Shown: positions 1 through 64,000 of the stretch, piece after piece | Layout of the letters: each line of letters begins with the position of its first letter | How positions within the stretch are numbered: position 1 is the first letter of the stretch | NCBI GenBank assembly: GCA_000091205.1 | Contig: AP006496.2 | DNA length: 64,000 bases | Strand: one strand, 5' to 3' | Source: Cyanidioschyzon merolae | Lineage: Eukaryota | Notes under the pieces: model-generated | Told to the model about the DNA's origin: nothing | Database searches by the model: none | The model's input: only the letters and a program-made list of their open reading frames with translations | Translations under genes and position numbers: made by a program

Positions 1-1298
1 ACCGGAATGCCGAGTTCTTCCACCACGCTGACAAGGAAGCCCGCTCGTGCGGTTCCGTCCAGTTTGGTCAGAACAAGGCCAGTAACCTGGACATCGCGAA
101 GCCACTGCCGCGCAGCTGCCACAGCGTTGCGCCCAGATGGAGCGTCGAGTACCAGCAGGCATTCAGCCAGGGGGCCTTGGATCTGACGCTCCACGACACG
201 GCGTAATTTCTTCATTTCCTCCATGAGGTTCTCATTCGTATGGAGACGACCGCTGGTGTCAATGATTGCAACGTCATAGCGTTCATCAACAGCCCGTTTC
301 AGGGCATCGTAGGCTACCGATGCGGCGCTCTTCTGATTCTCGAGCGGCATCGCGATATCGACTCCGGCTCGCTGAGCCCATTCTGCCAGCTGCTGCACCG
401 CCGCTGCTCGGAAAGTGTCCGCTGCAACGAGTAACACTTTTTTCTTGTCCTGTGTCCGCAGTCGATAGGCCAGCTTCGCAGCGGATGTCGTTTTTCCATG
501 GCCGTTCGTGCCTACAAGCATCAGCACCTCGCACTGGGGAGAGCCGCTGTGTTGCTGCGCAGCCAATCGTTGTGATTGTATACGTTTCTGCGCGTCAGTC
601 TGGGCGCGCGTCAGTAGCGCGAGCAGTGACGCGGCGAGCGAGGCCCTGACCTCTGCACCGCTCCGCAGCCTTTGCTCTGCAATGTCCTTTCGCAAGTTCT
701 CCATCAAGCGATCGACGACGGAGACGCCGAGGTCAGCTCCCAGAAGTGCATTTTCGATATCCTGCATAGCCTGGTCAACCTGGTCCAAACGCCCCATGTT
801 GCGTTCGACTATGGTCTCGATTTCGCGGCTGAGTCGCTCACGCGTCTTGGTGAGCCCCTCCCGAAACGCGCTCACTTGCGCAGCGTCTCGGACTGCCTTG
901 TCTCGAACGTAGTCCATAAACTTGCCTTGTTTCACTGCATCGACCAGAGCCTGTTGTTCCTGTCGTGCTTGCTCGCCAAAATTGCGAAGAAAGTCGAAGA
1001 CTCCGGCACGGACACCAAGGGGGCCCTGGAAACCCGGGCTTGTGCTGCGCCTGCAGACCTTCAAGTAACGCGCGACTCGCCAGTCGCTTCGAAACGACAG
1101 TCCGTGCAAGTTTCGAGGTACATGGAAGGAAAACGCTTGCATCGGACGCTCAGTGCCACTTGGGCGGTGCGGGCCCTTCACCACCATTGCGAACGGTGCA
1201 GTGCGAGTGCGAGCACGATGTTCGTCGACCTGCACACACGCGGTAACATCCGTGTGCAATACCGGCTCACGAACGGTTGGTCGTCGCAGCACTGGCAT
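1..1298 (-). CDS. ftsY: SRP receptor GTPase FtsY, probably the chloroplast form (cpFtsY). The 3' end is truncated by the window edge.
   Basis: Manual minus-strand translation of the frame running off the left edge gives '...VDRLMENLRKDI...VLMLVGTNGHGKTTSAAKLAYRL...VLLVAADTFRAAAVQQL...AIIDTSGRLHTNENLMEEMKKL...LVLDAPSGRNAV...LVLTKLDGTARAG'. That is an FtsY/SRP54-type N domain followed by G1-G5 motifs. The first Met is at 1298 and the upstream stop is at 1365-1367. About 100 aa of R/S/T-rich N-terminal extension before the N domain suggests a transit peptide. The ORF track did not list it because the ORF is not closed inside the window. Confidence 0.8.
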   Translation of the reverse strand, partial: MPVLRRPTVREPVLHTDVTACVQVDEHRARTRTAPFAMVVKGPHRPSGTERPMQAFSFHVPRNLHGLSFRSDWRVARYLKVCRRSTSPGFQGPLGVRAGVFDFLRNFGEQARQEQQALVDAVKQGKFMDYVRDKAVRDAAQVSAFREGLTKTRERLSREIETIVERNMGRLDQVDQAMQDIENALLGADLGVSVVDRLMENLRKDIAEQRLRSGAEVRASLAASLLALLTRAQTDAQKRIQSQRLAAQQHSGSPQCEVLMLVGTNGHGKTTSAAKLAYRLRTQDKKKVLLVAADTFRAAAVQQLAEWAQRAGVDIAMPLENQKSAASVAYDALKRAVDERYDVAIIDTSGRLHTNENLMEEMKKLRRVVERQIQGPLAECLLVLDAPSGRNAVAAARQWLRDVQVTGLVLTKLDGTARAGFLVSVVEELGIP

Positions 1299-1482
1299 GT
1301 TGCCTTGTCGATAAACCAGCCCTGATACCCCCGTGAACGAGAACGCAACCCCGGTCTCGGTACGTTAGCTTTGCCGCTTCCACGAAAGCCGACGCGCTTT
1401 GAGTGCACCAATGTCGTACACGCGGATCGACGCTGGACTCCAGACAATGAGCCGCCTATGCCGCAGAGCTGCTGGTTTTAAG

Positions 1483-1800
1483 ATTCATGATGATGATGAG
1501 GATACTTATCTTTACCCATCAGGATGATACGCGGAGGCAAGTGAAGCACCATGGTGCTGCTGCTGCTGCTGCTTGTAAGGTTCAAGATGATCATGATGAT
1601 GCTAGCCGATAGGCACCAGCATGATACGCGGAGGCAAGTGAAGCACCACGGTGCTGCTGCTGCTGCTTGTAAGGTTCAAGCTGATCATGATGATGCTAGC
1701 CGATAGGCACCAGCATGATACGCGGAGGCAAGTGAGGCACCACGGTGCTGCTGCTGCTGCTGCTGCTGCTGCCGCCGCCGCATCCGCTGTGGAGGCCCCA
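1483..1800. repeat. Minisatellite of ~94-97-bp units in about three copies, with an embedded (GCT)n/(GCC)n microsatellite.
   Basis: 'atgatacgcggaggcaagtgaagcacc' recurs at 1524, 1621 and 1715. Each unit carries 'caagatgatcatgatgatgctagccgataggcaccagc' and (gct)5-9. The block ends with (gct)9(gcc)3. The antisense poly-Ala ORF 1602-1922 is an artefact of this repeat. Confidence 0.9.
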
Positions 1801-2576
1801 GGGCGCAGCTCGTGATTTATCTGATGACAAAACGTTTCGATTGACCATGGATCCCAGAATTCGGAATGAATAATAGCTTTCGGGAAAGCGCCCATGATGA
1901 GGCGCCTAACTTCAAGTTCCATTACCCAGACTTCCTCTCGGATATACTGGTCGTTTCGTATGTTCTATCGTACGCCGAGCCTGCCGTGAACACCCGCCGT
2001 TGCGCTTATATACCGCTGAAGCAGGTGCTGCAGGGAGACAGAACGGCTTTGGCATACCACTGAGGGCGTCGGCTCGAAGGATGATTCATCCGACATGGGG
2101 TCGGAGTACATCATAATTCTGAGAGCCTGTAAGCTGCGTAGACAGACGCACTGCCCGCGGTAGCGCGAATCGATATAGTAGGAGTCCACTGCGAGCAGGG
2201 CGACGCCCAGATGCAGCAAAGCTGCATCTAGTCCCAGGATGAACTGCGTTGCGGACGAGCTGCGCAGGTCTCGCCACAGTACCTGCCAATGGAAGCCTGA
2301 AGCACGAGCCCGGCAGACTCGCCCGGCTCGCGGGACCTTCCGCCAAGAAGGTAAACTTTCGAAGATACTGAAACTTTTCCCCATTTCAACGCTTACGATC
2401 AAGGTCGAGCGCAAATGTTATCGAGTTGCCATTTAGTGAATAGTTTCTGTTCTTTCCGCAGCTCGTGATACGCTGCGAATCTGCGGCGCGCAAAGGCAAT
2501 GCGTCCACGACTCGCGGCACTCGGATGCGTCGCTTCTGAGCGTCACCAGTGATAGACACGTGCAGGAGTTGCATTC

Positions 2577-3173
2577 ATGTTCATTCAGACTGGACTCGTA
2601 CATTATCAGCGTGCTGGTTGCTATCAACGAAGGCGTTGGTTGCATATGGACAGCAGCGCAAAGCCGGTGCGCGAATGGAGTCGGCGGCAAGTTCTACACC
2701 AGCTTGCCCAGTGTGCTTTACTAGCGGTGACTGCCTGGCAGCGCCTTCCCGAAGCTCGAGCAGACTACACACCGCAGTCCGCAAAACGTGCGTTTGAGCG
2801 GTATGCACCGCGCATTCTCTCGGGTCGAGAGCTGTTGAGCGCGCTGGAAAGCGCACTCAAAGCGGGGAACAGGGACGCGAACGGCCGCTGGGACCTGAGC
2901 AACAAGCGGTCGGACGCGGCTCGTCTTCTGCGAGCTATGCGCATATACGCTGGAACATTTTCGAATAACTACGAGTCACCTAAAACACGGGAGCTACGAG
3001 CGCTGGTTGATGAGCTCGAACAGAGCTACGAGAAAGCGCGCAGTACACAAGACGCCGCGCGACGCGAGCAGTACCTCCAGGCTGCACGACGGAGTTACGA
3101 GCGTTACCTCGATGAGACGAACCTGTCAACAGTTGCACTGCAGACTCCAGAGCCGCAACAGGCCTCGGAGTGA
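2577..3173 (+). CDS. Hypothetical protein. Candidate thylakoid-lumen protein with a Tat-type signal (bipartite presequence).
   Basis: 198-aa ORF. The basic N-terminus is followed by 'SRRQVLHQLAQCALLAVTAW...EARA|DY', i.e. a twin-arginine, a hydrophobic stretch and an AxA cleavage site, which is the pattern of a lumenal targeting domain. The mature part is helical and charged. I recognise no family; a PsbQ'-like or Psb27-like protein is only a guess. Confidence 0.3.
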   Translation: MFIQTGLVHYQRAGCYQRRRWLHMDSSAKPVREWSRRQVLHQLAQCALLAVTAWQRLPEARADYTPQSAKRAFERYAPRILSGRELLSALESALKAGNRDANGRWDLSNKRSDAARLLRAMRIYAGTFSNNYESPKTRELRALVDELEQSYEKARSTQDAARREQYLQAARRSYERYLDETNLSTVALQTPEPQQASE

Positions 3174-3764
3174 GCGCGTTTCACTCGGACACTGGGTGCT
3201 CGATGAGAACGGCAGGCGCTTGTGTGGCAAATGTACCACCGCACAGTGGCACCCTATGCACAGCTCACGTCTTTTGGTTACAGGCACCGCAGCTGGGTAC
3301 CGTGAACGGCAACCCGCAGTGTGTGCACCTTAAGGAGAGTCGCTGCGTTATCATGCATCTAAGGCATGGACGCTTGGCTGCCTGCGAATACGCTTGCTGT
3401 CGTTGTCCGTTGCCTTTTCCGCTGGACGCTTTCGAGTAGATCGCTTTGCGGCACGTTGGCAGTCATGGCGGGTACACGCTGCCGCGCGCCCAGCGTAGCA
3501 CAGATGCATGGATCGACTTCATCGTGGACTGCAACTTAGGAAGAGGCAACCGCTCGCGCAGGGTGGATCGCTGAAACGCTCTCCTCCAGAGCTCGCATGA
3601 ATCACTCGAGACGTTTTTCGGAATAAAATGGAACTGGTCAGATTTACAAACTCGGGCATAAACGCTCAATTTTGGCGCTTTTTCCACTGTTTACAAAACG
3701 AGCGTTGGCGGGCCTGTTGATGCGACTGCTTTGCTTGCCTCTCTCTCTTCTCTCAGACTTTGAA

Positions 3765-4369
3765 TACGCGAGTCTGTCCTGTCTCCCGGGCTCTCACTTG
3801 CCAGCAGTCGAAGGATGTTGATGGCAGCGTTCAGGTCCCGATAAAGCCGCAGGCGGATGTTGCCGATGCGTTTTACGCACATAGAAGGAAGTTGAGATCT
3901 ACGTCTCGCTTCCCGGTTCCATGTTCTTTGCAGAAAGTGTTGTTGCCCCCGTGGCGGCGGCGACACTGGGACGCCGCCAGGTGTTCCCGTACGTCCAGCA
4001 TGCCTGCTCCGCCGAGCCGTGCTCTGTTGCGCTTGAACGCTTGCGTCAACGCTCAGTCCATATTCTTGACAGATAGAGGGGGCTGTCTTCGATGCCCTCC
4101 TCAGTTTTCCGGTCCCAGTGCCATAACCCAGTAACAAGGGATTCTTCAAGGCGATTCCCTTCGGCAAGTGCACCGTGCGCTGCACACGCAAGCGCACGCT
4201 TACCAATCCGATAGACGATTTGTTCAAAGCGATGCTGGTCATGGTGAAACAAGTACCGCAAACAAAATCCGGACTGGAGATAGAATCGAGCAATGCCGAT
4301 TCGGTTGCGGTCCTGACGTTCCAAGCGCTGACGCATTCTGTCCTGGAAGCGATCGCTACGATGGCTCAA
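3765..4369 (-). pseudogene. Decayed TnpB/Fanzor-like (IS605 OrfB family) C-terminal fragment, copy A.
   Basis: Minus-strand frames encode 'HRSDRFQDRMRQRLERQDRNRIGIARFYLQSGFC' (a RuvC-II-like 'IGIE' degenerated to 'IGIA'). About 130 aa downstream, in a shifted frame, they encode 'CVKRIGNIRLRLYRDLNAAINILRL', which is the RuvC-III 'D.NAA.NI' signature. Frameshifts are present. The fragment is similar at DNA and protein level to copy B at 20187-20766. Confidence 0.5.
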
Positions 4370-5106
4370 GTCCGAGTCAAAGACCTTTTTCCATGCAAGC
4401 AGATGAGGCGAGCACCTCTGAGGGCAAATCCCTTAACAGGTGTCATGTTACTGGCGAGCGCCGTCTCCTCGATGGAAACAAATGGAGTAGGATTTGATTA
4501 CCAAAATCTATGGAATGCAGCATCCCGTTCGGTGCTCCGTGACGTTTCGGCATGAGCTTGTGAACACGTTGCCGAGAAGCCACGTCGAGTTTCTTTCGAT
4601 GTCAATCCAGCGGCGTGAATTGCTGCCTCCACGATACGCCGTACCCCAGAACGATTGAAAACGTATAGCATGCATAGTTTCGGCATGCTTTTCGTGTGAA
4701 AATGCGACGCATATCACTTTTTACTTACGAACTGGATACCGATATCGTATAGTTTCGGAATCCGTGTTCGAAGGCGCCACAAATGATCCTGGTTCCTATA
4801 TCAAAACGAATTCCAGCGGCGAATCGTCGAATGAGCGCCACTCCGATACCACGGACTCAGAATCCGAATTTCTCGCATGATTCCGTAACAAGTGGCCGTT
4901 ACATTTCAAATGCTGAGCGTGCATATCTGGAAACACTTCACAAAATCAAAGTGCTGAAACAGAGTCCACGGGTCAGTGTTCCATGTTCATCCGGCAAAGA
5001 CATGGATGCCTTGCATGGAACCGAGCGCACAGCGCCAGGTCACAGCACACCGCAGCCGCTCAAAAAAGCCATTCCCCACTTAGAAAAAAAGCGCTTCCGC
5101 TTGAGT

Positions 5107-8100
5107 TTACGGATCGATTTCAGGATGCACAGAATCGGGTTCTGCCTCCAGAGCGCTGCCGCTGGTTGCCGTCATTGAAAGTGCGCGGCCCTTCCGACTT
5201 GACTGACGATGGCGTCGCTGGGGTGCATGCTCACGAAGGAGCGCACGGAATCGAGCGCTAGCACGTGGCCCCAGAGAGTACACAAGTCGACTGAACTGAC
5301 CGTCTGGACGTGTGGAGAGCAGCTCCTCGGGATCGCCGTACTCCGCCACGCGCCCATGATGCATGACGAGGCAGGTGTCGAACGCGGCAAGCGTAAAGAG
5401 GCGATGCGCAATCGCCAGCAAGGTTGCATCCTCAAACTGCTGCCGAATAACGTCCTGAATGACCTTGTCGGTTTGAAAGTCCACACTAGAGGTGGCTTCG
5501 TCGCTGATGAGAATCCGCGGATGCCGCAACAGCGCCCGAGCCAGACAGATTAACTGCCTCTGGCCAGCGGATAGGTTCTCTCCGTACTCGGCGACCTGGG
5601 CCTCGAGGCCACCGGGCATAGCGTGCACTGCGTCGTCCAAATGGGCGTAGCGCAGCGCACTCCAGAGCTCCGCGTCTGTGTACAGCCCAAACGGATCCAA
5701 ATTGAGTCGAATGCTCCCCGAGAAAAGCACCGGATCCTGCGGTATAATCGTGAGCCGGGAACGCAACGAGCGCACTCGCAGTTTGCTGATATCGAGTCCA
5801 TCGATGAGGATGCGACCCATCGGCTTGCCTGTCGTTTCATTCACTGGTATCTCGACGAGTCGAAAGAGCGCGACAATGATGGAGGACTTGCCGGAACCCG
5901 TGCGTCCCAGGATACCGACACGTTCGCCACCGGCGACGCGGAACGTCACATCCTGCAGCACTAACGGCAACTGAGGACGATACCGCAGCGAAACGTCCTC
6001 GAAAACGATTTCGCCCACCTGGGGCCAACTGGGAGGCGGCTCCTCGCCGTCCAGGTTCTCGTGCGGAATCGAGTCCGTGTAGTAAAAGTTGCGCTCCACC
6101 GAGTTCATCAGCTGCTCGACTTCGGTGATCGATCGCACCGCTAAACTCAGCGCCGACGTCACCTGGAGCGCGTAGGTAAGCGCCAAGCCAGTCAACCCGA
6201 CGTAGGTGGTGTTCTTGGAGGTCACTCCAAAGATCCCCGTGATAAAGACCAGAAGAGCGCCGAGCACCTCGAGACGCAGCGCAAGCCAACGGTTGCCGGT
6301 TACCTGGTGGTAGTAAGCTCGCTGGTTGATATCGATGCGGAAGCGGTTGACCGCTTGCATGTAAGCCTGTCGACGGTAGGCGCGGATGGTGGTCAGTCCA
6401 TTCAGGGTTTCGCTAAAGTGACTGTAGATGGGACCCTTGCTGATGCTGTCCAGCCGCCGAAACTGAATATTCGCGGGATTATAGATCTGCTGCAGCACGA
6501 AATACAGCACAGTAATGGGCACCATGGCCGCCACGAAGATCGGAAATATAACAGCGATGAAAACATAGGCGGCAATGATCGAGGCGATCTGCTGCAGGAA
6601 TGAGATGTACTGCTGCGGTAACTGAAAGTCAATCTGCATGATATCGCGACTGAAGCGAACCAGAATACGTCCGACAGGTGTCACATCGTAAAAGGCCATT
6701 GGTGCTCGCAGCACCGAGTCCAGCAGCTCTGCATGCAGGTAACGCGCCGCTACCAGCGTCAACAGCAGAAACCAGTACGTGCGGAAGAAAGAGATAATCG
6801 CGTGACCCGCGGCAAGCGCGAAGTAGATGCCGAGGAAGAAGCCCAATGTGTACTGCTGCTCGTGCTCGCTCCAGAAGCTGAGCCACCAGTTGTTGACCAC
6901 TGCCTCGCCGGCCGACACAAAGAATAACGACAAGATCGCGATGAAGAGATACGGATTCCCACAGCGCTTCGCATAGCCCCAGTAGACGGAGAGTGCTACG
7001 TGACCTTTGTTGATTTCCTCGGTAACGACCAGCTGACCCCTGTCAGTGGATTTCTGGGTTTCACGTCCAGTGACGCTCGGGTCGCCGCTGCCGACGCCAC
7101 TGCTTGAGAAGAAACTCGTTCTCTCTTTCGTTGATTCCGAGCGTTCTCGATGCCCGTCTGCGTCGTCTGCGTCCAGCCGGTGGAGGTCGTCTTCGGCGGG
7201 TTCGGTGTTCGGATCCCCGACCTGCGTCTTGGATTGCGTGGAACGCGTCGCTGTCATTGCCGCAAGCATCTCCACAAAGCGCGGTGAGCTCGTTGTCAAG
7301 TGCTGCAACGTCCCCTGACCTGCGATGCGGCCATTTTCCATCAAAACAATCCAGTCACAACGCGAGGCATACTGCAGATGATTGGTGACCAGCACTCGCG
7401 TCTTACGTCGTAGGACGCCGTGCTCGTTGGAGAGAATCTTCTGAAAGACGTGATCTCCGACATGCGCATCCAGGGCGGATAGCGGGTCATCCAAAATGTT
7501 CACATCTGCATTTGCGTACACGAGGCGAGCCAGACTGACGCGTTGCTTCTGTCCACCGCTGAGGTTGATTCCTTTTTCACCAATCTCAGTCAAGTCGCCA
7601 GCTGGTAAAATCTCCAAGTCGGCATTCAGCGCACTCACGTATATGGCTCGCCTGTATCGCTTTGGTTCATATGGAAGCCCGAAGAGAATATTGTCGCGCA
7701 CTGTCCCGTTATAGATCCAAGCTGCTTGTGCAGAATAAGCCACAGAGCCGTGAACCCGAACCGTGCCCGATCGTCGTTGCAGTTCGCCGAGTATGGCGGA
7801 CACCAGCGATGACTTACCAGAGCCGACGCGCCCCACAACAGCCACTAGCGCGCGTGGCGGTATCCGCAGGTTCACATCTTCCAGAGCGGGTACAAACTCG
7901 ACGGGTTTCAATCGCACCTCCGGCTGGGGAGGTTGTCTGCGCAGCTCGCGTCGATGCCAGAGGCGCTGGAAAAGCGCTAGGCGGCGCTTGGGCAGCTGCT
8001 GTCCTTCTGTGGCAGAAGCAGAGGCAGAAGCCGGAGCTGGCTGCTCCTTGCTGAGCGTCCAGTCGAAGCACCCGTGCTCGATCTCGATGACGTACATGGG

Positions 8101-10542
8101 CTCCTTCCGAAACGACGACGACGCTCTACCCAGTCCTGAGCTGAGATCCTTGCTAGGCTTATCGAGCAGCATTCCGGTGCCCTGGCCGTTCTCTGCTGTA
8201 TCTGTAGAGTCCATCAGGATTGTACTCGTTTCAGCTTGCTCGTGAAAAGCCGCTGATTCGCCTGGGAGCTCAATGGACGGACCCCAGTGCAAGGCGCCAG
8301 GCAGCGATGATGCTTCCTCGGCAGGAATCGCTCCAGAGGGTTCGCGAGCTCGCGTCATAACACTACCGCTGGCATCAGCACCATCAATTGCATCTGTTGG
8401 ATGCTCAGACGATGGTGCGGAGTGCTTGGCGGCTCGCTCGACCGGTTTCCGCCAAAAGAAACGCCAACGGGAGCGGGTTGACTCGGGTTGGTGCGGTGCA
8501 GGCGGCACCTGCGCATCTTCAGCAGACGGTGTTCGCTTCTGTTTGTCTGTTAGCTTCTGAGCGGGATCGCCCATGAGGTCGGAGCTTGAACTCGAGCTCT
8601 TTGCATCCGTGCTAAGACGCTCCGTCGCTGGAGAAGGCTCGATTTCCTCCAGCGCGAAAAACCGCTGCAAACGCTGAACGCCGATGCGGGCATCCACGAG
8701 CGCAGTAAATACGAACGGATACTGAATCAGCGGAAAACGCAAATTATTCAGCACGCTCAGTCCAGCAAAAATAAACGCTGGGTTCAGTTGGTTGTGAAAT
8801 ACGCCACCATAAAACCCAAACGTCACCGCAGAGACGAGCACTGGCGTCACAAATAGCACCACGTAGAAGAGGGTGCGAACAAAAACAGTCCTGCGGTAAG
8901 CGGCAAGTTCCTGCTCCCGAATCTCCGTAACTTTGACGGCAAATGGCTCTTCCCAAGCATAGAATTTCAGCGTCTTGATGCCTTGAAACATTTCATTCAA
9001 GAGTTTCACTCGACGGTCAGTGATTCCGAAGGTTAGCCTGCGAAATCCCGACAGTCTCTTCACCAGGTATCCTTGAAGCGGCACCGTCAGCACCGCCGCG
9101 AGGAAGCCAATGAGGCCGCTATAGCCCAAGTATACAATGAGCAGGGCAAGTGCTCCACCGATCTGCAAGAGCGCAGCCCAGAGGACGTGGGCATACTGCA
9201 TAAAGTCACTCAGACGCTGAGCATCGAGCTGCATATGGTTCACGACTTCACCTGTGGTGGTCTGCGCGCGCGCACTTGCGCTCAACCGCAGCGACTTGTC
9301 GTAGACCGCGGACTGAACCTCTCCACGAATTCGCACCGCCAACCGAAACGTCAGGTAAAAGTATTGGTTCTCCACGAACGCTTTCAGGAACGGGGCCAGA
9401 AAGATTGCAAGCACCCAGAGATACCCCTGGTATGTGGGCGCTCCGGGCGTTTCCAGCCAGATCAAGAGCTTGTTCAGGAAGACTGGAGAAACCTGACCTA
9501 GACCGACATCAAAGAATTTCAGGATACCGGACACAATGATAATGCGCGTGTGCACCCGCAGGATGACCCAGAACATGGGCCAACGCGAACGTCGCTGGAT
9601 GCGGAGCTGCTCCTCATCAACATGGTCCAGAGAGTCGTCTTTGCGGGGCGCAACTCCGTCGAGTGCACCAGTTTTCGCTGTTCGAGCTTGACGCTCGCGT
9701 TCCAACTCTCTGGTAATGCGTTCCTCCTGACGTTCCAGGAAATCCACCCAGGCCACTGCAAAGCGCTCGGACAGCGGCTGGGCGCGATCATCCGGTGCCA
9801 GTTCATACAGGTCGGAGTCGTCCAGGGTTCGACGCCAACCACGCCATATGAGGGAGCCGAACCACCAAAATGTCCACCGCGAGAGCCAGGATGCCTCTAA
9901 TTCGGGGAGCGGCTTGCGCGATGCCGAGTCTCCTGTTGCCGTCAATGCTGCCGCTTCAGCAATCCTTCGCATTTGGTCCTGAGCGTACCGGTGATAGTCC
10001 GTAACGCCAGCCTGGCGTCCCTGGTATTGAAAGTATGCAGAGCCGGCTGTGGCAATGGCTGATGTGGACTGGCTCTCTAAAGCGTCTGCTGCATGCTTCG
10101 GGTGTTTCTCCTGCGACGCCGGATCAATCCCAATACCATCTGCTTGCGCTGCTTCCTGAACCGCAGTGCGAGGCACACCGTCCACATTTGGATCTTCTTC
10201 AGCTGCGAGCGGTGTAGAGAGCACTTCATGACGCACCAGCGACATCCGCTCCCGTCCAAGAGTCAGATCATTCTGTTCGGCTGTTTCCGCGACAGCAATA
10301 TCCAGCTGCTCGGCGAATTCATCGTCCGGTACTGATGGCTGTGCTTCGTGTACACTTTCTGCAGGCTGCCCTGAATAGGGCCACTCCGGCTGAGCGCTAC
10401 GGGAAGCGGATGCGTCAGCCCCATGTCGTGCTGCTGTTTCTTGAACACCTTCGCGATCAGCGGCGCCTTCCCCGTTTTGACCTGGTTGTGTGTCCATAGC
10501 CAAGTCGTGTTTCGCGTTTGCACGTCCAGTCGGCGGCGACAC
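5107..10542 (-). CDS. ABC transporter of the ABCC/MRP type. Full transporter with TMD-NBD-TMD-NBD and long low-complexity inserts.
   Basis: 1811-aa ORF. Two Walker A motifs ('GRVGSGKSS', 'GRTGSGKSS') and two ABC signatures ('LSGGQKQRVSLARLVY', 'LSAGQRQLICLARALL'). Walker B motifs 'ILDDPLSALD' and 'ILISDEATSSVD'. Membrane domains carry typical ABCC helices. There is a long S/E/P-rich linker between NBD1 and TMD2. Confidence 0.9.
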   Translation of the reverse strand: MSPPTGRANAKHDLAMDTQPGQNGEGAADREGVQETAARHGADASASRSAQPEWPYSGQPAESVHEAQPSVPDDEFAEQLDIAVAETAEQNDLTLGRERMSLVRHEVLSTPLAAEEDPNVDGVPRTAVQEAAQADGIGIDPASQEKHPKHAADALESQSTSAIATAGSAYFQYQGRQAGVTDYHRYAQDQMRRIAEAAALTATGDSASRKPLPELEASWLSRWTFWWFGSLIWRGWRRTLDDSDLYELAPDDRAQPLSERFAVAWVDFLERQEERITRELERERQARTAKTGALDGVAPRKDDSLDHVDEEQLRIQRRSRWPMFWVILRVHTRIIIVSGILKFFDVGLGQVSPVFLNKLLIWLETPGAPTYQGYLWVLAIFLAPFLKAFVENQYFYLTFRLAVRIRGEVQSAVYDKSLRLSASARAQTTTGEVVNHMQLDAQRLSDFMQYAHVLWAALLQIGGALALLIVYLGYSGLIGFLAAVLTVPLQGYLVKRLSGFRRLTFGITDRRVKLLNEMFQGIKTLKFYAWEEPFAVKVTEIREQELAAYRRTVFVRTLFYVVLFVTPVLVSAVTFGFYGGVFHNQLNPAFIFAGLSVLNNLRFPLIQYPFVFTALVDARIGVQRLQRFFALEEIEPSPATERLSTDAKSSSSSSDLMGDPAQKLTDKQKRTPSAEDAQVPPAPHQPESTRSRWRFFWRKPVERAAKHSAPSSEHPTDAIDGADASGSVMTRAREPSGAIPAEEASSLPGALHWGPSIELPGESAAFHEQAETSTILMDSTDTAENGQGTGMLLDKPSKDLSSGLGRASSSFRKEPMYVIEIEHGCFDWTLSKEQPAPASASASATEGQQLPKRRLALFQRLWHRRELRRQPPQPEVRLKPVEFVPALEDVNLRIPPRALVAVVGRVGSGKSSLVSAILGELQRRSGTVRVHGSVAYSAQAAWIYNGTVRDNILFGLPYEPKRYRRAIYVSALNADLEILPAGDLTEIGEKGINLSGGQKQRVSLARLVYANADVNILDDPLSALDAHVGDHVFQKILSNEHGVLRRKTRVLVTNHLQYASRCDWIVLMENGRIAGQGTLQHLTTSSPRFVEMLAAMTATRSTQSKTQVGDPNTEPAEDDLHRLDADDADGHRERSESTKERTSFFSSSGVGSGDPSVTGRETQKSTDRGQLVVTEEINKGHVALSVYWGYAKRCGNPYLFIAILSLFFVSAGEAVVNNWWLSFWSEHEQQYTLGFFLGIYFALAAGHAIISFFRTYWFLLLTLVAARYLHAELLDSVLRAPMAFYDVTPVGRILVRFSRDIMQIDFQLPQQYISFLQQIASIIAAYVFIAVIFPIFVAAMVPITVLYFVLQQIYNPANIQFRRLDSISKGPIYSHFSETLNGLTTIRAYRRQAYMQAVNRFRIDINQRAYYHQVTGNRWLALRLEVLGALLVFITGIFGVTSKNTTYVGLTGLALTYALQVTSALSLAVRSITEVEQLMNSVERNFYYTDSIPHENLDGEEPPPSWPQVGEIVFEDVSLRYRPQLPLVLQDVTFRVAGGERVGILGRTGSGKSSIIVALFRLVEIPVNETTGKPMGRILIDGLDISKLRVRSLRSRLTIIPQDPVLFSGSIRLNLDPFGLYTDAELWSALRYAHLDDAVHAMPGGLEAQVAEYGENLSAGQRQLICLARALLRHPRILISDEATSSVDFQTDKVIQDVIRQQFEDATLLAIAHRLFTLAAFDTCLVMHHGRVAEYGDPEELLSTRPDGQFSRLVYSLGPRASARFRALLREHAPQRRHRQSSRKGRALSMTATSGSALEAEPDSVHPEIDP

Positions 10543-11101
10543 GTCGCCGGACTGAGGCGTCTCGTGAGGCCTCTCGGTACACAGCCAGCGTCAGCGAGAA
10601 CCGGGGCTCGTTGACAATGGTGCTCACGTCGGTGCTAGTCCACCAGTAACGTACTGTGTATATGTCAAAAATGCGTAGTAGGCCTAAATGACTTGAAACC
10701 TTGGGCGATGCGCTTTTCGGTGAATGAGGCGCCGCTTCACGCTCGACGTGGTGCAGCGCTGGAAGCGGCGACCCTGAAGCACGTTCTATTCAAAGTGAAT
10801 CCACCGGTTTTTACCAAGCAGCAACTCTGTAGACTGTATCACGCTCCAATGTATCACACACACACAAGTCACAAGAACCTGACGAAAGTTGAACTTTCTA
10901 ATGGTTCACTGCGTCTCGGCCCGCGTTTCTATGCAGCTGCCTGTAGAGCAGTGGCATTCGGTGGCGTTCCTCGATGAATGACCGGTGCGGCGTGAATCAG
11001 CGCCTGCGCCGGGCGACGACGTGCCGCCAGCCCAGCGCTCCGTTCAGCCAGGGCAGGTGTTGAAGGTATCGCGCGATCACAAGCGTACTTTCAAGCGCTT
11101 T

Positions 11102-11485
11102 CTGTATGCTACTTCCCTGGATGGAAATACCCAAAGCGATGCTTAAGATGCCTGGTTCATGGAGAGGATCTCCAAGTCCCTGAGAAGGCATGTGATAGCT
11201 TTCTGCATGCTACTTCCCTGGATGGAAATACCCAAAGCGATGCTTAAGATGCCTGGTTCATGGAGAGGATCTCCAAGTCCCTAAGAAGGCATGTGATAGC
11301 TTTCTGTATGCTACTTCCCTGGATGGAAATACCCAAAGCGATACTTAAGATGCCTGGTTCATGGAGAGGATCTCCAAGTCCCTAAGAAGGCATGTGATAG
11401 CTCTCTGCATGCTACTTCCCTGGATGGAAATACCCGAAGCGATGCTTAAGATGCCTGGTTCATGGAGAGGATCTCCAAGTTCCTG
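11102..11485. repeat. Minisatellite of 101-bp units in about 3.8 near-identical tandem copies, intergenic.
   Basis: 'ctgYatgctacttccctggatggaaatacccaaagcgatgcttaagatgcctggttcatggagaggatctccaagtccctRagaaggcatgtgatagctYtctg' starts at 11102, 11203, 11304 and 11405, with >95% identity between copies. Confidence 0.9.
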
Positions 11486-13034
11486 GAAAAAAACCAGCAG
11501 TCGCACCGCCTCGCTAGAGCGGCAGTGCCGGTGTCACTGCCATGAAAGGTGCCCCAGCGCCTATTCAAATTAGTGCCTCTGTTTCACGTCGGAGGATCTA
11601 GGAACCTGTAAAGCATTCCTGAGACGCACGCAGATGCTGTCAGTGGCCAACAAAGGTGCTCCAGTGCTTCCATAGACGCCTCCAAGTTCCGCTGGCCCAA
11701 GTTCTATTTACCGATGAGGAATAGACGCTCGATCGATCTGGCGATACGACGTGCATCCAGAGCTGTCCCGAGGACTCGCCGCGTTGCTGCATGCGCCGCC
11801 AAACTGGACCTCGTACAGAGACTCGGCGGCTTTTGAGACAGCATGTTCTTGCAGGAGCGTGCCTGAAGAACAAGCTCGATCGACTGGTACGTGTCGTCGC
11901 ATGCTTCTTAGCGGGATATGAGCATCTCAGATTTTTCCATGCTTTACGAAGAAGAAACTCGACAGACTAGTTTACTTGCTGTGTCTCCTCGTATGCGTCC
12001 GAGCATGAAAGCTATAACTCAGGTTTTCCATGTGACACATGAAATACCGAAAAAGAGTTCTCTTTTTTGGCACTCGCTGACGAGTTTGAATCATTGTGTA
12101 CGCAGCAAGGGCGTATTCTGTACGCAATCCGCAGGGAATATTGAGGTGACGAAACGGCTCGCTAGTACCAGTTGACGCCATCTCGCTACGCTGGCGAAAA
12201 GGAAACATGCCGCCTTTGGGATATCACACCTGCCTTGTGCATTCTCCGATGATGACAATGATCATGGCGTATTCTCGCTATCGAATTCAGATCGGGTCAA
12301 TTGTTCGGACGAAGCGAAACGAATTGAGAGGGCTAAATATGCACGAGAGTCAGCCGCAGCGTCAACAGTTGCATTATACTCGGTACCAGCGCATGCGTCG
12401 CCAGAACAAAAACTGTCCGCGAAAAGACGCACGAGCCACCAGTTCTGTTTCCTCAAGCTATTGAGCATGCCGAGCCTAGCGTTATACGGGTGCATCGCTC
12501 AGCGAGAATCGCTTTTTTACGGTCGTTCCAGGCTGTGCTGAATGCCACATGCTTTGAAGTTCAACGTATGCGAGCGAGATGCATCAGGATACAACAAGCA
12601 GGTAGATGAAACCTGGAGACGCCATTTTCCCCACCGAATGCGAACTAACCCAAGGCCACGCTACTCCAGCCGTGGAGAAGGCGGCACCAACACCGGGGTC
12701 GTCATCCGTGTGGATAAATGTTTTTTGAGCTGATGCATGCATTTCGCATGCGCCGTCGCCACTCATCGACTCTACGCGCTTCCATAGCGTACAAAACTTT
12801 TCAAATCGACTAGATTCGTGCAAGATCCGTGATGCTCTCTGCTAAACTGCACAGTAGCTTGATGCTGTCAGCGTCCATAGCTCCTCCGATGCACAGCGTC
12901 AACAGACAGATGCAACAGGAGCCCAAAGGAGCAGGGCATCCACGGATGCAGCGTCGCCTGGGGTTCGCGTGTGTTGCGGGACGCTCTAAAGCACGAATCC
13001 TTATTGTACTATCATATACATAAATGTACTGTTT

Positions 13035-13946
13035 ATGAATGGCGCCTCGGTGATGGCCACTTCGCGTGCGCGCTGGCGCAGATCGCCCGACGCCCTCACG
13101 CTCTGCAAACGAGCGCTTACGCCCTCGCCTCACGATCAAGACAGTGGATGCCCGATGTTCATTCTCAGCGCGCAACGCCTTTCAGGTACGCAGGTTTTCA
13201 GACGTCTCGCGGAGGGCTGCACCGGTTACTCGGTCTCGAGCGGGTGTCGGCAGCGCCGGCGCTGTTGTCCTGGAGCCCCGCAGCGGCCTCGCCGGGTGCG
13301 GGTCAACGCGCTTCAGTTGCAAAGCGGCCTCGCGGACCCGCTGGACCCCAAGTCTGAAGCGGAAGTACGTGAACACTTACGCTCTAACTCACCTGCAGAG
13401 CGAGCGCTGGGTATCAACTATGCACGCTACCTGGACGAGAGCACTCGCTACGATATCCTTCTGGAGATGATGGAGGATACCGATCCCCAAGTTCGCTATG
13501 CTGCTGTTACGCAGCTTGCAACGGTCGGCTCGCACGATCGCCAAAGGACCCTGAAAGCCGTTCGCAAGATACTATGGAACACAGAAGAGGATGCATCTGT
13601 GCGCGCTGGAGCAGCTGACGTGCTGGGCGGTCTCCGGTTCCACGAGGCCTTCCCAGACCTGGAAAAGCTCTTCCACGAGTCGAAGGACTGGGTGGTGCGG
13701 TTCAGCATCATCGCTGCTCTAGGGGAAATGGGTGTTCGAGAAGCGTTCCCTATACTGGTCGAGGCATTGCATGCGAACAAAGAGCCGCTGGTCCAGCTTG
13801 CAGCGATTGGTGCGCTCGGTGAACTCGGCGATGAACGAGCGCGGGTCTACCTCGAACCGCTCGTGAACAGTTCCGATGCCTCGATTGTGGAGCGAGCGCG
13901 TTTCGCCTTGGATGCCCTGGACGCAAGAGGCAGCGAGCGCACTTAG
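13035..13946 (+). CDS. HEAT-repeat protein of the PBS-lyase / E-Z HEAT-like repeat type, probably plastid-targeted.
   Basis: The C-terminal 180 aa consist of tandem ~30-aa repeats 'D..VR..A..ALG.lg...a...L..ll.D', for example 'DPQVRYAAVTQLATVG', 'DASVRAGAADVLGGL', 'DWVVRFSIIAALGEMG', 'EPLVQLAAIGALGELG'. These are characteristic of phycocyanobilin-lyase-type HEAT repeats. The N-terminus is basic and rich in Ser and Arg. Confidence 0.6.
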   Translation: MNGASVMATSRARWRRSPDALTLCKRALTPSPHDQDSGCPMFILSAQRLSGTQVFRRLAEGCTGYSVSSGCRQRRRCCPGAPQRPRRVRVNALQLQSGLADPLDPKSEAEVREHLRSNSPAERALGINYARYLDESTRYDILLEMMEDTDPQVRYAAVTQLATVGSHDRQRTLKAVRKILWNTEEDASVRAGAADVLGGLRFHEAFPDLEKLFHESKDWVVRFSIIAALGEMGVREAFPILVEALHANKEPLVQLAAIGALGELGDERARVYLEPLVNSSDASIVERARFALDALDARGSERT

Positions 13947-15380
13947 GACGCAACACCACGTCTTCAGTACGAGGCGCTGGGTGTTGGCGGGGAAATGTGA
14001 ACGGTCTCTAAGCAGCCGGGCGTCATGAACTGCGTCAGCGCTGCTTGGATTCTAGACAAGAGACCTTCTACTTAAAGAGTTGGGCATTACTGACTTGGAA
14101 TGGATTGTGAAACCGGCACGAAACGCTCCCTGAACATGCAAAGCACGCTTGGTGCTCTGCGCAGTGCACCTGGCAAAGGCAGACGCAACGGAGCTAGGTG
14201 GAACGTCGCCTGTGAACCCCACAGAAGCATCACATCCAAGAGCGCGAAGTTGCATAGGTAGAGCGCTGCACATCGTGCTTGTTGGCAGCAGAGGCGACGG
14301 GCAGACGAGCGACGCAGATTCCTGCTCCACAAAAAAAAGCAAGCATTGACAGGTTCAACTGCGCTCTGACGATAACCTGGAGAGTGCGTATGTCGCGAGC
14401 TCCTATTCTATCGAGGCTTCATCCAAAATACTGAAAGTCATTCGTGAGATTTTGGGGCGGCGTTTGCACCGCTTCGCTCGAGCCAGAGCTCGAAGGCTTT
14501 CGCGCTCACGAGACCTACCCGTGCTGCGGCGGCACGACACGCGACCACCGTAGTGTCAAGCAGCTTGTGTCCCCACGAGTAGCCTCGAGAGCGTCCGCAC
14601 GATGTATAACCGATGCTTGTGGTGCTAGTTCTCGTGCTCCTGGTAACTGCCTTCAGAAAACGCCTCGAACTGCGTGGAGTTGCATGTGCTGGACCAACGT
14701 AGAAGCGATCCTTCGGATTCGAAAGCCAGAAAACACACAACCTTGAGCTGAGACCCAGATGATACCCGCTTCGACCAGTGCCCTATCTTTCATGAAACTG
14801 AATGAATCGTTGTTTACAGAATCACCGCCCCCGTCAACCATCATGAATATAAAGATGATGATCATAATCAGTGCTTTCGAGTAGGCATGTCGGCGAGGCG
14901 CAGCATAGAATTCTGTTTACATGAACCAGGGATATCCCCGATGTAGCATCACCATGGTTAACGGCATCTGGGAGAGCGTCCGCCATGATCATGCACGAGA
15001 CCTCCGAGCCCCAGCGGTAACCAATGGTACTCCCCTTTGGCAATTATGGTTCGTTTGTACAGTCCTCCGAATGCTGAATGCCTGCCGCCGCAGCACCGAA
15101 CGTCGCAGCGCTCCCAGTCGACGTAAACGCAAGATCCAGGGGACTGCAGCGTGCCGCAGCGCGTTCAAGTCCACAGCACCAGCTCCAGTGAAGCGCTGGC
15201 TGCTCACGAGGTGCATCCGGTTCGTGCCCACGACGACCAACGCCGCTCAACTTGACGCTCGCCAAGCACCGCACCGCGAGCGTCCGTGCCTGGTGCACGG
15301 CATCGATACACAGGTCTGCAAGAAACCTCGTACCGTTCGATGCTCGTGACCCAGAGCGCATCTGTTGCTTGAAAGCGATA

Positions 15381-18300
15381 TCACGCCTGATCCGTGTCCG
15401 AACTGCTGAACGTCTGAACCAGCTGTCGAAGTAGCGGCAACACCGCTGCAGTCTGTTTGCTGTCGATGCCGTCGAACGCGCTTCCTCGTCGCTCGCGTTC
15501 GCGGCGAAGCTGTGAGAACTGCGAGAGTATGCGTAGATATTGCATGCAGGTGGACGCTGCACAACCGCGGGAAGTTGCCTCCTCCAGAATCAGCTCAAGG
15601 ACGCGCTCAACTTGGGGGAGACGCGTTAGCAACACGATCTGGAGCTCAACATTCTCGCGACAGACTGCAGCGGGCGCACAACGGAACAACTCGGGAAGCG
15701 CCTGCAAGAGTGCCGCATCGAGCGACGGGACCGTGCCGCTTCCGGCCCAGTGCTCAGCGAAGCGCCGAAGAACACTCAACGCCGCTCGGGTTAGTGCTGC
15801 GCTTTCGGGTTCGGGGAGCATCGCTGGCGGCCCCGTCGGCTGCCACTGACGAGCAACCAGCTCGATCGACTGGAAATGGATGCCAACCGCCCCAGCGACA
15901 ACAACGTGCAGCAGACACGGCCACAGCCCTTGGTGTGTATCATCCACAATGATCGACGCGAGGCCGTTGTTCAGTAGTTGGCCCAAGTACGTGTAGAAGA
16001 GATTGCGCAATGTGTAGCGCTCGCGTGCCTCTTCCGAAAGCACCGGAGTACCGCTGGGAGCACCTCGAGAAGTGCTCACGTTAGGTAATCGTCCATCAGT
16101 CGACTCTGCGGGCGCATCCGCTGGAAGCAGCGGAAACCAGGAGAGCAGTGCTCGCACGAGCGGCTCGAAAAGGCGTCGCTGACTGGAAACACAAGCCGTC
16201 TGAAAGCGATCACATAGTTGATTCTCTAACAGCACCAGTGCCTGCAGATCCTGTTCAAGCGGCAGCGCTTCTCTGCCGAGCTCCAGACGCGTCTCGATGA
16301 ATGTGGCGATGCGGTCGCCTGTTTGCGGCTCCGACAGCAGCTCCGCAAGTCGGTGCAGCAGCGGACGTGCGTCTGCGTCCAGCCCATAGGCTGGACTTGG
16401 AGCTGCTTCGAGGACCCAGTCCAGACAGGTCAACCAGATCTGGCTCAGACGCACGTCCTGCTGGCACTGGGCCGGAGAAAAGCCCTTGCTCAGGTGGAGT
16501 ACTGCACGCAAACCGGATGCGCTGCGAAAGAGGCCGCTGCTATGCATGGGAACGAGGCAACTTTCCAGGTAATGGAGGCGGGTATCGGCGGAGAGTGCTT
16601 CACTGGAAATCAGCAGCGAGATGCACTCCACCAGTGGTAACTGTACCAGGTTCAGATCGGGGTCCTGGCCGTCCAGATGCACCAGGTCTTGGAAATGGTG
16701 CAGCAGGTACTCTACCCGGAAACGTCCGTTCTGAATGAGCATCGACGACAGCGCTGCTGAAGGCACACGCTCTGGCAATAAGCTTTTCCAGCCAGTCGCC
16801 ACGCGGGTCGCGCTATCCGCTGGGATGCCGCTGTCTGCGGGCGAGGGTTCGCGGCGTGTTCCTGTTGCAGCGACCGGAGCAGCGGCAACGACCCCGGCTT
16901 GCTCGCGGATGTGTTCAGGGTCGCGCGGGAGCACATCGCGGAGCGCCTGCACCAGTCGCACACAGGTATTCGCAGCATGCTCGCGCAGACGAGTGCTCTC
17001 CGACTGGAGCGAAGAGACGAGCATCGGCAACACGTACGCATACAGCGGGGGCGACTTTGGTAGCAGCACCGCACCGAAACGTGCAACCACATCAAAGTAG
17101 ACCAAATCCATCACCGGATCACTGAGCACCTGGCGAGCATTCTCCAGCACAAGTTCGCGGGCGTTTTCCGGGAAGCTGCTCGCGAGCTCGAGCAGCAGAC
17201 GTGCTTGCAGCCGTCGGGCCGGCAGTTGTTGCAGTGTTTCTAGCACCAATGTCGGGGAACGTTTCACCACATGACCCAGTACGCTCATGATCTCGGTGGA
17301 GCAATCGTCACTGCTGGTACTCAGCTGACTCACCGCGTCGCTTACCTGATCCCTCGCAAGAGTCGGTGCCTCGTGGACTGAGGCCAACGGCACGTCGGTG
17401 CGTACGCCGTTCGGTTCACTGGTGGCGGCGTCTGAAGTATCGCGCTCGTTGGTTTCCAGGGCCAGAAGGTGTTGCAGGATCGCCGTTAACAGCCTTCTGC
17501 TGAGAGCGTCCCAGTCGACAGTTTGCAGTCTTCGCGTCAAACTCGACATTGCCGAGAGTACAGGTGCACTGAACAGCAGCGCTTGTGCGTTCGTTGTTGG
17601 CGATGTTGTCGCGCCCAGAAGCGCATCCAGCAGCGTTCGCAACGCGTTTGCCGCCCAGTTGCTGACCGTCGCTTCACTCGTTTCGTAAAGTTCAAGCAGC
17701 TCCATGAGCAATGAGCCCAGTAAGGATGACCACGAAGGCAAAGCATCCGAATCAGCGTTTGACGCATTCATAACGAGCTCAACGAGATGCAACGATTTGC
17801 AGACATGTACTTTCTCTCCCGGATGGGCAACTTTGCGCAAAAGCATTCGCTCTAGAGCTGTCACTGCTGCCGAAACCACCGTCACTGGCCAGTGTTGCCC
17901 CGCTGCGTTTGATACCAGTTGGAGCAGCGGTTGCTGAAACCGCTCCACAATTGCCGAGAGATCCATCCAGAATGCATAGTCCGCGAGCAGCTCTAGAACC
18001 CCAACTACCAGCTCCGTTGTCGATAGCATCGTGCCCGGTTTTTTCGGTTCACCTGAGGAGCGCATCACCGCTGAAACAGCCTCGGGAAGTTCGATACCTT
18101 CCGCATCCGTCTGCAGCGCAGCTCGGAGCAGATATGCCCACCAGTCTAGCAGCAGCAGAGCGGAGCCGTCAGCACGCATGGCCTCCTTCAACCGAGACGC
18201 TTCAACATGCCGCTGGGCTTCGCGGGCGAGCACCTGTTCATGAAGTGCCCGTAAGAAACGCAACATGGCATCCGCATCTAATGCTTGCAATAAATCAACG

Positions 18301-18677
18301 ACAGCATTCGGCCAGTTCAGCGGATATCGCTCTACAACAAGCTCTGCGATCAGCTGTGCAGCTTTGTTCTTCACATAGCCAGGCGCGTGCCCGCTGGTCT
18401 GCGGTGAGCGTGAAAGCGCAAGCACTTGCTGCAAACTCAGTCGTTGTCTCGTGGAAAGCAGCACCTGTAGACACCAAAACACCAGTTCTGGCCTAAGAAT
18501 CCTTTCATCGGACACCGCCAGTGACCAGCAGAGCGTAAAGCCACCGTCCTCAGTAGCGGCGGTGACTCGCTCGAGAACAGCCCGCGCCTCCTCGGCGTGG
18601 CTCGGTGCGATCCCCAACGGTGGGTTCAGCGCGTAGAATGCCGCCAGTTCGAGGTCGCCTGTTGATGGATCGATCAT
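15381..18677 (-). CDS. Karyopherin-beta family protein (exportin/importin-like HEAT/ARM repeat protein).
   Basis: 1098-aa all-helical ORF with Leu-rich HEAT-like repeats along its whole length, and an importin-N-like N-terminal region. The overall architecture matches exportins, but I cannot say which one. Confidence 0.45.
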   Translation of the reverse strand: MIDPSTGDLELAAFYALNPPLGIAPSHAEEARAVLERVTAATEDGGFTLCWSLAVSDERILRPELVFWCLQVLLSTRQRLSLQQVLALSRSPQTSGHAPGYVKNKAAQLIAELVVERYPLNWPNAVVDLLQALDADAMLRFLRALHEQVLAREAQRHVEASRLKEAMRADGSALLLLDWWAYLLRAALQTDAEGIELPEAVSAVMRSSGEPKKPGTMLSTTELVVGVLELLADYAFWMDLSAIVERFQQPLLQLVSNAAGQHWPVTVVSAAVTALERMLLRKVAHPGEKVHVCKSLHLVELVMNASNADSDALPSWSSLLGSLLMELLELYETSEATVSNWAANALRTLLDALLGATTSPTTNAQALLFSAPVLSAMSSLTRRLQTVDWDALSRRLLTAILQHLLALETNERDTSDAATSEPNGVRTDVPLASVHEAPTLARDQVSDAVSQLSTSSDDCSTEIMSVLGHVVKRSPTLVLETLQQLPARRLQARLLLELASSFPENARELVLENARQVLSDPVMDLVYFDVVARFGAVLLPKSPPLYAYVLPMLVSSLQSESTRLREHAANTCVRLVQALRDVLPRDPEHIREQAGVVAAAPVAATGTRREPSPADSGIPADSATRVATGWKSLLPERVPSAALSSMLIQNGRFRVEYLLHHFQDLVHLDGQDPDLNLVQLPLVECISLLISSEALSADTRLHYLESCLVPMHSSGLFRSASGLRAVLHLSKGFSPAQCQQDVRLSQIWLTCLDWVLEAAPSPAYGLDADARPLLHRLAELLSEPQTGDRIATFIETRLELGREALPLEQDLQALVLLENQLCDRFQTACVSSQRRLFEPLVRALLSWFPLLPADAPAESTDGRLPNVSTSRGAPSGTPVLSEEARERYTLRNLFYTYLGQLLNNGLASIIVDDTHQGLWPCLLHVVVAGAVGIHFQSIELVARQWQPTGPPAMLPEPESAALTRAALSVLRRFAEHWAGSGTVPSLDAALLQALPELFRCAPAAVCRENVELQIVLLTRLPQVERVLELILEEATSRGCAASTCMQYLRILSQFSQLRRERERRGSAFDGIDSKQTAAVLPLLRQLVQTFSSSDTDQA

Positions 18678-18929
18678 TCCTCTGGACCGTGAGGTAGAGA
18701 GGACGCGCCTGGCTTAGGATCCACGCTGGGTCCGAAAGCACTGGCCCTTTTAGGGCCTCTCGCCCACGGATGCTGCGGAGCGGGCGCCTCTGGTACAGCA
18801 GACGCGAGCACTGCACTTGAGTGCGTCTTCTGCTTATACTTGGAAGCGCTTGGAACAAATAAAATTCGTCTATGGTGATAGGGCGCTCTGCAGCGCTCCC
18901 GGAAAGGCTAACCGAGTGTACTCCAAGAT

Positions 18930-19308
18930 TGTAGCTCAAGAGCTGGCCGTTGCGGTGTTTGGTTGCTCCGCAAACTCCCCAAGCAAGGTTCACTGATGAC
19001 ACTACAACGACGCTAGGGCAACCCTGCGTTGCGTCTAGAGTCGCTGGTGATTGGTTGTCCAGTTTAGAGCTCAAGAGCTGGCCGTCTGTGCTGATTGGTT
19101 GTTCAGCAACCTCCCCAAGCAAGGCTCACTGGTGACACCACCACGACACTAGGGTAACGTTGCGCTGCGTCTGCAGTCGCTGGTGGCTGGTTGTTCAGCA
19201 ACCACCCCAAGCAAGGTTCACTGGTGACACCACCACGACGCTAGAGTTATGCTGCGCTGCGTCTGTGGTCGCTAGCCAGCGCTCTTCGACAGTCAAACGT
19301 TTCGGTAA

Positions 19309-19343
<35 letters not shown>

Positions 19344-19345
19344 CA
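18930..19345. repeat. Imperfect tandem repeat of ~92-136-bp units in three copies, followed by a 9-bp microsatellite (GTCGTCGGC)x4 at 19308-19345.
   Basis: '(a/c)ctccccaagcaaggYtcactgRtgacacYacaacgacRctagggYaacSYtgcgYtgcgtctRSagtcgctggtgRYtggttgtYcag' recurs at ~18975, ~19111 and ~19203. The shared 'gagctcaagagctggccgt' is at 18935 and 19068. Then 'gtcggcgtcgtcggcgtcgtcggcgtcgtcggc' follows. Confidence 0.85.
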
Positions 19346-20186
19346 GCGGCATGCCCAGCAACGTCGCAGGCAGTGCCGCTGAGAAGGGAGTGCGGCAGCC
19401 GCAGGAAGCGCCTGGCAAGGCTGTTTTCCAGCTCGCTTTACAAAGCGGCTTGCTAGAGACCTCGCAGAAGTCAAGTCTTTTGGCATGCTTTCGTATGGGA
19501 GCTTTTGAGAGAGCCCCCGAGACCTATGAGGGATTCCAGAATATACCAACGAAGGGTGCTTCATCTTCACTCGTGTCGGATGAACACGAGACACTGAATT
19601 GATCGCCCTATACCTGGATGTTGAGCTATTTCGGGTGCTTTTTTAAATGAGCATGCTCGACGTTCGACGTGCAGCAGTAAAGGCGTACCGTTTCAGAGGT
19701 CGTTTACGGAATCTGTGACTCGCTTTCGGAGCGGCGCGTTCGGGTCTACCGCGCTTGGCACGCGGAGCGTCACCTGTAGCAACATGACTCGGTATGCACA
19801 CGAACAAGCGCTCGCGGAATAACAGATATGATTATCCTTTTCAGACGCGTAAGACTCCAGCATTTGCCTTGCCTTGCGTGCAGCATGCTCGAATCGCACA
19901 CATTCTTCAGGTTTTGGATCAGTCGATCCCGAGGCAACTGACGGGCGCTGCCATTCGCGCCACTTTCATACGGAAAGCGGAATCATGGGTGTCGTCGCTT
20001 GACGACTACTTCGAGCGCTCATGCCTCAAGTTCACAGAACATGTCACGTCAAGTAATCGACTCCGATTTGGAAGACAAATGCTCCCCGCTTCGAGATTAT
20101 CGACGGAACCGCGTTCGACAAGAACATCATACCTCAAAGCGGATATGCTCTGGAACGCTGTGGTTGCTTCTATTTGCATGGAAAAG

Positions 20187-20766
20187 TGTCTGGGACACAC
20201 CGAGTTGCGTCATCGTAGCGATCGCTTCCAGTGGGGCATGCGTCATCGCTTAGCACGAAGGGATCGGAGACTGATCGGAATTTCTCGACTCCATCTCCAG
20301 CCTGGATATTTCTTCGAGGACTTGTTTCATCGTAAACAACATCGTTTGCCGCCAATACCCCACTGAACGGAGCAGTGACCGCTCACGCGTGAGCAGCGGA
20401 CACTGCACTCGTCGACGAGATCGTCCAGAACAAGCCTCGCGATCGCTGGGTACGGTACCGAGCACAGCACCAGAGCAAGGCGTCGACGGGCGCCTGCTGG
20501 ACACGTCAGGTGTACGTACTGGTCGATGATGCAACCGTCCACGTGCCACAGCGCGGATCTCGGAGGGGACGGTCTGGTGGCCATACGAAAACACCTGACC
20601 TCAGTCATTTGTCACAGCTGCAAAGCGCGCACCGAGGTTGTAAACGCAGAAAAAGAACACTGCAAGCGCAGTGCTGATCGCAACATTCGTATGAGCCTGG
20701 TATGCGTCGGCAACAGCCGGAGGCGGAGCAACCGGGACCTGCACGCTACCATCAATATTTGTCGTC
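20187..20766 (+). pseudogene. Decayed TnpB/Fanzor-like (IS605 OrfB family) C-terminal fragment, copy B; inverted relative to copy A.
   Basis: 'ELRHRSDRFQWGMRHRLARRDRRLIGISRLHLQPGYFFEDLFHRKQHRL' ends ORF 19794-20366. ORF 20526-20861 then carries 'VICHSCKARTEVVNAEKEHCKRSADRN...NRDLHATINICR' (a CxxC...C zinc finger and RuvC-III). The two parts are in different frames. A (CA)9 microsatellite follows at 20842-20858. Confidence 0.5.
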
Positions 20767-22355
20767 CAAAGGCGACAGAACTGGACGCAGATGCATCGAG
20801 ACCAGTGTACTGGAATCCGGATATACGGGCAACAGAGAGGACACACACACACACACACTGAAACAGTCATCGACGAAAAACGCGTGCAAGCGCTTCTGTC
20901 GATGACACTTGCAAGGCATCCAAACGTTAGCGTCTATACCCAAGTTAGCAAAGCAGACCTATTCGATTTTTTCGCCACGGGTTCAGGAAAGCATCCATCA
21001 TTCCATTCCAGTCACGATACGATCCACGAAACGCAACCCAGAGTTTTTCCTTTGGATTGTGACTCATCCATGCGATCATTCACGAGCCGAGCATTCTGAG
21101 CGTACCCATAGCGCCAGAACGGACACCGCATCGAGACAGAGCGTTTTTTCCGTATCCCTGAGGACATCGGCTCGTGTCATGGTTCAACTGACGCAGTTTC
21201 GTATCTCATGATCATCATCAGTTTGTTCTCCGAGAATCTTTGCATGCAAGACTGCCTTCTCATCAGGACGCTGTTGATGAATATCTGCTTTAGAATGAGT
21301 CCGGGTAACCGAGTCTCAGCTTTGGAATCAAGTCTGGAACGCGTCACCGTTTAGAGACACGAACCTGTGCTCGGCGGAAAACAGAAGGAGGTGCGCGAGT
21401 CGCTGGGCCTGCATGCTCCCGCGGGTCGCGATACCTTCCGCCTCGAGAGTGGTTTGTGTATTTGGTGAGGATATTCGCGAGCGACGTTGCTCGGAAGGTG
21501 AGCCAACGGGTGCAGGCGCTGCGCTCAGTGTGAGCGCTCGCCCCTCATCAACGAAAACTACGTGTAGAAGTTGCAGTCATTCAAAACAGCGGGTTCGCAC
21601 TTTTTGACAACGTGAGCACTGCACGCGTAAGTATGTCAGAGTCTCAGCATTCGCTTCCCGACAGTAGCTGCAGTGAATTCCCAGGAAACCGGGTGGCGTT
21701 CGGATATGACACGGGGCCAGGATCGGTCAGCGGCATTCCAACGTGCGCCTTAGCGAGTCAGAGTGTGTATCGGGTGACGAAAGGCGGCGCCAGCACCTTG
21801 CACCGGTCGTTGTTCGCACATGTTCGATTGTATGCTACAAATAGCGACCAACCAACGTAGGAGACTCGACACTTTCCTCACTGGCAAGTCCATACTATCT
21901 TGCGAACTGTTCTTTGGAGGTATTGAGACCTTCTACGTTCCTAACGAGTGTTTGGAGTCTCTCCGCACCGCGCAGTCGACTCATCTACATTCGCATGCAC
22001 CTGACCCACGTATGCTTTGCATGCTTCGCGGTGAATGTGACATTCCGGTTGAACTAGATTGTCCATGCTGAGCCTTTTAGACCATACAGGTGCTCGGCAG
22101 CCGATCGCTATCGCTTCCTTCGGGACGCTTTGTATTTCACATCCGAGTGCGAGCGGACTGGGTGCAGTCTGCCCTTCTAAACATACAGGCAAGATACGCA
22201 TCACGACGTTGGCTGCAGTCTGCATGCGCGATGCGGGTACGACGTGCGCAGAGCTCACCATTCACCGCTCGAGGTCGCTGCCTAGATGGTACGAATCTCG
22301 GGTACCTTTCCCCAGACCTCGAGTGGTATCGACGAATTCCAAAGGAAGAGATGCA

Positions 22356-24147
22356 CTAGTGCTCTGCGCTTTTCATCTCAGCGATTATCCCTCGAAGTTG
22401 CGCTCGCACGTCGAGCGTAGGCGTGATGTGCATCCGCAGCAAACGGTACTTGTCCACGATCGGAACGTCCTTATCCTGCAGACGCCATGGGCGGTCGCGG
22501 GTGCTCTTCGAGTCTCCGTGTATGACCATGACCCCGCAGTTGGATGCACCGATGGTCAACTCCGAGCGGTCGGCCCAGGAACTGACCTCGCGCATACTTG
22601 CAGCGAGCGCCTCCGGGTTCGGCGCCAGCAGCAGAACTTTGTCGACAAATATGAGCCCCGCAAGGCGGCGCCCGTGAGGACCCTCCTTCTCTGGCTTGTC
22701 AGCGCTTGCGCAATCAAACTCTACACCGTACTCTCGGCACCGATCTAAGATATCGTTGATAAAAATTTTGAATAGAAGCGGTGATGAAGGATCACCCTCG
22801 CGCATACCGCGTTTCATCCGTATCTTTGGGGTTCTCGCGCCGTCGCCCAGGCGCACACAAAACCATGAGTCTAGGTAGAGTGCGCGGAAGAAAGCGAGGT
22901 TCCGATCGCGGATACCAGCTAGATACATTTTCAGAAATAACGCCTCGTGCGGAATCGTGACGAAAGTCGCTCCGAAATCGATAAAGCATGCGTAAGTTGG
23001 TTGTTGTTCCCGAATGAAGCGGCGTTGCATTGCGTCGACTACCATCAGTACGTGGCTCATGCACTCCTGACGGCTCCGAAAATCGGCCTGCTCCGGAACG
23101 AAGAATGTGCTTTCAGCGAGAGCTCGATGAATGCGATTCGCAACAATGCTGCACATTCGCTTTATCATCGACGGGATCAAGTAAACAAGTCGATAGTTAT
23201 TCATATCCGTTAGCGGATATCCGTTGGGGATGGGCACGACCTCGGCCGTGTTCCAAATTTCTGGAATGGCCGCTTCAGCATCCATGCGTTGCAAGACCTC
23301 CAGCGAGCGCTTGGCCAGTTCTCTAGCGGGCTCATCTGACATTGCTGGTGAGCCAGATGCATCAGATTCTGAGAGCTTCTGTTTGAGCAACTCAGGGGGC
23401 ACGTCGTCGGTGCCCGGCGCCCGGCTGTCACTCATGCAGCGCTGGGCCTCGCATTTCCCCTGCCCAGTGATCTGGTTATTCGTTGTTGGTAGAGGGTCCT
23501 TTTGAGAGACTCCAACGGCGTATTCGTGCAAGTATTTTGGATCTTGACGATGTGCAGTGACCTCCGCGACGAGCTCGCTGCGGCGGTTTGTCCGCGCTTC
23601 CTGCACCTGGGATAATGCCGTTCTTATTTTTTTTCTTTGTAGTAGATCGGTTCTACGTCGCGCTGCGGCACCGGGCGTCTTGCACTATCCGGGCCTTGCT
23701 CCAGATCGCATGCTCCTTGTTGTTTTCGTGTAAGGGCTCGACCTTATGGGCATTTTTACTGTTCGCTGACGATCGTTTGTCTGCTCGGACGAGTTGCTTC
23801 GTTTCCCTGCGCAACTCGTCGTATGCTTTCTCCAGTGCCTTGAGAGATGCGGCTGTTGCAGTGGTGCCGGCTTCGGCTCGTGTGCAGATACTCACGAGGA
23901 CCTTCCGAAGCTCGTTCCGCCGATCAATCTGTGCCTTCGTGTGTCGCGTCAATCGGAACGCTTTGCTGCTTTTGCGTTCTGGTCCGACAGGTCCCGGTTT
24001 TCTGCAGATCTCATGGGTCTTGCCAACGACTTCACCTGCACATTGGTCTGCGTATTCGCGTGCATGGCTGCTCGAGCGTGTAGCCTTGGGACCTCGGCAG
24101 TGGACTGTTTGAGGGTTCTCCTGAGCTCCCGCCTCGGAGCTCGCCAA
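22356..24147 (-). mobile_element. Degenerate non-LTR (LINE-like) retrotransposon remnant. A reverse-transcriptase ORF (22356-23606) is preceded by a basic ORF1-like ORF (23653-24147).
   Basis: RT motifs are present: 'AIPEIWNTAEVVPIPNG', 'YRLVYLIP', 'FVPEQADFRSRQECMSHVL', 'ACFIDFGATFVTIPHEAL', 'RGMREGDPSSPLLFKIFIND'. The catalytic YADD box is replaced by 'FVDK'. No endonuclease or C-terminal domains are present. The upstream 164-aa ORF is basic with coiled-coil character. Confidence 0.7.
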
Positions 24148-24573
24148 TAGGGGTTTCCCAGGGGAACTGCCGGATTCTTCAATTGTGAACTCATATCCAA
24201 AGTCTTTGGAGCCTCTCGCTCAGAGCGCTACGGTGCTCCGATCAGTGGACTGTTTTGGGAGTCCTTTCATGAATAAATAGCATACACGGCTCTGTTCTGA
24301 TGCGGCGGCTTGAGTGCTGAAGCGCACACCATTGCACCGATGCTTCGGAGGGTCATCTCGCCATGCGACATCGACCTGTGGGAATTTTAAATGATCCGTT
24401 TTATCCTTTTTATCTAACGAATCGTTTCAAGTAAAGAAACGATCGAATTTCGATTGCGCGTCTACCAGAGACGCTTTTGCATCCTGTGCACCAAGTCGTG
24501 GCAAGCTATTGTATTCCTGCTTAACGGCGGATACGGTATCTGCTTGCCGGTAGCGTAGTTTGCAAGGCTCGCC

Positions 24574-25806
24574 ATGCCACGTCCGTGTTGTCACGAGCTC
24601 GCTGATGATTATCCGCGAGGCGAAGAGATCTGCCTCCTTTGCGATGCGACTTGGGAACTTTGGTATGACGCGGATACGGCACCTACCACAGGTGCGGCGA
24701 CAAAGCCGATCGATTCCAGAGCGACGCCTGCTTCGGCGCCCAGGAAACAAGCCGTGGTAAAGAACCCACAGCATTGCAGCAAACATCCTGGTGCAGCCAC
24801 AGAGGTATTCATATCTGATCCGGAAGCGGTCTTGGAGTCGGCATTGGACGCTATGGGCCAAGATGCGTTTGAGTCTGTGTTCGGAGTGCTCATTTTGTAC
24901 GATATGGAGACCTTCTTGAAGGCGGGCTCACCCTCCAAGTACACCGAGGAGATGGAGAAAAAACTTACGCGTATTGTCGGAGAATTCATGAGGATTGCAG
25001 ATCCCGACTCATCCCAGTAGGACATAAATACTTTATCATTCGATGAGGGTGGATTGCTTGTCTCGCAAGCGTTCAGGCAAGAAAAATATCTGGCGCGTAT
25101 CCGTGAGTCTTCAGTTTCCGAAGATCCGGATGAGATCCGATTTTACGCGTCTCGGTCAAGCATTGAGCTGTTTTTGGAAGACGGATATGAGATATCGCAC
25201 CTGACGCTGATTTCTACCAATCGGCGAACTTTCGGACAGGAATGGCAAGCAGCTGCTGAACTCCTGCGATTCCATGAAACACTCAAGAACATGAGCGAGG
25301 CCATGTTAGAAGCGATCATTAGGACAATGCGGTTTTGCGGGGAATCCGGGCCGGATGCACCACTCGATGTCATCATGCCAGCTTCAGACAATGCTTGCCG
25401 CGGTTTCCTGCATGATTCGGCCGTAGCCTGCCGATCGTCCGTCAAGATCGATCCGGTATCAGGTACGAGGACGATCGTCCGTACATCGAAGACAGAATTA
25501 TGCAGCTTGTCGAAGTTGCTAATGCTCTCTGCGATGCACCTGGACAGGATTCTGCGCAAACGAAGTATTCTCTATCGAGCGTTCTGTGAAGTCATCACAG
25601 GCCCGGATCCTGTGAAAGCCGGATGCGCAAAAGCAGTAGCCCGTACGCTTGAAGTTGCAATGAGACAGCTGGATCTCGTCAATCACGTCAAAAAGAATGC
25701 AGAGCAGGGAGGTCCCCAGCAGCAGCGGACCGCTCCGGCCGGTGAAGCCACTAGACGCCGAGCGTCACTGCGACCCGGTGATGCTGTGGCTCGGCTCGCA
25801 AACTGA
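24574..25806 (+). CDS. Hypothetical protein(s). Two same-frame ORFs, 24574-25020 and 25054-25806, are separated by a single in-frame stop.
   Basis: Both ORFs have balanced, protein-like composition and are in frame 1. Only 'TAG' at 25018-25020 and 33 nt separate them. They could be two small genes, one gene with a small intron ('GTAGGA...'), a read-through stop, or a pseudogene. I recognise no family. Confidence 0.25.
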
Positions 25807-26369
25807 AAAGGTGCGCGGCGAACAAACCACTTGGGACCAAGCGCATATGGAACTGCTTTCGCCAAAGATGCGTCCACGGCGATGCGGCTCTGGTACCGTT
25901 TTGTGCAACGACGTCAGCGGAAATACCGCTGGGATATCTGCTGGCACCCACTGAGCATTCGAAAGATTCTCGTAAGATTCATCCATTCCGCTCCGTAAAA
26001 TCGGGTGAGCTCATGTTTCAATCTCTATAGGCAGCAGAACATCCGATCGCGCGCATTCTCCGAGCGACACCATACCATCTGGCAACACAGATAGCGCCTG
26101 AGGGTTTCCCTCGTGGGTTCTCTAGTACCAGGCCCAGCACAGGGTCGGTATATGATCAGCGGCTGGCATCGAGCTGCACCATACCCAAAGCGCTGTGCAG
26201 CAGAGGGACCCATTCGTGTACGGGATAATACCCATTGCCAAATTCGTGAACAAGCTCGGGTTGCAGCGAGCCAGCAACTTGCTGCTGACGAGTTCCTCGC
26301 GTGCGGTTCCAGCCTGCTCGGGATACGCCTAGAGCATTGACAGGAGCGTGATCTCCATTAAAGAACGCT

Positions 26370-27878
26370 TCATTCCGCGGAGTGGTCGCGTTTCCCGCGA
26401 CGCTTGCTTCGAGCTCGATGCTCAGCGGGTGCGGAGTTGTTCTGCTGACGCACAGCTCGCAATTCGTCTTCTTTCCGTTTCAGCAGACGTTGAAGCTCAA
26501 TCAGGACGAGTATTTCCTGGCGAAGCACGTCGAATGCTTCGCAAATCTCCCTGGTGGGCGTCGGACGGATACCCACCCCCAATTCGTCGAGCATTTGGTC
26601 GACCTGGCGCTGCACACGCTGCGATTGACTCACTGGAGCCAACATCATACTGCTCCGTACAAAGACGGCGAGATGCGAAGCCCGCCTCGGCCTACGTGAG
26701 GCCACGGCTGCACTCGCTGCAGAGACGACATTGCTCGCCGTCCTGGCGATGTTGGGCGGTGCTTCTTGCGAGCCCGCGGACGAAGCAGCCGTCGACGCCC
26801 ACGAAGCCGACTGCCCTCCTGGGATTTCGGTCCGCTGTACGGTCTCGAGCGATGCCGCTGCTTCGGCATATGGTATCGTTGGTGGTGCGGGTAGCGCTCG
26901 ACGGAAGAGTCGCTCCAAGCGGCGGCGCTCCCGCTGTTTCAGCCTTCGGGCCCGTAGTATCTCCTGCGCCTGTTGCACAACCGCTTCCTCGCGCAAGAGC
27001 TCAGAACGAGGTCGACGGCATTGCTCTTCGTATTGAGCTTTGCGTCGGTCTTCGTACTCTATATCATACGGATTTGCCAACATTGCTCGACAGTGTTTCT
27101 GCAGTGCATCTTGGGACGAATGCGGGAACCCGGGGTCGCTGACAGCACGGGCCTGGGCCAGCGAACGCACAACGGTGTAGTATCGATCTTTGAGCTCATT
27201 CACAGACCGTTTCCGCTTCGGGGAGGGACTAAAAACCGACCAACGGTCAGCCATGACGACGAAGTGCAAGTTAAACCGTTCCGCAAGCTGGAACAAAGTG
27301 TCAGTTTCTTCCTTCGTCCATGGTTCTCTAGAACCCTGCACAGGCATTGTCGCCAGATAGCGGCTGTACTCCTCGTCGGTATACCGAAGCGTTTCCAGTT
27401 TTTTGCCGAAACGTGCGAATGGGTAAACGGCAGATGCCGCCTCGCCTTCCTCAGGGGTCAAAGAAGCCTCTGCGTCTTTCCGTTGCGTCAGAGAATGACG
27501 TTCCCAGTGCCAGAGCTGAAAGGCAGCACCAGCAGGATGCGCTGGATTCGAAAAAGGTCGTTTTGCATAGTGCACTTGAGCGCTTGCCGCCGGCAGTCGC
27601 GACTGTAGCGCAACCCGAGGCGCCAACGGCGGCGCTGCAGAGCCCGTAAGCGCGTACACTTCCCGACGGAGCCCTCTGAGCTTTGCAGGTCGATCTTGCC
27701 GGGTGTTGTCGGGAGGCTCTGCGGCGCCTGAGTATGGCACGAGTCGCTGGGCTCGTGAGTTCGGCGCCGAGCTCTCTGGGGTTGGTTCCCCAGTCACCAG
27801 CTCTGCGAGGGAAGCTACAGTGCTCGCGCCCACAGTCCCTGGAAGCGCTTGGCTCTCAACCGGAGACCTCGCAGACAT
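26370..27878 (-). CDS. SWC4/DMAP1 homologue, a SANT/Myb-like domain subunit of the NuA4/SWR1 chromatin complexes.
   Basis: The central block 'YTDEEYSRYL...WTKEETDTLFQLAERFNLHFVVMADRW' matches the signature SANT domain of DMAP1/Swc4. It is followed by a coiled-coil region ('RRLKQRERRRLERLFRR') as in DMAP1. Confidence 0.6.
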   Translation of the reverse strand: MSARSPVESQALPGTVGASTVASLAELVTGEPTPESSAPNSRAQRLVPYSGAAEPPDNTRQDRPAKLRGLRREVYALTGSAAPPLAPRVALQSRLPAASAQVHYAKRPFSNPAHPAGAAFQLWHWERHSLTQRKDAEASLTPEEGEAASAVYPFARFGKKLETLRYTDEEYSRYLATMPVQGSREPWTKEETDTLFQLAERFNLHFVVMADRWSVFSPSPKRKRSVNELKDRYYTVVRSLAQARAVSDPGFPHSSQDALQKHCRAMLANPYDIEYEDRRKAQYEEQCRRPRSELLREEAVVQQAQEILRARRLKQRERRRLERLFRRALPAPPTIPYAEAAASLETVQRTEIPGGQSASWASTAASSAGSQEAPPNIARTASNVVSAASAAVASRRPRRASHLAVFVRSSMMLAPVSQSQRVQRQVDQMLDELGVGIRPTPTREICEAFDVLRQEILVLIELQRLLKRKEDELRAVRQQNNSAPAEHRARSKRRGKRDHSAE

Positions 27879-30018
27879 AGATTGCGGAGTTCCGGCTCGT
27901 ATCGCTCTTATTGGAATGATACGACGATACCAACTCGCAATCGTGTCCTGTTGCTACACGTGCATCGTCTCCAGCCCGCCAGAACTCCGAGTGATGCTGC
28001 GCACGCTATCGTACTCTAAGACGACTACACTGACGTTTTCTTTTTAGCGCAGACGGGATGAATGATTTCTAACGAATGCTCTGGGATACGCGAGAGCTGT
28101 CGGGAAACGGCGTGCAAACCTCAACGCTTCCACTGGAGCTGTCGCGTCACGTGATCTCAAAGCAGCAGCCACAACAACAACAGGAAGAACGGGATTTCGT
28201 ACGCTTTATCGATCGGTGTGTGCAGTGTGCGCATTCCCAGGCGAGTACTCGCGCCGAAGAAAAAACGCTGAAGCGCCACATGCATCCCAGTTCACCGACG
28301 CCTTTCTAGAGGCGGATGGAGCTTGAACGCCTGGTGCAGAAGAATGGATGCTCCCCAGGAGACCGATAAGCATCCCGGAATCGAGGATTCCCGGTTCGTG
28401 TTTAGAAGATGCTACGCTTCTATAAAAGACCCGCGACTGGATCCCTGCAAGCACTGCCATGGAGGCTCGCGAGCTTTTCCATTCGCGTCCATACAACAGC
28501 GCGCTCCGGGGTTGGCTGCTGCGTCCGAGCCTCTCCATGCTTTTGCTCTGAGCTTCGTTTGAGAGTCCGCGACTAGCGCGGGCTCAGGTAGACGAATGCG
28601 TCACGCTCCTGCAAACATGCCACCCCAGCACGCTGCTGATTCTTTAGTACACTTTTACTGGGAGCTGTGGAGAGCCGCCTCATGAATCTGCTGAAAGCCA
28701 TCAACATGGTATGGAAAAAAGCTAGCAATCCATGAGATTCAGCGACGAGCGCTGTTCAGTACAGCACAAGAATTATCGTCTTTTTTCGTGTATAGTCTCG
28801 AAAACTCGTCGGGATTCAATCATGTGACTGTAAGAAGCGTGTGCTCTACGATAGATGTTTCCCGGTACAACGTTTTTTAGGCTCCGAGGCTCGCAGTGAT
28901 TGCGTGGAGCGACCTTCTGTCACGCTCCATATATGCGGATTCCGTACGCTCGCGTCTCAATCGCTGCGCGTGCTCTCGACGAGTGGAAGCGTTTGGTGCT
29001 ACAATGGATGCCCCAGTTTCGGAAACGCAGCGCAGGTACGCCCAAGTGCCGTATGATGCTCAGGCTCTGATCGACTGCAAGCTGGAGCGTACACCCTTAG
29101 CGCGCATATGGCGGCTTCTCCACGGCCTCACACAGATTCAAGGTTGCTGCGATTCGCCGTTGGAAACGTTGCACCCACTGCCTGCGATCGCAGGTATCAG
29201 TTCCTATTGCTGGACTCGGGTCCAGCGCGGACTCGAGTCCCGGCCCCGCGCCATCTTGCCCATGCCTCGCCGCTGCGTATGAAAACAACGACATGGAGCT
29301 GTCGTCTTGCGTTTGGGCAACCTCTAGGCATGCGGGCGACACGCTGGGGCGAGCGCTCGTCATAAGCCGAGCATCGGCGGCATGACCGAATCGATAGGCC
29401 CCAATTCTGCAGGCATATACAATTCCTAGCAGGGTGAAATGCAGACGCTCCCACCAAAGCAGAAACGTAGCCCTCTTGGCTACTGGCCTTATGCTCGGCT
29501 CAAGAGATATCCGTCGGGGGGCATCGATCCGGCAACAGGAAATCACACGCCAGCGCCGATCTGCAGCTGCTGCCTAGCTGGATGCGCCCATCAGGGAGCT
29601 GAGCGCTGCACATGGAAAGCCCGCAGCGCGCACATCTCCTGCAATGCCCCTCATGATGCCACAGTCCTACTCGAGAAGCGAAGAGAGCGCATCATAGGGG
29701 GTCGCCGCCTCCCCCGTGCGACGTATCCGCATAGGTGTCCAACGTGCAGCAGGCAGCTTTGAGGTGCTTTTTCAATCATGTCTGCATTGTCCATTTTAGA
29801 ACAAGATACCGCCATGCTCGCTGCAGCGGCAGGTGCGGCTTCGAGCCGATCAATCGCCTGCCTGGTGCGAAACTCTGCTGCAGACTTTCAGCGTTTCGTC
29901 TGTGCACTGACCTTGACGACGAGAGAAAGCGATCTATTGCCGGTTGCTACTTGGTTGTGGGTGGTGAGGTACAAGGTGCAGCTGCGCTGACGCGAATCTC
30001 CACGGTAGTTTACGCATC

Positions 30019-31020
30019 ATGTTCGTGGGTGCGCTCCCGCGCTGGCGTCTGTGCAGGCGCCAGGGCACCGCCGAGTGCGCGGGACGCTCCACGCGTACCC
30101 GAGGAGGCGCTGTTTTGTTTGCTTGCGGAGACGATGCAAGTGTGTCCAGCAGACTGGCTCTAGTCTCGAACGGTCTGCCGGGCCGTATGGCGCTGGAAGT
30201 CGCCCAGGCAGCTCTGCGACGGGGTCTTGAGCTGGTCCCGTTCTCGCTCACTGGTGAGCGCACTGCAACCGCCGCCGTGGAGTGCACCGCTCGTGACGAC
30301 ACTACCGGAACGGAGCGCAGTGTCCAGGTGCAGCTGGTTCGTCCAGCCGAGCGCGCACAACTGGCTACCAAGTTGAAGAAGGAATATCCGAACGTAATCT
30401 GTGTTGACTTTACCCAGCCGCAGGCGGTAATTCCGAACGCAGCCTGGTACGTCGAGAACGGGTTCGACTTCGTCATGGGCACCACTGGCGGTGATACTTC
30501 AGCGTTGTACCAGATGGTAGCGCGCAGCGCTCGCTACGCCGTCATCGCACCGAACATGGCGAAGCAGATTGTTGCCTTTCAAGCCTTGGTGGAGCTGCTG
30601 GGGCGCGAGTTTCCCAACGCATTCCGAGGCTATCGACTCGAGGTCATCGAGTCGCATCAGGCATCCAAGCTGGACACAAGTGGCACTGCTAAAGCAGTAG
30701 TAGCCTCCATGCTGCAAAGCTGGGGAATTACAGGCTTTGGCGGTGAACAGGATATTCAGAAGATTCGCGATCCAGCGTTGCAGGTCTCGCGCATGGGTGT
30801 TCCGGAGTCGTGCCTGCAAGGCCATGCTTTTCACACGTATCGCTTGACAAGTCCAGACGGCAGTGTGCGGTTCGTATTTCAGCACAACGTATGTGGACGT
30901 CGAGTCTACGCTGAAGGCACGATTGACGCAGTGTGTTTTCTCGATCGGCAGCGCCGGGCTGGTGCCGATCAGAAGATCTACGACATGATCGACGTACTAC
31001 GTAGCGGTGGTATGTTATAG
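30019..31020 (+). CDS. dapB: Plant-type 4-hydroxy-tetrahydrodipicolinate reductase DapB (lysine biosynthesis), probably plastid-targeted.
   Basis: 'FDFVMGTTGGDTSALYQMV...YAVIAPNMAKQIVAFQ...LEVIESHQASKLDTSGTAKAVVASM' matches the plant/cyanobacterial DapB core. The N-terminal ~50 aa are basic and rich in Ser and Arg, which may be a transit peptide. The true start may be an internal Met. Confidence 0.8.
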   Translation: MFVGALPRWRLCRRQGTAECAGRSTRTRGGAVLFACGDDASVSSRLALVSNGLPGRMALEVAQAALRRGLELVPFSLTGERTATAAVECTARDDTTGTERSVQVQLVRPAERAQLATKLKKEYPNVICVDFTQPQAVIPNAAWYVENGFDFVMGTTGGDTSALYQMVARSARYAVIAPNMAKQIVAFQALVELLGREFPNAFRGYRLEVIESHQASKLDTSGTAKAVVASMLQSWGITGFGGEQDIQKIRDPALQVSRMGVPESCLQGHAFHTYRLTSPDGSVRFVFQHNVCGRRVYAEGTIDAVCFLDRQRRAGADQKIYDMIDVLRSGGML

Positions 31021-32005
31021 GGCGTATGCTTTTGCGGTCGCGTGGTAGAGGTTTAAGTATATCGTGTCAAGATTTGCACCGGGAAAGACGCCGTGCCGCT
31101 TATCGGTTGTGTTCACACATGGTGCCCCGGCGGGATGCGGGTCCGTTTCTTGAAAACCCTGGACAAGATCGGATGTTTTCCATGTGATCTGTATAATGTA
31201 GGCTGCCTTGTTTTTCATGCTGCTGCGAGAGTCCAGCACTTGACGGGCAATTAGGTCGAGAAACGGTGATATAGTAGCCGCTGTTCGCTTGTGTTTTCTG
31301 TCGAGTCGCAGATTGTGCCACTGCGCTATGGACGCGCAAGCTCCAGCGCATTGCCGCCTCGGGCTACAGATCGACGCGGCTAGCGCTGTCACCGATGACG
31401 GTCACTTTCTGCAAACTACGACTTGTGACCGACTCTTGAGGAAAAGCACGGCAACCGTATCACCACGATGAAGCGTCAACTGCACAGGGCATGCGTCCAT
31501 GGGCATGCCCAGACCTGCCGAGCGATATTTTAGCCAGGCGATGTGCACAGACCCACCCAAAAGTTTGTATCGGAAAAAGCAGGCGCAAACTTTGCAGCCA
31601 AAGCGTTCTATCCATCATTAGGCTTGTGCCGTCGCGCACATTTGCGAGCAACAACATCACCGCTTCGGATGCATGGATCAGATGTAGGTAAAGAAAGCAG
31701 CAGTACTGGGCAGCTGTTGCCGTGCAGTAGGCGTATGCCGACGGCGCGAGCTTCCTCGCACTGCATTACTGTCTCGCGTTCTTGTGGAAGCCCCCGGGAG
31801 TTTGCCCCGCAGATCCAGTGAAGACTTTTGTTTTACATTGCTCGAGACAAGCGGATGCACGCAACAGTCGTGCAATGCTCCTCTACCCATGGTACAGGGA
31901 TACATTCGTTCAGTTCAGGCCGCATCACCATCAACAACGGATTGTGCAACGTTGCGCTTCAGGCGACCCCCGGAGCAAGTCGCCAGGCATCATGTCCAGC
32001 TTCTG

Positions 32006-33571
32006 CTAGTCTTCGTCGTCGTCGTCGTCGTCGCCCGAAAGTGCCCCCCAGAGAGATTCTATGAATCCACCAGAGGTATCCGCGTCGGGTGATGTGTCCC
32101 AGGCGCCCTCGTCGTAGCCAGCGTCGATATCGGTATCAAAGCTGTTGCCTTGCGATGGGTCCTCGACTCCGGGCTCGAACGTTGCCCAGGGATCTGCTGC
32201 TTTGTCCGGATTCGGGCCAGTAGACGCTGCTCCGCCTCCTGATCCATCCTGAGCACCACGTTGCATCCATGGTGGTGTTTCGGTGCTGCCGCTTGCTGCT
32301 GCCGCTTCAGCGCCGCTGGTTCCGGTGCTAGTCGCACTCGACGAAGATGTATCCGCGGGCGGCGCATCGTTCTCTGCTTTGGCAGCACCTCCGAATCCGG
32401 GAATGGGTATCGGGAAAAAGAAAGGCATGTGGAACATACCAGGACTTCCGCTGTGTAGCGAGAAATAGTCGAAATCAATGCTAATGGCTGCTGCTAAAAT
32501 AACTGCGCGTTTGGCCATGTCCAGCTCGCTCAGGCTGCAGTCCGAAGCGGTACTTGTCGATGCATACGGCGCGTAGAGTCGTCCAGCGTGCCCGTCATGC
32601 TCCAGTGACTGACGATGACGTTCTCGTTCCCGCTGGAGAGCCTCCGCGGGAGTCTCTAGGCGGCTTGGTACGGCCGCCTGAGCGGGCTCCACCGGACCTG
32701 AGGCCGAGGCTAGCGGGGCGCCCTCCGGTAAACCGAGCTTACGTTGCGCATCTGCGATAACGCCTTGAGGTGTCACTGCTGGGTCCATTCGAATCACGTA
32801 CTGCCGGGCGTCCGTGAAAAGTTCTCTTCCGAGGCCTGTCCAGTCCTTATCAATCGAAGCGAGAACACCTGGCCCTTCCGTGGAACCCGCACCTTCACCT
32901 CGAATGGGAAACTGAACCGATAAGAGAGGCGCGTCGATTTCGCCAAACTGACGACCTTGGGCATCGAACAGATCATAGCGACGACGCCACAGGTGCCAGT
33001 TCATATGCACTTCGCCAAGCAGTGGACCCACCGTGTCTCCAAACAAACGATACACCGAAATCGATGAGGAAATCAGGTACGCCGGTCGATGCACCCGAAG
33101 AACTGGCGTTCCCATTGCGTCCATGACCGTCGCCTGAAAAGCGCGATGTGTGCGGAGTGCTTGTCGTAAAATAGCTCGCCCAAGCGATGATTCCTCTGCA
33201 ATAAAGCCAACAATGCGTCCATCCGCCAGTCGAATGGCATACTTATTGGCTTGTTCGAATCCGATCAACAGGTTTCCCCATTCAATTTCGCGAGTCACGA
33301 CAAGAAGTGGATGGTCAAGCACCGAGGCGAGTTGCGAAATATCCGCTTGTGTCTCTGGAGTAACCGAGTCGGCCGCTTTATCCGCCTCAGCAGCAGCGTG
33401 CGGCTGCGCACCGTTCTCTGCAGGTACCGAAGGCGTCCGGGCCGGCTCCAGGGAGCTCTTGCGGCGCTGGACGACCAGGTTCCAGAGTGCAGCACCCCAG
33501 ACGCTCGCTGCTGGCGGAGTGAAAGTCTTTGCGTTGCTCAGCAACCACGACGCTGAGCTCAAGCTGCGCAT
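32006..33571 (-). CDS. Phospholipid scramblase family protein with an acidic/Gly-Ser-rich C-terminal tail.
   Basis: Scramblase-domain motifs: 'LLVVTREIEWGNLLIGFEQANKYAIRLADGRIVGFIAEES', 'RAFQATVMDAMGTPVLRVHRP', 'WHLWRRRYDLFDAQGRQFGEI', 'GLGRELFTDARQYVIRMDP'. The N-terminus resembles a mitochondrial targeting sequence. The C-terminus is a long low-complexity tail ending in poly-Asp, encoded by the (TCG)n run at 32009-32032. Confidence 0.7.
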   Translation of the reverse strand: MRSLSSASWLLSNAKTFTPPAASVWGAALWNLVVQRRKSSLEPARTPSVPAENGAQPHAAAEADKAADSVTPETQADISQLASVLDHPLLVVTREIEWGNLLIGFEQANKYAIRLADGRIVGFIAEESSLGRAILRQALRTHRAFQATVMDAMGTPVLRVHRPAYLISSSISVYRLFGDTVGPLLGEVHMNWHLWRRRYDLFDAQGRQFGEIDAPLLSVQFPIRGEGAGSTEGPGVLASIDKDWTGLGRELFTDARQYVIRMDPAVTPQGVIADAQRKLGLPEGAPLASASGPVEPAQAAVPSRLETPAEALQRERERHRQSLEHDGHAGRLYAPYASTSTASDCSLSELDMAKRAVILAAAISIDFDYFSLHSGSPGMFHMPFFFPIPIPGFGGAAKAENDAPPADTSSSSATSTGTSGAEAAAASGSTETPPWMQRGAQDGSGGGAASTGPNPDKAADPWATFEPGVEDPSQGNSFDTDIDAGYDEGAWDTSPDADTSGGFIESLWGALSGDDDDDDED

Positions 33572-35364
33572 GGCTGGGTTGCGTCAGGCGGCCTCCAGAA
33601 CAGCGTTACCGCACCGGTAACGAGCCCTGCCAAAGTTCGTGCCCTCAACTCGAACCTCTTTGAATGATCGCGTAACCGCAACGTTTACCTTCCGGAATCC
33701 CAGCCGCTGCCAAGCTTCGGGTGTACAAAAACACTGGGCAATAAGGCGCGTAACAGCAGCGGTACCACAAAACTGACCTTCGGAGCACCCGTCAAGTCAA
33801 CGTACCTGAACGAGCACGGGGCGCCAAGGCGTGCTATAGCAGCGCTGGTGAAACCTTGACTTTTTCGGGACTGTTCCGCTGTCAAGCTTTGCACGTGAAC
33901 GAGCACTGGGCAGCGAGTCGTGCGCTAGCCACAAGTCTGGGCACAGGTCCGGAACAAGTCGCTGCTAAGCGCACCTGTACTCGTGGCGCACACATAACTT
34001 CGGGATATTGCGAGGCCGCGGAAGCTTCACGACGCACGCCCGGACAACAAGGCTAGAGCGCAAGCGTCGGACTTGATGAGAACGTTCTTGCGATCGCTAT
34101 GTGTGTCAAGTGTGTGCAACCGAACGGAGGTAGTCGGTAGCTGTGGCGTGCACCGAACACGGAACGGAAGCCTGTTGGCTGCTTCTCGGGGTCGGTGCTG
34201 GAGGCCCAGTGGCGAACTCGTGCCCCCGGCGCTATGCCCAGGAAGATTGCCAGTTATTTTCTTTCGGTATTGAGCGGTTCGGTTCAGGATTTTGAGCAGT
34301 TGCTCAGTCGATGAAGTGCTGATCAAACTGCTTCCCGGAGAGAGAAAGTGACTACGATAGAGCGCGACTGGAAACGCAAGGTGCACTTTGAAGAGCAGTT
34401 CGTGGGGCCTGGTGCCTTGGTTGCTGAAGCGTTTCGGAATACGCGATACATGCTGAACAATGCATGGAGAGTACCTGAACACGAAACATGAATGACATAG
34501 CGTGAAAAGCTTGAAACCTGGCAGCACAGCGTACTGCGATGACAAGCCGATGTCACGTTAGTGTTGCATTCGAGCCCTCGAGCCTACAGGCGGCGACATG
34601 GATGCCTCTCCACCTACTCGAGCAGACCTGGACACTGCTGCTGATTGTTCTATAGCTTTCTTCGCGACCGTCGTGTCTAGAGCTTGAAAGGTAGAGTAGG
34701 ATCTGGAGGCTGCTGCTGGTTGCTCTGGGCTTTATTCTCCATTCTCGTTTCCAGAGTTTTAACGGTAGCGCCGTTCGTGTGGGCTCTGACATTGTCGCTG
34801 AAGGCCATGGCGCTGCTGGGTGTTGTCCGCTTTCGCGCCTGATCGTCGTTTCCAATGTGAGCAACCGTGGCCGTCGCACCGGGTCATTCAGAGTACCTGC
34901 ATCCAAGACCTGCCATGCGACGCACTTTTTGATGCACAGCGCGAGTACTTTCACTGGAATGCGTCATTTGTTTTCTGAGCGCGTTCCGGCTGTAGGCATC
35001 GGGGGCGCGTTCGAGTGTGCATCCTCGGAGAGACCGAGGCTATGTGCTTCCACACAAGAAGCGATCTTCTGTGCTCTGCGCACAAAGTTTCCCTTTACCG
35101 CAACGTCAAACTTCTGCGAAACGAACCCACCGATGGTATGGTCACCAAGACGCCGATTCGTATGATCCGTATCACAAGTGCGCGAAGCCGCCACTTGCAC
35201 AGAGACTTTATCCATACCGCTTGGGATCCTAACCGCCTCCGCGATGCCGTCGACTCGATGCAATCGGGTTTCCAACTGGAATATCCGCAGCAGCACTCTC
35301 AGGAGCGGACGCTGGCGTGCAGCGCCTCCTATAACAAAAACCGCTCCCGCATCGTCCGCGCGAG

Positions 35365-36204
35365 TCACTGCGACAACTCGCTTGACAAGAGCGAATCGAT
35401 ACGTTCCTTCCATTCCTGCACTGTCCACGAACTTGATGCATTTAATTCCGGAATACCATTGATGTGTACTGTGGGCGTCACGTGAACCCCGCGAACACGA
35501 TGGTAGCGACACGCGAACTTGACATCAGCACCGACTGCGTTCCCGCTGTTGCCGGATGCAGTGAGCAGGCGTTCCGTAATCAGCGACGCGGACGATACAA
35601 CGCCGGCTTTCGCCAAGCACTGTGCCAACTCCTCGTAAACTTGGCGACGTGTCTTGTCGAGTACTTTCTCATCGACCCAGTCTTCCTGCTGCGCGAAGAG
35701 TGCAGCGCTCGCTTTCCAGAAACCCGCATCACCACTCACTTGCCGCGCTGCTAACGCTGCCTCGTGCATGTAGCAGGTCTGAGCGTGCCACGGTTGCGGC
35801 ACGAGGCCGAACGCAAACTGCACCCGCGAATCAGCACGATAGTGTGGCAGAACTTCCTGCCAGAGCGTTAGAAAAGCTTTTTTGCTGTAGGGGCAGTTGT
35901 AGTCCAGGAACACTTCGACGAGTACCTGCGGGTACGGGCGCTCGCCATAGAACGGTACCGTCACCGGCCGCTTGGGTAGCGGTGTAGCTGTACTGGTCGC
36001 TGCCATTCGAATGTCGATACGCAAGGATTTCGATAATAGCTTGTGAGCGCTAGTCCACGCACGTGTGTGCGCAAATCCGTAATACCGTCCAGTGCAGGCT
36101 CGGGGAGTCGCTGCTGCCGTTACCGCTGGTCTGCCTACTATCGCTTTCGAAAGGCTCGGTAGCGTCAGATAAGCAGTGCTCGTTACTTGGCACGAAAGAC
36201 GCAT
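35365..36204 (-). CDS. DsbA-like thioredoxin-fold protein.
   Basis: 'VLVEVFLDYNCPYSKKAFLTLWQEV' is a CxxS/CxxC-type active site after beta1 of a thioredoxin fold. The following helical insert and '...VHVTPTVHINGI' are typical of the DsbA/FrnE-like family. The N-terminal ~60 aa look like a targeting peptide. Confidence 0.5.
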   Translation of the reverse strand: MRLSCQVTSTAYLTLPSLSKAIVGRPAVTAAATPRACTGRYYGFAHTRAWTSAHKLLSKSLRIDIRMAATSTATPLPKRPVTVPFYGERPYPQVLVEVFLDYNCPYSKKAFLTLWQEVLPHYRADSRVQFAFGLVPQPWHAQTCYMHEAALAARQVSGDAGFWKASAALFAQQEDWVDEKVLDKTRRQVYEELAQCLAKAGVVSSASLITERLLTASGNSGNAVGADVKFACRYHRVRGVHVTPTVHINGIPELNASSSWTVQEWKERIDSLLSSELSQ

Positions 36205-36736
36205 ATAGATCGGGACTCACGGTCCGCGAAGAACGTAAAGCAGTCTAGGAGGACGCTTGAGTGAACGCCAATAAAGCGGGCTCGGGGGTCGACGAGCGCT
36301 CTCGGGTGCGCTGAACGCGTTGCGCATGGTCCGGAGCACGTTTCTGGGGCACGGAGTGGAAGCCCATGCGCTTCTTCCCGATACCCCGGACAGCGTGTGC
36401 GTTTCGGAGAGCGCCCAGGGAGACTCGCGTACGACTCGTTAACCAGAAGGATAGCAGGTGCAGCGGCAGATGACGGTTCTGTGGAGGAGCAGCACGGTGC
36501 AGGTCGCTGAGCCTGGTTTGGGTCCAAGGAGTGCGTCCAGGCGCGAGCTGTTTCCGATAACCCCCAGTAGTCGGGTACCTGGAAGCGGCTAGCGAGGCTC
36601 GCTTCTGGACAAGGTACTGGGGGGCATGGCGCTCACCCAGACTGTTACTGAGGAGCGATGACGGAGCAGTTGGGGTGGGAGCTTTGCGGGCTTTGCTTGT
36701 CGCGAAGGATAGACGTTTTTATTCCCCATGGTTGTG

Positions 36737-39625
36737 CTACCAGGCCCGTTGAAGGCTTCCTTGTTCGAAGCGCCGCAGATCGGGGTAACGAACAGTGGCC
36801 CCGAGCCCAGCGCTAACACCACCTGGTTGTGAAGCTGCCGCCGCTGCTCCCGGAGCGGACGCAGACGATAGCGCAGCACCCGCACCTGCCGAGTCTTGCG
36901 GGTAAGGCAATCCCGCGTGGTAGCCAGTGAGTTGAGAGTTGATCGCGTTGAACATCTCCTGGAGTTTCTCGACACGTCGTCTTTCCTGGAGTAGTTCCTC
37001 GCGACGACGTTCGAGAGCTGCCCGCGCCTCAGCGATATTGAAGACATCGTTGAGGTCGCCGCCATAGAGACGGTCGAGCTTTTCGCGGCAGAAACGTGGG
37101 AACTCCTCTACAACTGGCATCAGGAAGAAGCAATTGAACTTGAGTTCTACAACTTTGGCAAAGTGCATCCGCCAGGCGTCGACAATATGGTCAACAAGCG
37201 AGGACACGACTGCCATGCTGGAGGGCGTCACGACGCGACTCAGGAGGAGGTCGTCCATGAACTGCAGGATGACTTCCTGAGCTGCAACGCGGCTGGGAAG
37301 GATCAGCTTACCATCCTTGCCGCGTTCTAGTTTCCGTGGCAGCATAACCCGTGACCCAGCGCTGCCTGCTAACCGCCCAGCAGCGGGATGCGCATACGCT
37401 TTCGCAGTTCCAGCACCTGCGCTCGTGCCGTCGGAGTCATGCGCTCCATATTGCTGACTCGCATAAAACTCATCCACTGCCTCGGAAGCTGCCTGTTCGG
37501 GACTAACCGGTGATCCGAATAGGCTCTCCTGAATTGCAGCCGGGGCGCCGAGCTCTTCAGCGACGGGCTGAAGGAAGCGCCGCAGTGCAGCCTTGCTGGG
37601 CTGGCTCAGGTTCCAAGTAACAAAACGCGTCATGCTCTCGAGGTCTTCGCGGCAAATGCGCTGCACGTTCGCGGCTGTTCGGTCCAAAAACTCACAGAAG
37701 ATCTGTTCCATAATGCGCCTGAATGGGATATCGAGTGCCTCGTTGAGGGTGAGATTATCACGCCTCATGATAAATTCGACGACCGGAAACATGCGTCGGA
37801 AAATATGTAGGCAACGCAGGGTTAGGCGCTCAAGGAGCGGATCGAAGGCATCGCGCGCTTTCTCCACCGCAATGACGCAAGCCGCTCGCATGTAGTTCGC
37901 ACCGTCGTGAGCGTCGTCGATACCAGTTGCGTTGACGATTTCCTCGGGTGTGACTGGTGGACGTTCCATCTCAGCGACAACAGTCTTAAATTCTCGGAGA
38001 GCGCGGTAGTACTGGGCACCACCAAAGAGCCGCGCTTCTTCGTTTTCCACGCGCGACTCGCCCCGGGACGAAATGGCCAGTCGTGCTATACCGCCAGCTT
38101 GCGCGGACTGAAGATTGGTACCAACACTTCCCAGGTCATGATAAGAGCCTCCACGAATGCGCTCATCGGCCAGAGATTCGCCCCAGAGTGTAGGCGGTGC
38201 GCGAATCGTGCCCTTGATGACGGCTGCGAGCCGGCGGAGAAAGTCTTCTGCGTAGACGCGCCCCTTTTCTTTTAGGCGCTCGAGACTCATGGACTCGAGC
38301 TCCTCGAGCGTGCGCCGGAGCGCCTGGTCGACGTTGCGGAACTCGCCCTGCAGCAAAGGCACTATAGATGGCACGCTTTGCATGTACCGAGTCTGCAAAA
38401 GGTCTTCCAGAAAAGCCCGTAACTTACTGACTCCTATGCGATCACGGAGCGCACGAGGAAGCGGCTTGCCGATTTTGCGCTCGATATAAGCACGATCTTC
38501 AGCTTCACGGCGGGCGATCGCTTGACGGAAGCGCTCGTTACTCTCAAAAACATGCTCCCGTGTATGGCCAACCCGCCCTGCCGGAACTGCCGTGTAGAAT
38601 GGACCTCCGAGAAGCTCCGGGTGGGCGTTCAGAACCGGGCGAGCGAGAAGAAACTGCTCAAGGTCGGCACCCAGTGCGAATTGTGGCAGCTTGGCGTCCA
38701 GCTTGGTGTTCACGAGCACCGTCCGAGACAAGTCCGGGTCGACCTGCATTGCAATACGTCGCGTCGTTGCCGTATGCCAGTCTGCTGTGTCCTCTAAGCA
38801 AAGGATGATGTACTCGGGGCGCGATATTTTTGCCAGCACCAGGTCTTCGACTTCGCGGCTCGCTTGAATAGCTTGTTGTTGCTGGGGATTTGCCCGGCGT
38901 CCAACCGGCGGTGGTGAGAGCAACCCCGGTGTATCAATAAGCGTCAAGTTTGGGCAGTATTTGTATTCTATGCGGATGATGATCTCCTCTGGGTCGAAGG
39001 AGCGAAACGGATCAGTTTCTAGTTTGAGATTCTCCGCCTCGATGTAGGCCTGGATTTCGGCAAGCGATCGCTGTTCTTCGCCTTGATCGGTGGAGAGAAA
39101 ACAGAGTGGCTGCGCACAGCGTGGATTGTACTGCATATGAAGCGTGACTGGCCGACGCGTTTTCGTGCCGCCACCGACGTGCGAGAACTGGAACCCAACG
39201 AGTGCCTCAATCAGTGCAGATTTTCCATCCGTTTGGTGGCCGATCACGACGATTGCAGGGGCGTCGAACGGTTTCTTGAAGTCCTGCGCCAGTGCATGCA
39301 GCAAGTTATATGCCGAGTAAAGCTCCTCGTGAGCAGAGGCGTTCAAAATCGTAGGATCCGCGTGTTCCCCTGACGTCGTGCCGAAAGACGTGCGGTTCAT
39401 CGTTCTCTCTTCGGCGAGTGGTGTACGCGGCGCGGCAAGACCTCCGCCAAGCGAGTTGTCGGCAACACGCGGCTGACGACGGCTCCCGAGCATTCCACTC
39501 GAATTCAAAGCGGCTTCGTTGGCATAGTTTGATGTACTCAGTCCACCACTCCCTGTACCGAAGTTTTCCCATGCGGGGTCAAAGTTCTCTTCCATTCCAG
39601 AGAGATTCAAACGCCTTGCGGTCAT
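36737..39625 (-). CDS. Dynamin-related GTPase (large, 962 aa); candidate organelle-division dynamin of the DRP5B/ARC5 type.
   Basis: GTPase domain 'IVVIGHQTDGKSALIEALVGFQF...GGGTKTRRPVTLHMQY' (G1), 'LTLIDTPGL' (G3), 'TKLDA' (G4). A middle domain follows, then a C-terminal GED-like coiled coil. No PH or PRD domain is obvious. The 962-aa length matches what I recall of the plastid-division dynamin of cyanidialean red algae; I cannot verify this. Confidence 0.9.
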   Translation of the reverse strand: MTARRLNLSGMEENFDPAWENFGTGSGGLSTSNYANEAALNSSGMLGSRRQPRVADNSLGGGLAAPRTPLAEERTMNRTSFGTTSGEHADPTILNASAHEELYSAYNLLHALAQDFKKPFDAPAIVVIGHQTDGKSALIEALVGFQFSHVGGGTKTRRPVTLHMQYNPRCAQPLCFLSTDQGEEQRSLAEIQAYIEAENLKLETDPFRSFDPEEIIIRIEYKYCPNLTLIDTPGLLSPPPVGRRANPQQQQAIQASREVEDLVLAKISRPEYIILCLEDTADWHTATTRRIAMQVDPDLSRTVLVNTKLDAKLPQFALGADLEQFLLARPVLNAHPELLGGPFYTAVPAGRVGHTREHVFESNERFRQAIARREAEDRAYIERKIGKPLPRALRDRIGVSKLRAFLEDLLQTRYMQSVPSIVPLLQGEFRNVDQALRRTLEELESMSLERLKEKGRVYAEDFLRRLAAVIKGTIRAPPTLWGESLADERIRGGSYHDLGSVGTNLQSAQAGGIARLAISSRGESRVENEEARLFGGAQYYRALREFKTVVAEMERPPVTPEEIVNATGIDDAHDGANYMRAACVIAVEKARDAFDPLLERLTLRCLHIFRRMFPVVEFIMRRDNLTLNEALDIPFRRIMEQIFCEFLDRTAANVQRICREDLESMTRFVTWNLSQPSKAALRRFLQPVAEELGAPAAIQESLFGSPVSPEQAASEAVDEFYASQQYGAHDSDGTSAGAGTAKAYAHPAAGRLAGSAGSRVMLPRKLERGKDGKLILPSRVAAQEVILQFMDDLLLSRVVTPSSMAVVSSLVDHIVDAWRMHFAKVVELKFNCFFLMPVVEEFPRFCREKLDRLYGGDLNDVFNIAEARAALERRREELLQERRRVEKLQEMFNAINSQLTGYHAGLPYPQDSAGAGAALSSASAPGAAAAASQPGGVSAGLGATVRYPDLRRFEQGSLQRAW

Positions 39626-42545
39626 GGCCGGGACAGCGCCAAACGCTTCGACAAGAGAGCGCCTCCTGGCATGCGCGCCGCCCTATCCGCTGTGGCGCCT
39701 TCATGTTTGGCGATTTGAAATTTCGAAAGCGCAGCGGCTGCCATCGACAGATGGCGCGAGCGCTGGAGGCGACAGCCATCGTCGAAAGTTCGTTCTGTCT
39801 CAAATTTTGATGCCTGTGTGCAGCAGCGAAGATCTGAAGCTCCAGCTCGTGGTCCCCGCAAGCGGGGCGCCTTCTATATACAAGGCTTGTGCGTCTTCCA
39901 AGTGCGAGGCGCAGAGAACGCTCGGATTCGTGAAAGAGCGCTTACCAGTGGCCTGCCGGCTGGCTCTGCTGCATACACGCGTGATGTAGAATGCCGGGCG
40001 GAAAGCTTGTAACGAACGTGGGCGCCTTCAGGTTCTACCATGTTCGGGGCGGTAAGCGCCAAGTGACTTGATCCCCTATCGATCCAGCGACACGCCGAGC
40101 GCTGAAACGTACGCGATACGGGTTTCTCACAGCCGGCCTCGTGCGGTTGGCGCCTCATAGTGGAATTTGGTGATACTTGCAGCAGCGAGCCAGCGAGTGG
40201 CGGAAGCGTACGGACTGCGCGAGGCGTCTAGCGTCACGCGGGGCCTCATGGAAGGCCTCGGGGCTGGCGCCTGGAGGTGATCCGCTGATGCAGCTCCAAG
40301 AGTATTATGCCTGAGAAGCACTGGAACGCTGTCATTAGGGTGATTTTTCACTCTTTGGCACAGGTCAGGTACTCTGCGGCAACGTGCGGAGCCAGTGTTT
40401 CCAAGACCATGAAGTTTGCTCCCGCCGTGAAAACGGGTGCAATGCTCGGCTCTGACTCCGGGCACCATCTCTGCATCCGCAGTGATCAGATCGGGTACTC
40501 TTGCTTTTGTGGTGCGGTCTTCGAATTTGCTCACCATTTTTTTAAAGCGATGCGGAATGTACACGTTACCATTGAGTGAAAGGCAGCAGTATCCGTACTG
40601 ATGCAGACAGACCTCTTATGAATTGTAGCGAATGGTGAGCAAGTAATGGGCAACGCCATCGTATTCGAATGCCGCGGATGGAACGGTTACGCGGCCGTGG
40701 AGATCTGCTCAGCAGATGATCCACAGCTTCTTTTCGGGAACAAAAACGTTTCTCGCCATACTCACCATGCATGCCGCTGGTTTGTTTCCAGAGCATTCCA
40801 GTACCTCACTGCGAGTCGCCGGTGAATCGCCTGCGGGCTGTATGATGGCGCGGTGGCGCTCCCGAAACCTGCGGATCTAGACACCCACTTGAACGCTCTC
40901 CTAAAGTCAGTTTCCTGCGTGCTTCGCATGTCGGCGATCGAATCGCCGTCCTTGAGCTCTACGTACTACAGCCCGATTTCTATCATATGCACTCGCCCGT
41001 TCGGTTATCATCGACCAATGGCGAGGATATCAATCCTTCATGATGGAACGGAAGACCTGAATCCTTGCCCCCAGAAAAGGGATCGGTTTGGAATCCACTG
41101 GGCCCCGCAATGCACTTCAGCTTGGACCCTGGTTCCCGTTGAATTCGCGTTCGCATTGTTCTTGGCAGCTAGGCTCGCTGAAGCCAGTGTGCAAGCATGC
41201 AGCTCGCTCGCCCACGAGCTACCGACTCTCTCTTCAGACTAGAAATATGTTGGCCTGGGAGCCAGAAATTTTTACATCTCCATGATTATCGCGCGGCAGG
41301 TGCGTGCGAGAGTATCTCCGACCTCCGTAAAAGTTTGACGCCTCGACGAATACTACTGAACTGGTTCCGTACCTAGATTGACGGCGGACCGAAAGCTGTT
41401 CGTTCCCAGTCCACAAATGGAGCATATTTTGCATCGAGCAATATTTTGGTGAACGTACTGCTTCGCGCTGTTCCAGCCGATCACGACAGAAGCGTTGCTG
41501 GCCAGCGCGATGCGTGTCATCCGCCTCACCCGATCGCATGCGTGCACGCAACACAGCACTGCGGCATCTGTTCCGATATGTCCCCGAATGAAGTGCTATA
41601 CTTTACCAAACGGACAGGCAAGGCTCGATTGGGTTTCCTGCCGTCTGCCCAGGATGCCCCGGACGACGCACGCGATGCGAGGTGTCGACCCCAAAATCGG
41701 CATGGACGCTGTCAAATGCTAGGCTAGGCGCTTCCACAGCGCAAGTCCGTCAGCGCATACGTGTCCACCGCTGCGCTGTGCAACGACAGGCTCGCATTCA
41801 GCGCCAACGGCCGATCCATCCTTGAACAGTGAACCCGCTTCGCAGAATTTGATACCAAAGAGGCATCGCCAGCGCAACAGTGATCCCGGCGCTTCCCGAT
41901 GTCTGCGTGTGTAGCAGAGCGCACGCCAACCGCACCCGTCACACGCGGCATGGGAACGCTAGGAGTGCAATGTACCGTTGCTCGATCACCGAGTCGCGCC
42001 AGAGCCCCAGCCGCGACTTGGAGATCGTGCGCCTCATCGGACACCTGAACGATCTGCGGGACGCATTTCCCGTTCACCGTTCACACTGGGAGCGAACATT
42101 CGCCCTCAAACGCTTACGGATTCCCATTATGCTAGCCATTTCGTGCAGTCCGCAGCCGCCTAGCCACGCACCCACAACGTTACCTGGTTGTCAAAGCGTG
42201 GCCGTGCGAATGTGCATCGATCGCCGCGCACGCACGCATGCGGCCGGCGGCGCGTCTACGATGCTGTAAGGATCTGCGATCGCGAGCGGCGCTTCTGTGA
42301 CATTCGTGCCGTTTAGGACGCGATCGTTACACGCGCCGTGCAGCGGCCAGCGCACGATCGTTTGGATTCAAATTCCCCCGCGTGTCGCGCAGCAGGCGGG
42401 GCGATTCGCGCGCGCGCAGCGCGGGCTGTGCACTGCGGCCGTTGCGCGGCACTGCTGTGCAGGTAGTGCGCTACGTTGTTGGCGTTCGCTACCGAAACCG
42501 CGACCCAAACGTTTCCTTCTCTTGCTGGTGAAGAAAGAATAGGTC

Positions 42546-43931
42546 ATGCGTGAGATACTGCATATTCAGGTTGGTCAGTGTGGAAACCAGATCGGGCGCA
42601 AGTTCTGGGAAGTGATCTCCGAGGAGCATGGGGTCGACGCCCAAGGCTTCTATCACGGCGACTCGGAGCAGCAGCTCGAACGGATCAGCGTCTACTACAA
42701 CGAGGCTAGCACTGGTCGCTATGTCCCGCGAGCGGTGCTCGTTGACCTTGAGCCAGGGACGATGGACGCAGTGCGCGCTTCCGAGTACGGTACGCTTTTC
42801 CGGCCCGATAACTTTGTCTACGGTCAGTCCGGTGCTGGGAACAACTGGGCGAAGGGTCACTACACAGAAGGTGCTGAGCTTGTTGACGCAGTGATGGATG
42901 TTGTTCGTAAGGAGTGTGAGAGCTGCGAGTGTCTGCAGGGATTTCAGGTTACGCACTCTCTCGGCGGCGGCACTGGTTCCGGCCTTGGGACGCTGCTTAT
43001 CAGCAAGATTCGCGAGGAGTATCCCGATCGGATGATGTGCACATACAGCGTGATGCCGTCCCCAAAAGTGAGTGATACTGTTGTGGAACCGTACAATGCA
43101 ACGCTTTCGATCCATCAACTTGTCGAGAACGCTGATGAGGTATTCTGCATTGACAATGAGGCACTCTACGATATTTGCCAGCGCACGCTGAAACTGACGA
43201 ATCCATCATACGCGGACCTGAACAAGCTGGTTTCCGGTGTGATGAGTGGAATCACCTGTTCCCTTCGGTTCCCTGGCCAGCTCAACTCAGATTTGCGCAA
43301 ATTGGCTGTCAATCTCATTCCCTTCCCGCGCTTACACTTCTTCTCGGTCTCCTTGGCGCCTCTGACGGCAACTGCAAGCACTGCATACCGTCACCTGTCT
43401 ATTGCGGATCTGACGCAACAAATGTTTGATGCGAAGAACCAGTTTGTGGCCTGTGATCCACGCCAGGGTCGTTACCTCACAGCAGCGGCTTACTTCCGCG
43501 GCTCGCGTATCTCGACCAAAGATGTCGATGAGCAGATGAGCATGGTGCAGAGCAAGAACTCGGCGTACTTTGTCGAGTGGATTCCGCACAATATCAAGAG
43601 CTCCGTGTGCGGCGTTCCACCGAAGGGTCTCGATATGTCCTGCGTGTTCGTCGGCAACACGACTGCCGTGCAAGAGATCTTCAAACGGGTCGGGGAGCAG
43701 TTCTCTGCCATGTTCCGGCGCAAAGCTTTCCTTCATTGGTACACAGGCGAAGGCATGGATCCCATGGAGTTCACAGAAGCAGAGAGCAATATGAATGACC
43801 TCGTAAGCGAGTACCAACAGTACGAGCAGGCCGTAGCAGAGGACGAAGATGAAGACGTTGAGCAGGAGTTTGGAGCCTACAGAACTGGCGAAGAGGACAG
43901 AACAGCTATCGAAAGCTCGATCATGAGTTAA
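42546..43931 (+). CDS. TUBB: Beta-tubulin (divergent).
   Basis: '[17 protein letters not shown]', 'GGGTGSG', '[10 protein letters not shown]', '[23 protein letters not shown]', '[37 protein letters not shown]'. The acidic C-terminal tail is present. The ORF is a single exon. I estimate ~80% identity to canonical beta-tubulin, with many substitutions in 250-300 and the H1-S2 loop. Confidence 0.95.
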
Positions 43932-44708
43932 ACTAGCTATTTATCTGGTACATATCATTCATAAGCACATGTTTTTGCGTTGAAACCCGGTAAAACACTC
44001 ATGACGTTTTGTGTTGAATTGCAACCAGCACGTTATCGACCAGCTCTCGAACAAAACATCGCTTTATACGGGAGAAGTTGCTGCGGTATTGACCAGAGCG
44101 TACGAAAACTTGTGCAGGCAAAAAGTGTCTGGAGCGCGACATGCTCGGTACAAGGCAGCATCAGGAAGCGTACGGAGCCGCCGCTGCACACCGCGCCGGA
44201 CGCTCTTGACCTGAGATCAGCTCCTCGCCATAACGGATAATTCAAGTTCAGGTTTCGGCGTTACCAAAGTCTCCAGTGCGAAAGCATCTTTGGGCCACGG
44301 CTGTGAATGGCGAGACGCTTTTGTCGTCCAGTAGAGTTGCACAAGGCACTATTCAGAGCCACTTTCAAAGGCGACTGGGCTCGCGCTCAACACGCAGCGT
44401 GCACCTGGACAGCGCTCCTGAAGTTCATACAGAGCAAGTCCGGAACTCCTGTTCAGCACTTGCAGCGCACGTATAGAACATTCCCCAAGCGCCTACAGAG
44501 CTTTTATAGACCACCGCGCTCGAGTCCAGGCAGGCTCCGCTCAGCTGCATGGAACCTCAACGCCTCCGCTGAACTACAGAATCATCTCCGTTCGAGCGTT
44601 GACCTGTAGCCGGGCAGGATCCCGACATCCACCTGGCGTTGTCCTCGTGTGGTACTTTACATTACAGGAAACAGTTCCAATAGAAGGGCTGTTCTCAGTT
44701 TAGACTAC

Positions 44709-46178
44709 TTAACCGTACTGATCGTACTCTACACCGCTCGGGCAGTGCCGTACCCGACCACTCTCGGTTACCCTACCGACGATCTGAACACCGGGAACAC
44801 GCTCAGCCAACCAGCCACAGACCTGAGCAGCAGCGCTGGTTTCGACCACCAACACCATGCCCATGCCCATGTTAAATACACGATACATTTCCGCATCGCT
44901 GATAGATCCTGCAGCAAATTGCAGCCAGCGGAACTCCGGATGAACCGGCAACGGATTCTCAATATCAAAACCAAGATCTGATCGCCAACGCAGGAGGTTG
45001 CTGAGGCCACCGCCCGTGATGTGTGCGAGCCCGTGGAGCGCCTCATAGGAGCAAGGTGCTTGCGCGTGTTGCTCTCTGCAGAGACGCACAAGATCGGCTA
45101 TTGGGTTCACATAGATTGCCGTTGGGTACAGGAGCACCTGCCCCAGCGTGGTCATCGACCAAGTCGGTTGGTGCTCCTCGCCGGATACCATGAAACGCAT
45201 GCATGCTGACGCTTCTGTAGCTACATCGAAGGGTGGCGGTGCGTTCAGGTCAGCGCCTGAACGCGCCACAACTTTGCGAACCAGCGAATACCCGTTACTG
45301 TGAAGGCCCGATGAGGGCAGGCCTAGGAGCAAGTCACCTGGCTCGATGCGCCTACCGTCGAGCTGCGCTCCGCGTGGGAGCCAACCAAGCGCTGTTCCAC
45401 TCATGTCCAAGTGGGTCACCATATCCGGCAGACTAGCGGTTTCGCCGCCTGCTAGGGTAACGCGAGCAAGTCGACACGCTGCACCGAGTGCTTTCCCCAG
45501 TGTAGCCCAGAGGGCTGGTTCCGGATGCGGCGCTGCGATGTAGTCCACAAAGGCGAGTGGCTCCGCCCCGATACAAAGCAGATCGTTCACATTCATGGCA
45601 ACGCAATCGTACGGGATGCCATCATACAAACCGAGCTGTGTAGCGAGTACGAGTTTGGAGCCAACACCATCAGTGCATAGGGCGAGCAGTGTGTTTGGTC
45701 CAAAGTCGATCAAACCGGAGAAGCCCCCTAGTTGGTCGGCTGGCGCGCCTAGCGCAGGTGGGGTTCGGCCCGGTGCACCCAGCGCTTTGACAAGCGCTCT
45801 CACAGAGGCAGACTCGACGTCCAGATCCACGCCCGACTCTGCATAGCTCGGCGACGGAGCCGTTGCTTTTATCGCTGCAGCAGCAGCTATTCCAGGTCGT
45901 GTCCCCAGACCGCTTCTTCTGCGACAAACAAAGCGCACCGACGATCTCGAAGGTTGCGAATGACGTACTCGCGCTTTCACTTGGCGCGTGCTGGCCGCTG
46001 CTCGAAGACCAGGCGTGAAGAGCGCGTTCTTGAAGGCCACGATCGAGCGTTGACGTGAGGGCATTGCGAAGCGACCGCGTGAAGTGTTATGCTGTCTGGG
46101 GAATCCCGAAAACGCCTTTAATTGATTTCTCTGGTGCGCCAAACTTTCAAACTGCGTAAAATAGAGCGTTGTGTGCAA
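44709..46178 (-). CDS. purM: Phosphoribosylformylglycinamidine cyclo-ligase (AIR synthetase, PurM) with an N-terminal organellar presequence.
   Basis: 'GGFSGLIDF...LLALCTDGVGSKL', 'YDGIPYDCVAMNVNDLLCIGAEPLAFVDYIA', 'GGETASLPD', 'HITGGGL..NL' are PurM N- and C-domain signatures. About 100-130 aa of basic Ser/Arg-rich N-terminal extension precede them. Confidence 0.85.
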   Translation of the reverse strand: MHTTLYFTQFESLAHQRNQLKAFSGFPRQHNTSRGRFAMPSRQRSIVAFKNALFTPGLRAAASTRQVKARVRHSQPSRSSVRFVCRRRSGLGTRPGIAAAAAIKATAPSPSYAESGVDLDVESASVRALVKALGAPGRTPPALGAPADQLGGFSGLIDFGPNTLLALCTDGVGSKLVLATQLGLYDGIPYDCVAMNVNDLLCIGAEPLAFVDYIAAPHPEPALWATLGKALGAACRLARVTLAGGETASLPDMVTHLDMSGTALGWLPRGAQLDGRRIEPGDLLLGLPSSGLHSNGYSLVRKVVARSGADLNAPPPFDVATEASACMRFMVSGEEHQPTWSMTTLGQVLLYPTAIYVNPIADLVRLCREQHAQAPCSYEALHGLAHITGGGLSNLLRWRSDLGFDIENPLPVHPEFRWLQFAAGSISDAEMYRVFNMGMGMVLVVETSAAAQVCGWLAERVPGVQIVGRVTESGRVRHCPSGVEYDQYG

Positions 46179-47015
46179 CGCAAACCGAGCGACATGGTAA
46201 GAGGCGTATCAGCTGCACCCGTTTGCGATTGAAATGGAACGCTGAACTGTTTGCGCTTTTCATCCATTTCGATCGCTTTTCCGAACTTTTTGGGCGTGGA
46301 TGGCCTTGATCGTCAAAAAAAGGCAGCAATAGGGGCTCACGGATGCATACACGGTAATAGGAATTTTGGGCGTTATTTCGAAGTTGCTCCTTTCGCTGTT
46401 TGGTTTTGGAATTCGTTATTGCTCCGGATTCCAGATCATTTGCGACGACCTCGAATAACGCATTCGTAACATACCTGAAATCATTATCCAAAACAAGCGC
46501 ACAAGCCCCAAATATTCTGAATTCCTTGCGTGTGGATGCTCAAAGCTCGCATTCCTCAAGTTTTCGATCTTTCTGTTTCAGGGCATCTCGCGGACGCAGC
46601 AACTTGTGCCGCTCGATCGACGACGAAAAGAAAGTCAACTTCGTTCCCTAGAGGACTTGTTCAAAAGCTGATGCCGAAACCTTACTGAGCGTGTCAAGTC
46701 TTGTATTCGATTCCGTCCGAGTTACAAATTCTTCCCGCAGAAAAGCCCTACGAGGCGACAGTCGGAAAAGAACTACACTTTCGTGCGTATGCCCGTGTAC
46801 GACATCCTCGTTGATTGTATGCTGATACGGGTAGAAAGGCGAGGCATCAGCGGCTAAGAGCGGTCTCTCCTCCCGCCAAAGTCGCTTTGAAGCTCTCCGC
46901 GCATCGTCTCGCCAAGTCCGCAAGCCTGCGAAGCGATTCCTGTTAGCACCGAACGTCGACATCCTGGCATCGCAGCTAACGTTGCGCAAGCGTTACCGAC
47001 AAAGGCCTTCCTTGT

Positions 47016-49034
47016 TTGTATCCCTTTTTCTTCATGAATCAGGCTCGACTGATGAACTTGATTAGAAGCGTAAAGACCCATGTTTGTGCGGGATCACTGC
47101 AGAAGAGCGTTTACAGAGGGCTTTTGAGGAGGCAGTGGCTTCGTCGCTCGAGCAGCGCCGCTTCCGAGCAACCGCCTGCGTCGACAACGGCCTCCACAGC
47201 GACTCCGAGTCGTTCAACCGTGAAGCCTACCACACGGAATCACCGTCTCTCGCTATGGTACGTCGCGCTTGTGGTGCCATCCCTGACTTTGGGTGGTGTG
47301 CTCGTCGCGCTGGACTTGAACGATGCGTTTCGAGCACGGGCAGAGCGGCTCCTGCCGGGAACGACGCGCTGGCTCAGCCAGCTTACCGGGAAACCGTATG
47401 GTCAATCAAGCGAGAAAGATAGGATTCACAAAGCGACGGTCCAGCGTTCCCGGCTGCTTCACGCGGCTGCTACGCAGCTGGACAACGAGTTGCGTCTCGA
47501 GGAGGCACCGCCAACGGACAAGTCGTTCATAGGTCACGAGTCAACCGATAGTATACGAGCAGACGCAGAAACTGCTGCGACGCAGATCGCCTCGCATGAG
47601 AAAGACATGTTGAACATCTCCGCTTCGGCTGGTTTCGAAGAAGCACAATCTTCTGAATCAGCTGAACTCCAGGGAGCTGCAGATGAGGGATCTGCTACAT
47701 CTTCAGCGCATGCCTCCACGACGCAGCAGATGACTGCAGCCGAGTCGAGCGAGCACGAGGAGGCTTCACCGGTCAGCACAAAGCAAGCAAGCGCTTTGAC
47801 ATCGACGAGCACCACGTTAAGCGCGTCCACAGAAGCAGAGGCAACTGCGCAGCATGCCCCAGACACATCCGAGTTGTCCGCGTCGCGGGAACATATCCTT
47901 CCAACTGCCGTGGAAATGCAAGCGCTTGTCGAGCAACTTAGTGTGCTAGTTTTGGCAGAAGCCCTACGTGTACGGGAACTTGTGAAACCCCTAGAGTCGC
48001 AGTCTAAGTCCGGGTTACTTGGCGGACGCGGAGCGAATCCGGTGGAGCAACGACGTCAGCTGGCTTTAATGCTCATGAAAGAGGAAACCGCTCTCCAGCA
48101 GGACCTGGAACGGGCCCTGCGGCGTCTGGAAAAGCACCTACGGCAAGCGCTGGAGCCCCAAATCCTTGCCCAACTGCGTCCGCAGTTCGAGAAGGCCTGG
48201 AGCGACCACGAGGCTCTGCTGCGGCAGCAGATGCAAGATGAGCTCGATACACAACGATTGGCACTGCAGCGTGAGCAGGTCGATCGACTTTTAGAGTTGC
48301 AAATGTTGATGGAGCGCGTGGAGGCTCGAGCGCTCCGCGACCGCCTCTACAAACAGTATGCACACTGGGCGCAACGGACTGCGCTGTTGTGGCAGGCTCT
48401 CGCTGTGCGGCTCACGCGGGGAGAGCCATTTTTCGCTGAACTTTCGGCTATGCAACAAGCCTGGCGCTCATTAGCAACCTCCAAAGAAAACCCTGAAAGT
48501 TCGCTCGATACTTGGCAACAGTCCGCCGCCTTGGTTGAGTGCGTGCTCTCGGGTTTGGCCCCTGCCATTGCGATGCAGGGTATACCACCAGCGAGCGCTC
48601 TCCAGGAACGTTTCCTCAATCACGTCTTTCCGGAGAGCCGAGTCGCAGCGCTCATGCCGGCCAATCGAGGGGTCTGGGGTTACTGGCTGGCAAGAATAGC
48701 TGCCTGGTTGAAGACCAATCGACTTGAAGAGAACCTTGACCAAGTCAGCGTCATCCAGATTCTGGACGCCGAAGACGCAAGAGCGGAAGAGCAAACAAAG
48801 CCAGGCACAGGTTTGGCGCTAACGATGGAGCAGCGGCTGCTGTGGGCTCGCCGTTGCGTGGAACGCGGTGATCTTCGGCACGCGCTCCAGCACCTTCAGC
48901 AGATTCCTGCAGACTCACTGGTCTCGCGAATCTGTAAGGATTGGATGACGCAAGTTGAGCGATATCTTGTGACCGAACAGGCAGTCCGGATTATTCGCGC
49001 GGAGTCTACGAGCGTTACCGCAGCTTTGTGTTAG
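47016..49034 (+). CDS. Mic60/mitofilin-like protein (MICOS core subunit), candidate.
   Basis: N-terminal presequence, then a single TM helix ('LWYVALVVPSLTLGGVLVALDL'), then a long acidic/coiled-coil region, then a C-terminal ~120-aa block ('...GVWGYWLARIAAWLK...LALTMEQRLLWARRCVERGDLRHALQHLQQI...') resembling the mitofilin domain. This is the canonical Mic60 topology. Similarity was judged by eye. Confidence 0.45.
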   Translation: MYPFFFMNQARLMNLIRSVKTHVCAGSLQKSVYRGLLRRQWLRRSSSAASEQPPASTTASTATPSRSTVKPTTRNHRLSLWYVALVVPSLTLGGVLVALDLNDAFRARAERLLPGTTRWLSQLTGKPYGQSSEKDRIHKATVQRSRLLHAAATQLDNELRLEEAPPTDKSFIGHESTDSIRADAETAATQIASHEKDMLNISASAGFEEAQSSESAELQGAADEGSATSSAHASTTQQMTAAESSEHEEASPVSTKQASALTSTSTTLSASTEAEATAQHAPDTSELSASREHILPTAVEMQALVEQLSVLVLAEALRVRELVKPLESQSKSGLLGGRGANPVEQRRQLALMLMKEETALQQDLERALRRLEKHLRQALEPQILAQLRPQFEKAWSDHEALLRQQMQDELDTQRLALQREQVDRLLELQMLMERVEARALRDRLYKQYAHWAQRTALLWQALAVRLTRGEPFFAELSAMQQAWRSLATSKENPESSLDTWQQSAALVECVLSGLAPAIAMQGIPPASALQERFLNHVFPESRVAALMPANRGVWGYWLARIAAWLKTNRLEENLDQVSVIQILDAEDARAEEQTKPGTGLALTMEQRLLWARRCVERGDLRHALQHLQQIPADSLVSRICKDWMTQVERYLVTEQAVRIIRAESTSVTAALC

Positions 49035-50197
49035 GCGAGTCTCGAGAGCGAGTGATCCTTTCCGAAGAAATTTTCATATGCAGCAATCGCCCCTGTAGTC
49101 TGCTGACGGAAGAAGCACATTCTCGAGCGGGCAAGGTGCCAATTTTCAGCACGGGATGCAGCTTGTCGACATGAATTGCGTTCTTTGGGAAGTAGACGCG
49201 GCTTCTCGATCGCTGATGCAGTCTGTTCTCGGCGAGCAGCGGCATCGCTCGCGAGTGAGCCATGCTCGTTGATCCTTCAACGACCTGGAATGATCTGCTC
49301 TCGCGGGCACACCTTTCACAGGTGAGCACGAATGAAACCTAGATTTCTTCCGGTACGGCGATATCGCTCGCTTCTTCACTGGTGTCCGCGCTGGGCAGGC
49401 TCGCCAAAGCCGCTAACGCTCTCCAGCGCAGTGCAACGGCTTCCAGGGTACCTCGCTGTCCACTTGGAGTATCCCATCCGAATGCAATGACGTTATCGGT
49501 AGTGTATACTAGATTCAGTCGTCTCCAGTCATGATCGGAGCCAGGAGCAGCGCTGCTTGGACCGATGACGGTAAACTGGGGGCAGTCTGTCGGACACGGA
49601 CCGCATGTCGGGCTAACGGACTCGTTCAGGGTGACCTGCTCGCCACAGAGGCGGTGACCTCGGAACGAACTCTCCCAGAGTTCACTTTCTGGTCCCTGTT
49701 GCTGTCCGGTGTCCGTGGCGCTCTTCCGCACAACCCAGTATGCCACGGAGTGCGCGGTCAGCGCACCGTCCCGAGCTATTGTACAGGGTAGACGAAAGAG
49801 ACCCTCTGACATGTGACTCGACTCCTCGGAAGCAAAAGCCCTCTCTCACGCTGCTGCGATGTGGTAAACCGTGTGTTGTTTTCGACGATGTGTCTTCTCG
49901 CGCGAGCAAGTCCCTGAAAGCAACAGTGTTCTTCTACAGTGCCGAGTTTTCGTGGACTACTCGGCGTTTCCGAAGTCGTACCTTCGCAAACAAGCGTGTC
50001 AATTCCTTGGAAGCAACAGGTTTATTCTTGACTGTCAAGTTCGTGTCACCGGATGCAAAGCCCAGCACAAAACCCGGAGCAAGTTCACCGGACCTTTCGA
50101 GCCTGTTCGGGGCTGTCGACTTGCACCGCTGCGCTCGCCGCTCGACGCCTTGTTCTGTTTTATGCGCTGCACACAAGCGAGACTGCGTTCTCCGTAA

Positions 50198-51145
50198 GTG
50201 GTTCTATGCTGCATGCACCCAGCCGCAGCACAACCTTCACGAATTGTCGTGTGCATTCATGGGTTTGGCGGATTCCGCTGGCAACTCGTACCGCTCGCGA
50301 GCTCCCTCAAGCGCTGCGGCTTCAACGTGTACAACTACGGCTACGCTGCCCGAAAGCACACGCTTGAGGAGCATGGACTGCACTTGGCAGCGTTCCTCGC
50401 TTCTATTGCCACTGAGTCCGGTCTCAGATCAGACGCTTTTCCGACACGACTCGGTTCCATCTCCTTCGTAACACATAGCTTCGGTGGCGTGGTGCTGCGG
50501 GAGGCGCTCACGGGTACCGCCTGGCACACGGCACGCTTGACGCCAGAGGCTGCACGTCGAGGGCGAGCAGTCTGTCTGGGACCACCGTTTGGTGGTGTTG
50601 CACTTGCCCGAGCGCTTCGACACCGTGAGGCTCACGGCCGAATGCCGTATCGAATTATCGAACGGCTTGCGAGGACACTACTGGGGCCTGCCGCGGGTCG
50701 TGAGTTGCTCGAAATGCCTGCCGAATGGTTTCTCCGCCGAGGAGGCATGCCCGATTCCATGCCTGTGTTGGTGATTGCCGGCGACATGGGACCCATTAAC
50801 CCACTTATTACGCGAACGCGGTCTCCCGAGGTCCGGTCCCAAGAGTCTGCATGGGGGCGTGGACAAATTATCAGCAGTGCAGCGTCGGAGGTTGCACCAA
50901 GTGATGGTATTGTGGGCGTTCATGAGACCTGGCTACCGAGTCGACATTGGTTCCTGCGGGTGCGGCTGCCTCATCACATGTTATTGTATGCGCCGTCTGT
51001 CATGGAGGCAACAGCGCAGTTCCTGCTCGCACAAGGTGATGATGCGTTGTTTGACTACAAACTCGCTGGTGTTGCGTTCAGGAACGAGAGGTACAAAGTA
51101 GCCGGAGACCCGGATACGGAAGCCGAGAGCACTGATCGACGTTGA
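50198..51145 (+). CDS. Alpha/beta hydrolase-fold protein (putative serine esterase/lipase, DUF676/PGAP1-like).
   Basis: 'IVVCIHGFGGFRWQ' is an HG oxyanion-hole-type start. 'SFVTHSFGGVVLR' is a nucleophile elbow of the HSxGG type. There are later conserved Asp and His residues. Confidence 0.5.
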   Translation: MVLCCMHPAAAQPSRIVVCIHGFGGFRWQLVPLASSLKRCGFNVYNYGYAARKHTLEEHGLHLAAFLASIATESGLRSDAFPTRLGSISFVTHSFGGVVLREALTGTAWHTARLTPEAARRGRAVCLGPPFGGVALARALRHREAHGRMPYRIIERLARTLLGPAAGRELLEMPAEWFLRRGGMPDSMPVLVIAGDMGPINPLITRTRSPEVRSQESAWGRGQIISSAASEVAPSDGIVGVHETWLPSRHWFLRVRLPHHMLLYAPSVMEATAQFLLAQGDDALFDYKLAGVAFRNERYKVAGDPDTEAESTDRR

Positions 51146-51273
51146 GCTAGTGTATGGAAGGTCGTTCTTGTGCAACTATTCGGAAGCACTAAGGCACGGC
51201 GTTGTGAACGGTGAGGCGTCGGCGCGAAATCCTCCAGACTGCCGCAAAGCTCTCTGCCGACCGCAAGGACCTG

Positions 51274-51374
51274 CATCTTCGTAGTCACGCGGTGTCCACG
51301 AAAGGATGACTATGCTGCGACCTTCATCTTCGTAGTCACGCGGTGTCCACGAAAGGATGACTATGCTGCGACCT
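51274..51374. repeat. Perfect tandem duplication of 51 bp x2.
   Basis: 'catcttcgtagtcacgcggtgtccacgaaaggatgactatgctgcgacct' occurs at 51274-51323 and again at 51325-51374. Confidence 0.9.
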
Positions 51375-51911
51375 GTCACCTGCTCGGGATCCGAGCCGCT
51401 CAGCGCCGAGCGCTGGTCAAGGACGCGAATGCGAGCTTCTTCTCTGTTCGATGCTGCATTCAGGAAAGACTTTAGGGGGCGTTCTACGTGGCATTAGGAA
51501 TGGCGACGCTCGGGATGGCCTCTTTCCGCAGCGGTTTGTTGTTCTACCAATACGAGCCTCTGTGCCTTGCAGCGGTTCCCGTTATCGAATGAAGCTTTTA
51601 CGAAGCAGATCTCAGCGGGAAACGCGGTAACTGTCGCAGTGTAGCGACGTCTCGAAAACTCGCATGTTCGGCGTGTTACGCGGCATCATCACAAAGCGAG
51701 GTTCTGGACACTGGCGATATATCGCCGAGTTTTGACTTGTTTCCAGAACATTTTCTTCGATTGACGAGCTTCAGCAGGCATGGAGTTGGGTCCTGCTTTA
51801 GAAGTCGGTGCTGCTCGCGAAACTTATGCCGCGGTCAGCACAGCGCTTCTGTGACGGGGAGCATGCAAGTCAGCTGGCTAGTCGCATTACTTTGCAGTGG
51901 ATCACGCTGCC

Positions 51912-52613
51912 TTACACGTTGAAATTGCTAGTCGAGTTATCCACAGATGAGCTGTTGTTCCAGAGAGGCTCCTCATCGAAGATGGACTCAGCCGAAGTGA
52001 GGAACTGGGCGAGGCTCGGCCCCGGCAGCGACCTGGATGCACGTCGAGCTCGCTTCACCACAGATGATTTTGCGCTTGTATCTGTCAACTTGTATGGAAG
52101 TGTCTCGTGCTCTGTGCGGACGTTACGCGGGTTCTGCATCTCTTGCATAAACCCAGTGATAGCTGCGTCAAGTTCGTCCGGGACGGAGCTCGGATTCTCG
52201 TGCGCTTGTGGCGCTATCAGGTCTGCATTTCGAACGAGCAGAGGTTCTGTTGAGTCGCTGCTCTCCAAGCTATATAGATGGGCATCTTTTCTCGGTCGGA
52301 GGGCGAACCTAGCGCGACACCGAGGACAGCACAGCAGGTACCGCCAGTTGCGGTGCTCCGATGGAGCGTGCACCGCAGTACTCGACTCTCGCCGAACGGT
52401 TAGCTTGCGTCCCCGCTGTATATAAGTCTGACACCGTAAACACTGCAGTGTGTAGGGCAGTACCAGTCGTTTCCGTTGCTGGGTCGTTGTGAGCACCGGG
52501 TGCGGGTGACGTTCCGAAACGGACGAAAACGGTGTTTGTGCGTCCGCTCCCCGTTTACGTTCTGTGCCAGGTGGCTCTGCGTTCATGTCCGAAATCTGTC
52601 GTCTGGAACACAA
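51912..52613 (-). CDS. Yju2/CWC16 (CCDC94/CCDC130) family splicing factor, candidate.
   Basis: The N-terminal 'RLVLPYTLQCLRCQTYIQRGRKLTVRRE...HRNWRYLLCCPRCRARFALRPRKDAHLY' matches the Yju2 pattern '[26 protein letters not shown]...[25 protein letters not shown]', i.e. two CxxC pairs with the same spacing. The C-terminus is basic and low-complexity. Confidence 0.5.
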   Translation of the reverse strand: MCSRRQISDMNAEPPGTERKRGADAQTPFSSVSERHPHPVLTTTQQRKRLVLPYTLQCLRCQTYIQRGRKLTVRRESSTAVHAPSEHRNWRYLLCCPRCRARFALRPRKDAHLYSLESSDSTEPLLVRNADLIAPQAHENPSSVPDELDAAITGFMQEMQNPRNVRTEHETLPYKLTDTSAKSSVVKRARRASRSLPGPSLAQFLTSAESIFDEEPLWNNSSSVDNSTSNFNV

Positions 52614-53774
52614 TTTTTACATGCGTCGAGCGCTCGCATAGTAAATAATGCCCTGCGAGGGTTCACAATGAACGCAGAAACTCTGAAATCCTGTCCTCAG
52701 CAACGGCGACGAAGCAGCTTGTCTACAGTGCGGCTCGTTGCTCACACGCAGCAGGTGTGCGTACTGGCGGAGGTGTCCAGCAAGTCACCTCAGAGGCAGC
52801 CAAGGTATTGTCGTTTCGTGCGCCGTCAAAGCTAATCTAAAGTCGGCGGGGCTTGGACGACCCTACGCGTCATTGTCCTGAAGGTCGAGAACAGCAATAT
52901 TCGCTGCACGATGCACCGACTGGAGAGCGATGTACGGATATACCGGTGAATGGGTGAGGGCTTCGTAGCGCACCTGCGGTACACCTGCTTGCTGGATGCT
53001 GCACAGAGCAGGCAAGGATATTCGTCTATGTCGATGCATGGAGTAGTTCTCGGTTGCATACCTGTTGAGCATCTTCCTCGGAAGACGATGTACATCTCAC
53101 TTGCAGCATGCGCTCGCCCCGATGGCAGACTCGCAAGCGCAGCACAGAAACTTGTGACTCGCAATATTCTGAGTCACTGAGCAAGCGGCAAGTCTGAGGG
53201 CACTTATTTGACAAGTGCACTGGAGAGGCACTCGTCTCGACACCGAAGAGTAGGAAATATCTGGATAGTCCTCAGCATGCGTCCAGTTGGTTGTGCGAGC
53301 CATTAGCGGATAGCGCTCAGTGGTCATCCTGAGGAACTTCCCCGTGATTATAAAAGTTACAGCGGTGACGGCCAGAGATTCACCTCGGAGGTTGTGGAAT
53401 AAGTTGATTCGTTTTCTAGATCAGCAGAGAACTCTTCCCATCTCACTCGTTCCAATGCAGCCGTACGGTAATATGATAGAGTCATTCCTCATGTACCTGC
53501 AGAGTGAGTATCCAGAGCTTGGTCTTTACGATGTGCTTCAAACTTTATAAGAGATGCCAGAACGCGTCTGGAAACGTGCCGAACACTCCAATGTGCTCGT
53601 CTTTCTTTCAAACCGAGGAGAGAGCCTCACGCCCCAACCGCGATACATCCGAGCCTCCGTCATGCTAGGCGGAACACGGCGGTCGAGGCTCAGGAGCTAT
53701 ATCGAGCCGTTTGCGTTTCGGGGGCCTTGATCTGGGCACTCGGCCGCTATCATTGACAGCTCCCTAGGAAACGC

Positions 53775-56147
53775 TTGAACATGTCCAAGCATCGTGGACG
53801 GGATCAAAAACGTGAGCCTCAAGAGCCGCAACGGCTGCTGCAGATGCACCAGAGCTATGCGCAGCTTTGGTCGCCTCCTTTGCCCAGAGTGACTGAACTG
53901 CGGTCTGCGGGGCCAGCAACACCGCCTCGGGTATACGTTGCAGCTCGGAGCACTTCAATGCCTGCAGCTCACGATAGAGGTTATGCTTTTTTGACGTCAT
54001 GGTCACCGAGTCTATCTCATCTAAGGCGGTTCACGCCTCAGCGAGGCTGGAGACAGCCCACACGTCGTTTCCAACGGACTTGCTCCGGGGCTGGGCGCCA
54101 GTACCAGACCGCTCGTCAGCGTCCTGAGCGGCACGGAGCACCACAGCTGAGCGCTAACGTAGACGATGGAGCAGCTGCAGTTGCTACTGCAGCTCCGGAG
54201 ATACGCACAGCTTTTGACGCACTCGTCATAGGTTCCGGGATTGGTGGACTGGTCACAGCGACGCAGCTGGCCCAGAGAGGCGCCAAAGTCGCTGTATTTG
54301 AGCGTTATTTGATTCCAGGAGGCTCCGCTGGTTTTTTTCGGCGCGGTGGCTACACTTTCGACGTGGGAGCATCCATGATCTTTGGCCTCGGAGAACAGCC
54401 TGGCTCCACGAACCTGCTAACTAAGGCACTCGCTGCAGTTGGCGAACACCTGGAAACCATCCCCGACCCGGTACAGATTCATTACCATTGCCCTGATCCT
54501 GTGCTGCAACATCTCCTTGTCTATCGAGATGAAAAGCGATGGCTGCAAGCGCTCACGGAGCGCTTTCCTGCAGAAAAAGAGGGGATTCATCGTTTCTACG
54601 GCGAGTGCTGGCAAGTGTTTCGAGCACTCAATGCATTGGAGCTGCGCTCTCTCGAGGAGCCTCGTTACCTCTTGCGAGTTTTTCGCCAAAATCCTGGTGC
54701 TTGTTTCACGCTCCTGCGCTACCTCGGGGTCAATGTCGGTACGATCGCTCGCAGGCACATCCGCGATGAGACCTTGCTCCGTTTTATCGATATTGATTGT
54801 TATGTATGGTCGGTGATGCCCGCGGATCGCACCCCAATGATCAATGCCGGTATGGTCTTCTGTGATCGCCACTATGGAGGCGTCAACTACCCTCGTGGCG
54901 GTGTAGGCCAGATTGCCCAGCGGCTTGCTGCAGGTCTCGAGAGGTGCTTTCCAGGCTGCAAGGTCTTTTACGGTGCTCGTGTGACCGAGATAGAGATGAT
55001 GTCGGATCCTAGTGCTCCAGGTGGCAAACGAGCGGTAGGCGTTCGGCTCGCGGATGGCAGGCGTTTTCGAGCCAGAGCTATTATTTCGAATGCAACACGC
55101 TGGGACACGTTTGGCCTTGAGCCAGAGACGGTGCAGGAAGTGGCTAGTGCGACCACCGCAGCGCATGCCTCGCTTCCGGTAGCAGCAGCGGTCGTTGCTG
55201 ACACACCAACACGCGGCAGCGTCGCGGACAACTCGGGAACGGTATTAGAAGCGCTGCTGCCTCAGAAGAGCCGTTCGTATGAACCTGCCGTATCGCCGGA
55301 ATTTTCATCACCCACGACGACAGTTTCTTCGCATGATCGCAAGACTGGAGAGCACTTTAGAGCTGCTGCAGCTGTTTCTGGAGCAGGCGCGCAAGAGTTT
55401 AGGCCAGGACGACGGGCACTCGTGAACGCTGAACACGTTCCGGAAATAGAGCGTCTCTGGTCGCAACTCTACGTGAAAGCACCTTCTTTCCTGTCGGTGC
55501 ATATCGGCGTTAGGAGAGATGCGCTCTCAAATAAGGATGGCAACCTCGAGGACTGCCATCATATCATTCTGGAGCGCTGGGAGGATATGGAGACAGCGCA
55601 TGGCGCGCTGGGCACGCTGTTTGTTTCGATACCCACAGTTCTCGACCAGAGCGTTGCCCCCGAGGGCCGCCACATCTTTCACGTCTTTACGCCATCGTGG
55701 ATGGAGGAGTGGAAACATTTATCGCCGACCGCGTACCGGGAGCAGAAGGAGCGCTATGCGGCGCGACTGTTGGAGCGTCTCGAGCCCCATTTTCCTGGAC
55801 TTGCTGCAGGCATCGAGGAAATGCATGTGGGGACGCCTCGCACGCACCGGCGTTTTCTAGGTAGGCAAGACGGAACCTACGGTCCAATGACGCATCGCCT
55901 GCTTCAAGGCTTATTCACGATGCCTTTCAACTGTACTGCAGTGCGTGGTCTGTACTGCGTCGGTGATAGCTCGTTTCCCGGCCAGGGTCTCAATGCGGTA
56001 GCGTTCAGCGGTTTCGCTGCTGCGCACCGAGTCGCTGCCGACTTGGGCCTGGAGCCGCGTTTACCGAAGTTCATTGACGATTGGCTTGTTGACTTGATTG
56101 CGATCAAGCGCGTGAACTGGTTTAGTCGCAGAATGCTTCGCACTTGA
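53775..56147 (+). CDS. CRTISO: Carotenoid isomerase-like FAD-dependent oxidoreductase (CRTISO/CrtH family) with a long N-terminal extension and a ~150-aa internal low-complexity insert.
   Basis: Rossmann/FAD motif and family core 'FDALVIGSGIGGLVTATQLAQRGAKVAVFERYLIPGGSAGFFRRGGYTFDVGASMIFG...NLLTKALAAVGEHLETIPDP' closely resemble plant CRTISO. The C-terminal 'GLYCVGDSSFPGQGLNAVAFSGFAAAHRVAADLGL' is the conserved CRTISO end. An Ala/Ser/Thr-rich insert (~aa 455-600) interrupts the domain. Confidence 0.8.
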   Translation: MNMSKHRGRDQKREPQEPQRLLQMHQSYAQLWSPPLPRVTELRSAGPATPPRVYVAARSTSMPAAHDRGYAFLTSWSPSLSHLRRFTPQRGWRQPTRRFQRTCSGAGRQYQTARQRPERHGAPQLSANVDDGAAAVATAAPEIRTAFDALVIGSGIGGLVTATQLAQRGAKVAVFERYLIPGGSAGFFRRGGYTFDVGASMIFGLGEQPGSTNLLTKALAAVGEHLETIPDPVQIHYHCPDPVLQHLLVYRDEKRWLQALTERFPAEKEGIHRFYGECWQVFRALNALELRSLEEPRYLLRVFRQNPGACFTLLRYLGVNVGTIARRHIRDETLLRFIDIDCYVWSVMPADRTPMINAGMVFCDRHYGGVNYPRGGVGQIAQRLAAGLERCFPGCKVFYGARVTEIEMMSDPSAPGGKRAVGVRLADGRRFRARAIISNATRWDTFGLEPETVQEVASATTAAHASLPVAAAVVADTPTRGSVADNSGTVLEALLPQKSRSYEPAVSPEFSSPTTTVSSHDRKTGEHFRAAAAVSGAGAQEFRPGRRALVNAEHVPEIERLWSQLYVKAPSFLSVHIGVRRDALSNKDGNLEDCHHIILERWEDMETAHGALGTLFVSIPTVLDQSVAPEGRHIFHVFTPSWMEEWKHLSPTAYREQKERYAARLLERLEPHFPGLAAGIEEMHVGTPRTHRRFLGRQDGTYGPMTHRLLQGLFTMPFNCTAVRGLYCVGDSSFPGQGLNAVAFSGFAAAHRVAADLGLEPRLPKFIDDWLVDLIAIKRVNWFSRRMLRT

Positions 56148-57547
56148 GTCAGCGTTTGCTACTGCCAAAGCCACAAGTTTTTTCGCTTCGTGTGTGTAAA
56201 CGGAAGACATCGATTCCAGTGCACTGCTTCGGAAAGTGATATGTGCTCGATCTCATAAACGGGCATTCATGTTGTTGAGAGGTTTTGACGCTGACCAGAG
56301 TCCGTGTAAACGCTGAATCCGATGAAGAGTCTGGCGGAACGGTGCAATGAAGGTCTACGACCGCTTCCTCGCGCGAGCGCCATCTGTCCGTCGTGGCGAT
56401 GTAGACTTTGGTATGTTGAGAAACAAAAGTTTCTCTATGAACAGCTCTGGTCATATGATGTGCTGCTGCGCATGCTGCTCTGAAGCGAAATGTGGTCGCC
56501 TACATGCACCGGCGTCGAGTCGTCCACGTTTCATGCCGACACCCTCCAGAAGAAGCGATCCAGCGTTGCTATTCTTTAAAAGCAAGTTGCCCACAGTGGT
56601 GTGTTCAGCGCAGTTGCGGGCAAGCACTAAGCGCATGGCTTCTAGAGGAGCAGACGAGCGAGTCAGAATGTCCCAGGAAGAAGCTCGACTTTGCTTGCTG
56701 GAAATAAAAGTATCTGTGGAGGGGTTATAGTTGCGGCTTCGATAAACAGCAGTGTTTACGACTCTGGGAGCGTGTTGATGGACTCAAGGGTCTTGTATTT
56801 CGAAAAGATTGCATGAATCAACGCGAGCACCAGTTTATGTATCCATACAAGCAACTATATCTGCATAGGTAAATGCATCAACGAAAGCATTTAGATATGG
56901 AAGCATTTAGATATCCATCTATGCATGTAGCTCATTGTTCGCTACATGTGGCACATTGGCGGGTGTCTGCGTATTCCTTTTATAAAAAGTGCACGAAAGA
57001 AACGTTCCTTCGCTGCAACCGGCAACAGGCGTTTTGGCGAGTTTTCATCCTCGCAGCTGGCTTGTAATGCGCCCGCTCTCGGGGGTGCATACGTGCAGTG
57101 CATTCCAAACCTGCTTTCGGGACGTTCATTCGCTTCTTCTGCGCATTCGCATATCAACTAGAGAGCTCTTCATCAGCTGCCAGATCCAAGACTGCCGGTT
57201 CGTCATAGCTCCTTGTCGTGGAGGCTCCCGCGCTGTGTAGGATGCGCTTCTCTAAGAATCATGTGGCTCTCTCTACGTTCCTCCGCCGCACACCAGAGAG
57301 CGCAACCCTGGTCGCGCAGCACAACTGCTTCTGAAGTAGCTACGAACAGCAGGTCTTTACTCGGCTGTGAAAACTTGTCCGCTTTTTGAGCAGCGTCGTT
57401 TCGGGGCGGGAGAAAAACCCACTGCGCCATGCTGAACGATCGCAAAGCAGGCGGGTATGCACTTGGCTTACGTCATGAGCTTTGTCGCTGGAACGCATGG
57501 AATACGCCAAATGCTTCTCGATTTGGTCTCGAACGTAAATGTCCTCG

Positions 57548-58549
57548 TTACGAAGATGTCGACGGTCGCGATGCTCGTGGGGGACCCCTGCGGCGACTGC
57601 GATGACGCGGCTTGGGCGAATGGTTTCCGCTTTCGCTGGACTGCTGCTCAGCAGCGGCATTCAAGGAGTTAGGAACCGCGTGCGAGGTTTCTGTAGCGGG
57701 CCCTGTTGTCGGTAGCGTTTCTGCTGTAGCATGCACCGTAGCTGTCGCTCCTAGTTTGTCCATTCCAGCAGTAGGTGTGCCTTCCGTGATCCGCGAACGA
57801 CGCCGAGGCCAGAGCTGGGCGAGCTGGAGCACAGAGGACAGGACGCCAGCAGCCCCTACAAGTGTCTGAGAATGCTGTCCTGGTTCGGCCATATTCAAGC
57901 CTACAAGGATGTCACATCCGTAACGCACAGCTCTGGCGAGCACGCCAGTCTCAAAGCTTCCGGGAGGTGGTCGCTCAGGCTCCAACGCAGTAGCTGCCAG
58001 TGCTGAGATCGAGTCCTTGGCACCCTTTTCATCAGAGCGTCGTTTCCGATTAAGAATAGACCAGAGCTGATAAACATAGAGCGCAAATGAGGCAAGGCTG
58101 GATAGGAGGAGGCTGTATCCCGCACAGCGACCCCAGAAGCGTGCGCGCTTTTGGCCAGGAGGTTCCAAAAACAGTCCCGTTCTGTATAACCAGACGAGAT
58201 GATCAAAACCAAAGTAACAGAAAAGGCCCAAATCAGCCAGCAGCTGCAAAATTGGTGTTCCAAAGATCAGTTCAAGTGTGCCGCCCTTTGTGGTGCGTTG
58301 GTGGTTCCAGTACTTTGCAAGCACGTTGAGGCCGCGAGCCAAACGAAAGAGCTTCCGACCATCTGCGAGCACCAGTTCCAAAGTGAGCGCTTTTTGTGCA
58401 AGTAGTGGAACACGCTCCGGATCTTTTATAAGCAGTTCAGTATAGGGTCCGCGCACGAACTTTGCAGTAAATTGAACCAGGCGGTAGACTTTATCACGAC
58501 CGTCGGTCGTTGCGAGCACCTCTCGCAAGCAACATACTTGGTGTTGCAT
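57548..58549 (-). CDS. PEX11: Peroxisomal biogenesis factor 11 (PEX11 family).
   Basis: The N-terminal 'LREVLATTDGRDKVYRLVQFTAKFV' is the conserved PEX11 helix with the TDGRDK box. Hydrophobic segments follow in the middle, and there is a C-terminal Ser/Thr/Arg-rich tail. Confidence 0.55.
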   Translation of the reverse strand: MQHQVCCLREVLATTDGRDKVYRLVQFTAKFVRGPYTELLIKDPERVPLLAQKALTLELVLADGRKLFRLARGLNVLAKYWNHQRTTKGGTLELIFGTPILQLLADLGLFCYFGFDHLVWLYRTGLFLEPPGQKRARFWGRCAGYSLLLSSLASFALYVYQLWSILNRKRRSDEKGAKDSISALAATALEPERPPPGSFETGVLARAVRYGCDILVGLNMAEPGQHSQTLVGAAGVLSSVLQLAQLWPRRRSRITEGTPTAGMDKLGATATVHATAETLPTTGPATETSHAVPNSLNAAAEQQSSESGNHSPKPRHRSRRRGPPRASRPSTSS

Positions 58550-60592
58550 GCCGAGAAAAAGTGGCTAGTGGCGGAATTGAAACACCTTTCAAGCGCACAT
58601 AACGTTCCGAAAGAGAAGAGACTGAGCTCCGCGGGTCACCGCAAACATAGTCTGTGCAAGTGTCGACGTACGACCGTAACGGAGATTGTTTGCAAAGACG
58701 AGGCAGATTTTCTTCGGAAACCGGCTGCGCACTCGACTGCGTTGGAAGATGAAGACCAGGGTCTGTGCACCATAGCGGAGACGAATCTCTGTTTTGATTG
58801 CTAAACAGTACATACATAAGGTGCATGTCTTGGTTTTAGGGAAATAGGGATCGTAAGCACGCGTAGAGACGAGCACTGGAGACGGCGTCGAGAAGTATGT
58901 TGGAAGCACCGACTCGTTGCAACGAGCGAGGTACCTCCAACCACGGCTCTTCAGGTTATTTTGCGCGTGGTGCAGCTGCTACCAACGAGATCCATGTACG
59001 AAAGGGACGTTAGTTTGTCGTTCATAGGTAGTATCGAGAAGAGGCGCCGGCAATCCGTCCACGCACTCGTGGGTGTAAGTTCGTGCTGCGCTCCGGACGT
59101 TGTATAGGGTCTGTCATGAACGCCGGCATTTTTCTAGAGGCTGCGCGGTGTACAGCGTCCAGTTCTTCGGCCGGTTTAAACGTGTGTGCGCTCAGAGAGA
59201 CAGGCTTTATGGTGCCACAGGCAAGCCGGCCTCATCAGCAGCGGACAAGACGTTTGAAAAAACTCTCGATGCGGCTATCCAAAGAAGTACGCAGCGGAAT
59301 GTTCTCAGTAATATCAGACTAGGAGAAACCATTATTGTCTATCGACTGCCGGGAAAAGTCTTTACCAGTGTTTCTTCAAGGCGCTCCAGCCCTGCTAGAT
59401 TTCTGAACTGTATGATACGAGTGCCTTGGTCTTTTCGAGCGTCCGATGCCCTACCTCCTGTCTAGTGATTTTATCGCGCAAGTCTTCCGCGTTTCACCAC
59501 AATACACACAAGAAACACAAAACGATCTCCTCGAAAGTTCGCTTGACACAAAGCTGTTGCACGCTCCGAACCAGGAGACGTTTCCGGACGCTGGTCGAGG
59601 CGTTCAAGTCTCGGTGCAGCACGTGCCTTCGCGCATGCTTACTAGTGTTTTCACGTTATCGCGAGTCACTTGCCTTCCATTGCCTCGCCATGTGATGCTC
59701 AGTCAGCATGAAGAATACCAGATCGTGCATGCGTCTATGTTTCATGCCCTGTTTCCCTGCAAGTTTCAGGATGCACCGGCGCTGTGTTCAAAAGGAGGTG
59801 AAAATGTCATGCAAAGCCGAGAGCGCAACTTCCGCCTGAGCATGCCATACGTCGACACCTGACGGAAGCTGCGAAACCCGGACTTGAACGCTCCCAGCAA
59901 TATTCCATCGACTGCTGTCATTTGAGCTCGAGTGACAGGAGATACCGATATATTGAACGTCGGAGATAAGCGTTCAGAAACGGAAGAGGCTGCAGAAAGA
60001 GCTCGCAAAATCTGGTATTCATCACAATGGGAGCAGACCCAAACTTTAGAGTGCACGCTCGAGTCAGCATGCCCCTTCCATTTGACTCTGAAATGGGTAT
60101 CAAGGACGAATCCTACGACTAGCACAGGTTTCCTGGGCGAACGCCGAAGATCAGGTCGCCGCTCCACGGCAGCGTTGCCATCCGCTAGACATGAGAGCTG
60201 ACGAGCTCATGCTACGAACGCTTCGCCAGCTCTTGGCTATGGAATACACAACACCGAATTCGAACACGAGACTGATTCCAGGGCAAGGACATCGAATCTC
60301 TGCGAAGCGATCGTCAGAGGCTTCTGGAATCGCATCAGAAGAGCAACTGTTAGGCTCGTCATTACTGGCTCACGCTCTGCTGACGTCGGTTCGTAACATC
60401 TCTCTATGAGCGTGCGGAGCACGCTGCGACGAGGCATGTCCGAATATGCTCATTCCAGGCGGCAGGCACTGTGTTAGGCCTCGCGGTAGCACCGGGACGA
60501 TGGCGCGCTTCCACCAGGTTCGCCTGCTTGCCATCGAACTCCTCAGTGCTCGCTGCGGTCATCTCGCCCGCCATGCAAGACACGGGAATAGT

Positions 60593-61873
60593 TCAGGTCT
60601 CCATGGGCATCGCACCTGGTAGCGGACGGACTTGTGGCAGTGGTCGCGGTGCCATGAATCCCACCAAGCGATCGTGAACGGTATACACGAGCCGCCGTCC
60701 CTTGCTAGCGTGGCGCTCTTCCGCAGCATACTTGCGCAGCCGATGCTTTGCCCGCTCAATGATGAGCGCTGTTGTTGGATCCAGATGTTCGTTGTGTATG
60801 AGGCTCGCCATGGTGCCTTTTGATCTTTCGGCCGGCAAAGAGCTCTTGTCCCAGTCATTCTCAGCGATTCGTTGCTGCATGATGCGATAGAAAAGTTCCG
60901 CGTCATCGAAATGCTCCGGATCATACCTACCGGAATTTCCCGCCTGTGCGACTCCTCTGTTGACAACCGGCTCACTTCCTTTGCGTCGGGCCTGGAAAAT
61001 GCGACGAATGCGTTCGCGAGAGTGCACGTCCGACAGCAGGCGCTGCAGCTGGCTTTCAAGACCCTGTCCCAAGGTCGTCAGCGCCTCGTTTCGCCCAGTC
61101 GTCGTTGGTGTTTGTTCAGGTACCACTATCTCTTGATGTATGCGCTCCAGTACGCTTTTACGCAGCCCAAGCAGCTTTTGGTGCCTCTGGGCCAGCGACG
61201 CCTCGAGCGCTTGGCTGCTCGCCGGTGCCTGTTGCGCCTGCTGGCCCGCCGCCTCGCGAAGCCACAACTCGAGCACTCTTCGCGCGGCAGTGGAAGACTG
61301 AACGCACAAATCCTGAGTTTCCGGACTGGATTCGCAGAAAGCTCTGTACAGTGGGGCATGCGGAAGCTTCGCTGCAGTCTGGAGTGGCTTGTGTAAGCGT
61401 GCGCGGGCCTCTAACAAAGCGTCAATCCGAGCACGCAGCTCTCGAGCTGTTGCCAACCAGGTCGTTGGATCGCTACTCTCTGTGGACGCTGTTTCCGAAG
61501 AACTTTCCGAACCATCCTCTGAGGAGCTGTCGCGGAGACTGTGCGGTCGTTTTCGCCGCATTTGTTCAAAGCAAAACTCGGTCGAGCTACAGCGAGTATC
61601 GAACGCTGTCAGTGCAGTGCAGTGCAGTGCCGTTCGAAACGTTCGCCGACTGCGACTGCGACTGCGACTGCTCGAGGACGCGCTGGCCTGGGACGTGCAC
61701 ACAACGACCAGTAGCTCCGTTCCGAAGTATTGGCGGTGGGTACCAGATCTTGGAGATATGGTGTGCAGTAATGGTTGCTTTCCTGTATGATGCTGTCCAA
61801 CGAGCGATTGGGGTTTTCTGCTCAGTATGACTGTTCTGTCCACCAAAAACTTGGCGAGGCGCGAGGCCGGCAC
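60593..61873 (-). CDS. AATF/Che-1/Bfr2-like nucleolar protein (TRAUB domain), candidate.
   Basis: The central 'YDPEHFDDAELFYRIMQQRIAE' resembles the AATF 'FDDtDFY..LL.eli' box. The C-terminal '...LDPTTALIIERAKHRLRKYAAEERHASKGRRLVYTVHDRLVGFMAP' resembles the TRAUB C-terminal domain. The N-terminus is acidic and Ser-rich, as in Bfr2/AATF. Confidence 0.45.
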   Translation of the reverse strand: MPASRLAKFLVDRTVILSRKPQSLVGQHHTGKQPLLHTISPRSGTHRQYFGTELLVVVCTSQASASSSSRSRSRSRRTFRTALHCTALTAFDTRCSSTEFCFEQMRRKRPHSLRDSSSEDGSESSSETASTESSDPTTWLATARELRARIDALLEARARLHKPLQTAAKLPHAPLYRAFCESSPETQDLCVQSSTAARRVLELWLREAAGQQAQQAPASSQALEASLAQRHQKLLGLRKSVLERIHQEIVVPEQTPTTTGRNEALTTLGQGLESQLQRLLSDVHSRERIRRIFQARRKGSEPVVNRGVAQAGNSGRYDPEHFDDAELFYRIMQQRIAENDWDKSSLPAERSKGTMASLIHNEHLDPTTALIIERAKHRLRKYAAEERHASKGRRLVYTVHDRLVGFMAPRPLPQVRPLPGAMPMET

Positions 61874-64000
61874 GCGGCATCGAGTGCGGGGTACTCAGCC
61901 GCTGCTGCTTGTACAGAAACGTATATGAATCGTAAGTATAATTGGCAACAGATATCGAGACAGGTGTGCAGCAGCGAAGCCAGCCGCGATACAGGTACTC
62001 CAAGCGCACGCCCTGCTCAGTTCTGAGGGCGACTCCGAGGCGAGGTTGTTTGCGCGATCGCGACGTTGACGACGCCCTAGGACGGCATCATCGCCAGCGG
62101 GGGGACGCTCACGCATCGCAGAGCACCCGACCAGAGGCCAGTGACACTTCCAGGTGCTTGACACCCGAAATGAGGACCCAGCTTATGCTTCGTTCCTCGC
62201 TGCACGGTGCAGGTTCTCTGGCACATGGGATGGTTCTCAGTTTCTACACCGACGTCTGCATATTGCTTCCGTTTGACGGTGCAGAACCGATGGATCAAAG
62301 CAGGATACCCCGATGAGGCTACTTGTACCAGCCGTTTGGACAGGCACTTTGGTTTCTTCATGGGCGTTTCGATGCTCTCGCGCTCACAGTACAGTGCACC
62401 CGAATGGAAAAGCGACCTGGTCCATCTTGCGCTCCTACGGTAGTAGCGTTGACTACCCGCGCTAGAGGGAATCGCCAGTGCGTGTGCTGCTGTAGACTTG
62501 TTACAGAGGCGCGACGACTTTGCGATGACTCTCATGGTGTCGGTTGGAGGAAATATTGTTCTTCCAGCGAGTCTATCAGGTACCAGTGCGAAGCATTTCG
62601 AGGAGTTGCCTCTGTCGTGGCACCGTGTGGGACGGAAATCGGAGCGCCCAACACAGCGCTTTCCGTGAAGGTGCCGCAGCCGCCTTTTCACCTACTTTAC
62701 GCTCCAATTTCCATCTCAGATGCCATGCCAGCAAGAGGCACGCATCAGCCATACCTGGGGGCTTCTATGCCGCATCGACGTAACGTGGACGCTTGGCCGA
62801 TGTTGCGGCTCTGGGCAGTTTCGCCGCAGCCTTGCCCGAGAGCACGCATTCGCAGCTCGCCGTTGGGTGCGTGCCAGGCAATCAGTGCCCTATGGCCTGT
62901 TGCTGGGGTGCTGTCCAACATGTCACTGCGAGCGTGTCTGTTGGCGTCGATGCCGCTGCGCGATGCACGCATCGTGCACGACACGCATTCGCCGACACGG
63001 ATGCATGAACAGTTTGCAATGGGTGCTATGTGTACTGTAGACCGTTTGCGCAAGCTGCTAGTCGCTGTGCCTAGTGCTCTTCACGGACGCTTAGAAACGC
63101 AGCGAATCATAGTTTTTCAAGAATAAAATTTATTCCACTCTCCCTATGGTGCACTGCAGGAGATCGACATCACGATGCAATGCATAGTATAGATCGTGGA
63201 CGAATTGCCCGTACGAGATATATTCTTAACTGAACAGTGCACGGTGGAATGGATTTCTCCTTCAGGTCAGTCATAGCACCTTGCTCCAACGGTTGAGGAA
63301 CACTGGAAGAACCAAGAATATGCGCTCCGCGCCAAAACCCGATATTCTCAAAGCGTGCTTGCGGTCAACGATAGAACAACATCCGTAGATAACCTTTTAC
63401 GGAAACCAAAAGCGATGATAATAGACACCATGGGTGTGTCTGATACTCTATATCTTATTCGTGTGGTCCTGAAAAAACAGGGATAAAATCGCAAAAACGT
63501 CCTAGTTCAAGCACGGCCATCTTCGACCGAAATCGCAACGCCAGCGTTTCTGGAACGTCGCAATCGGGATGAAGCATGGGGGCGTCGGGTTGTTTCCTTT
63601 TTCTTCGACGAGACTCTGCTCGGATAAAACCGTCGGAGCGTATATGGGTATGCGCGGAGAGGGAGCCCGTTGTATGTACGACCGAAAGTCGAATGCGAGG
63701 CCCAAGCAGCAACAGCATTCACTTTGTCGAATTATTGATGACTTTCACCGGACACCTGGCTACGTTCCTCCGCTGAACCACAAGACATTTCACCATTCCG
63801 ATTGCGTCCGAGTTTTTGCCGATTCTGGCGGTTAATGGAGCTCCTTTTCATTCCTCTGTACAGCCCGCGGTTGAAACCCATCGAAGCAGAGTTTTCTCTT
63901 GTGATACGCAATGATCGCTGCATTGGGCGAATCGCTGCAGCGTTCATCACACAGTGACGTACGGAGACACAATTCGTCTCCCATCCGCAAGTCCTACTTC

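Follow-up and report, generated by a model that had tools for sequence, protein, structure and literature searches.

Two decayed, inverted loci on chromosome 14 of Cyanidioschyzon merolae 10D, copies A and B, are ancient and inactive members of a small transposon family with a ~1.4-kb unit, derived from Fanzor1, the homologue in eukaryotes of the RNA-guided nuclease TnpB. Within the window, i.e. the whole 64-kb stretch of DNA that was analysed, they stand on either side of a 16-kb gene block. A preliminary description had placed relics of this kind at 3765-4369 and 20187-20766; the loci are real, but these coordinates cover only ~40% of each element. We consider it very probable that the best explanation is a non-autonomous family with a Fanzor1 C-terminal interior that has decayed neutrally, and that A and B bracket the block by coincidence. 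Since the main repeat of the C. merolae genome was already known to consist of Fanzor1 elements, the pair is of modest interest.

Extent, termini and dispersal of the copies

The nucleotide similarity claimed for the two inverted loci goes well beyond chance. When 3400-4800 (reverse complement) is compared with 19700-21100 by blastn at default settings, three colinear pieces emerge, of 175 bp (74%, E 9e-26), 55 bp (76%) and 93 bp (68%), and the same 175-bp match is found in a blind self-comparison of the whole window (E 2e-22). More sensitive scoring gives a single alignment of A 4689-3625 with B 19882-20970, of ~1105 columns at 60.5% identity (E 7e-71); across ~1.1-1.4 kb the identity is ~60-62% and indels are few. 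One 20-mer, ATCGTAGCGATCGCTTCCAG, is shared unchanged by A and B and absent elsewhere in the window, with 0 chance matches expected. By nhmmer with a family HMM (positions 2-1384 and E 0 for both), copy A is a full-length, decayed element of ~1.39 kb on the minus strand (3612-4999) and copy B a full-length, decayed element of ~1.41 kb on the plus strand (19571-20983).

The family is bounded by imperfect terminal inverted repeats (TIRs) of ~21-30 bp, 5'-CCCRTKTCRGAWKAAMATGGAAC ... GTTCCATTTTATTCYGAAAYGGG-3'. For copy A, inverted-repeat search and cross-copy alignment locate the 5' arm, TTTGCCGGATGAACATGGAAC on the element strand, at 4978-4998 (minus) and the 3' arm, GTTCCATTTTATTCCGAAAAA on the element strand, at 3614-3634 (minus); together they are the longest inverted repeat in 3590-5020 (21 nt, 76% complementary). 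The 5' ends and reverse-complemented 3' ends of A, B, two truncated copies (C46 and D59) and two further subfamilies (E and F) align mutually. A look at the flanks for TIRs and target-site duplications, as had been proposed, yields the former, but no duplication could be defined for the copies, nor a TA target duplication for the family.

The inverted pair is real, but its members are not the sole copies. The family HMM also finds C46 at 46220-46737 (plus; HMM positions 3-516, E 7e-66), comprising the 5' TIR and first ~516 nt of the unit in the AIR-synthase/mitofilin intergenic region, and D59 at 59768-60097 (plus; HMM positions 1047-1384, E 5e-41), the last ~340 nt of the unit, with the 3' TIR and a RuvC-III relic, NPDLNAPSNI, at 59875-59904 (plus); no further significant family pieces were found in the window beyond these four. 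A B-like copy lies ~310 bp left of the window, ~21 kb from B, and a metagenome scan with the shared 20-mer found 16 loci, which are orthologues of A and B, the B-like copy, and subfamilies E and F, these last in related hot-spring metagenome contigs. B and the B-like copy have their stops and a 2-nt insertion in common; their identity of 96-98% is confined to 19647-20972, and neither the flanks nor the initial ~75 nt of the element match. The two have probably been homogenised by gene conversion.

Fanzor1 homology and neutral decay

Judged by their sequence, A and B are relics derived from Fanzor1, and the family may once have had a nuclease role. The element interior corresponds to the C-terminal ~300 codons of a Fanzor1 gene, the portion that follows RuvC-I and takes in the VGYG strand, the RuvC-II Glu, the C4 zinc finger and RuvC-III. 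A Fanzor1 profile, home-made from nine published Fanzor1 proteins, ranked B first (E 8.8e-4, piece 20379-20858) and A second (E 6.6e-3) among 1399 six-frame pieces of the window, the next having E 0.1. A majority consensus, built from 4-6 copies only and independently of protein sequences, opens a frame that carries VFVGYGTG, VLDVRKHLTAVKCHRC, RLCMEC and NRDLNATINILRLL, i.e. the motifs VGYG, (E/K)HLT-x-x-CxxC, CxxC and NRDLNAxINIL. This consensus scores 27.1-29.9 bits against the Fanzor1 HMM (1000 shuffles, ≤8.3 bits; 1000 block shuffles, ≤12.7 bits), and hhalign against the profile gives 95.9% probability (E 5.4e-9, 187 columns). The top Pfam family is PF07282 (Cas12f1-like TNB), with 16.4 bits on B (E 0.01, below the curated cut-off) and 19.8-20.3 bits on the consensus; the rise matches what real but decayed homology predicts, although the gathering score of 26.3 bits is reached by neither single copies nor the consensus. 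NCBIfam TnpB models gave no match, and neither did PDB sequence searches that included Fanzor, TnpB and Cas12 entries. The homology claim, which agrees with the preliminary assignment to TnpB/Fanzor-type nucleases, rests on this 4-6-copy consensus and a small nine-sequence home-made profile.

The motifs can be followed along both elements. The most conserved block of the family, the HRSDRFQ codons (4343-4363, minus, in A; 20211-20231, plus, in B), contains the shared 20-mer (4343-4362 and 20212-20231) and also a 10-bp palindrome, AGCGATCGCT. The Fanzor1-type VxVGYG strand aligns, by profile, with LLLGYGTGTG in A (4108-4137, minus) and IAGYG in B (20442-20456, plus). The RuvC-II/zinc-finger relic, by consensus and profile comparison, is VREHLAASQC in A (3963-3992, minus), with the Glu retained, the first CxxC lost and a frame different from that of RuvC-III; in B it is IRKHLTSVICHSC (20583-20621, plus; the PF07282 and Fanzor1 HMM matches above), with [TS][TS]xxCxxC retained and Lys in place of Glu. 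RuvC-III survives as YRDLNAAINIL in A (3811-3843, minus), aligned to the nRDvnaAtNi block of the profile, and as NRDLHATINI in B (20730-20759, plus). These two peptides had been quoted before, as had TSVICHSC, which sits within 20583-20621, and all are present; the segments then called RuvC-II-like (RNRIGIARFYLQSGF / RRLIGISRLHLQPGYF) align instead to a helical region upstream of the VxVGYG strand, the actual RuvC-II position being the (E/K) in VREHLAAS / IRKHLTSV, beside the zinc finger.

Over the first 480 nt the Fanzor profile detects nothing, and the RuvC-I aspartate was placed by visual inspection alone. The N-terminal REC/WED half, which a working Fanzor requires, is missing in every copy; the family probably had lost it before it spread, and would have been moved in trans by a transposase encoded elsewhere. 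A and B are probably independent, long-dead insertions of a ~1.4-kb non-autonomous DNA transposon family of C. merolae. Searches for a transposase partner and for an intact master copy of the family found neither.

The decay itself is neutral. No family copy, A included, has an intact ORF; B has one frame at 19794-20861, with two in-frame stops, whose continuity needs a B-specific 2-nt insertion. Between copies, the Fanzor frame has a pN/pS of 0.79-0.93 and the other five a pN/pS of 0.66-1.04, with no third-position excess in divergence. After insertion, the copies have drifted neutrally to ~40% pairwise difference (~0.57 substitutions per site, Jukes-Cantor), gathering frameshifts and stops; the frameshifts, stops and partial loss of catalytic residues noted in the preliminary description are indeed there. 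Conservation along the element is more uneven than expected for pure neutral decay from one master, and ascertainment explains part of this, since it was the 20-mer that led to subfamilies E and F.

Alternatives to a decayed Fanzor1 family

The absence of both codon periodicity and purifying selection could also mean that the family is a non-coding repeat whose TnpB/Fanzor likeness is a chance motif match, and on that account it would fit that all curated models stay below threshold and that the most conserved block, a 20-mer with a 10-bp palindrome, looks like a DNA-level signal. We regard this as improbable: out of 1399 pieces the profile picks exactly A and B, four motifs are correctly ordered and spaced along 187 columns, shuffles remain at least 14 bits below the consensus score, and the score goes up when a consensus is used, as real but decayed homology predicts. 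A present-day function of the loci, whether as an antisense gene, a domesticated protein or a structured RNA (such as an fRNA-like transcript), is very unlikely. The consensus does have a ~293-codon open antisense frame, but the antisense frames are neutral, carry 3-12 stops per individual copy, and the antisense ORF has no Pfam match. A long-range helix joins the RuvC-III codons to a site ~200 nt downstream; its pairing across five copies is 85%, and 3 pairs are compensatory. Against it, the test comprises five related sequences only, 9/500 shuffles reach the score, the RNAalifold covariation term is unfavourable and an Rfam search gave no match. The uneven conservation would also suit a functional locus, as would the reported transcription of another, 3.2-kb repeat of this genome (Nozaki et al., PMC1955436).

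As had been described, the genes between A and B encode an ABC transporter, a CpcE-like HEAT protein and exportin-T. In composite transposons, two insertion elements in inverted orientation can mobilise whatever DNA they enclose, and A and B are inverted on either side of a contiguous block; nevertheless, there is only a very slim chance that a single old composite transposon, with A and B as its inverted ends, carried the 16 kb, as the preliminary description had suggested. Each copy is complete with both of its own TIRs, the two are ~40% diverged, no shared duplication was seen at their outer ends, the block consists of housekeeping host genes including exportin-T, and there are two more pieces in the window, one just outside and further loci elsewhere. 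The fallback, simply two dispersed copies, is the correct one, with at least five pieces within ~66 kb here. Because the family is scattered through the chromosome, the position of A and B around the block is coincidence, and the inverted arrangement would be a by-product of a local intergenic copy cluster.

Relation to known elements

Unlike Fanzor1 proteins and their carrier elements, the family has the rear ~300 codons only, in no intact copy. It shares with Fanzor1 the VxVGYG strand, (D/N)E-x-x-TS-x-x-CxxC, a second CxxC and NRDxNAAxNI, and with Chlamydomonas CRe-type Fanzor1 a spacing of ~45 residues from zinc finger to RuvC-III. Bacterial IS200/IS605 and IS607 TnpB (OrfB) has the RuvC-III RDxNAAxNI motif in common with it, and the zinc-ribbon/TNB domain is the top Pfam family for B and the consensus, whereas the NCBIfam TnpB models do not match and the family lives in a eukaryotic host. 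In contrast to the family, IS200/605 elements lack TIRs and carry subterminal hairpins. Among Fanzor1 carrier elements, the closest known pattern comes from Spizellomyces punctatus: its SPu-1, ~2.1 kb long and bounded by TIRs, encodes Fanzor1 and nothing else (PMC3627910), and the family is likewise a short TIR element without its own transposase.

In C. merolae itself, CMe-1A Fanzor1 elements are described as the most abundant repeat, with ~150 copies (Bao & Jurka 2013, PMC3627910), and the earlier view that Fanzor relics would be notable in a TE-poor alga was accordingly overstated. The 3.2-kb repeat with 253 copies, ~5% of the genome (Nozaki et al. 2007, PMC1955436), is presumably the same element, given its matching size and its ORF's match to WSV486; shrimp white spot syndrome virus, the source of WSV486, is listed as a Fanzor1 carrier (PMC3627910). 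A and B share genome and protein superfamily with CMe-1A, whose copies are ~80% identical to their own consensus (PMC3627910), and CMe-1 is the best pairwise match of our consensus among the nine Fanzor1 proteins (32% over 63 aa, E 0.005). It is nonetheless highly improbable that A and B are ordinary diverged copies of this WSV486-like repeat. With tblastn, 734-aa CMe-1 has no significant match in the window (the best, 0.21, falls at an unrelated site) and touches the A/B loci only by an 11-residue RDxNAAINI match (E 2.8); with no significant DNA or protein match at A or B (blastn, tblastn), identity with CMe-1A was rejected. The family has a unit of 1.4 kb, not 3.2 kb, and it has TIRs, which CMe-1A is reported to lack (PMC3627910); its copies are also far more diverged, with ~60% identity to one another as against ~80% to the consensus in CMe-1A. 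By blastn, the 3169-bp CMe-1A consensus matches the window only via its 5' 635 bp (TE-N2_CMe), at 1823-2455, plus weak unrelated bits. CMe-1A and TE-N2_CMe resemble the ~1.4-kb family in genome, protein family, age and intergenic location, and this TE-N2_CMe copy lies 1.2 kb from copy A.

Two dispersed copies of one inverted-repeat family

The two loci studied here, A (3612-4999, minus) and B (19571-20983, plus), are two dead copies of an old, small, Fanzor1-derived repeat family bounded by terminal inverted repeats (TIRs). Their relationship is evident at the nucleotide level: default blastn of the two regions yields three colinear matches of 175 bp (74%), 93 bp (68%) and 55 bp (76%), the longest of which is also recovered by a blind self-comparison of the whole window, and scoring tuned to old repeats joins them into one alignment of ~1105 columns, 60.5% identical and interrupted only by a few indels of 1-2 nt. 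A 20-mer, ATCGTAGCGATCGCTTCCAG, is the same in A and B and occurs nowhere else in the window. The preliminary description of two homologous loci in inverted orientation is thus borne out; the similarity it saw is real, while the sizes it gave were too small, since the family HMM sets the limits at 4999-3612 (minus) and 19571-20983 (plus). This HMM also detects two truncated copies, C46 (46220-46737, plus; the first ~516 nt of the unit) and D59 (59768-60097, plus; the last ~340 nt), and no further significant family piece within the window.

Scanning public metagenome contigs with the common 20-mer returned 16 loci, several of which are 99.3-99.5% identical orthologues of the window region from hot-spring samples; these orthologous contigs expose an extra plus-orientation copy ~310 bp left of the window start that is 95-98% identical to B. 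Two further subfamilies, E (L005/L007/L016) and F (L006/L010/L011/L015), are each ~58-62% identical to A and to B across the full ~1.4 kb. The 20-mer (4343-4362 in A, 20212-20231 in B) is the best-kept block of the family, the same in A, B and all metagenome copies, though E and F were recovered through it and part of its conservation signal is therefore ascertainment; it is centred on a 10-bp palindrome, AGCGATCGCT, whose core GCGATCGC is the HIP1 motif of cyanobacteria. Along the element, conservation varies more than column permutation permits, which hints at a former constraint at the DNA or RNA level.

Start and end points coincide in all full-length copies, and when, for A, B, E, F, C46 and D59, the 5' ends are aligned with the 3' ends in reverse complement, a common terminal sequence of ~21-30 bp emerges, CCCRTKTCRGAWKAAMATGGAAC. 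The longest inverted repeat in A is formed by these terminal arms themselves (3614-3634 and 4978-4998, 21 nt, 76% complementary). The family has two features of a non-autonomous TIR transposon of the cut-and-paste type, namely TIRs at both ends of a fixed-length unit and several dispersed copies, the flanks of A, B, C46, D59, the B-like copy, E and F being unrelated to one another. Candidate duplications are seen at the ends of B (TTCA/TTCA) and F (CGCGTG/CGCATG), disagreeing in length, and A and E have none; we attribute the lack of a consistent target-site duplication to the age of the copies.

The interval between A and B holds an ABC transporter (5107-10542), a CpcE-related HEAT protein (13035-13946, plus) and exportin-T (CMN254C, 15381-18677, minus), the last two being long ORFs identical to or clustered with C. 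merolae 10D proteins, which puts the window on nuclear chromosome 14 of this red alga. It had been suggested that A and B might be the ends of an old composite insertion carrying this block. That reading is not supported: independent copies are abundant nearby, with five family pieces in a local cluster of ~66 kb and nothing that links A to B specifically; the outer junctions of the pair have no matching sequence; and the enclosed genes are host genes. That A and B flank a host-gene block is a coincidence. All copies are intergenic, whole or truncated, and ~40% diverged from the others, with C46 in the AIR-synthase/mitofilin interval and D59 in the PEX11/AATF-like interval. These two truncated copies could be read as parts of a single element that a 13-kb insertion had separated, a possibility that we set aside because the middle 530 nt of the unit are absent and because mitofilin, PEX11 and several other long ORFs of the host lie between them.

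Fanzor1 homology of the C-terminal module

When raw ORF pieces are searched against Pfam, the sole hit is a weak one to B (PF07282, Cas12f1-like TNB; E 0.01, under the cut-off); the NCBIfam TnpB models do not match the family, and a phmmer search of the PDB with the C-terminal piece of B gives a chance chitinase match only. A majority consensus built from the nucleotide alignment alone contains one sense frame of ~290 codons with three stops, ...HRSDRFQW...KPVFVGYGTGPGNRGGHRREPAVPVRGMY-AMTQAF...GVLDVRKHLTAVKCHRCEGRTE...DRNFRLCMECVGNSRKRRNRDLNATINILRLL. The C-terminal signature of Fanzor1 proteins comprises a VxVGYG strand, Glu-x-x-[TS][TS]-x-x-CxxC, a second CxxC and then RD (PMC3627910), and the order and spacing of the motifs in the consensus frame are those of this signature. 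A profile of nine published Fanzor1 proteins (supplement of PMC3627910) puts B (E 8.8e-4) and then A (E 6.6e-3) in the top two places when run on all 1399 six-frame pieces from the window, the next piece being at 0.1. The consensus scores 27.1-29.9 bits against this profile (E ~3e-8 for that search space), compared with maxima of 8.3 bits in 1000 shuffles and 12.7 bits in 1000 block-wise shuffles, and in hhalign the frame-corrected family alignment matches that of Fanzor1 across 187 columns with a probability of 95.9% and E 5.4e-9. On the consensus the Pfam TNB score is likewise higher, at 19.8-20.3 bits against 16.4 for B, though still short of the gathering score of 26.3. We take it as established that the C-terminal ~190 residues are homologous to Fanzor1, and the initial Fanzor/TnpB reading of this module was right; the sub-threshold PF07282 score and the lack of an NCBIfam match are expected for a decayed relic, and we class the family as derived from Fanzor1 rather than as a working member.

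The [TS]-[TS]-x-x-CxxC motif of Bao & Jurka is the first half of a C4 zinc finger and lies directly 3' of the RuvC-II Glu (PMC3627910). This half reads KHL-TS-VI-CHSC in B (20583-20621) and KHL-TA-VK-CHRC in the consensus; the zinc-finger cysteines of A are gone (AASQCRRR). At the RuvC-II position itself, A and F retain Glu, which has become Lys in B and E. The stretch earlier labelled RuvC-II was misplaced: it falls in the helical region upstream of VGYG, and the catalytic Glu position adjoins the zinc finger. For the remainder of the module we looked for a second CxxC with the RuvC-III RD 5-50 residues after it, and the consensus has CMEC, 9 residues and then NRDLNATINIL. The second CxxC is whole in the consensus only, F retaining a CMEI remnant, and the RD is present in A (3811-3843), B (20730-20759) and F, with PD in E and D59.

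Upstream, the RuvC-I aspartate was sought 125-275 residues before the TS motif. A candidate picked by eye, ILHVFDLSVARQLAGAAI (B 19911-19955, A 4618-4665), lies ~225 residues upstream, with its putative aspartate written as ...VFDLSVARQLAGAAI, a visual assignment without profile support; the Fanzor1 profile gives no RuvC-I or WED signal in the first 480 nt. At most ~105 codons fit between the 5' TIR and this candidate site, as against 350-450 residues in the corresponding N-terminal part of Fanzor1 proteins (sequences from the supplement of PMC3627910), and a complete protein, with an N-terminal WED/REC half and an intact ORF, is not encoded. Since the short 5' part is common to all copies, the family was most likely amplified as a 5'-truncated, non-autonomous derivative, whose mobility would have been supplied by a transposase encoded elsewhere. 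Searches for an intact relative found none with the conceptual protein of B (k-mer protein search, E <= 10), none in viral contigs, none in a PDB profile search and none among 5.8 billion proteins, from which the family alignment recovered no more than two short ORFs called on other family copies.

Decay, copy history and the guide-RNA question

None of the copies has an intact reading frame, all of them carrying stops and frameshifts; the C. merolae nuclear genome has almost no introns, so that the frameshifts are not explicable in that way. B looks best, with a single frame from 19794 to 20861 interrupted by two stops, and its continuity hangs on a 2-nt insertion that the multiple alignment shows to be private to the B lineage. 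Differences between subfamilies have no third-position excess, pN/pS values range over 0.79-0.93 for the Fanzor frame and 0.66-1.04 for the other five, and neither measure (codon-position variability or pN/pS) detects selection in any of the six frames, indicating that the copies have evolved neutrally since they separated. The pairwise difference of ~40% corresponds to ~0.57 substitutions per site (Jukes-Cantor). The consensus also contains a long ORF on the antisense strand, for which Pfam gives no match.

The TnpB or Fanzor guide RNA (omega-RNA or fRNA), which directs DNA cleavage, is encoded across the 3' end of the ORF and the end of the element, its scaffold beginning inside the ORF. RNAalifold was applied to the final ~250-270 nt of five copies and predicted a long-range helix in which the RuvC-III codons (CGGGAC-x-TGAACGCT) pair with AGCGTT...CCCG ~200 nt downstream, near the 3' TIR. 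Taken alone, the helix has a pairing rate of 84.6%, three of its pairs have both partners changed, and its covariation score is reached by 9 of 500 shuffles, these figures coming from five related sequences; the overall covariation term of RNAalifold is unfavourable, and Rfam has no match anywhere in the window. The predicted helix is compatible with an omega-RNA/fRNA-like scaffold and is not evidence for one.

B and the B-like copy left of the window (seen in L003 11156-11449, L009 12977-13143, L012 1-167 and L014 376-1758) match at 96-98% identity between 19647 and the 3' end (20972) and have two stops and the 2-nt insertion in common; identity falls to only ~50% in the first ~75 nt of the element, and their flanks are different. 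Both copies are old, lie 21 kb apart and point the same way, and their near-identity is confined to a tract with sharp boundaries, a pattern that gene conversion accounts for better than recent transposition. L004 has the upstream flank of the B-like copy and a different downstream flank, which may reflect a strain rearrangement or a mis-assembly. B also contains an (AC)n microsatellite (20838-20857), 6 nt shorter in the B-like copy of L004.

A more far-reaching reading would derive the family from an unusually compact Fanzor1 element bounded by TIRs, of ~1.4 kb and ~370 codons at most. Its 3' ~230 nt would have encoded a guide-RNA scaffold, which would explain the conserved pairing of the RuvC-III codons with the sub-terminal sequence; a master copy, intact or active until recently, may still exist elsewhere in the Cyanidiales; and the family might be the 'eight class II elements' of the 2007 genome paper (PMC1955436). 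Were this true, the 96-98% identity of the B-type copies would record recent mobilisation and not gene conversion. We consider this reading very improbable, and retain amplification of a 5'-truncated derivative, with gene conversion between B and its near-twin, as the main one.

Published C. merolae repeats and the surroundings of A and B

Fanzor1 has been reported in C. merolae since 2013 (PMC3627910), as one family, CMe-1A (3169 bp, ~150 copies, no TIRs, a 734-aa protein), of which the first 635 bp also form a stand-alone repeat, TE-N2_CMe (PMC3627910). An earlier account (Nozaki et al. 2007, PMC1955436) describes a 3.2-kb repeat with 253 copies, ~5% of the C. merolae genome, whose truncated ORF bears a weak resemblance to WSV486 of shrimp white spot syndrome virus; as that virus is listed as a Fanzor1 carrier (Bao & Jurka, PMC3627910), we infer that the 3.2-kb repeat is CMe-1A. 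We used the CMe-1 protein and the CMe-1A DNA consensus (supplements of PMC3627910) as queries. At A and B the protein gives an 11-residue RDxNAAINI match at E 2.8 and nothing more, and the DNA consensus finds in the window a TE-N2_CMe copy at 1823-2455 (plus; 83% to the consensus over 639 columns), 1.2 kb from A, and weak fragments elsewhere. Since neither query matches A or B, we reject the identification of these copies with CMe-1A, even though, of the nine Fanzor1 proteins, it is CMe-1 that the consensus matches best in pairwise comparison (32% over 63 residues, E 0.005). CMe-1A is, moreover, reported without TIRs, whereas the A/B family is bounded by them; as far as the papers cited here show, the two families are separate.

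TnpB proteins were formerly annotated as transposases. For this reason, the 'eight class II elements' counted in the genome, whose closest similarity is to bacterial transposases at E 0.071 to 6e-7 (Nozaki et al., PMC1955436), could be the A/B family.

These results add to the annotation of C. merolae a second, older Fanzor1-derived repeat family, with TIRs, and account for several intergenic regions on chromosome 14, otherwise unexplained, as transposon debris. The genome is famous for its near-absence of transposons. Fanzor1 genes would have entered the Cyanidioschyzon lineage at least twice, or have diversified there for a very long time, and were carried by a TIR-type element besides the TIR-less CMe-1A. 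For Fanzor biology this is a small data point that opens no new mechanism, Fanzor1 being already known in this alga and the copies being dead.

Weak matches (62-72%) to parts of the first ~530 nt of CMe-1A/TE-N2_CMe lie just downstream of B (21101-21215 and 21387-21446, plus) and at 14915-15111 (plus), 28316-28395 (minus) and 61658-61840 (minus); these matches could be more ancient remnants of the CMe-1A repeat or of one related to it. A reverse-transcriptase domain (PF00078, E 3e-18) is encoded in a 416-aa ORF (22356-23606, minus) that lies 1.4 kb from B, making this stretch a small transposon-rich patch; 26 non-LTR retrotransposon relics are reported for the C. merolae genome, and the ORF is presumably one of them. 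Intergenic tandem repeats occur at 1520-1764 (94-bp unit, 2.6 copies, with a (GCT)n run inside), 11097-11484 (101-bp unit, 3.8 copies, 96% identity) and, directly upstream of B, 18933-19273 (136/92-bp units, ~2 copies). The right end of the window (63148-63998) is ~70% like DNA adjoining E copies (L007 6085-6987 and L005 2795-3085), which may be another repeat or a paralogous gene.
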